A stretch of DNA of 53,174 nucleotides from positions 1 through 53,174 of the forward strand of contig QJVM01000236.1 of assembly GCA_003235715.1 (NCBI GenBank), given 5' to 3'. Shown here in pieces: positions 1-53,174 of this stretch. The notes below the pieces were generated by a model. It was not told where the DNA came from. It did no database searches and worked only from the letters and a program-made list of their open reading frames with translations. A program made the translations under genes and the position numbers. Each line of letters opens with the position of its first letter. The first letter of the stretch is position 1. The stretch comes from Nitrospirota bacterium (GTDB taxonomy: Bacteria; Nitrospirota; Thermodesulfovibrionia; SZUA-242).

Positions 1-660
1 TTCCACCTCATCGCGGTGAAGGACATGGACGAGGCGGGGCCGGATGCCGCGGCCTCTCAGCATCTGGATGGTTTCGAGGTCCGCATCCGGGCTGTCGAGA
101 AAATCCGAAACAACGAAGAGGGCGGCTGTGCCCTTGAGCTGTTCGCCTACGGCATTGACCGCATGGGGGAGCGTGGCTTCATCCCCGGGTTCGGTTCCGC
201 TCAGAATCTCAGTGATGGCTTCGGACTGGCCCTGGCCGCTTCTGGGCGGGAGGAAAACCGAGGGCCGACGTCCCCCAGCCGTGCCGAGGCCCACGGCGTC
301 ACCCTGGTGCAGAAGAAGGGTTGAGAGGGCCCAGACGATGCGTGCGGCGTAGTGGTACTTGGACCCCTTCAGTCCTGCATCAACTTCCGCACCAAAACTC
401 ATGGAGGCACTGGCATCCAGGAGGAAGGAGGCCCTCTGCAGTCGTTCGTCCTCGTACCGCTTCAAGTGGTAGCGGTCGGTCCGGGCGAAAAGCTTCCAGT
501 CGAGATCCCGGGTATCTTCGCCGGGCGAATACTCCCGGTGCTCTGAAAATTCAAGACTCGCGCCCCGTCGAGGGCTCGAATGGCTGCCGCGATGAGGATA
601 CAGGGTCGGTGGGCCCGGCACTTCATGGGTTCTCAGTCGGGCCGCCAGGTCTGCGTCCAT
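1..660 (-). CDS. DUF58 family protein, 3' end runs off the window
   Basis: Not in the ORF track. Translated by hand from ATG at 660: MDADLAARL...RGASLEFSEHREYSPGEDTRDLDWKLFARTDRYHLKRYEDE, the DUF58 EF..HREY.PG.D...DW signature. Starts 13 nt after the MoxR stop. Confidence 0.88.
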   Translation of the reverse strand, partial: MDADLAARLRTHEVPGPPTLYPHRGSHSSPRRGASLEFSEHREYSPGEDTRDLDWKLFARTDRYHLKRYEDERLQRASFLLDASASMSFGAEVDAGLKGSKYHYAARIVWALSTLLLHQGDAVGLGTAGGRRPSVFLPPRSGQGQSEAITEILSGTEPGDEATLPHAVNAVGEQLKGTAALFVVSDFLDSPDADLETIQMLRGRGIRPRLVHVLHRDEVE

Positions 661-673
661 AACGTCGAACCGT

Positions 674-1690
674 TCAAGCACGCGGGATCGCCTCGATGAC
701 TTCCTCCAGAATAGTGGCGGAACCGATCCCCTTGGCCTCTGCCTTGAAATTCGGGATGACCCGATGCTTGAGAACCGGGATGGCCAGCGCGTGAATATCC
801 TCCTCACCTGCGGCATAACGTCCGGCGAGCATGGCCCTGGCCTTGGCTGCAAGGACAAGGTGCTGAGCTGCCCTGGGACCGGCGCCCCATGAAACCCATT
901 CCCGGATTGGCGTCAGGGCAGACTTTCCAGGCCTTGTGGACCGTACGAGACGGACCGCATAATCCACCGCCGAATCGGCGACCGGAACCCTGGGAACGAG
1001 CGCCTGAAATTCAAGAATGCGTCCCGGCTCAAGAATCTTCGCAAGGGGTGGAGGCGAGCCTGAGGTGGTTCTGCGGACGATCTCCACCTCTTCCTCCTCA
1101 TCGGGGTAGCTCACATCTATGGAGAACATGAACCGGTCGAGCTGAGCCTCCGGAAGCGGATAGGTTCCCTCCTGTTCAATCGGATTCTGGGTGGCAAACA
1201 CCAGAAAGGGCTGTTCCAGGCGGTAGTCAACCCCGGCTACGCTGACCCGGTATTCCTGCATGGCCTGCAGAAGGGCCGCCTGGGTCTTGGGTGACGTTCG
1301 GTTGATCTCGTCGGCCAGGAGAATGTTCGTAAAGACAGGCCCCTTGACGAACTGAAAGATCCGCTTTCCCGTGGAATGATCCTCTTCAAGTATTTCCGTT
1401 CCGGTGATGTCCGAGGGCATGAGGTCTGGAGTGAACTGGACGCGCTTGAAGTCAAGGGCCAGGCAATCCGCCAGGGTGTGAATGAGAAGTGTTTTGGCCA
1501 GGCCAGGGACACCAATAAAGAGACCGTGCCCCCTGGAGAAGAGGGCGATGAGCAGAAGTTCCAGGACTTCCTTCTGTCCTACGATGATTTTGCCGATTTC
1601 GTGAGTTATGGCTGCCCGGGCCTCCGAGGCCTGGCGAACCAGTTCTTCGTCCTGCCGGGGCGTGAGGGGTACTCCTGCACTATCGTTCAT
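674..1690 (-). CDS. moxR: MoxR family AAA+ ATPase
   Basis: Walker A GVPGLAKT, RVQFTPDLMPSDITG, LADEINR, ATQNPIEQEGTYPLPEAQLDRF. Confidence 0.95.
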   Translation of the reverse strand: MNDSAGVPLTPRQDEELVRQASEARAAITHEIGKIIVGQKEVLELLLIALFSRGHGLFIGVPGLAKTLLIHTLADCLALDFKRVQFTPDLMPSDITGTEILEEDHSTGKRIFQFVKGPVFTNILLADEINRTSPKTQAALLQAMQEYRVSVAGVDYRLEQPFLVFATQNPIEQEGTYPLPEAQLDRFMFSIDVSYPDEEEEVEIVRRTTSGSPPPLAKILEPGRILEFQALVPRVPVADSAVDYAVRLVRSTRPGKSALTPIREWVSWGAGPRAAQHLVLAAKARAMLAGRYAAGEEDIHALAIPVLKHRVIPNFKAEAKGIGSATILEEVIEAIPRA

Positions 1691-1820
1691 GGAAATCCTT
1701 TCATTTGAGATGGTTCGGGCGATGCAAAAACATCATTATAGGCACGCCTTCATGAATTGAAAACAGGGCCTTTCCGGTCGGCCGGGCCCTGGTCCGATAC
1801 CGAAGCCTTGTCTATCCCCT

Positions 1821-3449
1821 TTAAAGGGGGGGGTGCGCGGTCTCCTTTTCGAGGAGCGACAGGGCCCACTCCTGTCTTTGCGCCTCCGAGGTCTCGCCGG
1901 CATGCCGGGCTGCCACAAGCAGGGCCCTTCGGCCGGGGATGTGGAAAGGGTTGATTTCCATCAGGGCCCGAAGGGCCTCCATCGCTTCCGAATATCGTTC
2001 CAATTCGAGCAAGGCCATGCCCTTCCTGCCCCAGAGGACCCCGAGTTCGGGATATATCATTAGCGCCGCATCGCTTGCGGCCACCGATTCCTGATATCGC
2101 CCGATCGCCATCTGTCCCCAAATATAGCGGGAAGCCACTCCCGCGAGGGAGGGAGACTGCTCGTAGGCCTTCTGGTATTCCACGGCGGCCGCATGAACCC
2201 GGCCACGCTCCCGGAGCAGATCGCCGAGGCGGACAAAGTTCTCCGCCTCCCGGTCGGGGATGGCCGAGGGATCTTCGCTCTCTTCCGCCTCGTCGGCAAG
2301 GGCCAGGGGGAGGATTTGGTATTCTCCTTTACCGAGGGGCTGTGTGCGAACCCAGCTGCGCCAGCGGGCATCGTAAGCCGCGAAAGAGTCACCCCATACG
2401 GCCTCGAGGGCTTCTCTATCATCCCGCCCGTCGCCGATCGCTTCGGCGAGAGCCTGCAGGGCCTCCAGACCCTTTGTTTCCACCAAGAAGGTCATCATGG
2501 TGGCCACCTCAGCAAAGGCCAGCTGGGTATCCTCTGCAGATTCAAGCTTGGCCACGGACGGGCTCATCGTTTCAAGGGAAATCAGAGTCCCCTCGCTCAT
2601 GCGGCGGCTAAGCAGGGCCTCCGAAGAGGGGCTCAGGTCCCCGTACGCCCCACGCCAGGAGCCTTCCAGATATTTGGCAATGCCTTCGTGAACCCAGATG
2701 GGGGCACGTCCACGACTCAAATGATAGATGGCCAAATGGAGGTATTCGTGGCTCAGGGTGTCCCTCCAGCCATATCCGTGCAGGGTCGCCCTCGGGCTGG
2801 CGATCATCAGCCGGTTGAACTTGCAGAGGCCTATGGTTCCTGAGGTACGTACTTCTTTGCGCGTCAGCGTTGACACCGATGTGAACTGGCTCACACTCGG
2901 ATAAATTTCCACCCGGACGGGGGCCTCCGGTTCAAACCCGAGATCCCGCAATACGGCGACCCTGGCTTTTTCGAGACCCTCAAGGGCCGGCTCAACCAGA
3001 ATCTCATCACGGGGGTCCGCCCAGCTGATAACGAAATGGTCGCTCCTGTGGGTCCGCATGTTTCTGGTCGCGTCGTCGGTTGTGGCGACCAGTTCCGGGA
3101 AAGAGCCTGTCATCCGGTTCCTTTCCATGACCGCCCGGGCTTCGGCGTAACGCCCCTCGAAGAAAAGAACCCTCGCCTCAAGCCCCCGGACGTCGGGATC
3201 GTTCGGGGACTCCCGGTTCAGTCGATCCACCAGTTCACGGGCCTCCTTTACCCTCCATTCAAAAAGGAGCCCGCTCCCCTTGTAGAGCCCCAGAGACTTC
3301 TCCGAAATCCCGTAGATCTCCGTCGCTGTCGCATAGCCGTGAAGAACGCCCAGCAGGGTAACACCGCAAAGAAGGCCGCCGAGTAAAAGTCCCAGCCCTT
3401 TTATGGTTTTGTAATAATAGTATTTATGTTTAGTTACAAGTTGTTGCAT
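1821..3449 (-). CDS. TPR-containing peptidase MA-like (zincin) protein with N-terminal membrane anchor or signal
   Basis: HEYLH (HExxH) followed by WVHEG as a likely third ligand; TPR-like helical repeats on both sides; hydrophobic N-terminus. Confidence 0.8.
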   Translation of the reverse strand: MQQLVTKHKYYYYKTIKGLGLLLGGLLCGVTLLGVLHGYATATEIYGISEKSLGLYKGSGLLFEWRVKEARELVDRLNRESPNDPDVRGLEARVLFFEGRYAEARAVMERNRMTGSFPELVATTDDATRNMRTHRSDHFVISWADPRDEILVEPALEGLEKARVAVLRDLGFEPEAPVRVEIYPSVSQFTSVSTLTRKEVRTSGTIGLCKFNRLMIASPRATLHGYGWRDTLSHEYLHLAIYHLSRGRAPIWVHEGIAKYLEGSWRGAYGDLSPSSEALLSRRMSEGTLISLETMSPSVAKLESAEDTQLAFAEVATMMTFLVETKGLEALQALAEAIGDGRDDREALEAVWGDSFAAYDARWRSWVRTQPLGKGEYQILPLALADEAEESEDPSAIPDREAENFVRLGDLLRERGRVHAAAVEYQKAYEQSPSLAGVASRYIWGQMAIGRYQESVAASDAALMIYPELGVLWGRKGMALLELERYSEAMEALRALMEINPFHIPGRRALLVAARHAGETSEAQRQEWALSLLEKETAHPPL

Positions 3450-3464
3450 GTTTTTGTAAATGTA

Positions 3465-6449
3465 CTACTTTATTAACTGTTCGTAATAGGACTCCACATC
3501 CTTTTCGTAATTTCTGGGGTACTTGCCTTCCCGCATGGCCCTCATGACATCCTCCCGGAAGCCCTTTAGTTCCCGGGCTTCCATCTCCTCGGGGATTTCG
3601 ACGTGACTTCGATCCACATCCTGTCCCTGGGACCCCGGGCCCCCCGGCTTCTGAACCATCCTGAATCCGGACTCACCGGAAGCGCCCCCCTGCATCTTCT
3701 TCTTGGCCTGTTGCAGTTCCCTGGCAATACCGGAGAGTCCCTCAAGCGCACGGTTCTCTGACTGCAGAGCCCCGGGGCGGTCCGCGGCTTTCAGCTGTCC
3801 GGAAGCCTCTCCCATCGCGTCTTGGGCCTGGTCCGCCATTCCCGGCACGTTAGGCGGCAGGAAGGGCAGGTTCTTCAGGGTCTTCCGGAGCTTCGATCCG
3901 AACTCTCCCGTCTTTTCTTCCAACCCCTGCTGTTTTTCGCCAAGACCGGCGAGCTGACGGCGGACTTCCTCGGAAATTTCGGAAGAAGATTTCCCAAACA
4001 GGCCTTCCAGTTCCTCCCTGAAGGCCTCGATCTGCTTCTGACCTGCTGCTTCGCCTTGCTTCAGGTTCTGCTTGACGCTTTCTGAAGCCTCTTCAGACCT
4101 GGCATTGAATTCGGCGTAGACGTCACGGTAGGCACCCTCGAGATAAGGAATCATGTCCTGGCTCCGAGCCGGGTCGGACCGCAGATTCTGGCGTGTTTCT
4201 GAAAGGGCTTCATTGAAACGGCGTCTCTTCTCGAAATATTCCAGAGACCTTTGGGCCTGGTTGGTCTCGGGCTTCATGTGCCAGCCCATCTGGTGTCTCG
4301 GAATGCGTGCCTCGTTCTGTCTTACGTTTTCCGCAACGGCATCCAGACGGGACTCCAACCTCTTCATCATTTGCTGAAAAGCCGCACGGTCCATTTCAGC
4401 GGACGGTCCGCTCTCCCGGGCCGAGAGTTCCCGCGTTTCATTGAGCAGGCCTTCCTGTCCCTTCATCAGCTCCCCCAGGTCCTGTTCAAGCTCTGACATA
4501 TCCTCAAGCATCATCCCCGATGTACCCTCCGATGCGGCGCGAGCCGCATCTTCGAGCGCGGAAAGCCAGGAACTCATTTGAGCAAGAAGCTCCTCCGCCG
4601 CCTTACGGGCCTCCTCTGAATTGCCCGACTTCAGAGCTTTCTGAAGACGTTCCAGGGCCTCCTGAAGGTCCGATTTAGGCATATCCCGGACGGCATCCGC
4701 GTTGACGAACTCTTCAGGCATGGATTCGCGTTCCCGGGCCAGCATCTGGTTCATCCTGGACATGAGTTCCATTATTCTGTTCAAAAGCGATTGCATCCTG
4801 CGTGGATCGGTTCCGCTCTGAAGTTCGTCAAACAGACTTCTCTGCAGGGCGGAGATCTCCTCCCCAAGACCAAGGGCCTTTTCCATATTGAGGTTTCTGA
4901 GGAGGCGGTCCAGGAGGAGAATGTCCCGTTCCAGTTCCGGTATTATCGGCCCTCGGTCATCCGAGCCGTCAATGAAGGGGCGAAGGACGACCTCAAGACT
5001 CGTCTTAATGGAGATCAGAGCTAGGGAGGGAGGCGATTCCAGAACCAGCTCCATCTGCTGGTTCCTCAACAGTTCGCTCATGAGGCGGAGGAGGTCCTCG
5101 GCACCATCACGGAGCCGGGTCATACCCGTTTGCTCACCTTCACGATGCTCGAGATGGTCTCCGAGGTAAAGAACCAGGGACTCGAAGAGGCGCTCCTCGA
5201 GGTTCTCAATGGTTTCCACAATCTTTCTTCTATCAATGAATGACAGGTATACCGAACGGGTGGACCCCGCCTTGGCGCCCGCGACCGAATCGTTGTCCCA
5301 TACGGTTACGCTGAGATGGGCACCCTCACCCAGTCCTTCGTATCGCAGGGGGAGAATCTGGACAGACCCCTCCGTGGTCCTGCCCGGCTCCATCCGCACG
5401 GGAAGTCTGACCTCTTTGTCTCCCCGCAGCACAACCTCGGCCCTTTCAATTCCAAAATCGTCCTCCGCACGGAAAGAAACCTGAACCACAGCGTCCTTGA
5501 GGATCTCGAGGTCTGCCTCGGGGGTCACCAGAGTTGCTTCAGGCGGGTGGTCCGGGAGCATTTCAAACGGCTCGGGCGTAAAGCCCAAGGGGAGGAGGGC
5601 ACCCGAACGGAAAAACTCAAACCGGTATTCGCCGGATTTGCCCAGAATCCAGGCCACGCGGAACTCTCGGTCCGACTGGACGGTCCCTTCGATGGGGTCA
5701 CCGCCCTCCGGAAGGACCACGCCCCGTTCAACTTTGCCAGACAACAGGGATTCCACAGATACCCGTGTACCCGGAAGGGCCCTCAGGGAACCGCTTACAT
5801 CCTCGATTACAGTCTCCGGAAGGCCTGTATAAGCCGGTGGAGAGAGGGTGTATCTCGCGCTGTTAAAGGTGATAGGGGAAGGACGCAGGGCTCGGACAAC
5901 GGCCCGCCAACCGGTCAACGCCCCGTAAGGGTCAGCAATGAGAAAGGCAGCCGCAAAACAGACGCTCCCGGCCAGAAGAATCACCCAAGGCGTCAATTCG
6001 CCCGCGGGAAGCGCACGGGAGGGCTCGAGCTGTCTGGCCGCCTCTGCGGCCATTCTGACCTGAGCCTGGACCAGGGAAAGGCTGGCCCCTCTTTCACTGG
6101 TGGTTTGCGGGCCCCACCGGGAAAGATCCGAACCCGAAACAACGAGGTCCTTCAGGTCCGGGCGTCCCGACGAGAGAAGGCCTGCCGCCGCGCTCATGGA
6201 GAGCCGGGGCCTTCGGAACCTTCTGAGTGCTGCATATACCCCCAGAAGAATCACGGGCGAAACCGCCAGAACTATCACGGCGGACCATACCCGAAAGGAT
6301 TCCGAGACCCGGGCGGGAAGCGTAAAAAATGGGATCAGGGCGAGAGCAAGCGCCGCGGTAAAGGCTGACGCGAAGGCCATTCCCCGGCGCCAAGCGGCCA
6401 GACGGCGGACGGTCCTGACTCTGGAAACAAGAATTGAGGCGTAATCCAT
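3465..6449 (-). CDS. DUF4175-like large membrane-anchored coiled-coil protein
   Basis: N-terminal TM segments, PPAYTG and DDFGI motifs, long helical coiled-coil C-terminus ending YP.NY...V..YY..L; sits with MoxR and DUF58. Confidence 0.75.
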   Translation of the reverse strand: MDYASILVSRVRTVRRLAAWRRGMAFASAFTAALALALIPFFTLPARVSESFRVWSAVIVLAVSPVILLGVYAALRRFRRPRLSMSAAAGLLSSGRPDLKDLVVSGSDLSRWGPQTTSERGASLSLVQAQVRMAAEAARQLEPSRALPAGELTPWVILLAGSVCFAAAFLIADPYGALTGWRAVVRALRPSPITFNSARYTLSPPAYTGLPETVIEDVSGSLRALPGTRVSVESLLSGKVERGVVLPEGGDPIEGTVQSDREFRVAWILGKSGEYRFEFFRSGALLPLGFTPEPFEMLPDHPPEATLVTPEADLEILKDAVVQVSFRAEDDFGIERAEVVLRGDKEVRLPVRMEPGRTTEGSVQILPLRYEGLGEGAHLSVTVWDNDSVAGAKAGSTRSVYLSFIDRRKIVETIENLEERLFESLVLYLGDHLEHREGEQTGMTRLRDGAEDLLRLMSELLRNQQMELVLESPPSLALISIKTSLEVVLRPFIDGSDDRGPIIPELERDILLLDRLLRNLNMEKALGLGEEISALQRSLFDELQSGTDPRRMQSLLNRIMELMSRMNQMLARERESMPEEFVNADAVRDMPKSDLQEALERLQKALKSGNSEEARKAAEELLAQMSSWLSALEDAARAASEGTSGMMLEDMSELEQDLGELMKGQEGLLNETRELSARESGPSAEMDRAAFQQMMKRLESRLDAVAENVRQNEARIPRHQMGWHMKPETNQAQRSLEYFEKRRRFNEALSETRQNLRSDPARSQDMIPYLEGAYRDVYAEFNARSEEASESVKQNLKQGEAAGQKQIEAFREELEGLFGKSSSEISEEVRRQLAGLGEKQQGLEEKTGEFGSKLRKTLKNLPFLPPNVPGMADQAQDAMGEASGQLKAADRPGALQSENRALEGLSGIARELQQAKKKMQGGASGESGFRMVQKPGGPGSQGQDVDRSHVEIPEEMEARELKGFREDVMRAMREGKYPRNYEKDVESYYEQLIK

Positions 6450-6738
6450 CGGCTGAAATTCAGTGCGACAGGCTCTATTCTACCGTGTTCATAGCCAGGG
6501 GGTCCGGGGGGGCGGGTTTACGGCGTGTCCGCGAGAGGCGGTTCAGGGAGCCTGGTGTCCCTATCGGCCGCGACGACCCTCTCCAGGCACCGTGAGGATA
6601 AGGGAAGGGAAACTTGGGCACGAGTTAGGGCCTATCAGGCCCACTTGAGGCTTCGCCGGAGGGTCTTCGAGAACGGGCCGACCCTTCCGCGGAACCGGCG
6701 GCGGATTTTAGAAAAAGTCAGCGATTCCGCAAGGTTGT

Positions 6739-6768
6739 TTGTGCCCGGCCCCGTCCACGTGTTATAAA
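6739..6768 (+). promoter_or_regulatory. Candidate sigma70 promoter for the heme operon
   Basis: TTGTGC-N18-TATAAA with TG extended -10, just upstream of the radical SAM gene. Confidence 0.4.
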
Positions 6769-6778
6769 TATGTTCACT

Positions 6779-7858
6779 ATGATCAAGGAATTCACACCCA
6801 AATGGATCGCCTGGGAGATTACCCGGCGATGTAATCTCAAATGTGTTCATTGTCGTTCCTCTTCCCTGATTACGGACAAGCATCCGGGGTTCACCCGGGA
6901 GCAGGCCTTCAAACTGCTTGATGAGATCGCGGACTATGCCAAGCCCGTTGTCGTTCTGTCCGGGGGGGAACCCCTTCTGAGAAAGGACGTCTTCGAGATT
7001 GCGGCTCACGGCACCCAACAGGGCCTCCGGATGTGCATGGCCACCAACGGGATGCTCGTGACGGACGAAATCTGCGAAAAGATCAAATCTTCCGGGATAC
7101 GCATCTGTTCGCTGAGTCTCGACGGGTCGACCGAAGAGGTTCACGATAACTTCAGGCAGCAAAAGGGTGCGTTCCAAGGCGCGATTCGTGCCGCCAAACT
7201 TTTCAAGAAACACGGGATCGAGTTTCTCATCAATTCTTCCTTTACGCGGAGAAACCAGCAGGAGATACCGAAGCTGGCCCGGCTGGCCAAGGACCTGGGT
7301 GCCACGGCCTGGTATATGTTCATGATCGTCCCCACCGGTCGGGGCGAGGAGATCATGGAGGAACTGATTTCAAAGGAAGAGTACGAGGAAATCCTGAACT
7401 GGCACTACGAGATGGAGCGCAAAGAGAAGGATATGCTCGTCCGTCCGACCTGCGCGCCTCATTATTACAGGATTGTATTGCAGAGGAATAAGAAGGAAGA
7501 GGAAAAGGTCGAGAAGAGAACCCTCAAGTTTTCGACGGGTGGTTCCAAGGGCTGTCTTGCCGGACAGCTGATCGCGCTCATTGATGTGGATGGTGAGGTG
7601 CTTCCATGCAGTTACTTTCCGAAATCGGCCGGAAATGTCCTGAAACAGCCTTTCCGTGAGATCTGGGAAAAATCGGAACTTTTCCGGGATCTTCGCGATT
7701 TCAAGAGTTATAAAGGCCGTTGCGGGTCCTGCGAGTATGTGGGGGTCTGCGGCGGGTGCCGGGCCCGCGCCTACGCCATCACCGGGGATTACATGGATGA
7801 AGAACCCTTCTGTGGTTACGTCCCTGTCAAATTGAAAAAAGAGGTTATCAAGCCCTGA
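6779..7858 (+). CDS. ahbD: Radical SAM/SPASM heme synthase, AhbD-like (alternative start 6770)
   Basis: [17 protein letters not shown] (CxxxCxxC), VPTGRG, RPTCAPH, SPASM cysteines [26 protein letters not shown]; adjacent to hemE and hemY. Confidence 0.75.
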
Positions 7859-7975
7859 TGTCCCCTAATCCGTACGTGCCGGCCCGTAACCCCGCGTGAA
7901 ACATTCCGGTCACGTGTCTTCCCCCGGCCGTTTGGGGGCTTTTCTGGCCATCAATACATTTCTTTGGAGGGTTTC

Positions 7976-9013
7976 ATGGATTATCCGTTTCTGAGAGCGT
8001 GCCGAAGGAAGGAAACTGATTATACGCCTGTCTGGATCATGAGGCAGGCGGGACGTTACCTTGAAGAGTATCGGGAGGTCCAAAAGAAAGCCGACTTCAT
8101 GACGGTGTGCAAGACACCGGACCTGACGGTGGAGGTTACGCTTCAGCCTATTCGAATTCTGGGCGTGGATGCCGCCATACTCTTTTCGGACATATTGACC
8201 CCGGTTGAGACGATGGGGCTCAAACTCCAGTTCATCAAGGGAAAGGGTCCGGTACTGGAACCCCCTGTGAAATCCATGCAGGCTGTAGACCGCCTCGGGA
8301 TTCCCGACCCTGAGGATGATCTCGGTTTTGTTCTGGAGTCCATTCGAATTCTTCGCAAGGAACTGGAAGGAAAGGTCCCTCTCATAGGCTTCTGCGGCGC
8401 ACCGTTTACCCTGGCCTGCTACATGATCGAGGGAGAGACGTCGAAGGATTACTCCGGTGCCAAGCGCCTCATGTTTCAGGCACCCCACATCTTCTCGGCA
8501 CTCATGGAGAAGATTACGGAGACCGTCTCTATTTATGCGGATGCCCAGATCAAAGCCGGTGCCCAGGCGATCCAGTTCTTCGACACGTGGGCTGGGCTTC
8601 TTTCGCGCGCCGATTACAGGAAGTATGCCCTGCCGTATATCAAGAAGGCTATATCGTATGTGAAGAAACAGAACAAGGGAGTTCCTGTGATCTACTACGT
8701 GAACGGCAGTTCGACCATTCTGGACCTTGTAAAGAGCGCAGGGTCTTCCGTTATCGGGCTGGACTGGCGTCACGACCTGGATACGGCATGGGAAGCCCTC
8801 GGGCACAACGTGGCCGTACAAGGGAATCTGGATCCGTGCACGCTCTTCCTGCCCCAGGATCAACTGAAGAAACGGGTGAAAGATATTCTGAAGAGAGCCG
8901 GGGGCCGGCCGGGCCACATCTTCAATCTCGGGCACGGGATTCTGCCTCCCACGCCCAGGGAAAATGCTATTGCCCTGGTGGAAATGGTCCACCAACTCAG
9001 CCGGAAGAAATAG
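7976..9013 (+). CDS. hemE: Uroporphyrinogen decarboxylase
   Basis: PVWIMRQAGRYL, DAAILFSDI, GFCGAPFTLA, QGNLDP, FNLGHGI; GGAGG RBS before ATG 7976. Confidence 0.97.
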   Translation: MDYPFLRACRRKETDYTPVWIMRQAGRYLEEYREVQKKADFMTVCKTPDLTVEVTLQPIRILGVDAAILFSDILTPVETMGLKLQFIKGKGPVLEPPVKSMQAVDRLGIPDPEDDLGFVLESIRILRKELEGKVPLIGFCGAPFTLACYMIEGETSKDYSGAKRLMFQAPHIFSALMEKITETVSIYADAQIKAGAQAIQFFDTWAGLLSRADYRKYALPYIKKAISYVKKQNKGVPVIYYVNGSSTILDLVKSAGSSVIGLDWRHDLDTAWEALGHNVAVQGNLDPCTLFLPQDQLKKRVKDILKRAGGRPGHIFNLGHGILPPTPRENAIALVEMVHQLSRKK

Positions 9014-9047
9014 TGCTCCAAGGCGTTAAGAAAGGCGGATACCGACC

Positions 9048-10421
9048 ATGAAGGTTGTGATCGCCGGGGCCGGGATTTCCGGACTAGCCACCGCCTATGC
9101 CCTTCTCGAACGTGTGCCCGAACTGGATGTGCGCGTTTTCGAGTCCGAGCAGGTTTCCGGAGGAAAGATCCGTACGGAAAGGACACCCGACGGGTTTCTG
9201 TGCGAATGGGGCGTCAACGCCTTTCTGGATAACAAGCCCAAAACGCTGGAACTTGCGGGAAGGCTGGCCCTTGAACCTCTCCGGAGTTACGACGCGTCGC
9301 GCAAACGCTATATCTATTCTGAAGGCGTACTCCACCGTCTTCCGGAATCGCCCCCGTCTTTTTTCCTTTCGAACTTTCTCAGCCTTCGGGGCCGCCTGAG
9401 GATTCTCGGGGAAATATTTACTCCCCGGGGGACGGACCCGGATGAAACCCTCGCCGAGTTCGCCATTCGCAGACTCGGTCGCGAGGCCTTTGAGAAGATG
9501 ATCGATCCCATGGCCTCCGGGGTATACGCCGGTGATGCCGGGGCCCTCAGCCTCAAGAGCTGCTTTCCGCGCATCTACGAGATTGAGCAGGAGTACGGAA
9601 GTCTGATCCGCGGCCTGATTGCACTTCAGAAGAGAGCGCGAAAAGAGGGAAAAACCGATAAACCCAGCGCAGGGCCGGGCGGGAAGCTTACCTCGTTTGC
9701 CGAAGGCATGGGAAGTCTTGTGTCTGCACTTTGCGAGACCCTGGGAAGCAGGGTGTGCACGGGCCAGGGGGTGGTTCGGGTTGAGCCTGAAGGAAAGACC
9801 TGGGCTGTGGAACTTTCGGGAGGGGAGGTGGTTCGGGCAGACGCGGTGGTTCTGGCCGTTCCGGCCTATGCGGGCCGAGAAATCCTTTCGGAAGTCTGCC
9901 CCAGGATTGGCGGGATTCTGGACCGTATTCCCTATCCGTCCCTGGCGATTTGCAGTCTCGGGTACAGAAAGGAGAAGATATCCCATTCGCTGGACGGGTT
10001 TGGGTTTCTGGTTCCCTCGAGAGAAGGTCGGAAGGTTCTGGGTACTCTCTGGGATACGAGTATTTTTCCCAATCGCGCCCCCGCGGGGTACATCATGCTC
10101 CGTAGCATGGTCGGCGGTGCCAGGGCGTCGGACCTGGCGCTATTAAGCGAGGATCGTATTGTGGATCTGGTCCGTGAGGAATTGAAGACTATTATGGGGA
10201 TAGAGGCTTTGCCCGACTTTGTGCGTGTATACAGGCATGAAAAGGCCATACCGCAGTATCTCCGGGGGCATGCCGAGGGATTGTCAGCGATTCAGAAGGA
10301 ATTGACCGGGCTGAGCGGACTCTACATGACCGGCAATGCCTTCAGGGGCGTGGCCCTGAATGACTGTGTGACGAATGCCTTCCTGTCTGCGAAAGATATT
10401 TCAGCCTATTTAATGACATAA
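9048..10421 (+). CDS. hemY: HemY-family proto/coproporphyrinogen oxidase
   Basis: FAD motif GAGISGL, GGKIRT, GVYAGD, GFGFLVP, AIPQY, GVALNDC. Confidence 0.92.
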   Translation: MKVVIAGAGISGLATAYALLERVPELDVRVFESEQVSGGKIRTERTPDGFLCEWGVNAFLDNKPKTLELAGRLALEPLRSYDASRKRYIYSEGVLHRLPESPPSFFLSNFLSLRGRLRILGEIFTPRGTDPDETLAEFAIRRLGREAFEKMIDPMASGVYAGDAGALSLKSCFPRIYEIEQEYGSLIRGLIALQKRARKEGKTDKPSAGPGGKLTSFAEGMGSLVSALCETLGSRVCTGQGVVRVEPEGKTWAVELSGGEVVRADAVVLAVPAYAGREILSEVCPRIGGILDRIPYPSLAICSLGYRKEKISHSLDGFGFLVPSREGRKVLGTLWDTSIFPNRAPAGYIMLRSMVGGARASDLALLSEDRIVDLVREELKTIMGIEALPDFVRVYRHEKAIPQYLRGHAEGLSAIQKELTGLSGLYMTGNAFRGVALNDCVTNAFLSAKDISAYLMT

Positions 10422-10474
10422 TTACAATATGTTGCGTCAAAATATCTAATGCAATGCATGATGGAGGTGTTTCA

Positions 10475-11077
10475 ATGCGTATGAGTGTCCTGGGAATTGC
10501 AGTTCTTGGCCTTGTTCTTCTGCCGGGAATCCTGATGGCCCTTGAGGTCAAGAACAAGACTTTCAGTAAGGAAGATATTGAGAAAATGAAGAAAACGAGG
10601 GCCGTCATCGAGACGAAATTCGGGAATATGGAGGTCGAGTTTTACCCGGAAAAGGCCCCGAATCATGTAAGCAGTTTCATCGAGCTGGCCAAAAGCGGGT
10701 TCTATGATGGCACGGCCTTTCATCGTGTCATTCCGGGGTTCATGATCCAGGGGGGCGACCCCAACTCCAAGGATGACAACCGTGCCAACGACGGCGTGGG
10801 AGGGCCCGGCTTCAATTTGAAGGCGGAATTCAACGACACGCGTCACACGCGAGGCATCCTTTCGATGGCCCGTTCCCAGCATCCGGACAGCGCGGGCTCC
10901 CAGTTTTTCATCTGTGTGGCCGATGCCCCCCATCTGGATCGACAGTACACGGCCTTCGGAAAAGTCATATCGGGGATGGAGGTGGCCGACAAGATTGTGA
11001 GCCAGCCCCGTGACCGAAGGGACAATCCCAAAGAAAAGATCGATATGAAGATCAAAATTGTGGAGTCGGCCAATTAG
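10475..11077 (+). CDS. Cyclophilin-type peptidyl-prolyl isomerase with signal peptide
   Basis: FYDGTAFHRVIPGFMIQGGDP, SMAR...SAGSQFFI, YTAFGKV; GGAGG RBS before ATG 10475. Confidence 0.93.
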   Translation: MRMSVLGIAVLGLVLLPGILMALEVKNKTFSKEDIEKMKKTRAVIETKFGNMEVEFYPEKAPNHVSSFIELAKSGFYDGTAFHRVIPGFMIQGGDPNSKDDNRANDGVGGPGFNLKAEFNDTRHTRGILSMARSQHPDSAGSQFFICVADAPHLDRQYTAFGKVISGMEVADKIVSQPRDRRDNPKEKIDMKIKIVESAN

Positions 11078-11122
11078 ATTCGAGGGGACCATGTTCCGGT
11101 AGCCGGTTCGGGGAAGGCACGA

Positions 11123-11449
11123 GTGGGCCGGTTACTGATCCTGAACCTTGCCGCGGGCCTTCTCGGGGCGTATCTGGCGTCCCATAAGGGGAGGAATACG
11201 CTCGGGTGGGGATTGGTCTGTTTCCTTCTTCCGGTGGCCGTTGTCGTGGTGGCGTTCCTCCCAACCGTGCCCAGGCCGGGACTGTTTACGCGTTGCCCGG
11301 GATGCGGGCGACCCATGCCCGCCGGGGCCGGTGTCTGCGAGCATTGCGGCACGAGCCGGCCCATCGACATGGTTCAATGTCCCCATTGCCATACGGTGGT
11401 CCCTGCAGGTCCTGTCTGCGCGCAGTGTAATCGCAGTCTAAAGGGCTGA
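11123..11449 (+). CDS. Small membrane protein with tandem zinc ribbons
   Basis: Two TM segments followed by four CxxC pairs (CPGC, CEHC, CPHC, CAQC); stop overlaps the bioB start (TGATG). Confidence 0.75.
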   Translation: MGRLLILNLAAGLLGAYLASHKGRNTLGWGLVCFLLPVAVVVVAFLPTVPRPGLFTRCPGCGRPMPAGAGVCEHCGTSRPIDMVQCPHCHTVVPAGPVCAQCNRSLKG

Positions 11450-12399
11450 TGTCTTCCCTATCCTTTCCCAGGATTGCCTCGCACGCAGAGGCCCGTGCGC
11501 TGCTGGAAATTCCCGAGGAGACGCTTCACGGGTATGCCCGAGCGGCCGGTCATGCCTGTTCAGGGACGGAACTGGACCTGTGTTCGATCATCAACGTGAA
11601 ATCCGGAGGCTGTACAGAGGACTGTGCCTACTGCGCTCAGTCGGCCAGACACCAGACCGATTCCAAGGTTTACCCGCTTGTCGACAAGGATAGAGTAACG
11701 ACCGCCTGTTTATCTTCGAGGGCGGTGGGCGCCGGAAGGTTCTGCATCGTTACGAGTGGGCGGGGGATCAGGGAGCGTGAACTGGGACGCCTGTCAGACA
11801 TGGTGTCGGCTGTCTCGGAAACGGGGTTGCTTCCCTGTGCCACGCTCGGGTTGTCTTCCGCGGCTGACCTGGTTCGATTGAAGGAGGCCGGGCTTCATCG
11901 TTATCACCACAACCTTGAAACTTCAGAACATTTCTTTGGAACGGTTTGTACGACGCACAGCTACCGGGAGCGCGTTGAGACGGTGGCCAGGGCCAAATCT
12001 TCTGGACTCTCCGTCTGTTCCGGAGGGATATTCGGCATGGGGGAGACCTGGAAGGACCGGATTGACCTTGCCTTTGCGCTGAGGGACCTGGACGTGGATT
12101 CGGTTCCCATCAATTTCCTGGTTCCGGTTCCGGGGACGCGCATGGCCAGTCGCCCGCTCCTGGACAGGAAGGAGGCCCTTCGCATAGTGGCGTTGTTCCG
12201 CCTGGTACTGCCGGAAAAGGAAATACGGATTTGCGGCGGCCGGAACGTCGTATTCCCCCGTGATCCGGAGACCCTTCTTTCCGTCGGCGCGAACGGATTT
12301 CTGATAGGAAACTATCTCACCACGCTTGGGCGGGACCCGGAGGACGATATGGCAATGATTCGTGAAGGAGGTTACCGGGTCAGGCGACATGTCCCGTAA
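11449..12399 (+). CDS. bioB: Biotin synthase
   Basis: CTEDCAYC, FCIV, CATLG, YHHNLET, CSGG, VPINFL, RICGGR, GNYLTT. Confidence 0.95.
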   Translation: MSSLSFPRIASHAEARALLEIPEETLHGYARAAGHACSGTELDLCSIINVKSGGCTEDCAYCAQSARHQTDSKVYPLVDKDRVTTACLSSRAVGAGRFCIVTSGRGIRERELGRLSDMVSAVSETGLLPCATLGLSSAADLVRLKEAGLHRYHHNLETSEHFFGTVCTTHSYRERVETVARAKSSGLSVCSGGIFGMGETWKDRIDLAFALRDLDVDSVPINFLVPVPGTRMASRPLLDRKEALRIVALFRLVLPEKEIRICGGRNVVFPRDPETLLSVGANGFLIGNYLTTLGRDPEDDMAMIREGGYRVRRHVP

Positions 12400-13192
12400 C
12401 TCGCGTCTTCTGAGTGTGCGTATGCGTGCCTCACGGGACGGACGTCACGTTTCCGGTGCGGAGGGTCTCTATTCGGAGCCGCTGGCGGTTCGCATGGTCG
12501 GGCGGTATGCGGAACGGGCCTTGACACACGGTTTGGGCCGGCCTGACGAGGTCGTGATTACCCTGGAAGCGCTGGAGGTCAAACCCGAAGAGATTCCCGC
12601 ACTCCGGGTAACCACCCTCCAGAACGAAGAGCCGCGTCGGGGCCGGCAGATGGCCGAACGTCTCCTGGCGGGTTGTGGCATCGGCACCCAGGGGATGAGA
12701 ACGGCATGGAACTTTATCGGGCGGCGCCATGGGTTGCGGGGCGGGATTCTTCTGGATACGGAAGGGGTACGGCTGGACCCGAACCTTGAACGCGGTGTCC
12801 GGGTGTCCCGGATGGGGATATCCAGACGTGCGGAAAGGGACCTTTCCAGGATGCTGGCGGCTTTCGATTGGGACCATCAAACCGTGCGAGAGGCCCTTGT
12901 TCTGGCCAGCAAGGTTCATGCTCACCCCAAGGTGGTGGCGGAACTGTGCGTATCTGACGACCCGGATTATACGACCGGGTATGTTGCATCGCGCCGTTTG
13001 GGCTACGTTCGCATTCCTCACCTCAAGAAGGAAGGAAGCCGGCGGGGAGGCCGGGCCTTCTTCATCGGGGTGACGGATGTGCCCGGCGTCCTGGAGTACC
13101 TTGAGCGCACACCCGTCATCGTGACGTCGCTGAAGGGATGTCTGGGCCTTTTGACCGAAGACGCGATTCCGGATCTCTTTACTGAAGGGTGA
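12389..13192 (+). CDS. bioW: 6-carboxyhexanoate--CoA ligase
   Basis: SVRMRAS..G.HVSGAEG, REALVLASKV, ELCVSDDPDYTTGYVA, GGRAFF. Confidence 0.92.
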   Translation: MSRNSRLLSVRMRASRDGRHVSGAEGLYSEPLAVRMVGRYAERALTHGLGRPDEVVITLEALEVKPEEIPALRVTTLQNEEPRRGRQMAERLLAGCGIGTQGMRTAWNFIGRRHGLRGGILLDTEGVRLDPNLERGVRVSRMGISRRAERDLSRMLAAFDWDHQTVREALVLASKVHAHPKVVAELCVSDDPDYTTGYVASRRLGYVRIPHLKKEGSRRGGRAFFIGVTDVPGVLEYLERTPVIVTSLKGCLGLLTEDAIPDLFTEG

Positions 13193-13362
13193 CCGGGTAG
13201 CAGGCCTCTTATGCTCGGCCTGTGGGGAAGATCGGATGGTCCCCATCCGCGTTCGGGCCAGCTATGGGAACCGGAACCGGAGTTTTGCTTTGCTCGAGGC
13301 GCTTCAGAGCCTCCCAAGGAAGAGGTGGATGCGCAGGCGTCCCGCACGGGTTGGAGGTTAGG

Positions 13363-14502
13363 TTGGATTTCGGGAAACGTCTTCAAGAGCTGGAGGAGCG
13401 CGGGCTTCGACGTGAGACCTGGCCTGTGGATTCCTGTCAGGGTGCGCTGATCTCCATTCAAGGTCGGCCCTTCATCAATTTTGCGTCAAACAATTATCTT
13501 GGTCTGGCACAGCGCGGGGAAGTCCGCGAGGCGGCAGAGCAGGCGATCCGAGATTTCGGGTGGGGTTCGGGGGCTTCGCGGCTGATGTCCGGCACGCACA
13601 GGCTGCACGAGGAACTCGAGGCCCGACTCGCAACCCTCAAGAGGACCGAGGCGGCGCTTCTGTTTCCCTCAGGCTATGCCGCGAACGTCGGCGCTTTGCC
13701 GGCGCTTTCGGACGAAAGGACGAGAATTCTGAGTGACGAACTCAACCACGCAAGCCTGATCGACGGGATACGCCTTGCCCGGGGGGAGGTCACGATATAC
13801 CCCCATGCGGATACGGAGGCTTTGGAAGCCGCGCTCGCGCAACAGGAGGATAAAGCCCTGGTGGTGAGCGACGGGGTTTTCAGTATGGATGGGGACGTGG
13901 CGCCGCTTCGCGAGATGGTCACCGCTGTGGAGCGGCAGGGCGGGGTTCTGTACTTGGATGATGCCCATGGAACCGGCGTACTCGGGACAGAAGGTCGGGG
14001 AACCTCGGAACATTTCGGGGTCAGTTCAGCATCGCTTCTCCAGATGGGAACCTTGTCCAAGGCTCTAGGAGGGATCGGAGGTTTCATAGCGGGTGACCGG
14101 GATGTTATAGCGTATCTGAGAAGCCGTGCCAGAAGCTTCATTTTCAGTACGGCCCTTCCGGCCCCTGCCTGCGCCGCAGGAATCGCGGCCCTAGAGATAC
14201 TGGAGCGGGAAGGGGGGCATCTGCGCGACAGACTGGACCGTCTTTGCCGTTACCTGGCCGTGGGCTTGGAGAGGCTGGGCCTCGTGGCGGACCCGATGAC
14301 GCCTATCTTTCCGGTTCATGCAGGCTCTGTGGAACGGTGCGTGCGGGTTTCGGCGGAACTGCGGAATCAGGGGATCTTCGGTCCCGCGATACGGCCCCCA
14401 ACGGTGCCTGCGGAGGCCTGCCGGATCCGAATCTCCCTTACGGCCGACCATGAGGCCTCACACGTGGACCGCCTTCTGGACGTCCTGGGAATGGTACTTT
14501 GA
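13363..14502 (+). CDS. bioF: 8-amino-7-oxononanoate synthase
   Basis: SNNYLGL, GSGASRL, SGYAAN, NHASLIDG, VFSMDGD, DDAHG, GTLSKA (PLP Lys), IRPPTVP; GGAGG RBS precedes TTG at 13363. Confidence 0.94.
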   Translation: MDFGKRLQELEERGLRRETWPVDSCQGALISIQGRPFINFASNNYLGLAQRGEVREAAEQAIRDFGWGSGASRLMSGTHRLHEELEARLATLKRTEAALLFPSGYAANVGALPALSDERTRILSDELNHASLIDGIRLARGEVTIYPHADTEALEAALAQQEDKALVVSDGVFSMDGDVAPLREMVTAVERQGGVLYLDDAHGTGVLGTEGRGTSEHFGVSSASLLQMGTLSKALGGIGGFIAGDRDVIAYLRSRARSFIFSTALPAPACAAGIAALEILEREGGHLRDRLDRLCRYLAVGLERLGLVADPMTPIFPVHAGSVERCVRVSAELRNQGIFGPAIRPPTVPAEACRIRISLTADHEASHVDRLLDVLGMVL

Positions 14503-15218
14503 ACGGCACTGCCCTGATTACCGGCGCAAGCGGAGGACTGGGCTCGGCCGTGGCATTGGAACTTGCGAGCAGAAAATACCGGTTGGCGGTTCACTACCAC
14601 ACGGGGCGAAACCGAATTGAGCAGGTGACTTCCAGACTTGAAGCGGAAACCCTCACCTGCCAGGCGGACCTGCAGGACAAGGCCTCCATTGAGGCGATGT
14701 TCTCCAAGGTGGCGGCGTGGGCGGCGGGACGACTGGACATGGTTGTCCACTGTGCCGGCGTGACGCGGGAGGCTTTGACGGCCAGGGTTTCAGATGCGGA
14801 ATTTGACCGGATTGTCGGGATCAATCTCCGGGGAGCCTTTGAAGTGGTCCGGCTTTCCGCCGCCATCATGGCACCACAGGGGAAGGGCCAGATCATACTG
14901 ATATCGTCGCGGGCTGCCCTAAAGGGAGGTGAGGGGCTCTCGGCCTATGGAGCGTCCAAGGCAGGGGTTTGTGGTCTGGGCCTGTCTGCGGCCCGGGAAC
15001 TTGGGGCCGCAGGGATTCGCGTGAACGTGGTTCTCCCCGGTTTTATTATGTCGGACATGGGAAAGTCCGCTTCTGAAGGTGCGAAAACCAAGGCCAGGAG
15101 GGAACACCTGCTGGAAAGGTTTGGGTCACCGGACGACGTGGCCTCCTTTATCGCGTGGCTCGCCGGGGCGGAGGCCGTGACGGGGCAGGTTTTCAACATC
15201 GATGGCCGACCGGTCTGA
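14499..15218 (+). CDS. FabG-like short-chain dehydrogenase/reductase
   Basis: TGASGGLG, YGASK, VTGQVFNIDG; overlaps both bioF and bioD. Confidence 0.88.
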   Translation: MNGTALITGASGGLGSAVALELASRKYRLAVHYHTGRNRIEQVTSRLEAETLTCQADLQDKASIEAMFSKVAAWAAGRLDMVVHCAGVTREALTARVSDAEFDRIVGINLRGAFEVVRLSAAIMAPQGKGQIILISSRAALKGGEGLSAYGASKAGVCGLGLSAARELGAAGIRVNVVLPGFIMSDMGKSASEGAKTKARREHLLERFGSPDDVASFIAWLAGAEAVTGQVFNIDGRPV

Positions 15219-15951
15219 AAGCAAGGGCGCAAGACCAGGCCGCGGGCTTTTCATTGCCGGCACGGATACCGGGGTCGGAAAAACCGTGGCGGCGGCCTCC
15301 ATCGCCCTGGGGCTTGAGTCTCTGGGGAGAGGTCCGGTTTGTGTCATGAAGCCCATCGAGACCGGCTGTCGGATGCGGGGAGGGCGACTTATCGCCAGCG
15401 ATGCGGAGTTTCACAGAAAAATGCTGGACTCATCTGAACCCGGGGAACTTCTCTGTCCGGTTAGGCTGCGGCCACCGGTTGCCCCGGTGACGGCGGCGAA
15501 GATGGAGAAACGACGTATCGGTCAGGAGGACTGGCGTCCCTCCTTCGACGCCCTGGTCGGTCGGCACGCCTTTGTGATCGTTGAAGGTGCGGGCGGAGTG
15601 ATGGTTCCCGTTCGGGAGGACTACCTGATTTCGGATATGATTTCCGAACTTGAAATCCCATGCGTAGTCGTGGCGAGAACTTCGCTGGGCACGATAAATC
15701 ATACGCTGCTCACGGTGGAACATCTTCTCACAAAAGGGATCCCCGTTTTGGGGTTGGTTTTCAACCGTACGGGTACGGCTACGAAGCCCGGGATTGCTGA
15801 ACGGACAGGCCCCGGACTGGTTTCAAGGATCGCACGGATTCCCGTTCTGGGGATTATCCCGGGGATGCCCTCTATTACGCGGAACGCCTTGCGGAGGACA
15901 GGGAAGCGTATTTCCGAGAACCTGATTTCCGTCCTGGAGGCCCCTCGGTGA
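15202..15951 (+). CDS. bioD: Dethiobiotin synthetase
   Basis: GTDTGVGKT, MKPIETG, VEGAGG, LGTINHT. Confidence 0.95.
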   Translation: MADRSESKGARPGRGLFIAGTDTGVGKTVAAASIALGLESLGRGPVCVMKPIETGCRMRGGRLIASDAEFHRKMLDSSEPGELLCPVRLRPPVAPVTAAKMEKRRIGQEDWRPSFDALVGRHAFVIVEGAGGVMVPVREDYLISDMISELEIPCVVVARTSLGTINHTLLTVEHLLTKGIPVLGLVFNRTGTATKPGIAERTGPGLVSRIARIPVLGIIPGMPSITRNALRRTGKRISENLISVLEAPR

Positions 15952-16340
15952 CTCAAGACTCGGGACGGATGGGCGGGATAATCCTGAGAACGCTGGTGAC
16001 CGTCTGGACCCTTTTTATTTTGTTTTTGTCCGTCTGGCCGTTTTCGTCTACGCCGGATGTCGAGGGGTCGGATAAGATCGTCCACTTCCTTATGTACGCT
16101 GTTACGACCCTGGTCTATATGAGGGCCGGCCTCGGATGGTTCAGATCCATCCTGTTGAGCAGCATCCTTGGATTGGCTATGGAAATCCTTCAGACAGGTT
16201 TGCCCTGGCGAAGCTTCTCGGTGGGAGACATTCTTGCGAATCTGGCCGGTGTGGCCCTGGCCGGTGGATGGGTCCGTTCCGGCCTGCCCGTTCCATGGGT
16301 TGTCCGTGGCCCGATGGGTCGTGGCCACAGGGAGGGCTAA
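15948..16340 (+). CDS. VanZ-family membrane protein
   Basis: DKIVHFLMY, EILQ...PWRSFS.GD..AN..G. Confidence 0.82.
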   Translation: MTQDSGRMGGIILRTLVTVWTLFILFLSVWPFSSTPDVEGSDKIVHFLMYAVTTLVYMRAGLGWFRSILLSSILGLAMEILQTGLPWRSFSVGDILANLAGVALAGGWVRSGLPVPWVVRGPMGRGHREG

Positions 16341-17323
16341 CCAGCCTCCGGTGACGAACCCCGGAGTCGACCCACCGCCTTTTCCAGTTCGATAAGGCGC
16401 AGTTCCTTGGCCACCGAGGCATCGTAGAAGTCTTCCAGTTCCTTGACCTTTCGGCTGACCTCTTCCTCCAGTTTGACGCGTTCCGTTACGTCCCGGATCA
16501 GTTGCACCATGGACGTGATGTTCCCTTCGGAGTCCCTGACCGGTGAGGCGATGACTTCCAGGACATGGCCGGCGCAGGTGACCGTGTGCTGATATGTGGT
16601 CTGCGCGGACTGAGCCTCATCAAAAATGCGGGGAAAAGGGCAAACCGCGGTTGCCGGGCCGCAGGGTCTCCCAAGACCATGGAGAAGTTCGTGACATTTT
16701 CTTCCGACGATTTCCTCTCTGGAGAGGTTGAACAGGGTACAGGCCGCATAGTTGGCGTCCCGCACTGTGTAATCCCGGTCAATAACCAGCAGGCCCTCTG
16801 CCATGCTGTTGAGGACGGTCTCGAGAAAGGTCCGGGTCTTTTCGAGCTCGGCCACCTTCTCTTCAAGCTTGAGGACCATGCGCTCGCTGTGAAGCTTGAG
16901 GAACGAAGGCTCCTCAAGCGATGAAGGGGCCGCGTCCGGCAGCGGGAGAGGCTCTTCATCTTCAAGAAGTTCCTTTATGATTTCGAGAATCTTCCGGGGA
17001 TTCTGGGGTTTCTGGATAAACCGCGTGGCCCCCAGCTCATAGGCGAAGTCCACGTCCTTGGGCGACGTAAAAGCGGCCGAGTAGAAAATGAAAGGAGTCT
17101 TGGACTGCTCGGGGTCCGTGCGTACGTTCCGGCAGAACTGATAACCGTCTCCCGAGGGCATCATGATGTCCGAGATGATCAGATCGGGCCGATGCTGGCG
17201 GGTCAGCTCGTAGGCTTCGTCGCCCGTGGAGGCTTCGATCGTTTCATAGCCGCTGATCCGGAGCATCTTGACGAGCACGCCTCGGGCCATGTCGTTGTCG
17301 TCAACCAGAAGGACCTTTTTCAC
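16337..17323 (-). CDS. Response regulator, REC + PAS + coiled coil with no enzymatic or DNA-binding output (alternative start 17377)
   Basis: REC motifs LLVDD, SDIMMP, YSA, KP; PAS with GRKCHELLHG..C..CP. Confidence 0.85.
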   Translation of the reverse strand: MKKVLLVDDNDMARGVLVKMLRISGYETIEASTGDEAYELTRQHRPDLIISDIMMPSGDGYQFCRNVRTDPEQSKTPFIFYSAAFTSPKDVDFAYELGATRFIQKPQNPRKILEIIKELLEDEEPLPLPDAAPSSLEEPSFLKLHSERMVLKLEEKVAELEKTRTFLETVLNSMAEGLLVIDRDYTVRDANYAACTLFNLSREEIVGRKCHELLHGLGRPCGPATAVCPFPRIFDEAQSAQTTYQHTVTCAGHVLEVIASPVRDSEGNITSMVQLIRDVTERVKLEEEVSRKVKELEDFYDASVAKELRLIELEKAVGRLRGSSPEAG

Positions 17324-17435
17324 AAGCTTCCTGACAAGGGGGTAAGTTTTCGGGAGGCGATATTTCGTGCCCCTCAATTCCCAACTCTATTTAATATCAG
17401 ATTATATACGGACTGTCATCCGCCATATCCGTCGC

Positions 17436-17467
17436 AAAAGAAAGGGGGACGATCCTTTCGTCCCCCT
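17436..17467 (-). terminator. Rho-independent terminator downstream of acsB
   Basis: Perfect 10-bp stem AGGGGGACGA/TCGTCCCCCT (17443-17467) followed on the minus strand by TTCTTTT. Confidence 0.85.
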
Positions 17468-17516
17468 GTAACCGTTGCATACTGGGCGCAGGGATGGCCC
17501 CCGCACCTGGAAAAAC

Positions 17517-19715
17517 CTAAATCATCGGGTCCATGGAGAGCGCCGGATGCCCAACCGAACTCAAAAACTCGAGCAGTTTCTCGGAATCCTGCGCAATGGT
17601 TTCGTCCGCGATCTTGTCGAGAAGATCCGGCACACCTTCCTGTGCCGCTCTTTCTTCAAGTGCTTCCTTCAGGCTCTCCTTGAGCGCCTTGGTCATCCAA
17701 ACCACCCGTTTAAAGCCTCCGTCGCCAAACAGGAATTTCCTGCTCGTAATAAAGTTTCTGCCGATGCCCATGAATCCGGGAGTCTGCAGGCCTCCGCCGA
17801 CGGTGCCGGCAAGGGTGGAGAACTTCATGCCGATGGGTGTCATTTCCGCGTGCCCCCGGTTAACCAGCATGACTCCGTTGGCTTCCGGAAGGATGGCACA
17901 GATCACCTCAAAACATCCGCATGAAGTCATGGGATTGTCCATGATGGTGTAGGCGTTCATGGTGGCCACGGCCCCGCCGGTGGACTGGCTGAGGTAGTCA
18001 TCGACACCGCTCCAGCGTCCCTTCTGTGCATCAAGTACATCCCCCTTAACGATGGGCTGGTTGCCGCCCGTGGGGTCGATTTCGTACGCGGCCTTACCGT
18101 CCAGCCAGTTGTAAGCGCCGCAGAGACCGAGCCGCTCCGGCGTGATCACGCAGGCGTGGCTTGGCGCGAAAGACTGACAAAGCAGGCAGGAGTAAAAGGT
18201 ATCCACGGATTCATCGGTAAGGCTTCCCACGCGGGCATCCCTCTCCTTGTACGAGGCGCGAGCCTCCTCCTGTACGCGCGTCACATCCTCTTCATCCACG
18301 AACAGGGTGACCTGAACCTTGTCGACGATAGCCTTGAAACGGCTTCGGGTCATGGCGGTCTGAATAACTCCGAGGTGTTCCAGGGTGAAGCCGTCTTTCT
18401 TGGCATTGATGCTGATCCGGACCCAGTTGATGTCTCGCTGGCCCATATGCCATATGCCCTGGGCTTCATTGATGTTATGGTGGATCTTCCGTTCAATTAC
18501 GGATTCGAAGTCCTTCTGCATCTTGCGGCCGGCCACTTCGATGAGGATGCCCAGAGGCATCTTGCCCCCGGCCTCGAAACGCTTTTCCCAGTCCTTTCCC
18601 ACCACGATGACCTTGCCGTCCTCGATATCTTCGAGTTCCCTCATCCGGACCCATTCGAAAGCGGGCGTGCGCTGCCCGCCAAATTCGATAAACATGTCTT
18701 CCTTGCGGATGCGTTCGCCTTCAAAGGCCGGTCCGTAGGCCACCGGGATGGGCGGCTTCTCCACCGTGATCTTCAGGCCGCGGACCTCGATGCCCTTCTG
18801 GACAATCTTGTCGTGGTCGAATTCCTTGTCCACTTCTTCATACGTGCAGACGCCTGTCGGATGGATAACCGGAACGTCGGTATCGCAAACGGCAGGGAAG
18901 CCCATGTTGATGGCTCCGGCGCCGGTGGCCCATTTCATGTCGTCCATCGGACCCAGGGCCAGCGCGAAGGCAAACACCCGGTCCTTTTCATATTTCAAAA
19001 TGTTTCTGAAATCGCCCGGCTTCATCCCACCGAAGATCATGGCTGCGCGAACAGCCCAGTCCAGCGCGTACAGGGTGTGTTCGGTCAGGGGCCCGAGGGG
19101 AACAATACGCGTATCCCAACCCAGCTGGATCCCCCGCCGGAGAAGCTGTTTGGTTACGGATTCTCCGTTGGATTCTCCGGAAAGGAAGGTCAGGATGTTT
19201 TTCTCCTGAAGCTCCTTGACGATCTTCTCCGCAATCTCATCGGTCGGGGCCGCCCCAATGATGGCCGCGAAGCCGGGCATGGTCCCGTCCACGAGCTGGA
19301 TTCCAAGGTTGCGCTGGATGGTGTCGGTAATGTAACCGTTGTAGGTCAAATTGAGTTCAGGGTCGTGAACCGGTTCCTGCCCGGCGATATAACGAAGCGC
19401 CAGCCACACTTCCTGGGCAAACAGCGTAGCCATGCCGCCGTCCAGGGCCTCCCCCAGGTATGGAACCCAAAGCTGGTCGGCCGGTTCCTCGGAAAGGAGT
19501 TCCCGGGCGAAGCGAAGGCCTTCCCGCATCTGGCCCAGGGTCCGGATGTCGTACCCCGTCATCGCCTGGATCATCGGAAGACCGAAAGCCGTATCCGGGA
19601 ACTCGAATTTGAGATCCTCGCCCTTCTCGGCGATCGTATTCTCCAGAAGGTCCTCGGCGCGCTTGACCATTTCGTTGGACGCCCGGATGACGGCGGATGC
19701 AATGATTTTGGACAT
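17517..19715 (-). CDS. acsB: Acetyl-CoA synthase subunit of CODH/ACS (bacterial type)
   Basis: FPDTAF.LP, GPAFEGERIR, A-cluster ligands CLLCQSFAPSHAC...LCG and PMTSCGCFE, GGGLQTPGFMG; GGAGG RBS. Confidence 0.95.
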   Translation of the reverse strand: MSKIIASAVIRASNEMVKRAEDLLENTIAEKGEDLKFEFPDTAFGLPMIQAMTGYDIRTLGQMREGLRFARELLSEEPADQLWVPYLGEALDGGMATLFAQEVWLALRYIAGQEPVHDPELNLTYNGYITDTIQRNLGIQLVDGTMPGFAAIIGAAPTDEIAEKIVKELQEKNILTFLSGESNGESVTKQLLRRGIQLGWDTRIVPLGPLTEHTLYALDWAVRAAMIFGGMKPGDFRNILKYEKDRVFAFALALGPMDDMKWATGAGAINMGFPAVCDTDVPVIHPTGVCTYEEVDKEFDHDKIVQKGIEVRGLKITVEKPPIPVAYGPAFEGERIRKEDMFIEFGGQRTPAFEWVRMRELEDIEDGKVIVVGKDWEKRFEAGGKMPLGILIEVAGRKMQKDFESVIERKIHHNINEAQGIWHMGQRDINWVRISINAKKDGFTLEHLGVIQTAMTRSRFKAIVDKVQVTLFVDEEDVTRVQEEARASYKERDARVGSLTDESVDTFYSCLLCQSFAPSHACVITPERLGLCGAYNWLDGKAAYEIDPTGGNQPIVKGDVLDAQKGRWSGVDDYLSQSTGGAVATMNAYTIMDNPMTSCGCFEVICAILPEANGVMLVNRGHAEMTPIGMKFSTLAGTVGGGLQTPGFMGIGRNFITSRKFLFGDGGFKRVVWMTKALKESLKEALEERAAQEGVPDLLDKIADETIAQDSEKLLEFLSSVGHPALSMDPMI

Positions 19716-19742
19716 CGGGTAAATCCTCCTCGTTAAGGGTAA

Positions 19743-21131
<1,389 letters not shown>

Positions 21132-21794
21132 GTGAAATTGCCGCTGGCACCCGAAGGCTGGCCGTTTGTTCTGGCCTTTGCCCTGCTTGGGGTTCTGACC
21201 GCGGGACTGGTCCGGCCCTGGTTGTCGGTATTTCCGTTTCTGCTGATGGCCTTCATGGTCTTTTTCTTTCGGGATCCGGAAAGAACGGTACCGCCTGGGC
21301 CGGACACCGCGGTTTCAGCAGCGGACGGCCGGGTGATTAGTGTAAAGAGGGTCATGGAGGACGAGTACCTTCACCGGGAGATGACGAGGGTCTCGGTCTT
21401 TATGTCCCCCATGAATGTCCACGTGAACCGGGCTCCGTTGGCGGGCCGCGTGGAGAAGGTGGTCCACACCCCCGGGCGTTTCATGGCGGCCTATCGTGAC
21501 GAGGCCTCCATGGAGAATGAGCACCTCGACATGATTCTCACCGGAGAGGCCGGACCGATCCTGGTGAGGCAGGTGGCGGGTTTTCTGGCCCGAAGGGCGG
21601 TTTGCCGGGTGGGTCCGGGGGATTCGCTCTCCAAAGGGGAACGCTACGGGGTGATCAAGTTTGGTTCCCGACTGGATGTCTATCTTCCTCCTGACACGGA
21701 AATCCTTGTTCATAAAGACCAACGGGTCTATGCGGGCGAGACCGTTCTTGGGCGGCTCCCGGGTGCCGGCTCGGCCTCTGAGGGCAGCCTGTGA
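21132..21794 (+). CDS. psd: Phosphatidylserine decarboxylase proenzyme
   Basis: FFRDPER, SAADG, VHVNRAP, KFGSRLD self-cleavage motif. Confidence 0.93.
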   Translation: MKLPLAPEGWPFVLAFALLGVLTAGLVRPWLSVFPFLLMAFMVFFFRDPERTVPPGPDTAVSAADGRVISVKRVMEDEYLHREMTRVSVFMSPMNVHVNRAPLAGRVEKVVHTPGRFMAAYRDEASMENEHLDMILTGEAGPILVRQVAGFLARRAVCRVGPGDSLSKGERYGVIKFGSRLDVYLPPDTEILVHKDQRVYAGETVLGRLPGAGSASEGSL

Positions 21795-22513
21795 AGAAGG
21801 GGGTTTATGTTCTTCCAAACGGTCTCACCCTGTGCGGAATGTTTCTCGGTTTCTATTCCGTTCTGGCCTCTTTCAGGGGAGAGTACACGGTGGCGGCGTG
21901 GGCCATCCTTGGTGCCGGAGTGTTTGACGGCCTGGATGGATGGGTGGCGCGTCTCACCAACACAACCTCGCGGTTTGGAATTCAGCTGGACTCCCTCTCT
22001 GACCTTGTGGCCTTCGGGGTGGCGCCCTCGGTTCTTTTTTTCAGCTGGAGCCTGAAAGATTTTGGACGCCTTGGGTGGGCTGCGGCCTTTCTGGTGATTG
22101 CGTGCGGAGCCCTTCGTCTGGCCCGGTTCAACGTACAGATGGATACGGCGGAAAGCAAGTCCTTTACGGGAATGCCCATCCCCAGTGCCGCCGGAATTCT
22201 TGCCACGACGGTCCTTTTTCATTTTGACGTGTTCGATGGAAGGCCGGAACGCAACATCCTGTTTCTTCTCCTGGCTTTCACGGTGGCGTACCTCATGGTG
22301 AGCACCATCCGTTATCACAGTGCGAAGGAAATCAACCTGAGACAGAGGAAGCCCTTCTGGATCCTTGTGCTTTTCGTTGCCCTTTTCGCCCTCGTGACCG
22401 TTAACCCGCCGGTTGTGCTTTTTCTTTTCGGTATGGTGTATATGGCCTCCGGTGTTGCCGAATACCTTTATCTGAAAGCCAAACAGAAGAAGAGGGCCAA
22501 GGCCAACGCATGA
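21791..22513 (+). CDS. pssA: CDP-diacylglycerol--serine O-phosphatidyltransferase
   Basis: DGLDGWVAR...FGIQLDSLSD, LRLARFN, FTGMPIP. Confidence 0.95.
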   Translation: MKKGVYVLPNGLTLCGMFLGFYSVLASFRGEYTVAAWAILGAGVFDGLDGWVARLTNTTSRFGIQLDSLSDLVAFGVAPSVLFFSWSLKDFGRLGWAAAFLVIACGALRLARFNVQMDTAESKSFTGMPIPSAAGILATTVLFHFDVFDGRPERNILFLLLAFTVAYLMVSTIRYHSAKEINLRQRKPFWILVLFVALFALVTVNPPVVLFLFGMVYMASGVAEYLYLKAKQKKRAKANA

Positions 22514-24039
22514 GGACCATCCGTATCTTCGATACGACCCTGCGGGACGGGGAGCAGTCCCCGGGGGCGAGCATGAATGTGGACGAGAAGCTGCTGGTGG
22601 CCCGTCAGCTGGCCCGGCTCGGGGTGGACATCATCGAAGCGGGATTTGCCTTCAGTTCGAAGGGAGATTTTGAAGCAGTCCGAAGAATCGCAGAGGAAGT
22701 GGACGGGCCGGTCATCTGCAGCCTGGCACGGGCGCGGGAGGGAGATATTCGTGCGGCCTGGGACGCCTTGCGGAACGCTCCGCGCAAACGTATCCACACT
22801 TTTCATTCGACGTCGGACATCCATCTCCAATACCAGTACCGGATCAGCCGGGATGAAGCCCTCAAACGCTCCGTGGAAATGGTCCGTTTTGCCCGCTCCC
22901 TCGTGGACGATGTGGAGTTCTCTCCCATGGATGCCACTCGAACCGACGTGGATTTTCTTTGCGAGGTCACGCAGGCGGTCATCGAGGCGGGGGCGGGAAC
23001 GGTGAACATCCCCGATACCGTCGGGTACACGATTCCTGAAGAGTTCGGGCGCCTCTTCAAGACCCTGAGGACCCGGGTTTCGAATATCGATAAAGCCGTG
23101 CTTTCCATGCACTGCCATAACGATCTGGGGCTGGCGGTCTCGAATGCCCTTTCGGCGGTGCTGAATGGCGCCGGACAGGTGGAATGCACCATCAACGGAA
23201 TAGGGGAGCGGGCCGGGAACTGCTCCATGGAAGAAGTGGTCATGGCGCTCAGGACGCGGACGGACTTCTTCGAAGCCGATACGAATATCACTACGACCGA
23301 ATTCTTACGGACGAGCCGGCTGGTTTCCAAGATTACGGGGATTCCGGTACAACCGAACAAGGCGATTGTCGGGGATAACGCCTTTGCCCATGAAGCAGGC
23401 ATTCATACGGACGGACTCCTGAAGGAACGTACGACGTACGAGATCATCCGGCCCGAGAGTGTCGGATTCTCGCGGATTCACATCGTTCTGGGAAAACACT
23501 CAGGCCGTCACGCCTTCAAGTCCAGACTGGCCGAACTGGGGTATACCCTCTCGGACGAGGAGATCGACCGGGCCTTCGAGAGGTTCAAGGAGCTGGCGGA
23601 CCGGAAGAAGGAGGTCTATGACGAGGAGCTTGAGACACTGGTTTCCGACGGGGTTTCCCGGACAGGGCAGGTGTACCGGTTGGAGGACCTTTCGGTCAGC
23701 AGTGGCATGGGCCGCACTCCCGAGGCCCGGGTGCGGATATTGACCCCTTCCGGGCCAGAGGAGAAAAAGGCCACCGGGGACGGGCCGGTGGACGCTGCGT
23801 ACCGGGCGATCGCGGAGATTACGAAAACCCAAAGCAAACTTCAGAAGTTTGAGGTCAAGGCCATAACGGGCGGGACCGATGCGCTCGGAGAGGTGACCGT
23901 GGTGCTTGAACAGGGAGAGGTCACGGCACGTGGCCATGGCGCCGATACGGACATCATTGTGGCCGCGGCCAAGGCCTACCTTTCCGCCATCAACCGATTG
24001 AGGGCCACGGCCGGCGAATCCGGAACCGGAATGCCCTGA
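22510..24039 (+). CDS. leuA: 2-isopropylmalate synthase
   Basis: DTTLRDGEQSPG, HCHNDLG, GERAGN, LGKHSGRHA, C-terminal regulatory domain. Confidence 0.96.
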   Translation: MRTIRIFDTTLRDGEQSPGASMNVDEKLLVARQLARLGVDIIEAGFAFSSKGDFEAVRRIAEEVDGPVICSLARAREGDIRAAWDALRNAPRKRIHTFHSTSDIHLQYQYRISRDEALKRSVEMVRFARSLVDDVEFSPMDATRTDVDFLCEVTQAVIEAGAGTVNIPDTVGYTIPEEFGRLFKTLRTRVSNIDKAVLSMHCHNDLGLAVSNALSAVLNGAGQVECTINGIGERAGNCSMEEVVMALRTRTDFFEADTNITTTEFLRTSRLVSKITGIPVQPNKAIVGDNAFAHEAGIHTDGLLKERTTYEIIRPESVGFSRIHIVLGKHSGRHAFKSRLAELGYTLSDEEIDRAFERFKELADRKKEVYDEELETLVSDGVSRTGQVYRLEDLSVSSGMGRTPEARVRILTPSGPEEKKATGDGPVDAAYRAIAEITKTQSKLQKFEVKAITGGTDALGEVTVVLEQGEVTARGHGADTDIIVAAAKAYLSAINRLRATAGESGTGMP

Positions 24040-24184
24040 TATCCGGCTCCGGTCGTGGTCCGCCGGGAACCCCTTCCGAAACCCTCCCGGGGGTTCGGCG
24101 TGTTGATACCAGGGGAGTGGCTATGTCTAAAATATCTACTGAAGGATAGCTGCGGAGAACATGTGAAAAGGGGCTCACGCTTTC

Positions 24185-25465
24185 ATGGCCTTAACGCTCG
24201 TTGAAAAGATATTCAATTCTCATCTCCGGGACGAACCCTTTCCCGGGACCAAGGTGCTGGACCTGGATGTGGTCATGTGCCACGAAATCACTACGCCCAT
24301 CGCGATCAACGACTTGATGGCTCGTGGGCTGGACCGGGTGTTTGACGCCTCGAAGATCAAGGTTGTCATCGATCACGTGACTCCGGCCAAGGATTCGAAG
24401 ACGGCGCAACAGGCAAAAATCCTGAGGGATTGGGCGCGCCGGCAACGCATTCATGATTTCTTTGATGTAGGGCGCAACGGCGTCTGCCATGCCCTGTTTC
24501 CGGAGAAGGGTTTTATTCGGCCGGGTTTCACCGTCATTATGGGGGACTCCCATACGTGTACTCATGGCGCCTTTGGCGCCTTTGCCGCGGGCGTTGGAAC
24601 TACGGACCTTGAGGTCGGCCTCCTGAAGGGCGTTTGTGCCTTTCGCGAGCCCCGGACCCTGCGTATTCATGTTTCGGGAACCCTGCCGGAACATACCTAT
24701 GCCAAGGATGTCATCCTGAAGGTGATTCAGACCCTGACCGTGAATGGGGCGACCGATCGTGTTATCGAATTCGGCGGACCGGTCGTTGAGGCCATGTCCA
24801 TGGAGAGCCGGATGACCCTGTGCAACATGGCGGTTGAGGCCGGGGGAACCTCGGGAGTTTGTATGCCGGACATGACCACGGTGAAATACCTCTGGCCCTT
24901 CGTCGAAAAGGAGTATGAGAGTCCGGAAGCGGCCCTGCAGGATTTCAGCCAATGGCGCTCAGATGAGGGATGCCGCTACGAGCAGGAACTGCAGATCGAC
25001 GTTACGGATCTGGAACCCATGGTGACCGATGACTTCAAACCCGATCAGGTCAGGCCTGTCTCTGAAATGGAAGGACGCCCGGTGGATCAGGTCTATATCG
25101 GGTCCTGCACCAACGGACGTCTCGAAGACCTGCGGGTGGCCGCGAAGTTCCTGGAAGGCCAGACCATTGCCCCTTCGGTTAGAGGCATTCTCTCACCGGC
25201 CACCCCCAAGATTTTCCGTGATGCAGAGGACGAGGGACTGATTCGCATCTTCCTGGATTCGGGATTCTGCGTGACCAACCCCACCTGCGGGGCCTGCCTG
25301 GGCATGAGCAACGGCGTTCTTGCTCCGGGGGAGGTGTGCGCGGCAACCACGAACCGGAATTTCAACGGCCGCATGGGAAAAGGGGGCATGGTGCACCTCA
25401 TGAGTCCGGCCACGGCGGCCGCGACGGCCCTGCGCGGCGTGATCACTGATCCGCGTAAACTCTGA
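24185..25465 (+). CDS. leuC: 3-isopropylmalate dehydratase large subunit
   Basis: DSHTCTHGAFG, IGSCTNGR, CGACLG, TNRNF.GRMG. Confidence 0.95.
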   Translation: MALTLVEKIFNSHLRDEPFPGTKVLDLDVVMCHEITTPIAINDLMARGLDRVFDASKIKVVIDHVTPAKDSKTAQQAKILRDWARRQRIHDFFDVGRNGVCHALFPEKGFIRPGFTVIMGDSHTCTHGAFGAFAAGVGTTDLEVGLLKGVCAFREPRTLRIHVSGTLPEHTYAKDVILKVIQTLTVNGATDRVIEFGGPVVEAMSMESRMTLCNMAVEAGGTSGVCMPDMTTVKYLWPFVEKEYESPEAALQDFSQWRSDEGCRYEQELQIDVTDLEPMVTDDFKPDQVRPVSEMEGRPVDQVYIGSCTNGRLEDLRVAAKFLEGQTIAPSVRGILSPATPKIFRDAEDEGLIRIFLDSGFCVTNPTCGACLGMSNGVLAPGEVCAATTNRNFNGRMGKGGMVHLMSPATAAATALRGVITDPRKL

Positions 25466-25519
25466 AACCTACGGCTCTTCGGAACAGGGGAGACATCTTT
25501 AGCAGGAAAGGATTTAGGG

Positions 25520-26044
25520 ATGAAATCTTTTGGCGGCCCGGTTCTGTTTCTGGACCGAACCGATATCAATACGGATGAAATCATTCCGGCCCGTTACCTG
25601 ACGGAGATTTCCAGGGAGGCCCTGGGCCCGCATCTGCTCGAGGACTTGAAGCTCGAGGGCTTCGATCCAAAGGGGGACGCCATTCGAAACGCCCGGGTGA
25701 TCGTAGCCCGCCGGAATTTCGGGTGCGGGTCATCGAGGGAACACGCGCCCTGGGCTCTCGAGGCCAACGGCATCACGGCGGTCATCGCACCGAGTTTCGC
25801 CAGGATTTTCAGGCAGAACATGTTCAACGGAGGGCTCCTGGCCCTGGAACTTCCCGAGACGGCCGTAGACCTTCTCTTTCAGTTCCGGAAAGAACAGGCG
25901 GAGATATCGTTTGATCTTGAGGGGCAACGCCTCACCATCGCGGCGGGCGGGCATCAGGAGGAAATTGCTTTCTCGCTTGCCGGTTTTGACCGCACCTTGG
26001 TGGAGGCGGAAGGTTGGTTGGGATTTGCCGCCGCCCGTTATTGA
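25520..26044 (+). CDS. leuD: 3-isopropylmalate dehydratase small subunit
   Basis: INTDEIIPA, NFGCGSSREHA, SFARIF. Confidence 0.95.
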   Translation: MKSFGGPVLFLDRTDINTDEIIPARYLTEISREALGPHLLEDLKLEGFDPKGDAIRNARVIVARRNFGCGSSREHAPWALEANGITAVIAPSFARIFRQNMFNGGLLALELPETAVDLLFQFRKEQAEISFDLEGQRLTIAAGGHQEEIAFSLAGFDRTLVEAEGWLGFAAARY

Positions 26045-26289
26045 TGGTGGGGCAGGGTTTCCCAAAGGAAGGAGAGGGTTCAAATTCTCCGCGGCTGCGG
26101 GAAGATATCTGCTCCGGTTGTGTTTACGCATCGGAACAGATAGACCCTGAGGAGTTTGCGTCCGAAGGCGCGTGCGGTCTCGGTTGCACGCCGGGGGATG
26201 AACTCTGCGTGGAGATGAGAACGCGTGACTGCAGCCTGCGAAGGAAGCCTGTTGCGCCGTTAGGGCCCGGCAGGTGTTCCGGGCCCTGA
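26044..26289 (+). CDS. Small Cys-rich hypothetical protein (81 aa)
   Basis: ATG overlaps the leuD stop (TGATG); 7 Cys including CxxC and CxxxC; overlaps the convergent gene by 30 nt. Confidence 0.5.
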   Translation: MVGQGFPKEGEGSNSPRLREDICSGCVYASEQIDPEEFASEGACGLGCTPGDELCVEMRTRDCSLRRKPVAPLGPGRCSGP

Positions 26290-26820
26290 ATCGAACGATA
26301 CATCCGACCCGACAGCCTTTCCGTAACGGTCGGCCTCATCCAGCTTCCGGAGGGAGTCCAGTATGAGGTGGCCGCTGCCCAGCCGCACGGGGCCTCCCCG
26401 AATCAGGCCGGGAATGGGTCCCCCTACCATGAATCTTCCTTTTCCGGACCCGATGACACCGACGAGAATGGTTTCGGCCAGACCGGCCAGGCTGTTCGTG
26501 AGTGTTTCGAGCGTGGCCAGGCGGGAGTCAATCAGATACTGGGTGAAGCATACGCCAAGCTTGCGGCTCTCCAGGAGGGCCGTCTTCATGGCGCCAGCTT
26601 CAAGCTGTCCCACCCGGGTCAGGTATTCGCCGAATCGCTCCTGGGCATGGTCGGACGAACAGAAAATGATCTGGCCATTCTCGAAGTAGAAAGATCTTGT
26701 GGCCGATGCGTCGTCAATGCCGGTAACAGAGAGAATACAGGACTTGCGAACCTGTTCGATCCACTGGAGCAGGTCGGGCAAGGGCATGAACGTCAGGTCT
26801 CCTTCAAGGTAAATGTTCAT
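26260..26820 (-). CDS. DUF4388 domain protein
   Basis: LEGDL..MPLPDLLQW, YFENGQI, RFGEYL, ILDSLRKLDE. Confidence 0.8.
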   Translation of the reverse strand: MNIYLEGDLTFMPLPDLLQWIEQVRKSCILSVTGIDDASATRSFYFENGQIIFCSSDHAQERFGEYLTRVGQLEAGAMKTALLESRKLGVCFTQYLIDSRLATLETLTNSLAGLAETILVGVIGSGKGRFMVGGPIPGLIRGGPVRLGSGHLILDSLRKLDEADRYGKAVGSDVSFDSGPGTPAGP

Positions 26821-27168
26821 GTTTGGATACGGGAACTCGGCCTGGTCTTTAGAGGGCCATTTGCCGCTCCTCGCAGGAAGGACAATGGCCGGGGGTCGGC
26901 GTGGGGAGGGAAGCGCCTTCCTTTATGCCCTCTGTTCCGGACATTGGTCATGGACATGTAACCCGTTGCTTTCGCATAATAATAACCCGCCGAATAGGCA
27001 GGGGAAGGGGCAGGCTGGGGCCCTATTATACGGAATTGCCTCTCGGTCGTCGAATTCTGTTGTCATTCAGGGACGTGACTTGGAAGAATCCTCAATGACC
27101 GTACGGTTTCGACTGCGCGAGGGCTATCAAACGGACCTGATATTCCAGGGGCAAGGAGAAAGAGCGTA

Positions 27169-28482
27169 TTGAAGAGAAACATCGTAAACATCGGTATCGT
27201 GGGATTTGGTACGGTCGGGTCTGGGCTGGTCTCGATCCTTCTTGACCCGAAAAGCGAACTTTCGAAGAAGCTGGGTTTCGACCTTCGCATCAAACGGATT
27301 GCAGACAAGGACACTACACGGGACAGAGGCATCACGCTTCCTCCCGGGCTTCTGACCCATGACGTCTCAACCATCGTGGAGGACCCCGAGATCGACATTG
27401 TTGTCGAACTCGTGGGCGGGACAACGTTTGCCAAGGACATCATCCTGAAGGCGATCAAGGCCGGAAAGCAGGTCGTGACTGCCAATAAAGCGCTTCTGGC
27501 CCTGGAGGGCAATGAGGTCTTCGAGGCGGCCGGGAAGATGGGCGTGGACGTTGGGTTTGAGGCTTCAGTGGCGGGGGGGATTCCTATCATCAAAGTGATG
27601 AAGGAAGGGCTCGTGGCCAACCGGATTCAGTCCGTTTACGGGATTATCAACGGAACGGCGAATTTTATCCTCTCCAAAATGACGGAGGAAGGGGCCTCCT
27701 TCAACGATGTGCTGGCTGAAGCTCAGCGTTTGGGCTATGCCGAGGCCGACCCGACCTTTGATGTGGAGGGAGTGGACTCGGCCCACAAGTTGGCGATCCT
27801 GGCCAGTCTCGCCTTTGGGATCCCGCTTTCATACCATTCCCAGTACGTGGAAGGCATTTCGCGGATCACGCCGCTCGACATCGCGTTTGCTTCAGAGTTC
27901 GGATACAAGATCAAGTTGCTTGGAATAGCCAAGAGCGACGGTCATGAGGTCGAATTGCGCGTGCATCCGACGATGTTGCCCAGGGACCAGATGCTGGCCA
28001 AGGTCGACGGTGTGTTCAATGCCCTTTACATAGAGAGCGATGCGGTTGGCCCGACGATGTACTATGGTCGAGGGGCCGGGGCCCGACCGACGGGAAGCGC
28101 TGTTCTGGCGGACATCGTGGATATTGCCCGGAATCTGAGGCATGGCATCACCGCCCGCGTTCCCGCCTTCGGCCGACCGGCCAACGAGCCCTTTAAGGTT
28201 CGGAAGATGAGCGACGTTACCTCCTGTTACTATTTCAGGTTCTCGGTACACGATAAACCCGGGGTGTTGAGCAAGATATCGGGAGTCCTGGGCCAACACG
28301 ACATCAGTATTGAGTCCGTTATCCAGAAAGGCCGGAAGGAAGGCGGTTCGGTGCCTCTGGTGATCCTGACCCACGAGGCGGTCGAGCACAATGTGAAAAC
28401 GGCCCTTGAGGAGATCAGGAGATTGTCGGTGGTCGAGGCCGACGCCATGATGATTCGTGTGGAAGGAGCCAACGGGCGCTGA
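27169..28482 (+). CDS. hom: Homoserine dehydrogenase with C-terminal ACT domain
   Basis: GFGTVG, VTANK, FEASVAGGIP, GYAEADP, GRGAG, DKPGVL. Confidence 0.97.
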   Translation: MKRNIVNIGIVGFGTVGSGLVSILLDPKSELSKKLGFDLRIKRIADKDTTRDRGITLPPGLLTHDVSTIVEDPEIDIVVELVGGTTFAKDIILKAIKAGKQVVTANKALLALEGNEVFEAAGKMGVDVGFEASVAGGIPIIKVMKEGLVANRIQSVYGIINGTANFILSKMTEEGASFNDVLAEAQRLGYAEADPTFDVEGVDSAHKLAILASLAFGIPLSYHSQYVEGISRITPLDIAFASEFGYKIKLLGIAKSDGHEVELRVHPTMLPRDQMLAKVDGVFNALYIESDAVGPTMYYGRGAGARPTGSAVLADIVDIARNLRHGITARVPAFGRPANEPFKVRKMSDVTSCYYFRFSVHDKPGVLSKISGVLGQHDISIESVIQKGRKEGGSVPLVILTHEAVEHNVKTALEEIRRLSVVEADAMMIRVEGANGR

Positions 28483-28560
28483 CTGGAGAGGGTTCGGCGC
28501 GCGGAGTTTTCAGGGTTCCGGACCTGGGAGGAAGCGAAAACGGACGTCAGGGGAGAGACC

Positions 28561-28806
28561 ATGTCGGGCGTAAAGGTGGCAAAGAAGATCGATATCCGCG
28601 GGCTTGTGTGTCCGTATACGTTCGTAAAATCCAAACTGGCCATCGAGACCATGGAAGTCGGTGAGGTCCTGGAGATTCTTTTGGACTACGAGGAGGCCTT
28701 GAGCAGCATACCGAACTCCATGAGGGACCATGGTCACACCGTTCTGGAGGTGGATAAGGTGTCAGAGGGCCAGTGGATCATTCAGGTCAGGAAGGACAGG
28801 GACTGA
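28561..28806 (+). CDS. TusA/SirA-family sulfur relay protein
   Basis: DIRGLVCPY N-terminal motif, GEVLEIL, 81 aa. Confidence 0.88.
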   Translation: MSGVKVAKKIDIRGLVCPYTFVKSKLAIETMEVGEVLEILLDYEEALSSIPNSMRDHGHTVLEVDKVSEGQWIIQVRKDRD

Positions 28807-28807
28807 A

Positions 28808-29608
28808 GTGGATTTCAACGAGGAACAGCTGCTGCGGTACAGTCGCCACATCATTCTTCCGGAAGTCGGCGGTAAGGGCCAGTCCCGAATTCAAAAGGCG
28901 AGGGTCTTTATGGTGGGCGCGGGCGGGCTGGGAAGCCCGGTAGGATACTACCTTTCAGCAGCGGGCATCGGGACCCTGGGTATCGTGGATAATGACCGGG
29001 TCGAGATCAGCAATCTTCAGAGGCAGATTGCACACAGCATGAATACCCTCGGGAAATACAAGGGAGATTCAGCCAAAGCCACTTTCGAGGCACTGAATCC
29101 GGATGTTCGTGTCATCCCGATCAAGGAGCGACTGAGCAAGGACAATATTCTCGATCTGATTCACGATTACGACATTGTGGTTGACGGGAGCGATAATTTT
29201 CCGACCCGCTATCTGGTGAACGATGCCTGTGTTCTGACGGGCAAGCCCCTCGTCAGCGGGGCGATTCTCCGCTTCGAAGGACAGGTCACCACCATCGTCC
29301 CTGGAAAGGGACACTGTTACCGATGTCTCTTCGAGGAACCTCCCCCGCCGGGGCTCGTTCCCTCGTGTCAGGAAGCAGGCGTACTGGGGGCCCTGCCGGG
29401 GGTTATCGGAGGTCTCCAGGCCCTGGAGGTCCTCAAACTTGTTCTTGGCAAGGGTGAACCGCTGGCCGGGAAGCTGTTGATCTTCGACGCCCTGAAGACC
29501 ACGTTTCGTACGGTCCGGGTCCCTAGAAATCCAAACTGTCCGGTCTGCGGCTCCAACCCGACCATCACGGAACTCCAGGACTATTCGCAGGATGTCTGCA
29601 GCCTCTGA
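28808..29608 (+). CDS. MoeB/ThiF-family adenylyltransferase (E1-like) without a rhodanese domain
   Basis: RYSRHI, GAGGLG, SNLQRQ, DNFPTR, CYRC, PSCQEAG, CPVC; GTG start 1 nt after the TusA stop. Confidence 0.93.
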   Translation: MDFNEEQLLRYSRHIILPEVGGKGQSRIQKARVFMVGAGGLGSPVGYYLSAAGIGTLGIVDNDRVEISNLQRQIAHSMNTLGKYKGDSAKATFEALNPDVRVIPIKERLSKDNILDLIHDYDIVVDGSDNFPTRYLVNDACVLTGKPLVSGAILRFEGQVTTIVPGKGHCYRCLFEEPPPPGLVPSCQEAGVLGALPGVIGGLQALEVLKLVLGKGEPLAGKLLIFDALKTTFRTVRVPRNPNCPVCGSNPTITELQDYSQDVCSL

Positions 29609-30053
29609 AGGGGCCGATTCCTTTCTGGAAGAAGGCCGTCGCCGGAGGATTGTGCTTCGCACGGACCAGGCGGCGCGACTTCTCAAACTGGCCCTGAAGG
29701 GGCTGCCCAACGAGGTCTGTGGTTTCCTTGCCGGAGTCTCTGAAACTGTTGAAGAAATCATTCCGGTTACGAATGCAGAACCCTCACCGGTGTGTTATCT
29801 TATGCATTCAGCCGAGCAGTTTCGGGCCATGAAGATAATGAGGGACAAGGGCCTGGAAATGGTTGGAATCTACCACTCGCACCCGGTCAGTCCCGCGTAT
29901 CCCTCGGCCCGGGATGTAGAACGGGCCGCCTATCCGGATTGTGTTTATCTGATCATCGGGATTGGGCGCGATGGGACCGAAATAAGGGGTTTCCGCATCG
30001 AGGACCGAGCCGTTGCCGAGGTTGAGGTCGTGGTTCAGGACCCCGTGGAGTAA
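29592..30053 (+). CDS. JAB/MPN+ (M67, Mec-like) metallopeptidase
   Basis: PNEVCG...YHSHP...PS..D JAMM motif. Confidence 0.9.
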   Translation: MSAASEGADSFLEEGRRRRIVLRTDQAARLLKLALKGLPNEVCGFLAGVSETVEEIIPVTNAEPSPVCYLMHSAEQFRAMKIMRDKGLEMVGIYHSHPVSPAYPSARDVERAAYPDCVYLIIGIGRDGTEIRGFRIEDRAVAEVEVVVQDPVE

Positions 30054-30163
30054 GGATCCCCGGTTTGACCGTTGGCCGGAATCCCCGGGCGGGCGGCCGG
30101 TTCCTCCGGATTCGGGGAGATAATAGAGATTATAAAAGCGCTTCGGCGCTCGGGGAGACGGTT

Positions 30164-31405
30164 ATGGCTCACGTAAAGGGACTGCGGTGTCGGGAATGCT
30201 CGAGGGATTATCCCATTGAGCCCATCTACGTCTGCGAGTTCTGTTTTGGTCCGCTCGAGGTCGTCTACGACTACGAATCGATCCGCGGAGTGCTTACCCG
30301 TGATGAGATACGGTCACGTCCTCAGAACCTCTGGAGATACCGGGAGCTTCTGCCGGTCGAGGGCGAACCGGTAGTGGGCAAGCAGTCGGGGTTCACCCCT
30401 CTCATCAAGGCCGATCGACTGGCAAGGGCCATCGGGGTCGATGAACTCTATATCAAGGACGATACCGTAACGCACCCCACGCTGTCGTTCAAGGATCGGG
30501 TCGTTTCTGTGGCCTTGTCCAAAGCCTCAGAATTCGGCTTCGATACTGTGGCCTGCGCCTCCACCGGGAATCTGGCTCATGCCGTCGCGGCTCAGGGAGC
30601 GGCCGGTGGGTTCCGACGGTTCGTCTTCATCCCGGCGACACTCGAACGGAGCAAGATCGTGGCTTCGCTGGCCTACGAACCTAACGTCATGGCCGTGGAA
30701 GGCAATTACGACGATGTAAACCGGTTGTGCAGCGAGATTGCGAACAAGTACCGGTGGGCTTTTGTGAACATCAACATTCGGCCGTATTATGCGGAAGGAT
30801 CCAAAACCCAGGGGCATGAGATCTGCGAGCAACTGGGGTGGAAAGCTCCGGACCATGTGGTGGTTCCCTGTGCAAGCGGTTCCCTGCTCACCAAGATTTG
30901 GAAGAGTTTCGAGGAAATGCACAAACTGGACCTTATCCCTGAACTGAGGAGCAAGGTCTTTGCGGCACAGCCCACGGGTTGTTCCCCGATTTCTGTAGCG
31001 GTCAAGACACAAAGCGAGGTGATCCGTCCGGTCAAACCCGATACCATTGCCCGGTCGCTTGCGATTGGGAACCCGGCCGACGGCTATTATGCCTCGCGCG
31101 TCGTCCATAACACGGGAGGATGGGCAGAGGATGCCACAGACCAGGAGATCGTGGACGCCATGAAGCTTCTGGCGAGGACAGAGGGTATCTTTGCGGAGAC
31201 CGCGGGAGGGGTGACCCTGGCCTGCGCTATAAAGCTCCTTCAGTCCGGAAAGCTTCCTCGGGAAGGCTCCACGGTTTTGTGCATCACGGGGAACGGCATG
31301 AAGACGAAGGAGGCCCTTGACGGCCAGGTGGACAACCCGCACCGGATCAAACCCAACCTCGGGAGTTTCGAGGAGGTCTTGTCCCGGATCGGGGACCACG
31401 GCTGA
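30164..31405 (+). CDS. Threonine synthase-like PLP enzyme, candidate O-phosphohomoserine sulfhydrylase
   Basis: N-terminal CxxC..CxxC, PTLSFKDR (PLP Lys), ASTGN, NINIRPYYAEGSKT, ITGNGMKT. Confidence 0.88.
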   Translation: MAHVKGLRCRECSRDYPIEPIYVCEFCFGPLEVVYDYESIRGVLTRDEIRSRPQNLWRYRELLPVEGEPVVGKQSGFTPLIKADRLARAIGVDELYIKDDTVTHPTLSFKDRVVSVALSKASEFGFDTVACASTGNLAHAVAAQGAAGGFRRFVFIPATLERSKIVASLAYEPNVMAVEGNYDDVNRLCSEIANKYRWAFVNINIRPYYAEGSKTQGHEICEQLGWKAPDHVVVPCASGSLLTKIWKSFEEMHKLDLIPELRSKVFAAQPTGCSPISVAVKTQSEVIRPVKPDTIARSLAIGNPADGYYASRVVHNTGGWAEDATDQEIVDAMKLLARTEGIFAETAGGVTLACAIKLLQSGKLPREGSTVLCITGNGMKTKEALDGQVDNPHRIKPNLGSFEEVLSRIGDHG

Positions 31406-31478
31406 GGACGGGTTCCAAGAGGACTTCATAAATAGAGAGACGGTCAGGTTCAATCTGGCTGGGAAGGAGGAAACAACT

Positions 31479-31751
31479 ATGGCGGTTACGATTCGGATTC
31501 CGACCCCTCTTCAGAGGGTGACTCAGGGCAAGGAAGTCGTCGAGGGAACTCCCGGGACGGTCATCAACCTGGTGAACGAGCTCGACAAGGCTTACCCTGG
31601 GCTGGCAGAACGCATTTCGGAGAACGGAAAGATCAGGCGTTTCGTAAATATATACGTCAATGAGGAAGACATACGGTTCCTTGACGCGGAGAATACCGGG
31701 GTCAAGGACGGAGACGAGGTTTCGATTGTACCGGCCATTGCGGGAGGGTAA
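31479..31751 (+). CDS. MoaD/ThiS/CysO-like ubiquitin-fold sulfur carrier
   Basis: IRIPTPL, FVNIYVNEEDIRFL, ends in PAIAGG; strong RBS. Confidence 0.93.
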   Translation: MAVTIRIPTPLQRVTQGKEVVEGTPGTVINLVNELDKAYPGLAERISENGKIRRFVNIYVNEEDIRFLDAENTGVKDGDEVSIVPAIAGG

Positions 31752-31891
31752 TCCCTCCGGGGGCTAGCCGTCTCCACCGGGGTGGGGAAGACGGTCCGTC
31801 GGTCCGGGTTGGACGCAGTACGGTCTTGGCCGCCGCGGGGCAATCGTACAGCCGGGCCTATCCCAAAATCTATGCGGGCAGGAGGTCTTCA

Positions 31892-32128
31892 ATGAAACGG
31901 AGGGTTAAATTGACCTTTCCCCAGGTTCTGATCAAGGAGCCGGTCATCTTCACCATGGCCAAGAAACACAACGTCATGCCCAATATTCGTCGGGCGCGCG
32001 TGACCGAAAGCGTGGGGGAAATGATTCTGGAGATCGAAGGTGACGAGGCCGACGTTTCGGCGGCCATCAGTGACCTGAGGAGCCAGGGGATCGACGTGGA
32101 ACTGGTGGAGGGTGACGTTCTGGAATAG
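31892..32128 (+). CDS. Stand-alone NIL domain protein
   Basis: LTFP...EPVI......NIRRA.V....GEMILE..G; GGAGG RBS before ATG 31892. Confidence 0.82.
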   Translation: MKRRVKLTFPQVLIKEPVIFTMAKKHNVMPNIRRARVTESVGEMILEIEGDEADVSAAISDLRSQGIDVELVEGDVLE

Positions 32129-32224
32129 CCGCGTTCCCGGGAACGTCTTGTTCCCGCCGCAGGTCTGCGCCTTGTCGGTACCGGCGGTTCCGGCCGGATA
32201 CCTTGACGTGTCAGGTGTGAATTC

Positions 32225-33439
32225 ATGAAATTTGCCATATTGCTTGGAGACGGGATGGCCGACCGGCCACTGGCGCAGTTGGGGGGGAAGACCTGCCTCC
32301 AGACGGCACACACGCCGGTTATGGACCGGCTCGCGTCCTGCTCGAGGGTGGGCCGTGTCAGGACGGTTCCCGTGGGGATGCCGGCAGGGTCGGACGTGGC
32401 CAATCTATCCATATTCGGATACGACCCGAAAATCTGTTACACCGGCCGGGCACCCCTTGAGGCCGCAAGCATGGGCGTTCATCTGGAGCCCGAGGATGTG
32501 GCCTTTCGCTGCAATCTTGTAAGCGTATCAGGGCCGCTGACAGAAGCGGATTCCCGGATGCTCGATTACAGCGGAGGGCATATCACGACGGACGAGGCCC
32601 GACCCGTGATCGAGACCGTAAACAAGGCGTTGGGTACAGAACTTCTCCGGTTCCACCCCGGGGTCAGTTACCGTCATCTTATGGTCTGGAAGAAGGGGTC
32701 CGACGGGGTTCAGACCACGCCGCCCCATGATATTCTGGGCCAGAAGCTCCATGCCCATCTTCCGCGCGGGTCAGGCGAGGACACGCTCGTCAGGCTGATG
32801 AATGATTCGCAGGACATTCTTATGTCCCATCCCGTCGTGGAGGCTCGTCTTGAGAGGGGTCTCGGGGGGCCCAACAGCATCTGGTTTTGGGGCCAGGGGC
32901 GACGTCCTGAAATGCCCGGCTTTCTCCAAAAATACGGAAAGAGTGGCGCGATTATTTCTGCCGTGGACCTTACCAAAGGCATTGGCGTGTTCGCCGGATT
33001 CGAGGTGATTAACGTCCCCGGGGCCACGGGATATCTGGACACGAACTATGCCGGGAAGGCTTCGGCCGCCCTTGAGGCGCTCGACCGTCACGACCTGGTC
33101 TATGTTCACGTGGAGGCCCCGGATGAGGCCGGCCACAACGGAAAGGTGGAGGACAAGATCCGGGCCATTGAGGATTTCGACGCCAAGATCGTGGGCCCTA
33201 TTGTCGAGGGAATGTCCGTCTTCGGGGATTATCGGGTGCTGGTTCTGCCCGACCATCCAACACCCCTTGAGATCCGCACCCACAGCGCTGAGCCGGTTCC
33301 CTTTATCCTGCACCAGAGGGGAGATGACCGTAGCGTGAGGCGGGGCTTCGACGAAACGATTACCGGGCAACCCGAACTTGATTTCGAGGAAGGCCACCGG
33401 CTGATGGGGTTCTTCCTTGGTGTGGAGCAGGCTCCCTGA
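32225..33439 (+). CDS. apgM: ApgM-type cofactor-independent phosphoglycerate mutase family (proposed homoserine kinase subfamily)
   Basis: GDGMAD, GSDVAN, GRAPLEA, VEAPDEAGH, PDHPTP...TH; flanked by thrC-like and ask genes. Confidence 0.88.
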   Translation: MKFAILLGDGMADRPLAQLGGKTCLQTAHTPVMDRLASCSRVGRVRTVPVGMPAGSDVANLSIFGYDPKICYTGRAPLEAASMGVHLEPEDVAFRCNLVSVSGPLTEADSRMLDYSGGHITTDEARPVIETVNKALGTELLRFHPGVSYRHLMVWKKGSDGVQTTPPHDILGQKLHAHLPRGSGEDTLVRLMNDSQDILMSHPVVEARLERGLGGPNSIWFWGQGRRPEMPGFLQKYGKSGAIISAVDLTKGIGVFAGFEVINVPGATGYLDTNYAGKASAALEALDRHDLVYVHVEAPDEAGHNGKVEDKIRAIEDFDAKIVGPIVEGMSVFGDYRVLVLPDHPTPLEIRTHSAEPVPFILHQRGDDRSVRRGFDETITGQPELDFEEGHRLMGFFLGVEQAP

Positions 33440-33520
33440 ATTAGAATAAGGACGGTCCGGTTCGTCACAGGAAAGACCGATCAGCCCGGAACAGACAGGC
33501 AAAGGAGCGGGAGGAAACAG

Positions 33521-34795
33521 GTGCTTATCGTCCAGAAGTATGGAGGCACATCGGTAGGCAATATCGACCGGATCAAGAATGTGGCCCGGCGTGCGGTCCG
33601 GTCCCGAAAGCAGGGCAACCGGGTGGTCGTGGTGGTCTCGGCCATGTCCGGCGAAACAGACAAGCTGATCGGTTTGGCCAAGCAGGTCTCCGATTCCCCG
33701 GAGGAGCGGGAAATGGACATGCTCATGTCCAGCGGGGAACGGATAAGCAGCGCCCTTACGGCCTTGGCCATTGAGGCCCTTGGCGTAAAATCCATGAGCC
33801 TGACAGGCCGCCAGGCGGGTATCTCGACGGATGCTGCCCATACGAAGGCTCGAATCACGGGCATAGCCGGCGACCGCATACTCGAGGCACTGAACCAGGG
33901 CTATATCCCGGTCATTGCCGGATTTCAGGGCATGGGGCCCGGAAGCGATGTAACCACCCTCGGTCGCGGAGGGTCCGACACTTCGGCCGTGGCCATCGCG
34001 GCGGCCATCCGTGCGGATCTTTGCGAAATCTACACGGATGTGGACGGGGTCTACACCACGGATCCCAACATGGTGCCAAAGGCCAGGAAACTGGACCGAA
34101 TTTCCTACGATGAAATGCTCGAAATGGCCAGTCTCGGAGCCAAGGTTCTTCAGACGCGGTCTGTGGAGTTTGCCAAGAACTACAACGTTCCCGTGCTGGT
34201 GCTTTCGAGTTTCAACGACAACCCCGGCACGCTGGTGACCAAGGAGGACGAACAGATGGAAAAGGTGGTCGTGGCCGGCATCGCCTACGACAAGAATCAG
34301 AGCAAGATCACGGTCGTCAATGTTCCGGACAGGCCCGGCATTGCAGCGGAAATGTTCCGCGGGCTCGCCAAGGCCAACATCAACGTGGACATGATCGTGC
34401 AGAACATTTCGAGCGACGGCAGGTTTGCCGACATTTCCTTCACCGTCCCGAAGACCGATTCGGACAAGGCCACGCGGACCACCGAGAAGATTGCGGGCAA
34501 ACTCGGGGCGAAGGGAGTGGATCGGCGGGACGATATCGCCAAGGTGTCCATCGTGGGGGTGGGCATGCGCTCCCATTCGGGCGTGGCGTCCAAGATGTTT
34601 GACACTCTGGCCGCCCACGGTATCAACATCCTCATGATCAGCACCTCTGAGATCAAGGTGTCATGCGTGATCGAAAACATGTATACGGAACTGGCCGTAC
34701 GGGTGCTTCACGATGCCTTTGAACTCGAGAAGCCGATGGGGCAAGAGGCTCCTCCGGCCAAGTCGAAAACACGGTCAGGCCGGAAGAAGGCCTGA
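33521..34795 (+). CDS. lysC: Aspartate kinase
   Basis: [24 protein letters not shown], two ACT domains, STSEIK. Confidence 0.96.
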
Positions 34796-34835
34796 ACGGG
34801 ACTCAAGAGACAACACGCAGGAGAGACTGACGGGA

Positions 34836-36422
34836 ATGAAGAGGCTCATTGAAATATACGATACGACGCTCCGGGACGGTTCGCAGGCCGAAGGGGTTTC
34901 CTTCTCCGTGGAGGACAAGCTCCGGATCACGGATAAGCTCGACGAACTGGGGGTGCACTTTATTGAAGGGGGTTGGCCCGGGTCGAACCCGAAGGACGTT
35001 GAGTATTTTGAGAAGGCTCGCAAGCTGAATCTCCGGTACGCGAGGGTGGCCGCGTTCGGGAGCACGCATCACCCCAAATACAAGCCCGCGGAGGATCCTA
35101 ACCTCAAGGCGCTGGTGGCGGCCGAGACCCCGGTCATCACCATCTTTGGGAAGACCTGGGACCTGCACGTTCGGGAGGCCCTGGGAATCTCGGGCGGTAA
35201 GAATCTGCAACTCATCAAGAACTCGGTTCGCCACCTGAAGAAACACGCCCAGTTGGTGTTCTTCGACGCGGAGCACTTCTTTGACGGGTACAAGTCTGAC
35301 CCGGACTACGCGGTCAAGTGCCTTGTCAGTGCCCAGGAAGGAGGGGCCGATGGCGTGATCCTCTGCGATACCAACGGCGGAACGCTGACGGGAGAACTCT
35401 CGCGTATCGTGGCCAAGGTCCTCGAGGCGGTGGACGCGCCGGTGGGCATCCACGCGCATAACGATTCCGAAGTGGCGGTGGCCAACTCGCTTGCGGCCGT
35501 GGAACTGGGTGCCGGACAGGTCCAGGGCACCATAAACGGACTGGGTGAGCGATGCGGCAACGCGAACCTTTGTTCCATTATTCCGGCCCTGCGTTTCAAG
35601 CTGGGAATGGATTGTCTTTCGGACGAACAGATGAAGAGGCTCAGGGACGCGTCACGGTTCGTTTCCGAGATTGGCAATCTTCGGCATTGGCGGAGGCTCC
35701 CCTACGTCGGGGACAGTGCCTTTGCCCATAAGGGCGGCATTCACGTGAGCGCCGTTCAGAAGAACCCGCTGACTTATGAACATATTCGTCCGGAACTGGT
35801 GGGAAATTCCCAGAGGGTCCTGGTCTCTGACCTCGCAGGTCGGAGCAACGTTCTGAGAAAGGCCCGGGAGTCCGGAATCAAGCTGACGGAGGATGCGCCG
35901 GAACTCCGGGAGATCATCCAAAGACTCAAAAGCCTCGAGAAACAGGGGTACGAGTTCGAGGGAGCCGAAGCCTCCTTCGAGATTCTGATGAAAAAGGCCC
36001 TGGGTCTGCACCGGACGTTCTTCGAACTCATCGGGTTCCGAGTCATCGTTGAGAAACGTCGCGAAGGGGAAAACCCGATCAGCGAGGCGACCATCATGGT
36101 CCGGGTCAGTAACCACATCGAGCACACGGCCGCCACGGGCAGCGGGCCTGTAAACGCCCTGGACAATGCCCTGCGAAAGGCCCTGGAGAAATTCTACCCG
36201 CAGTTGAAGCAGGTTTCGCTGATCGACTACAAGGTCCGGGTGCTTTCCGCGGCCGAAGGGACCGCCGCGAATGTCCGTGTGCTCGTTGAATCCGGAGACG
36301 GGCACCAAAAATGGGGGACCGTCGGGGTTTCAGAAAACATCATCGAGGCCTCATGGCAGGCCCTCGTGGACAGTATCGATTACAAGCTTCTCAGGGACGA
36401 AGGAGCGGTGGCCTTGGCGTAA
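34836..36422 (+). CDS. cimA: Citramalate synthase
   Basis: [56 protein letters not shown]. Confidence 0.92.
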
Positions 36423-36512
36423 GACCATACCAGAGGAGGTGTTCCCTACAGGCCCAGGGTTTCGGCCTCCCGGGAGGACGCCCGAGGGGAAAAGGAGCAG
36501 AGGAAGACAGGG

Positions 36513-36944
36513 ATGGCTTTGGAGGAAGAGGGCATTGTCGTTGAGGTCAGGGACGACCGGGCTGTGGTGGCGGTCACGGGCGGGAGTGCCTGCGACAAGT
36601 GTCCTTCGGCATCGCTCTGTAAGGGCGACGGGGAACAGAAGACGCTCACCGCCGTAAACCCGTTCAATGCAAAGGCCGGAGACAGGGTCCGGGTCGTAAT
36701 GCATTCGCAGATGTACCTGAAGGGCACGATGCTCGTCTACGGCATCCCCATGGTTCTGTTCATTGGGGGAGCCATGCTCGGGAAATTCATGGCCGACCAT
36801 TATTTCCCTGACTGGAACGCGGATTTGACCGCCGCAGGCGTTGGAACCCTTTTGCTTGTGCTTTCGTTCGGGGCGGCGAAAGTCTGGAGCCGGAAGGTGG
36901 AGGGCAATGAAGCCTATCTTCCGGTCATTGAAAAGATTCTCTGA
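36513..36944 (+). CDS. RseC/MucC-family membrane protein
   Basis: EEEGIV, SACDKC....C, A..GD.V, VYGIP, two C-terminal TM segments. Confidence 0.82.
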   Translation: MALEEEGIVVEVRDDRAVVAVTGGSACDKCPSASLCKGDGEQKTLTAVNPFNAKAGDRVRVVMHSQMYLKGTMLVYGIPMVLFIGGAMLGKFMADHYFPDWNADLTAAGVGTLLLVLSFGAAKVWSRKVEGNEAYLPVIEKIL

Positions 36945-36983
36945 TGTACACCAATTGCAGAACTATTAACCACGGAGGCGTCT

Positions 36984-39083
<2,100 letters not shown>

Positions 39084-39111
39084 GAAGCTTACCCAAGCGG
39101 ACTTCCGGGAG

Positions 39112-39152
39112 GGCGGTGGGTGTTCCTTGCGATGCCCACCGCCTTCTTTTTT
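39112..39152 (+). terminator. Rho-independent terminator after the EF-G paralogue
   Basis: Stem GGCGGTGGGTGT/ATGCCCACCGCC followed by TTCTTTTTT. Confidence 0.85.
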
Positions 39153-39199
39153 CGCAAGGAGAGCATTGAATACGATTCATGGGTAAACGCGGGAAACGC

Positions 39200-40774
39200 A
39201 TGCTCATCGAAGAACTGGCCGTTTGCCTGAAACCGGACCAAAGGGTTGATCTGAAGGAGGAGATATCCCGTTTTCTTCAGATACGGCCCGAACAGGTCAA
39301 GGGTTACCGGGTCCTGAGGCGTTCGGTGGACGCTCGCAGGAAGAACCGGGTCCGGATCCTTTACCGCATAGAAGTCGGTCTGCAGGAGGAGGGGCTGGAG
39401 CAGGGAGCTCATCCGGCCACTGCGATAAAACCCGGCAGGGTGGAAAGCAGGTTCAGGGCAGGCCCTTTGCGCAGGATCGGGGCCCATCCCGTGGTTGTTG
39501 GCACCGGCCCTGCGGGGTTGTTTGCCGCCCTCGCGTTATGTGAGAAGGGCTATCGACCTGTCATCCTTGAGCGGGGCGACGGTATGGCCCTTCGGGTGGA
39601 CGCGGTCGGACGGTTCTGGCAGCACGGACGGCTCGACCCCGAGTCCAATGTTCAGTTTGGCGAAGGAGGGGCCGGGACGTTCTCCGACGGCAAACTGACC
39701 ACCCGCTCCAAGCATCCGCTCGTAGAGAAGGTTTTCGGGGTCTTTCACCAGTTTGGTGCTGATGAGGAAATCCTTTATGAACAACGGCCCCACCTTGGTA
39801 CCGAGAAGGTTCGGGCCATTGTGTGCCGGATGCGCAACCGGATCATGGACATGGGTGGCGTCTTTCTCTACCGGTCGCGGATGGACCGGCTTTTGTTGAG
39901 GAACGGGAGCGTGGCCGGCATCCAGACGGCGACGGATGAGCGGTATGAGACGGACACGGTATTCCTCGCGACAGGACACAGTGCCCGGGAGACCTATGTG
40001 ATGCTCCATGACGTCGGGGTGGCCCTGGAACCCAAGGCCTTTGCCATGGGGTTCCGGGTCGAGCATGACCAGACCCTCATCGACCGGGCCCAGTACGGCG
40101 CCTTTGCCGGACACCCGGAGCTGGGGGCGGCGGATTACCGGGTGACGTGGCAGGATCGTTCCACCAACCGGGGAGTCTATTCCTTCTGCAACTGTCCAGG
40201 CGGGGTGGTCGTCGCGGCGGCGAGTGAGCCGGGCGGGGTGGTGACCAACGGAATGAGTCGTTATGCCCGGGCGAGTGGCCTTTCCAACGCGGCTATCGTG
40301 GTTACGGTTTCGGCCCGCGACTTCGGTACTCCGGGTCCATTGGGCGGGATTTTCCTTCAGAGGGCGGTTGAGGGCAGGGCCTACGAAATGGCGGGGCGGA
40401 CGTACCGGGCTCCGGCGCAGAGGACGCGGGACTTCCTTGCGGACCGGCCCTCGCCCGGCGAGATTCGGTCAAGCTACAAACCGGGAGTCGTGGCGGCCGA
40501 CATCGCAGGACTGCTTCCCGAGGACCTGACCCGGACGCTCCGGGAGGCCCTTCGGGATTTCGGCAGGAAGATCCGGGGATTCGAGGAGTCTGTTCTCGTG
40601 GCCCCGGAAACTCGAACCTCCTCTCCGGTACGAATCCTGAGAGACCGGGAATCCCTTGAATCGGTTAATGTTCGCGGTTTATTTCCCATCGGGGAGGGTT
40701 CGGGATACACGGGAGGAATTGTCAGTTCGGCCATTGACGGTCTCAAAGCCGCGCTCTCTATGGCTGAAAGGTAA
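39200..40774 (+). CDS. FAD-dependent oxidoreductase (uncharacterised FAD-dependent dehydrogenase family)
   Basis: RRSVDAR, GTGPAG, QFGEGGAGTFSDGKL, FCNCPGG, ETRTSSP, GEGSGYTGGIVS; alternative start 39179. Confidence 0.88.
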   Translation: MLIEELAVCLKPDQRVDLKEEISRFLQIRPEQVKGYRVLRRSVDARRKNRVRILYRIEVGLQEEGLEQGAHPATAIKPGRVESRFRAGPLRRIGAHPVVVGTGPAGLFAALALCEKGYRPVILERGDGMALRVDAVGRFWQHGRLDPESNVQFGEGGAGTFSDGKLTTRSKHPLVEKVFGVFHQFGADEEILYEQRPHLGTEKVRAIVCRMRNRIMDMGGVFLYRSRMDRLLLRNGSVAGIQTATDERYETDTVFLATGHSARETYVMLHDVGVALEPKAFAMGFRVEHDQTLIDRAQYGAFAGHPELGAADYRVTWQDRSTNRGVYSFCNCPGGVVVAAASEPGGVVTNGMSRYARASGLSNAAIVVTVSARDFGTPGPLGGIFLQRAVEGRAYEMAGRTYRAPAQRTRDFLADRPSPGEIRSSYKPGVVAADIAGLLPEDLTRTLREALRDFGRKIRGFEESVLVAPETRTSSPVRILRDRESLESVNVRGLFPIGEGSGYTGGIVSSAIDGLKAALSMAER

Positions 40775-41061
40775 GGCCTGCGCGGGCCGCGGGGAACCAG
40801 GGATCTTTTCAGGCCGGGTTCCCCTGATGGTTCTCCTGGGACAGGCGGGCGGGACATGGGTAAGGGTCGGCTTACCAAGCGCCCGGACGAAACCATCAGA
40901 GCTTCGTCCATTCTGGGGTTTGTCCTATTCCTGTTCCGGGACGGTCTGAAATCAGCTGTATCGCATTTGGCGAGGGGGAGGGTTGCTGATAAGATGAGAA
41001 CACATATTCGGAATATCCGGACGGATGGGTTTTCAAAGGACGGTAACTCCAGGAGGTGCGT

Positions 41062-41469
41062 ATGAAGAGAGTTGTGTTGGCTTTAGTGTTTGTGGTATTC
41101 GGATCTGCCGTGGTTCTGGCCGACGAGCCGAAAGTGACCACCGTCACCGCCAGTGTCGTGGACGGAGTCCAGCGGGTGGAGATCCTGGGGGGGGATTATT
41201 ATTTTGAGCCGAACCATATCATCGTGAAAAAGGACATCCCTGTGGAACTCGTGGTCAAGAAAGCGCCGGGGTGGGTGCCGCACGATATCGTCATGGACGC
41301 TCCCCAGGCGGGAATGGCTTTCAAACTGGAATTTGACAAGGAGGGGGAGGTGGTCAAGTTCACGCCGACGCAGGCCGGGACCTTTCCCTTCTATTGCGAC
41401 AAACGTCTCCTGTTCTTCAAGAGCCACAAGGAACGGGGCATGCACGGTGAGATCGAAGTCGTGGATTGA
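41062..41469 (+). CDS. Exported cupredoxin-domain protein
   Basis: Signal peptide, YYFEP, PHD and FYC...H...GM.G type-1 copper ligand set. Confidence 0.82.
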   Translation: MKRVVLALVFVVFGSAVVLADEPKVTTVTASVVDGVQRVEILGGDYYFEPNHIIVKKDIPVELVVKKAPGWVPHDIVMDAPQAGMAFKLEFDKEGEVVKFTPTQAGTFPFYCDKRLLFFKSHKERGMHGEIEVVD

Positions 41470-41484
41470 GCGCTTGCGGTTCCC

Positions 41485-41910
41485 ATGGACCCCCAGACGA
41501 TTGCCCTGTTGCGGTACGCGCACGGCGCCTTCAACTTGACGGTATTTTTGTGCGTGATGGTTCTGGCCCGTTTCGGCTTCAGGGTGCGGAAGGGCCGGCT
41601 ATCGGGTCAGACGGAACCGGGCGCAACGAGGAACCACCGGCGCATGGGCCCGGTGGTTCTCGGCCTGGTATGGATGGGTTACACGGCGGGTACGATGATT
41701 ATCGTTCTGGACAAGGGAAGGATCTTTGAATTTCCCTATCACGCCCTGGGCGGTTTGCTTCTGGCCATGCTGACGACCAGCACCTTCCTGGTATCGAAAC
41801 GCATGACTCCCACTTCCGTGGATCTCAGAAACATCCATTACCGGCTCGGACGGACCATCCTTGTACTCTTTGCGGCTCAGGTTCTGCTCGGGGTGGGGAT
41901 ACTTCTCTAA
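41485..41910 (+). CDS. Four-TM membrane protein with four His (DUF4079 / cytochrome b561-like)
   Basis: H13, H51, H86 and H118 each sit at the start of a predicted TM helix. Confidence 0.65.
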   Translation: MDPQTIALLRYAHGAFNLTVFLCVMVLARFGFRVRKGRLSGQTEPGATRNHRRMGPVVLGLVWMGYTAGTMIIVLDKGRIFEFPYHALGGLLLAMLTTSTFLVSKRMTPTSVDLRNIHYRLGRTILVLFAAQVLLGVGILL

Positions 41911-42071
41911 TCTTCCTTTTTGTTACCGGTTTCTTCGTCCTCGTCCAGCATGCGGTACTTGGGCCCTTCCATATCCTCGAACTGTCCGCTTCGGGTGGCC
42001 CACAGGAAGAGAAACCAGGCCGCGACGCCTGCACACAGGGAAAGAAATACCAGCAATACGATGGACCACAT
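41907..42071 (-). CDS. ccoS: cbb3 oxidase assembly protein CcoS
   Basis: MWSIVLL...LWATRSGQFEDMEGP; start overlaps the ccoI stop. Confidence 0.85.
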   Translation of the reverse strand: MWSIVLLVFLSLCAGVAAWFLFLWATRSGQFEDMEGPKYRMLDEDEETGNKKED

Positions 42072-44491
42072 CAGTGTCGATGGAGGCGGAGGGAATTCCC
42101 CACCACCGTAAGAGAACTCAGGGCCATGGCTCCCGCCGCCATGATGGGATGTAGCCATCCCGTAATCGCCAGGGGCACGGCCAGCATATTGTAGGCAAAA
42201 GCCCAGAAAAGATTCTGCCGAATCACCCTGTAGGTCCGACGGGTCAGTTCAAGGACGCGCGGGACGAGCATGAGGTCTTCGCGCAGCATCACGGCATCCG
42301 CAGACTCCAGGGCAATGTCATTGGCCCCGCCCACAGCCATTCCCACGCTGGCCTCGGTCAGGGCCGGTGCATCGTTGATGCCGTCCCCGACCATGAGAAC
42401 CTTCTTCCCGGAACCTTCAAGAGCCCGAACGACCTCAGCCTTGCCGACGGGTGAAACGGCTGCGCGGACCTCAGAGATGGCCAGCGTCTGGGCGATAATC
42501 CTGGCCACGGTTTCTGCATCTCCCGTCACCATCATCGTATCCAGCCCCATGGATTTAAGCCGGGCCACCATGGGCAGCGCTTCGGGTCGAACCTCATCGG
42601 ACAGATGAAAGAATCCGGCCAGGCGACCGTTCATGGCAAGAAAAACCCTGGAATGGGCGGGGTTTTCGGGCAGGACAGCATCCGGACCTTCCAGGGGCTC
42701 CATATCCACACCCTGAGACCGAAGGTACGCTTCGGTTCCCACCATTACGGGCAGGCCCGCCACCCTTCCGGAAACACCCTGGCCGGGAAGAGCCACGAAG
42801 TCCTCAACAGGGAGCAGATCCAAGCCTTCTGCCGCCTGGTACAGCGCCTCACCATACGGATGTTCGGAGTTCTGTTCAAGGGACCCAGCCACCCGGAGGG
42901 CCTCTTCGCAAGTCATCCCGAGACCTGTCGCGCTTACGAGTTTTGGCCTCCCGGTGGTCAGAGTGCCCGTCTTATCGAAGACCACCATGGCCGAGCGGGC
43001 CATTTCCTCGACCGTATCGCCCCCTCGCAGGATAATCCCGGAATCGGCCGCCCGGCCGGTTCCCACCAGAATGGCCAGGGGCGTGGCGAGCCCGAGGGCG
43101 CAGGGACACGCGATAACCATGACGGATATGGCGGCCATGAGGGCCTCGGGCGCCGGACGCCCCGAGATCCACCAGCCTGTGAAGGTGAACAGAGCGATCA
43201 GGACGATCAAGGGGACAAAATATCCTGTTATCCGGTCGGCCAGCTTCTGAATGGGAGCCCGGCGGCTCTGGGCCTCCTGGACGGCCGAGACGATACGGGA
43301 AAGCGCCGTATTCCGGCCCACCGCCGTCACCCTGAAACGGAAGGCCCCGAAGCGATTCACGGTTCCGGCGAAGACGTCGTTCCCCACGGTTTTGACGACC
43401 GGACGCGACTCCCCCGTAAGCATGGACTCGTCCACCTCGGAGGTTCCCCACGTGACACAGCCATCTACGGGAATGCGGTTGCCGGGTCGGAGGTCGAGCA
43501 CATCCCCGACGCGGACCGATTCAACCGGGACGGTCTCGCTCCGTTCTCGAGAGGGATCGTCGGTCCCGGCAACGAGGCGGGTGGCCGTACCGGGCACGAG
43601 CGAGAGAAGTCGGGAAATGGCCTCGGTAGACCGCTTCTTTGCCCCAAATTCGATATACCGTCCCAGCAGGACCAGAGTAATGATCATGGCGCAGGTGTCG
43701 AAGTAGACCTCTCGGCCGCGGACCAGCTGCCAGATGCTGAGAAGGTAGGCTGAACCACTCCCCGCGGTGATAAGCACGTCCATATTGAAGCTGCCCTGCT
43801 TCAATCCCCTCCAGGAACCGGAAAGGAAGGGCCAACCGGAGTAAAAGAAAACGGGCGTGGCCAGCACGAGGGCGGTCAGATGAAACAGCGTCCGGAATTG
43901 CGAAGGCATGCCATAAAAGTATCCCGCGTACAAGGCGGCTGAATAGAGCATGAGCTGCATGGAAAAGAAGAGGGCCGTTCCGAGGCGGGTCAGTAATCGC
44001 CGACGTTCGTCTTCCAGGAACTGGTTTTCGCCTGTGAGGTTCAACGGGCGCGGCTGGTATCCCACGTTCGCGATGCGACGAAGGATGTCCGAGAGAGATA
44101 GAGTCGACGGCACCCAGCGTATTCGGGCCCGGTGCGTGGCATAGTTCACCCGGGCCTCACGGATCCCATGGGTCTTCTCGAGGACCTTCTCGGTCAGCCA
44201 GACGCAGGAGGCGCAGCGAATGCCCCCAACCTGCACCTCCACCTCCATGAGGTCCTCCCCGATGGTCCTTACCGTTTCAGCGAAGAGGGCAGGGTCGGTA
44301 TCGAGCCGGACCACGGGACCCGGAGCCCACTTGGAGCGTTTCCGATAGAAAGCCTCGAGGTGTTCCGTGTGAATCATTTCGTACACGCCAAGGCAGGCGT
44401 GACAGCAAAAGACCTTGTCCGAACCTCCAAAGGTCGCGGTGACCGCGCGGTGTGAAGGGAAGGCAATGAGACAATGCTCACAGGTTGGCAT
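42071..44491 (-). CDS. ccoI: Copper-translocating P1B ATPase CcoI/FixI
   Basis: CEHC..FCCHAC N-terminal domain, CASC HMA domain, LTGES, CPCALG, DKTGT, SEHP, GDGINDAP, YN...M..SS. Confidence 0.92.
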   Translation of the reverse strand: MPTCEHCLIAFPSHRAVTATFGGSDKVFCCHACLGVYEMIHTEHLEAFYRKRSKWAPGPVVRLDTDPALFAETVRTIGEDLMEVEVQVGGIRCASCVWLTEKVLEKTHGIREARVNYATHRARIRWVPSTLSLSDILRRIANVGYQPRPLNLTGENQFLEDERRRLLTRLGTALFFSMQLMLYSAALYAGYFYGMPSQFRTLFHLTALVLATPVFFYSGWPFLSGSWRGLKQGSFNMDVLITAGSGSAYLLSIWQLVRGREVYFDTCAMIITLVLLGRYIEFGAKKRSTEAISRLLSLVPGTATRLVAGTDDPSRERSETVPVESVRVGDVLDLRPGNRIPVDGCVTWGTSEVDESMLTGESRPVVKTVGNDVFAGTVNRFGAFRFRVTAVGRNTALSRIVSAVQEAQSRRAPIQKLADRITGYFVPLIVLIALFTFTGWWISGRPAPEALMAAISVMVIACPCALGLATPLAILVGTGRAADSGIILRGGDTVEEMARSAMVVFDKTGTLTTGRPKLVSATGLGMTCEEALRVAGSLEQNSEHPYGEALYQAAEGLDLLPVEDFVALPGQGVSGRVAGLPVMVGTEAYLRSQGVDMEPLEGPDAVLPENPAHSRVFLAMNGRLAGFFHLSDEVRPEALPMVARLKSMGLDTMMVTGDAETVARIIAQTLAISEVRAAVSPVGKAEVVRALEGSGKKVLMVGDGINDAPALTEASVGMAVGGANDIALESADAVMLREDLMLVPRVLELTRRTYRVIRQNLFWAFAYNMLAVPLAITGWLHPIMAAGAMALSSLTVVGNSLRLHRH

Positions 44492-45158
44492 GAAAGAGAA
44501 TTCCCCGGGCGATCAGATAGAGGCCGGACAGGACCACCAGAACCCCGCCCATTCGGTAAAGCCGGTTTCTCAGGCTAGTTCCGACCAACAGGGCCAAAGC
44601 GCCGGCCGAGGTCATGGCCGGGACCGTCCCCAGGCCAAACAGGAACATGACCAGTCCGCCCCTGAGCGCATCGGCCGTGCCCGCGGCCGCAATCATGAAG
44701 GTATACGAAAGGCCGCAGGGAAGCAGTCCCAGCCATAGTCCAAGAGGAAGAAAGGCAAGAGCCGTTCGGGGATGTCCCCATCGGCCTGCCAGGCGGGTTA
44801 TCCACCGGCCCTGAATTTCCAGACGCCCGCTCAGTCTTAAGAGACCGGCAATATCCAGACCCATCAACACCATGACCGCCCCGGAAACATACAAAGCCAT
44901 GTTCTGGATATGGGCAAGACGCCCGGTCACATTGACAAAGGACCCGGCCGCGCCCATGGCCGCTCCAAGAGCCGAATAGGTCAGGACCCGGCCCACGTTA
45001 TAGAATGCGACCGAAGCCATACCCGCGGCCGTTCCTTCCCGTGAACTTTTCAGGGAGACCGCTGAGACGATGGGTCCGCACATCCCGATACAATGTCCGA
45101 AACCTCCAAGCAACCCTCCGGAAACTGCGGCCAGAAAAAGGGGCTCGTTCAGGGTCAT
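44478..45158 (-). CDS. DsbD_2 / TauE-SafE-like cbb3 accessory membrane protein
   Basis: HCIGMCGP, YNVGR, GLLPCGL.Y, FGLGT; ATG 45158 overlaps the upstream stop. Confidence 0.85.
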   Translation of the reverse strand: MTLNEPLFLAAVSGGLLGGFGHCIGMCGPIVSAVSLKSSREGTAAGMASVAFYNVGRVLTYSALGAAMGAAGSFVNVTGRLAHIQNMALYVSGAVMVLMGLDIAGLLRLSGRLEIQGRWITRLAGRWGHPRTALAFLPLGLWLGLLPCGLSYTFMIAAAGTADALRGGLVMFLFGLGTVPAMTSAGALALLVGTSLRNRLYRMGGVLVVLSGLYLIARGILFHANL

Positions 45159-45610
45159 TTCACCGAAAACAGGAACCAGACGTTTCCGGTTACGTCCCCG
45201 ACCTGTACCTGGAGGTCGCCTCGCCAAAGCGTCTTTCCGCTCGGACACTTGGGAATAACCCCCTTTCCCTGGTACAGGCCATTTCCAAGCCCGGAAAGTA
45301 TGGATCGGTTCTCGCCCATAAACATTCCGGGCATGGAAAGATCCAGCGCAACCTGTGCACCATCCACGGGACCGTTGCGGTCAGACAGGGAGACGGTGAA
45401 TTCAAGGTCGGTCATCGCCCGGACGGGCTTGGGAGAGATGTCCAGAGTAACCGCGACGCCTGGAGCGAGCACAGCGGCACAGGCCTGCTCATGAAGGTTG
45501 CAGTCTTCGCCCATTCGAGGCCCTCGGGTGTCTGGTTCTGTGTTTCCGGAACATCCGGACCAGGCCAGAAGGAGAACCAACAGAGGGAGTCGGAATCGTC
45601 GTATAAACAC
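45155..45610 (-). CDS. FixH/YtkA-like putative lipoprotein
   Basis: Lipobox-like AWSGC, DLSMPGM, G.YQG. Confidence 0.65.
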   Translation of the reverse strand: MFIRRFRLPLLVLLLAWSGCSGNTEPDTRGPRMGEDCNLHEQACAAVLAPGVAVTLDISPKPVRAMTDLEFTVSLSDRNGPVDGAQVALDLSMPGMFMGENRSILSGLGNGLYQGKGVIPKCPSGKTLWRGDLQVQVGDVTGNVWFLFSVK

Positions 45611-45623
45611 GTGATAAAGCTCC

Positions 45624-46103
45624 TCAACCCCCGGCTTCGGGAGGGGCGGCGGTCACCATAACATGCCGGACAAAGAAAATCCGGCCAGGGTCCCTGCTCC
45701 ATCGGAAGCGAATCTCCCACCGACCCGTGGACGTGAAAGCGACCTCGCAGGAATACCCGTTTCCTTCTCTCCGGCAGGACGACCCCGGCTGGTCAAAACT
45801 GCTGTTGTCCGTGCGTCCCGCTTCCACGATGAAATCCTCAAGAGGTACGGGAGCCCCCCCCGCATCCCTGATCGAGAAGCGGATGCGGTTCAGGCCCACG
45901 GCATAGCGCGCCTTCTCAACAACTGGATTCCACCCGAGGGCCTCCTTCTGATGCTGTATTTCATCCCACTGGAGCCCGGTTTCGTAAGGGTTTTCCGTAA
46001 CGGTTCCGTCAAAGGTCAGTGTGCCGACCACCAACGCGCCCACAACTGCCAGGAGGGCAAGCATAATGGAGGCGGCCAGCGCCAGTTTCAGCCTGAAAGT
46101 CAT
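45624..46103 (-). CDS. ccoH: FixH/CcoH-family protein
   Basis: N-terminal TM, V.ENPYETGL.W, GRWEI; directly downstream of ccoG. Confidence 0.7.
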   Translation of the reverse strand: MTFRLKLALAASIMLALLAVVGALVVGTLTFDGTVTENPYETGLQWDEIQHQKEALGWNPVVEKARYAVGLNRIRFSIRDAGGAPVPLEDFIVEAGRTDNSSFDQPGSSCRREGNGYSCEVAFTSTGRWEIRFRWSRDPGRIFFVRHVMVTAAPPEAGG

Positions 46104-47287
46104 TCTCGCAGGCCCGTTCGAGGTATTCTGAGCGGGATGGATACCGCACGGTCTCCCGGCGCAGCCGTGGCGGTGAGGACGACCCGGTTCCTATCCGGCT
46201 GAGAACCTCCCCCAAGCGGGCGGATCTGAAGGGTGACTTCCCGGGTCTCGGACGCGGCCAGGGATACGGACGGGAGACTTACGAGGGTACCCCCCTGGGC
46301 GGAGAGCGTTATCTCGAGCGGCCTCTCGCCCCGATTTCGGAGGATGACCCGGTACGGAAAGACGGGAGATACTTCCTGGCGGGACAGGGGCGAACCCACC
46401 TCCCTGCGTGCGAACATTTCAAACGGTGTCCGGACCTGTGCAAGGTGGACCAGAAGGACGAGAAGGACCAGACTTACCGCGCCCAGCAGGAGAACGTTCC
46501 CCCGAAGGAGGCGACTCGTGGTGCCGGGAAGACCAAAGAAGTAATCGATGAGGGTCTCTTTGCCGATTCTTGCGGTCTGCCGTGAACAGGCGTCAATGCA
46601 CTTCGTGCAGTTAATGCAGGCAATGTCCTGTCCAGCGCGGATATCGATCCCTACCGGACAGGCGCGGAGGCACGCTTCACAGTTCATGCATTCGTCCTTA
46701 CGGCGGTCATCAAAGGCGATGACCAGCGTCTGATCGTCGTAAAGAACACTCTGCATCTTGGCATACGGACAGACGGTCTTGCAGAAACGTTGTCTGAGGA
46801 ATGTGAGATCTAGGAAGAGAATGACGGTATGGACGGTCCAGAAACCCCAGAGCACCGGGCCAAGGCGGTTCTGGAGGAGACGATCCAGGAATTCGTAGGG
46901 AGATACAAAGTACCAGATCAGGCTGGCTCCGACCACCAGACTGACCACCAAAACCCATCCATGGGACGCCAGGCGTTTCAAGGGAGTCCGGGAAGACACG
47001 ACCTGGCCCGTCAGGTCGGAAAGCACCGTCTGTGGGCACACCCAGCCGCACCATATCCGGCCCATCAGAACCGTGAAAAGGCCTATGAGAAAAAGGACCA
47101 GAAGAAGGGCGAGCAGGACAAGAAAGAACTCCTGCATCCAGACCGTGGTTCCGAACAGATGAAGACGGAGGCTCGGGATATCGAAACGGAACGCGCTTTC
47201 ACCCCGAATGCGAATAAAGGGCAGACCCAGCAGAACGAGGGCCTGGCCCCATGCCGCCGCGCGCCTGTACGGCGCGTATCGCGTCAA
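46100..47287 (-). CDS. ccoG: CcoG/FixG 4Fe-4S membrane protein
   Basis: GRIWCGWVCPQT, FCKTVCPY, CMNCEACLRACP, CINCTKCIDAC. Confidence 0.92.
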   Translation of the reverse strand: MTRYAPYRRAAAWGQALVLLGLPFIRIRGESAFRFDIPSLRLHLFGTTVWMQEFFLVLLALLLVLFLIGLFTVLMGRIWCGWVCPQTVLSDLTGQVVSSRTPLKRLASHGWVLVVSLVVGASLIWYFVSPYEFLDRLLQNRLGPVLWGFWTVHTVILFLDLTFLRQRFCKTVCPYAKMQSVLYDDQTLVIAFDDRRKDECMNCEACLRACPVGIDIRAGQDIACINCTKCIDACSRQTARIGKETLIDYFFGLPGTTSRLLRGNVLLLGAVSLVLLVLLVHLAQVRTPFEMFARREVGSPLSRQEVSPVFPYRVILRNRGERPLEITLSAQGGTLVSLPSVSLAASETREVTLQIRPLGGGSQPDRNRVVLTATAAPGDRAVSIPLRIPRTGLRE

Positions 47288-47427
47288 TCATCCTCCTCCA
47301 TCATCCTGTACTTGGGCTCTTCGACGCTCCTGCGACGCCGGCGGGCATAGTAGTGGACGATGATAATGGCCAGCGCGATGACGAGGGTCAGGCCGAAGAG
47401 AAAGTAGATGATGCTCTGACCGGCCAC
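47284..47427 (-). CDS. ccoQ: cbb3 oxidase small subunit, CcoQ-like (47 aa)
   Basis: Not in the ORF track. Hand translation (V/M)AGQSIIYFLFGLTLVIALAIIIVHYYARRRRRSVEEPKYRMMEEDD gives a single TM; stop overlaps the ccoG TTG start. Confidence 0.7.
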   Translation of the reverse strand: MAGQSIIYFLFGLTLVIALAIIIVHYYARRRRRSVEEPKYRMMEEDD

Positions 47428-47447
47428 GATAATTCAGGCGTACCGGA

Positions 47448-47633
47448 CTACTTCCCGAGGGATTCCTCGTAGGCCGAGGCCTGGGTCCATCCGCTGATGG
47501 CCGGGGTGTACTGCACAAAATAATAGATTCCCCAGACGATGAGACCGATATACAGCATGAGCCATCCCAACGGAAGCTTCTTCGCCGTAGCCTTGGCCTC
47601 GAATTCCTGGATATTGTCAAAATCTTCTTCCAT
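47448..47633 (-). CDS. Stand-alone CcoP N-terminal membrane domain
   Basis: DNIQEF...KLPLGW..LY...IVWGIYY resembles FixP_N; no CxxCH. Confidence 0.75.
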   Translation of the reverse strand: MEEDFDNIQEFEAKATAKKLPLGWLMLYIGLIVWGIYYFVQYTPAISGWTQASAYEESLGK

Positions 47634-47644
47634 AGGCGCCTCCG

Positions 47645-48562
47645 CTATTTCTGAATCATCCGGATATAGGCAATAAGCTCCCAGATTTGCTTCTGGGTGA
47701 GGGCATTGCCAAAAGGCGGCATGCCTCCCTTGGCCGGCCGGCCGGCATATTCGAGGCCGGGCTGTGTTCCATTCGTGATGATGGCAAAGATGACCTTGTC
47801 ATCGATGTCGCCCTCGACGCCGAGCCACACCTTGTCCCGCAAGGACGGGCCAATCACCCCTTCGCCGGTCTTTCCGTGGCACGCGGAGCACTGGTGTTCG
47901 AAGGTTTCCTCTCCCGCATGCTCAAGCGCTTCGTGATCACCGAGTTCTTCCATCGTAACTTCTCCGGCTTCGGCGCTCTCCACGACAGGGGGAACCGCAT
48001 GGCCGAGGTAGAGCATATAGGCGACCAGAGCATCCATCTCTGTCTTGCCTTCCAGTTCAGCAATCTCGGCCTCGGAGTAGGCCAGGCCCTGAGCTTTCAT
48101 CCGCCCCTCGACCGAAGTCTGGTCCAGCGGGTTGCCGGTCAGGAAGGCATAGGAGGGCATATTCGATTGGGGTTCGATGGACTGCGGATCCTCGAAATGC
48201 ATGTAATGCCACATGTCCGGGTACTTCAGGCCAACGCGGGCGAGGTCCGGCCCGGTCCGCTTGGAGCCCCAGAGATGGGGACGGTCAAAGGCAAATTCCC
48301 CCGCCTTGGAGTATTCGCCGTAGCGCATGACCTCGGTGCGAAGTGGCCGCACCGTCTGGGTGTGGCAGTTGTTGCAGCCCTCGCGCTGGTAGACATCCTT
48401 GCCTGCCATTTCCAGGGGCGAATAAACGCGAAGCGCCTCGAGGCGAGGGTGCATCTGGGGGGTGAGCATCGGAATCACCATGGTCACCAGGGTTCCGACC
48501 GCAATGACCAGCACAGACATCAGAATGAAGGCAACGGGTTTACTGTATATCCGACCCGACAT
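47645..48562 (-). CDS. ccoO: CcoO fused to an additional cytochrome c domain
   Basis: EGCNNCHTQ, WGSKRTGPDLAR, SNMP.Y; second heme site CSACHG...IGPSL...GGMP. Confidence 0.9.
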   Translation of the reverse strand: MSGRIYSKPVAFILMSVLVIAVGTLVTMVIPMLTPQMHPRLEALRVYSPLEMAGKDVYQREGCNNCHTQTVRPLRTEVMRYGEYSKAGEFAFDRPHLWGSKRTGPDLARVGLKYPDMWHYMHFEDPQSIEPQSNMPSYAFLTGNPLDQTSVEGRMKAQGLAYSEAEIAELEGKTEMDALVAYMLYLGHAVPPVVESAEAGEVTMEELGDHEALEHAGEETFEHQCSACHGKTGEGVIGPSLRDKVWLGVEGDIDDKVIFAIITNGTQPGLEYAGRPAKGGMPPFGNALTQKQIWELIAYIRMIQK

Positions 48563-48574
48563 GGCCTGACCTCC

Positions 48575-49975
48575 CTAAACCCCGGCCCCGGCCATGCGTT
48601 GTTTGCCCTGGTGCATGGTCATGAGCACGTTGTAGATGAAGAAGAGCATCCCCACGGTAAAGATGAGGCCGGAGACCGTCCGCATCTGCCAATAGGGGTA
48701 GTTGGGAACCAGCGTTTCCATAAACGTATATTTCAGCGTGCCGTCCGGGTTCACGGCCTTCCACATGGCGCCCTGTTGAATGCCGGTGATCCACATGGTG
48801 ATGGAGAACATAAGTTGCCCGATGAGGACCAGCCAGAAATGCGTGTTGGCCACCTTGATGCTGTAAATCTCGGTTTTGTAGATCTTTGGGACCACGTAAT
48901 AAATCGATGCGCAGACGGTCATGGTGACCCAGCCCATGGTCCCCATGTGGACATGACCCGGCACCCAGTCGGTGTAATGGATGAGTTGGCTCACGGTGCG
49001 CAGACCCTGGCTCGGTCCCTGTATGGTCTGCAGGCCGTAGAAGGTGATCCCCCAGAGAAAGAACTTGGTGAGGTAGTTGGTTCGCATGGCGGACCAGTCG
49101 GAACCCACCGTGTAATACCCGTTCACCACGGACCCCCAGGAGGGAGCGATCAGGAATATGGTGAAGATGATCGCCAGGGTCTGAATCCAGTCCGGGACGG
49201 GTGTGTACACCAGGTGATGGGCCCCCGTCCAGAGATAGGCAAAGACCACGGACCAGAAGGAAATGATCGAAAGCCGGTGACTGTAGATCGGAATACCGGT
49301 CGATTTCGGGAGAAAGTAATAGAACATGGCCAGGATAGGTGTGGTCAGCAGAAAACCCACAACGTTGTGGCCGTACCACCAGGCTACGTTGGCGCTGTTC
49401 ACCCCGGCAAAAACCTGATAGGACTTGAAAAGATCGGCCGGTACCGCAAGGTTGTTCACGATATAGAGGATCGCCACCGCGACGATGCTCGCAATTACGT
49501 ACCACAGGGAAATGTACATCTGGTCTTCCTTGCGCTTGATGATGGTTCCGAACACGACAATGGCAAAGATCACCCAGAGAATCACCACACCGACATCCAA
49601 GGGCCACTCCAGTTCCGCATATTCCACGGACTGGTTCATCCCGGCCAGGAGACTGAGAGCCACGAGCACCATGGCGACGTTAAAGAGATACAGATGGAAG
49701 CGGGCGAGTTTGGGGAGAAAGAGCGGCACGCGCGTCAGGCGCATGACGATGTAATACGTGATCCCGAATATGGCCCCGATCCCCAGCCCCACGGCCAGCA
49801 CGTTCGTGTGGAAGACGCGCAACCGGCCGAAGGTGAAATAAGGCGCCACGTTCCACGACGGGAGCCACATCTGGACCGAGATCCAGAGACCGGCGACGAT
49901 ACCGATCACTCCCCAGAAGATTGCGGACAGGATAAAACCGTTTACGGTCTGATTATCGTAACGATAATCATCCAT
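48575..49975 (-). CDS. ccoN: cbb3-type cytochrome c oxidase subunit I
   Basis: FGRLR..HTN, EYAE, WWYGHN, YLWTGAHH, HYTDW..GHVH. Confidence 0.95.
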   Translation of the reverse strand: MDDYRYDNQTVNGFILSAIFWGVIGIVAGLWISVQMWLPSWNVAPYFTFGRLRVFHTNVLAVGLGIGAIFGITYYIVMRLTRVPLFLPKLARFHLYLFNVAMVLVALSLLAGMNQSVEYAELEWPLDVGVVILWVIFAIVVFGTIIKRKEDQMYISLWYVIASIVAVAILYIVNNLAVPADLFKSYQVFAGVNSANVAWWYGHNVVGFLLTTPILAMFYYFLPKSTGIPIYSHRLSIISFWSVVFAYLWTGAHHLVYTPVPDWIQTLAIIFTIFLIAPSWGSVVNGYYTVGSDWSAMRTNYLTKFFLWGITFYGLQTIQGPSQGLRTVSQLIHYTDWVPGHVHMGTMGWVTMTVCASIYYVVPKIYKTEIYSIKVANTHFWLVLIGQLMFSITMWITGIQQGAMWKAVNPDGTLKYTFMETLVPNYPYWQMRTVSGLIFTVGMLFFIYNVLMTMHQGKQRMAGAGV

Positions 49976-50011
49976 GAAGGACCCTCCTTTTCCAGCGAAA
50001 CATTAACCTGA

Positions 50012-50093
50012 TGTATACACGCAAAAAAAACTTTCTGCAAGCAAACAGGGACAAAGGCGGTCCTAATTTTAGGTAATCGGCCAGAAATGTCAA
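50012..50093 (-). promoter_or_regulatory. Tandem candidate sigma70 promoters of the cco operon
   Basis: Minus strand TTGACA-N16-TAAAAT (50093-50066) and TTGCAG-N17-TATACA (50040-50012). Confidence 0.5.
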
Positions 50094-50212
50094 CCCGTAT
50101 CCGAGAGGTCGCCCCTCTCTCCAGAGGTCTTGTCCGCGGGAATGTCGGTGACGGAAGAACCGGAAACAGCTCTGCAGGAATCGTCCGGATCGGACGGGCG
50201 GAAGGATTCGGG

Positions 50213-51514
50213 CTATTCCTTTTCCCCGAGCTTCGTAAAGACGCGGGTGCAGTTACGACCCGCGTCCTTCGCCTGGTAGAGAGCCTTGTCGGCGTCACGG
50301 AGGAGGTTGTGTTCGTTACTGCTCGTCTCGGGGAAGCCCGATACTCCCAGGCTGACGGAAACGGAGAGAGGGCCCTGCGGCGCATGGTATACGACGGAAT
50401 CCTGAAAGCCTACCCGGATTCGCTCTGCCATGATCTCCGCATCCTTTAAACCGGTTTCCGGGCAGATGACGGCGAACTCCTCTCCCCCATACCGGGCCAC
50501 GTGGTCGGTGGGCCGTACTCTCTGGGCCAGGATGCGGGCCACGGCCCTTAGAACCTCGTCGCCAATCTGATGTCCGAAGCTGTCGTTCACGGACTTGAAA
50601 TGGTCAACATCCAGGAAGATGAGGGACAGAGGATGTCCGTAGCGGTCCGAACGGGTGATCTCGATTTGGAGGCGCTTGTGAAATTCGCGCGCATTAAGCA
50701 GAAGGGTCAGGTCATCGCGGGAAGCCATTTCATTAAGAACCTTGTAGGTGCGATCAAGCCTTTCGGCCATGGAATTGAACGCGAGGGCCAACTCGCCGAG
50801 TTCGTCCGAGGATTTGACCGGAATGCGGTAGTCCAGGTCCTTGGCCGCCAGCCGCTGTGTTCCCTCCATCAGTTCACGAACCGGGCTGAGGATGCTTCGA
50901 ACCATGGAAATTCCCGATAACGCTCCGAGCCCAATTCCCAGAAGAAGGAGCGCCCCCATGTTATAGAGCATGCTGTGGCTGATGGCATAGGCCTCGTTTT
51001 TGACGGCCCGCAGCTCGTCCTCGGCAATACGGATCAGGTCGTCCAGGTTGTGGAGCACTTCAGAGACCTGGATGTCAAACTGTTTGCCGTAGCTCCGGGC
51101 GACCGCCGGGGGGTCATCGAGTGCACCGGCAAAGATAGTCTCGGCAAGCCCTGCGGAAAGCTTCCAGTGATTCTTGGCCTGTTCCAGAAACCGATATTCC
51201 TCCTCCTGTTCAAAGTTTCCCTTTTGCGTGAGGAGCGAAAACGTCCGTTCGATTCTTTCGTCGGCCCGGCGAAAGGCCTCGATGGAGGAAGGTTCCACGC
51301 TGACGAGGTAATCGTGCAGAATGACCGTGGCTTCGGAAACGGTTCTCTGGACGGTACGGACCGGTCCCAATTCCTTGGTGACCTCGGCCAGGGTCCGGTC
51401 GAAGAAACGGGATACGGAACCCGCATACACAAAGACGATGATGGAGACCGCCACGAGAGGCAGGAGCGTGACGGTGGTGCCAATGATGAATCGAGCTCTG
51501 AGTTTAATTCTCAT
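50213..51514 (-). CDS. Membrane diguanylate cyclase (periplasmic helical sensor, HAMP, GGDEF)
   Basis: Two TM segments, HAMP DELGELA..FN.M, DVDHFK..ND..GH, RPTD I-site, GGEEF; alternative start 51586. Confidence 0.92.
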   Translation of the reverse strand: MRIKLRARFIIGTTVTLLPLVAVSIIVFVYAGSVSRFFDRTLAEVTKELGPVRTVQRTVSEATVILHDYLVSVEPSSIEAFRRADERIERTFSLLTQKGNFEQEEEYRFLEQAKNHWKLSAGLAETIFAGALDDPPAVARSYGKQFDIQVSEVLHNLDDLIRIAEDELRAVKNEAYAISHSMLYNMGALLLLGIGLGALSGISMVRSILSPVRELMEGTQRLAAKDLDYRIPVKSSDELGELALAFNSMAERLDRTYKVLNEMASRDDLTLLLNAREFHKRLQIEITRSDRYGHPLSLIFLDVDHFKSVNDSFGHQIGDEVLRAVARILAQRVRPTDHVARYGGEEFAVICPETGLKDAEIMAERIRVGFQDSVVYHAPQGPLSVSVSLGVSGFPETSSNEHNLLRDADKALYQAKDAGRNCTRVFTKLGEKE

Positions 51515-51591
51515 CGGGGTGATCGGGTGGCCAGACAAGCATAACCGATTCGGTGTTCTTCCTGTGTCGGAAATCGCATCGGCCACCCTCC

Positions 51592-53118
51592 CTACGAATG
51601 GCCGGGAAGCGGCTTCGGCTCATTGTCCATTCGATAGATCTGGATGAGTTCGATCATCTGTCTGATCTTGGCGGGCCGATACGGTTTGTGGAAGATACGG
51701 TCGTAGAGGCCCCGTTCCTTCACGCTGCCTCCGCCCGTCGAGCATACGAGATAGGTTCCGGGATACCGGCTCCGGATTTCGCGAGCCACGTCGTGGCCGG
51801 ACCCCCCGGGAATCTGGACGTCGACAAAACAGACGTCCGGGAACACTTCGCTGGAGGCCATGAATTCCATGATCTCCCCGAAGGTGGAAAACACATGAAG
51901 CCTGGACGCAGAGCTCGAAGGAATGCTCTGGCGAAAGAGATTCTGCATGGGCAGGTCATCCTCAAGGATGAAGACATTGAGATTCCGGTTCCTTCGTTCA
52001 ATCTCATGGAGAAGACTGTTCTGGTGAATTGAGGTGAATTCCCCGTAGTGGTCCAGGAAGGTTCCAAGAAGTTCAGGGTCAAAATAGTCTTGTGGGGCGA
52101 GCCTTTCATCCCCATGGGTCATGATCTCGTAAGCGTCTGCATAGGTAAAGGCTTCCTTGTAGCTCCGCGGGGTAATCAGGGCGTCAAAGACATCGGCAAT
52201 GGCCGCCACCCGGGCGGCAAAGGGGATCTCGGTCCCTCTCAACCGGTCCGGATAGCCGGTGCCGTCCCATCGTTCATGGTGATGGAGGGCCACCTGCCAG
52301 GCAATGGACAGGTCCGGTGTGTTTCCGATAATAATGCTGCCGTACACCGAATGTTCCTGCACGCGGCCGAATTCCTCGGCGGTCAGGGGGCCCCTCTTGT
52401 TCAGGATTTCGAAGGGGACGTGTATCTTGCCCACATCATGAAGCTGCGCCTGCTGCCTGAGGACGCTCGTGTAGTGCTCCTCGGCTCCAACCAGTTCGGC
52501 CAGTCGGACGCAGTAATCGCCTATCCGCTGGATATGGTCGCCGGTCCGGGCATCGAAAACCTCGGCGGCCCGGGCCAGAGCCCCCACGGACTGGTGCACG
52601 AGGGCTTCCATCTTCTGACGCACGACCTCGGTTTCGGTTATATCCTGGATCGTTCCGATCAAAAGCAAAGGGGTCCCGGACGCGTTCCGGGTGACCTCGG
52701 CCTGTTGACGAACGAACCGGATAGTCTGGTCGGGCAGGAGTATCCGGTGTTCTATTGAACAGGACCCCTCGTGATTCAAGGCGGCATCCAGAACCCGACG
52801 GACCGATTCCCGGTCCGCCGGGTGAACGCACCCCATAAACTCGCGGTAACCGGCCTTGAAGGTCTTTCGGTCCAGGCCGAGGATGCGGAACGTTTCGTCA
52901 GACCATTCCACTCTGCCGGAGGGCACCTCCCAATCCCAGCTTTCGATACGGGCAATCCGCTGGATTTCAGCCAGCCTGTTTTCGATGGATCTCATTCTGG
53001 TAGGCCCCGGGGCTGGCTTCTTATCGACCTGTCTCCGCGTGCTCTTCAGTGATTCAAGTAATGGACGGACGGACCGATGAAGAGGCCAATATGAGCACAA
53101 TGGGCTCAGCGGAGACAT
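51592..53118 (-). CDS. PAS - HD-GYP phosphodiesterase - C-terminal REC
   Basis: PAS (WSDE..RI.G, HP.D), HDVGK, HHERWDGTGYP, DVFDAL...R.YK, REC motifs EDD/FVD/KP; alternative start 52995. Confidence 0.88.
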   Translation of the reverse strand: MSPLSPLCSYWPLHRSVRPLLESLKSTRRQVDKKPAPGPTRMRSIENRLAEIQRIARIESWDWEVPSGRVEWSDETFRILGLDRKTFKAGYREFMGCVHPADRESVRRVLDAALNHEGSCSIEHRILLPDQTIRFVRQQAEVTRNASGTPLLLIGTIQDITETEVVRQKMEALVHQSVGALARAAEVFDARTGDHIQRIGDYCVRLAELVGAEEHYTSVLRQQAQLHDVGKIHVPFEILNKRGPLTAEEFGRVQEHSVYGSIIIGNTPDLSIAWQVALHHHERWDGTGYPDRLRGTEIPFAARVAAIADVFDALITPRSYKEAFTYADAYEIMTHGDERLAPQDYFDPELLGTFLDHYGEFTSIHQNSLLHEIERRNRNLNVFILEDDLPMQNLFRQSIPSSSASRLHVFSTFGEIMEFMASSEVFPDVCFVDVQIPGGSGHDVAREIRSRYPGTYLVCSTGGGSVKERGLYDRIFHKPYRPAKIRQMIELIQIYRMDNEPKPLPGHS

Positions 53119-53174
53119 GCTCTTCCGGGTTGGCGGGAGAGCGGGCCGGACGCAAGTGAGGGGCGGGACCCGGC

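Follow-up and report, generated by a model that had tools for sequence, protein, structure and literature searches.

The window analysed here is the whole 53,174-nucleotide stretch of contig QJVM01000236.1 from a Nitrospirota genome. At 27169-34795, Pfam, NCBIfam and the translations place nine genes, all on the + strand, the same co-oriented set from hom to ask that the original prediction had named. The cluster opens with hom (27169..28482), a homoserine dehydrogenase with a C-terminal ACT domain (Pfam Homoserine_dh, NAD_binding_3 and ACT; NCBIfam PRK06349, 563 bits), orthologues of which (55-73% identity) head the same cluster in relatives. An 81-aa TusA/SirA-family sulfur-transfer protein follows (28561..28806; PF01206, 77 bits over the full model), with its Cys in RGLVCPY, and then a MoeB/ThiF-type E1 adenylyltransferase (28808..29608; ORF opening at 28730, start inferred by alignment to relatives), 57-82% identical to the relatives' copies. 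Pfam finds only a ThiF domain in this E1, and its matches to the rhodanese-bearing NCBIfam models PRK08762, PRK07411 and PRK07878 are confined to the E1 part. That the E1 lacks a rhodanese domain and that the upstream TusA stands in for it had both been proposed for this locus; the replacement is itself a published prediction, set out in row 4e of Iyer et al. 2006 (PMC1779556). Next come a Mec/HcyD-like JAB/JAMM metallopeptidase (29592..30053; Prok-JAB, 83.5 bits), which shows the motif H-x-H-x7-S-x2-D and has 2kks and JAMM1 5lda as closest solved chains, and a 413-aa ThrC-family PLP enzyme with an N-terminal Cys4 ribbon (30164..31405, from the ATG at 30164 in an ORF opening at 30065; PALP, TIGR00260), here called MetM-like. 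A 90-aa ThiS/MoaD-family sulfur carrier, here called MetO-like (31479..31751; PF02597, 57 bits), and a stand-alone 78-aa NIL-domain protein (31892..32128; PF09383, 64 bits) precede HomK, an ApgM-family homoserine phosphotransferase (32225..33439; 531 bits with TIGR02535, 'proposed homoserine kinase', whose cut-off is 446), and ask, an aspartate kinase with two ACT domains (33521..34795; Pfam AA_kinase and ACT; NCBIfam PRK06635, 625 bits). Please note that the MetM-like and MetO-like labels liken the proteins to Streptomyces MetM and MetO by published description, not by sequence comparison.

As had been noted from the letters, none of the 51 window ORFs scanned carries a moa, thi, cysM, metX, metA or metY domain. 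Elsewhere in the genome, contig C46 holds ThiS together with ThiG, and contig C48 a CysK/CysM-family enzyme; MoaE was not found in this genome, nor in 5 of its 7 cluster-bearing relatives of the same class. Neither the MetH homocysteine-binding domain nor MetE was found in this genome, and both are missing from the 7 other genomes of the class, bar one MetE, which counts against a homocysteine-making cluster. The genome is a draft (95.8% complete), and such absences therefore prove nothing.

The gene arrangement exceeds chance. The triad of ThrC-like gene, carrier and NIL is kept in 18/18 loci sampled across the phylum, and linkage was counted in three sets of loci having at least 3 kb on either side (n = 18, 30 and 16). 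The carrier follows the ThrC-like gene in all 64 loci (18/18, 30/30, 16/16) and NIL is linked to it in 62 (18/18, 30/30, 14/16); MoeB (15/18, 16/30, 12/16), JAB (12/18, 12/30, 9/16) and TusA (6/18, 14/30, 8/16) lie near it in varying shares. The entire order hom-TusA-MoeB-JAB-ThrC-like-carrier-NIL-HomK-ask-cimA-EF-G recurs in two further genomes (L023 and L024), and the same-class relatives L019 and L020 have the identical order with an ordinary short thrC inserted after NIL. Both paralogues of these relatives thus share a single pool of substrate. Metatranscriptome contigs from one library map to the MetM-like gene, and one of these, at 30845-31528, runs on across the intergenic gap to the carrier gene, a weak hint that the cluster is expressed.

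With MoaE not found and with ThiS and ThiG on a contig of their own, the carrier is different from the Moco or thiamine carrier. Its translation ends in PAIAGG and a stop; PAIAGG is unchanged in 22/22 aligned relatives, and 17 of 92 carriers, this one included, end in GG-stop. The earlier reading that JAB is dispensable here for exposing the GG end is borne out. Its NCBIfam scores fall under the cut-offs of SAMP1, MoaD_arch and Urm1-like. Among named families, SAMP1, the SAMP-activating E1 and desampylase come closest, as they would if carrier, E1 and JAB formed a SAMP-type ubiquitin-like conjugation system modifying the aspartate-pathway enzymes, but all three scores are below the family cut-offs, and the tight linkage to a PLP enzyme and TusA across the phylum, together with SAM riboswitch control of orthologues, suits a biosynthetic role. 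We regard such a conjugation system as extremely improbable.

By sequence, the PLP enzyme of the cluster is distinct from ordinary ThrC. In a quick IQ-TREE analysis of 60 rows, 40 MetM-like proteins fall on one side of a branch with an SH-aLRT of 98, separate from 12 short and 7 long ThrCs. Across the phylum, clade members share 57-80% identity with one another and 31-39% with the ThrC paralogues. At 33 positions the clade is fixed for a residue that differs from both ThrC types, several of them within ThrC motifs: SFKDRVV versus SFKDRGM, STGNLA versus STGNTS, and N204/R206/Y209 versus S/N/R. These altered motifs and the separate clade speak against the enzyme being a genuine threonine synthase or deaminase with a neighbouring carrier, E1 and JAB that do some other sulfur transfer, as do the true thrC in the same operon of relatives, the SAM riboswitches before orthologues, and a plant-type threonine synthase on contig C18. 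Such a role, for which we see very little chance, is suggested by the TIGR00260 thrC score (258.8 against a cut-off of 167.1 bits), by the fact that the relatives' in-operon short thrC is missing here, and by a cyanobacterial MetM homologue beside a MetO-like gene, which in vitro worked as a threonine synthase and a deaminase and which brought no rise in methionine levels (PMC12172450). MetM, for its part, is described as 'often misannotated' as threonine synthase in the GapMind 2026 account (PMC13759103).

Of 33 loci from other lineages, 10 (8/17 and 2/16) have a same-strand SAM-I riboswitch upstream, and the ThrC-like proteins of these loci nest within the MetM-like clade, which supports membership of the orthologues in a methionine regulon. 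Neither the window nor any of 26 genomes of the class yielded a SAM riboswitch or another control specific to methionine, a point against the homocysteine reading. Among 61 Nitrospirota genomes, 48 have a MetM-like orthologue; 7 of the remaining 13 are exactly the 7 with DUF39/HcyBio, and another 5 have a pair made up of a long ThrC and a cystathionine gamma-synthase (CGS). The MetM-like and DUF39 distributions are thus nearly complementary. MetX occurs in 1/61 and MetA in 0/61. All 7 other same-class genomes possess the MetM-like cluster, and no Cys_Met_Meta_PP enzyme, DUF39, MetX or MetA was found in them. We also considered whether the product of the module is not homocysteine but cysteine or a different thiol amino acid, made for instance from O-phosphoserine in the manner of CysO/CysM/Mec. 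Such a module would share the carrier, E1 and JAB architecture of the CysO system; O-phosphoserine is usable by ThrC relatives, and the genome has a cysteate-synthase-like paralogue. Yet the genome already has its CysK/CysM-family enzyme, the cluster sits between hom and HomK, the makers of O-phosphohomoserine, the riboswitches of orthologues sense SAM, and the distribution complements a homocysteine route, so that a cysteine product appears most doubtful.

As regards the rest of the genome, no ThrB was found. The original prediction needs correcting in that other candidates do exist, a second ThrC and a CGS-family gene on contig C18. The pair is intact, on a contig of genome-typical composition, and the two genes are adjacent in 7/7 genomes having the long ThrC. 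The C18 ThrC has Arabidopsis threonine synthase 1 as its best solved relative, at 560.9 bits, and scores about 199 bits with bacterial ThrCs; threonine is probably made by this separate plant-type enzyme. The best solved relative of its CGS-family neighbour is tobacco cystathionine gamma-synthase (1i41/1qgn, 342.7 bits). Plant cystathionine gamma-synthase uses O-phosphohomoserine. The cluster could be of the MetM type and homocysteine still come mainly from this C18 enzyme, which would combine O-phosphohomoserine with either cysteine or sulfide; the carrier route would in that case be redundant or conditional. Five related genomes do carry the pair and lack MetM-like, MetX, MetA and DUF39. Against this, the MetM-like cluster here is intact and 80% identical to that of a same-family genome having no CGS-family gene, the substrate of the C18 enzyme is putative, its NCBIfam scores lying under every equivalog cut-off, and it is the one Cys_Met_Meta_PP enzyme in the genome, so that a cystathionine route would need a beta-lyase besides. 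We hold the C18 route to be the unlikely main source, with a chance that deserves to be kept in mind. The question is one of physiological weight, and the C18 route is compatible with a carrier-dependent cluster.

The NIL protein is a probable methionine-binding regulator, judging from its alignment to MetN. Among solved structures its profile matches only MetN C2 domains, and N31 aligns to MetN N295, invariant in 23/23 NIL partners; the N295A change abolishes methionine binding in MetN (PMC6233128), which makes the earlier suggestion that NIL regulates the system plausible. NIL is fused in frame to the carrier in 8/92 loci. It is the sole component of the carrier/MetM-like module for which we found no published description.

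We consider it probable that the locus is an operon of the aspartate pathway that includes a homocysteine synthase of the MetM/MetO type, dependent on a protein thiocarboxylate. The core of the original prediction, a carrier thiocarboxylate and a ThrC-like enzyme acting on O-phosphohomoserine to give homocysteine, is supported by the comparative evidence. Going by family assignment, Ask and Hom would provide homoserine, and the ApgM-type HomK would turn it into O-phosphohomoserine; this family replaces ThrB elsewhere and, as summarised in GapMind 2026 (PMC13759103), complements E. coli thrB. The rhodanese-less MoeB may adenylate the exposed Gly-Gly end of the carrier, which would become a thiocarboxylate with sulfur from a TusA persulfide or directly from sulfide, a step modelled on the Wolinella HcyS/HcyF and Streptomyces MetO/MoeZ systems. 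The MetM-like enzyme would exchange the phosphate of O-phosphohomoserine for the carrier sulfur, and JAB, by analogy with Mec and HcyD, would free homocysteine, the methionine precursor, from the adduct; in most relatives it would additionally trim residues past the GG end. The weakest of these steps concerns the 78-residue NIL protein, a probable methionine binder that would damp the system.

The biochemistry of Wolinella HcyS/HcyF/HcyD/MetY is reportedly described by Krishnamoorthy and Begley (2011). In the corresponding neighbourhood class 4e (Wolinella succinogenes), as tabulated by Iyer, Burroughs and Aravind 2006 (PMC1779556), the E1 'always lacks' rhodanese and SirA/TusA is the predicted substitute. 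As far as that class is described, the present cluster shares its ThiS/MoaD-like carrier, JAB peptidase, rhodanese-less E1, SirA/TusA and, as proposed, homocysteine end product; the PLP enzyme there is a fold type I O-acetylhomoserine sulfhydrylase, and the clusters include sulfate-assimilation genes. Here a ThrC-family enzyme of fold type II would act on O-phosphohomoserine, and the cluster has no sulfate-assimilation gene. Mycobacterium tuberculosis CysO/CysM/Mec/MoeZ follows the logic proposed for our cluster, with a carrier thiocarboxylate, a PLP enzyme whose substrate is a phosphorylated hydroxy-amino acid, and a JAB hydrolase. It differs in that a CysM-family enzyme turns O-phosphoserine into cysteine and in that its E1 bears a rhodanese domain. 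CysO-type arrangements appear as classes 4c and 4d in the same tabulation (PMC1779556). DUF39 (COG1900) with a NIL-ferredoxin is an L-aspartate-semialdehyde sulfurtransferase, whose NIL is said to bind methionine and regulate the enzyme (PMC5764234, PMC12068725). That route is likewise a non-canonical homocysteine synthesis with a NIL domain, but it works with unrelated catalytic proteins on an unrelated substrate, aspartate semialdehyde, and has no carrier protein; in the phylum, it was found in the family without the MetM-like gene.

Dissulfurispira is presumably a member of Thermodesulfovibrionia. For the cultured prototroph D. thermophila T55J, GapMind 2026 (PMC13759103) lists a diverged Mec (Table 4, 'Met, Mec, A0A7G1H0A1'), so that its JAB/Mec is already counted in the MetM route; the entry is a table row, and the main text, in the parts available, does not discuss NIL, TusA or HomK supply. 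The claim that such a cluster was new was thus overstated, both the pathway and this Mec being in that account. Closest of all are Streptomyces albulus MetM/MetO/Mec/MoeZ, named in the original prediction and indeed real, which convert O-phosphohomoserine to homocysteine (Hasebe et al. 2024, Appl Environ Microbiol; citations in GapMind 2026, PMC13759103, Table 2, and its bioRxiv version, and in PMC12172450). To the extent that these citing papers describe it, the Streptomyces system agrees with ours in having a ThrC-homologous PLP enzyme, a ThiS/MoaD-type carrier next to it, an E1 and a JAB hydrolase, in the activated substrate, which for our cluster would likewise be O-phosphohomoserine, and in SAM-riboswitch control, the last seen here only in orthologous loci of other lineages. 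Unlike in Streptomyces, our E1 lacks a rhodanese domain and has TusA encoded beside it, the carrier is already GG-terminated, and O-phosphohomoserine would come via an ApgM-type HomK, not ThrB; on the side of our cluster, NIL belongs to the conserved core. The carrier-to-ThrC-like homocysteine route was first published in 2024, and the cluster is therefore most likely a further example of a known system, not a new one.

The window corresponds to contig C205 in a draft genome of 3.24 Mb (G000; 271 contigs, 95.8% complete), and the top protein matches carry the names Nitrospirota, Thermodesulfovibrionales, or Candidatus Sulfobium. Nine co-oriented genes run from hom to ask at 27169–34795 (+), and Pfam, NCBIfam, and the translations recover them as the original prediction described them. 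The first gene, hom, is followed by a TusA-family protein encoded directly upstream of a MoeB/ThiF E1, which carries the ThiF domain alone (Pfam, NCBIfam), and by a Prok-JAB peptidase (83.5 bits) whose JAMM motif, H-x-H-x7-S-x2-D, is intact in the translation. Next come a ThrC-family PLP enzyme of 413 residues with a four-Cys ribbon at its N-terminus (30164–31405; hereafter MetM-like), a ThiS/MoaD-like carrier of 90 residues (31479–31751; PF02597), a 78-residue NIL protein (31892–32128; PF09383, 64 bits), and an ApgM-family protein, the probable homoserine phosphotransferase HomK (32225–33439); ask is the last of the nine. No moa, thi, cysM, metX/metA, or metY gene lies alongside, again as first read, and none of these domains occurs among the 51 window ORFs scanned. 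HomK scores 531.2 bits against TIGR02535, "proposed homoserine kinase" (cut-off 446.3), and adjoins thrC and hom in relatives; the TIGR02535/BT2402 family rescues an Escherichia coli thrB mutant according to GapMind 2026 (PMC13759103), where E299 of BT2402 is given as the residue of specificity. No ThrB above cut-off was found in the genome G000.

The cluster is flanked upstream by ilvC, psd, pssA, and leuACD and downstream by cimA and EF-G. Several features of the surroundings are recorded here in their own right. The gene for the acetyl-CoA synthase beta subunit (acsB, AcsB/CdhC; 17517–19715, minus strand) adjoins ilvC, away from other Wood-Ljungdahl genes, and a biotin cluster lies upstream (11449–15951, plus strand), encoding a BioB-like protein, BioW, a class I/II aminotransferase, a short-chain dehydrogenase, and a BioD-like AAA_26 protein. 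The 1.1-kb gap between leuD and hom (26045–27168) holds only ORFs without a family match, two promoter-like sites (26951–26980 and 27060–27089), and one RNA-library contig (26992–27150). A 1.1-kb gap of another kind, between HomK and ask without any ORF of at least 80 residues, is seen in a complete relative genome (L019, 13663–14746).

The public annotation of the MetM-like enzyme, as judged from the names of its protein matches, is "threonine synthase". The enzyme passes the TIGR00260 (thrC) cut-off (258.8 vs 167.1 bits), and its closest solved structures are the ordinary ThrCs 6cgq, 2zsj, and 1uim, with no MetM structure found in the search of solved structures. In vitro, a cyanobacterial MetM homologue shows threonine synthase and deaminase activity (PMC12172450), which counts against the MetM reading. 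MetM is also described as "often misannotated" as threonine synthase in GapMind 2026 (PMC13759103). The comparison with true threonine synthases argues for the latter situation. An orthologue of the MetM-like enzyme, 57–80% identical, is found in 48 of the 61 Nitrospirota genomes sampled, and the same search returned paralogues at only 31–39% identity, i.e., ThrCs of two sizes, short (about 355 residues) and long (about 449). The MetM-like enzyme and an ordinary thrC even coexist within operons of relatives: two loci of the same class (L019 and L020) are arranged hom-TusA-MoeB-JAB-[ThrC-like]-carrier-NIL-thrC-HomK-ask, with the short thrC directly after NIL, and this in-operon thrC is absent from G000 and from two further loci (L023 and L024) where the order is otherwise kept.

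In a quick IQ-TREE analysis of 60 rows, 40 ThrC-like rows form one side of a branch (SH-aLRT 98), and the seven long ThrCs form their own group (SH-aLRT 100) with 12 short ThrCs beside them; please note that one long-branch row, L026_shortThrC, stands for a PALP protein of 23% identity and is to be disregarded. When 98 ThrC-like sequences were compared with 38 short and seven long ThrCs, 33 positions were fixed in the ThrC-like group and unlike both ThrC groups, several of them in motifs adjoining the PLP lysine (SFKDRVV vs SFKDRGM, STGNLA vs STGNTS, N204/R206/Y209 vs S/N/R, and A237/G239/S240/L241 vs G/A-or-L/G/N). Put differently, at least 97% of the 98 MetM-like rows have SFKDRVV, STGNLA, N..R..Y, and A.GSL where both ThrC clades share the motifs SFKDRGM, STGNTS, S..N..R, and G.AGN, which we take to be in contact with PLP and with the phosphate of the substrate. 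As a side observation, five of the six genomes of one family of the phylum (G001, G020, G029, G038, and G046) have one in-frame TAG or TAA inside the MetM-like match, probably near a gene end.

The genes next to the MetM-like gene point in the same direction. We compared 18 loci from the phylum and the best 80 from a search of genome contigs; the record titles among these 80 include, besides Nitrospirota, Omnitrophota, Elusimicrobiota, Margulisiibacteriota, Saganbacteria, Planctomycetia, Mariprofundaceae, Methylomirabilota/NC10, Rokuibacteriota, Nitrospinota, Desulfuromonadales, and Poribacteria, so that the locus recurs in records titled as at least 10 lineages other than Nitrospirota. Only loci with flanks of at least 3 kb in both directions entered the neighbor counts, which were kept separate for the phylum sample, the Nitrospirota-like records, and the other phyla. 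The carrier is beside the MetM-like gene at every one of these loci (18/18, 30/30, and 16/16, respectively; 64/64 overall), and NIL is nearly as constant (18/18, 30/30, and 14/16). MoeB (15/18, 16/30, and 12/16), JAB (12/18, 12/30, and 9/16), and TusA (6/18, 14/30, and 8/16) are found less regularly. The order can vary: at L026–L034, from other Nitrospirota families, the core lies between two MoeB paralogues, 56–64% identical to the window MoeB, and the genes follow one another as MoeB, ThrC-like, carrier, NIL, MoeB, JAB.

At eight of 17 and two of 16 loci outside the Thermodesulfovibrionia, Rfam scans detected a same-strand SAM-I riboswitch upstream of the gene, i.e., 10 of 33 (the second set of 16 being without L095). 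All ten riboswitch-preceded proteins nest within the ThrC-like clade in the quick tree, and the orthologous group therefore belongs to the methionine regulon. In the window itself the Rfam scans found no riboswitch, nor was a SAM-I riboswitch found in 26 genomes of the class, and the intergenic gaps contain no methionine-rich leader reading frame. A promoter/terminator scan gave counts of 7 and 17, not clearly above the 4.1 ± 2.1 and 13.4 ± 3.7 obtained in shuffles; thus, no operon boundary is supported. Contigs from one metatranscriptome library match the window at 95% identity or more, at 26992–27150, 30536–30736, 30845–31528, 33162–33365, and 36406–36582, the third of which bridges two genes, covering the end of the MetM-like one and the beginning of the carrier. 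We regard this as a weak hint of cluster expression, given that DNA can occur in such libraries and that a contig is not a transcript; by the same token, window stretches without such contigs are no evidence of silence.

We then have to ask whether the carrier could serve another sulfur pathway. Unlike the MoaD of molybdopterin synthase, it has no MoaE partner in G000, and MoaE was likewise not found in five of the seven same-class relatives in which the carrier cluster is kept. The carrier falls below the cut-offs of the SAMP1, archaeal MoaD, and Urm1-like models of NCBIfam (MoaD_arch, 41.1 vs 49.5 bits). Elsewhere in the genome, a ThiS adjoins ThiG on contig C46, a second ThiF is on C41, and a CysK/CysM-family enzyme is on C48. 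A third ThrC-family gene, on contig C161 (L003, 1378–2637, minus strand), exceeds the cut-off of TIGR03844, the model for cysteate synthase (464 vs 324.9 bits), a match that is unexpected outside a coenzyme M or sulfonolipid context.

The original prediction held that the JAB peptidase is not needed for carrier maturation, and for the window this stands, since the carrier already ends in PAIAGG followed by the stop codon. The 92 carrier C-termini compared show how far this applies to relatives: 17 end in GG-stop as in the window, 46 have one to three extra residues, 18 have four to 20, and nine have more than 20 (two lack the motif used to locate the end). Most carriers extend past the GG, so a peptidase must expose the Gly-Gly in most relatives. 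At eight loci (L044, L093, L094, L095, L096, L098, L099, and L103) the carrier continues in frame past the Gly-Gly into a NIL domain, although the L096 frame runs off the locus (the L094 and L098 frames are 171 residues long), and at two (L079 and L112) it continues into the E1, MoeB. In the window, the role left to JAB would be the release of homocysteine from the carrier adduct, by analogy with Mec and HcyD.

Other homocysteine routes were looked for among the 61 Nitrospirota genomes. MetX occurs in one, MetA in none, and Cys_Met_Meta_PP enzymes in 19; DUF39/HcyBio occurs in seven, all of one family, which account for seven of the 13 genomes without a MetM-like gene. With 48 of the 61 genomes, MetM/MetO is the candidate for homocysteine synthesis found most widely in this sample. 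The seven other genomes of the same class have the MetM-like cluster and show no DUF39, MetX, MetA, or Cys_Met_Meta_PP enzyme. Relatives are not independent, and these counts should be read as a pattern across families rather than as a statistical test. In G000, neither metA nor metX was found anywhere in the genome. The genome does contain a second ThrC, a long one next to a CGS-family gene on contig C18.

This pair (C18:30586–33091, equal to L007 8575–11125; minus strand) is of plant type. The long ThrC (449 residues) scores 560.9 bits to Arabidopsis threonine synthase 1 (TS1, 1e5x) vs about 199 bits to bacterial ThrCs, and the best solved relative of its neighbor is tobacco cystathionine gamma-synthase (1i41/1qgn, 342.7 bits). 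Contamination was considered and rejected as far as composition tells (GC 58.9% vs 58.0 ± 1.2%; tetranucleotide distance at the 25th percentile). Long ThrC and CGS are adjacent in all seven genomes that have the long ThrC, 80–84% identical across them, and in five of the seven the pair is the only candidate homocysteine route found, MetM-like, MetX, MetA, and DUF39 all being absent. Plant CGS uses O-phosphohomoserine, and the occurrence of the pair in genomes without other routes suggests that some bacteria have a branch point at O-phosphohomoserine comparable to the one in plants. For G000, the pair implies that threonine is probably made by the C18 enzyme and that a second route from O-phosphohomoserine may exist beside the MetM-like one.

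For the step after homocysteine, the MetH homocysteine-binding domain (PF02574) was found in none of eight class genomes (G000 and seven others) and MetH in 41 of the other 53 genomes of the phylum set, and MetE (PF01717) was found in only one of the eight, a relative. A tblastn search of G000 with the MetE proteins of two relatives returned chance-level matches only, and neither of the two top ORFs resembles MetE. PF01717 gives no match in the MesC-only control Methanosarcina, so its negatives do not cover a MesB- or MesC-type enzyme, and a MesB-type methionine synthase is a candidate for the class. MesB is corrinoid-dependent, and the acsB gene in the window makes it the most obvious candidate. 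The genes inserted in the operons of L021 and L035 were considered as methionine-synthesis genes and turned out to be unrelated to methionine synthesis.

As for NIL, when 23 of the partners were combined into a profile, its only matches among solved structures were MetN C-terminal (C2) domains (seven distinct sequences, E ≤ 5e-4). One Asn is invariant in all 23 partners; in the window protein it is N31, and its aligned counterpart in chain 3dhw_C is residue 295. The MetN N295A exchange reduces L-methionine binding to an undetectable level (PMC6233128), and, according to a 2025 paper, methionine is bound by the NIL domain of the DUF39-route enzyme, which regulates activity (PMC12068725). This equivalence and this precedent make methionine sensing by the window NIL plausible. 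Judging by the fusions, NIL may act together with the carrier or the E1. Complex predictions of the MetM-like enzyme with NIL (alignments A2 and A3) scored 0.51, 0.14, and 0.13, the mark being 0.32, and speak neither way on binding. A tentative picture, which we consider less likely than not, is that NIL is more than a neighbor and forms a third integral part of a widespread TusA/MoeB/JAB/MetM/MetO module; in some lineages it would be made as a carrier–NIL precursor that JAB must cut after the Gly-Gly, much as ubiquitin precursors are cut, and the freed NIL would sense methionine via the MetN-type Asn and throttle carrier charging or use, and in the Thermodesulfovibrionia the homocysteine from the module would go to a methionine synthase other than MetH or MetE. 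The NIL partner and the carrier fusions offer a concrete, bench-testable hypothesis on feedback control.

Taken together, the separate clade, the carrier linkage, the riboswitches, and the distribution indicate that the original reading of the cluster as a carrier-thiocarboxylate homocysteine route is probably essentially right. If these enzymes keep the name "threonine synthase", metabolic reconstructions would wrongly score such bacteria, which are sediment sulfur-cycling organisms, as methionine auxotrophs. The class presumably includes Dissulfurispira thermophila. A diverged Mec from this prototroph is listed in GapMind 2026 (PMC13759103), which also gives MetO, Mec, MoeZ, and MetM of Streptomyces as experimentally supported, from Hasebe 2024. 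The novelty claimed for a self-contained version with TusA, NIL, and ApgM was overstated: MetM/MetO is known from Streptomyces, and the architecture of TusA with a rhodanese-less E1 was predicted in 2006. In that year Iyer, Burroughs, and Aravind described gene neighborhoods that combine ThiS/MoaD, JAB, and an E1 that "always lacks" rhodanese, with SirA as the predicted replacement and Wolinella among the examples (PMC1779556). In a literature search with most subscription journals outside its reach, we found nothing linking TusA to thiocarboxylate-dependent homocysteine synthesis, nor NIL to the ThrC-like/MetM system; the stand-alone NIL partner is the sole element for which we found no published description.

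The cluster adds one more member to the MetM/MetO family, with the architecture of TusA and a rhodanese-less E1; it is not an undescribed system, and the known chemistry is unchanged by it. The comparative data show that the MetM/MetO route travels with a fixed helper set, i.e., TusA, rhodanese-less E1, JAB, and NIL. It resembles the class 4e system of Wolinella (HcyS-HcyF-HcyD-MetY; PMC1779556) in its carrier, JAB, rhodanese-less E1, and SirA/TusA, and differs from it in that there is no O-acetylhomoserine sulfhydrylase or sulfate-assimilation gene among the window ORFs and no MetX/MetA in the genome. No Streptomyces record is among the best 80 loci of the genome-contig search with the MetM-like enzyme. 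The cluster shares with the Streptomyces albulus MetM/MetO pathway (MetM, A0A059WBP2; MetO, A0A059W7F4) a ThrC-homologous PLP enzyme that is not the housekeeping threonine synthase, a neighboring carrier of the ThiS/MoaD type that ends in Gly-Gly, and a Mec-type JAB hydrolase. Two differences set it apart: the S. albulus E1 is of the MoeZ type with a fused rhodanese, whereas the window E1 is ThiF-only with a TusA gene directly upstream; and the SAM riboswitch upstream of metM in S. albulus (PMC12172450) has a counterpart in the 10 of 33 loci from other lineages rather than in the window or the 26 class genomes.
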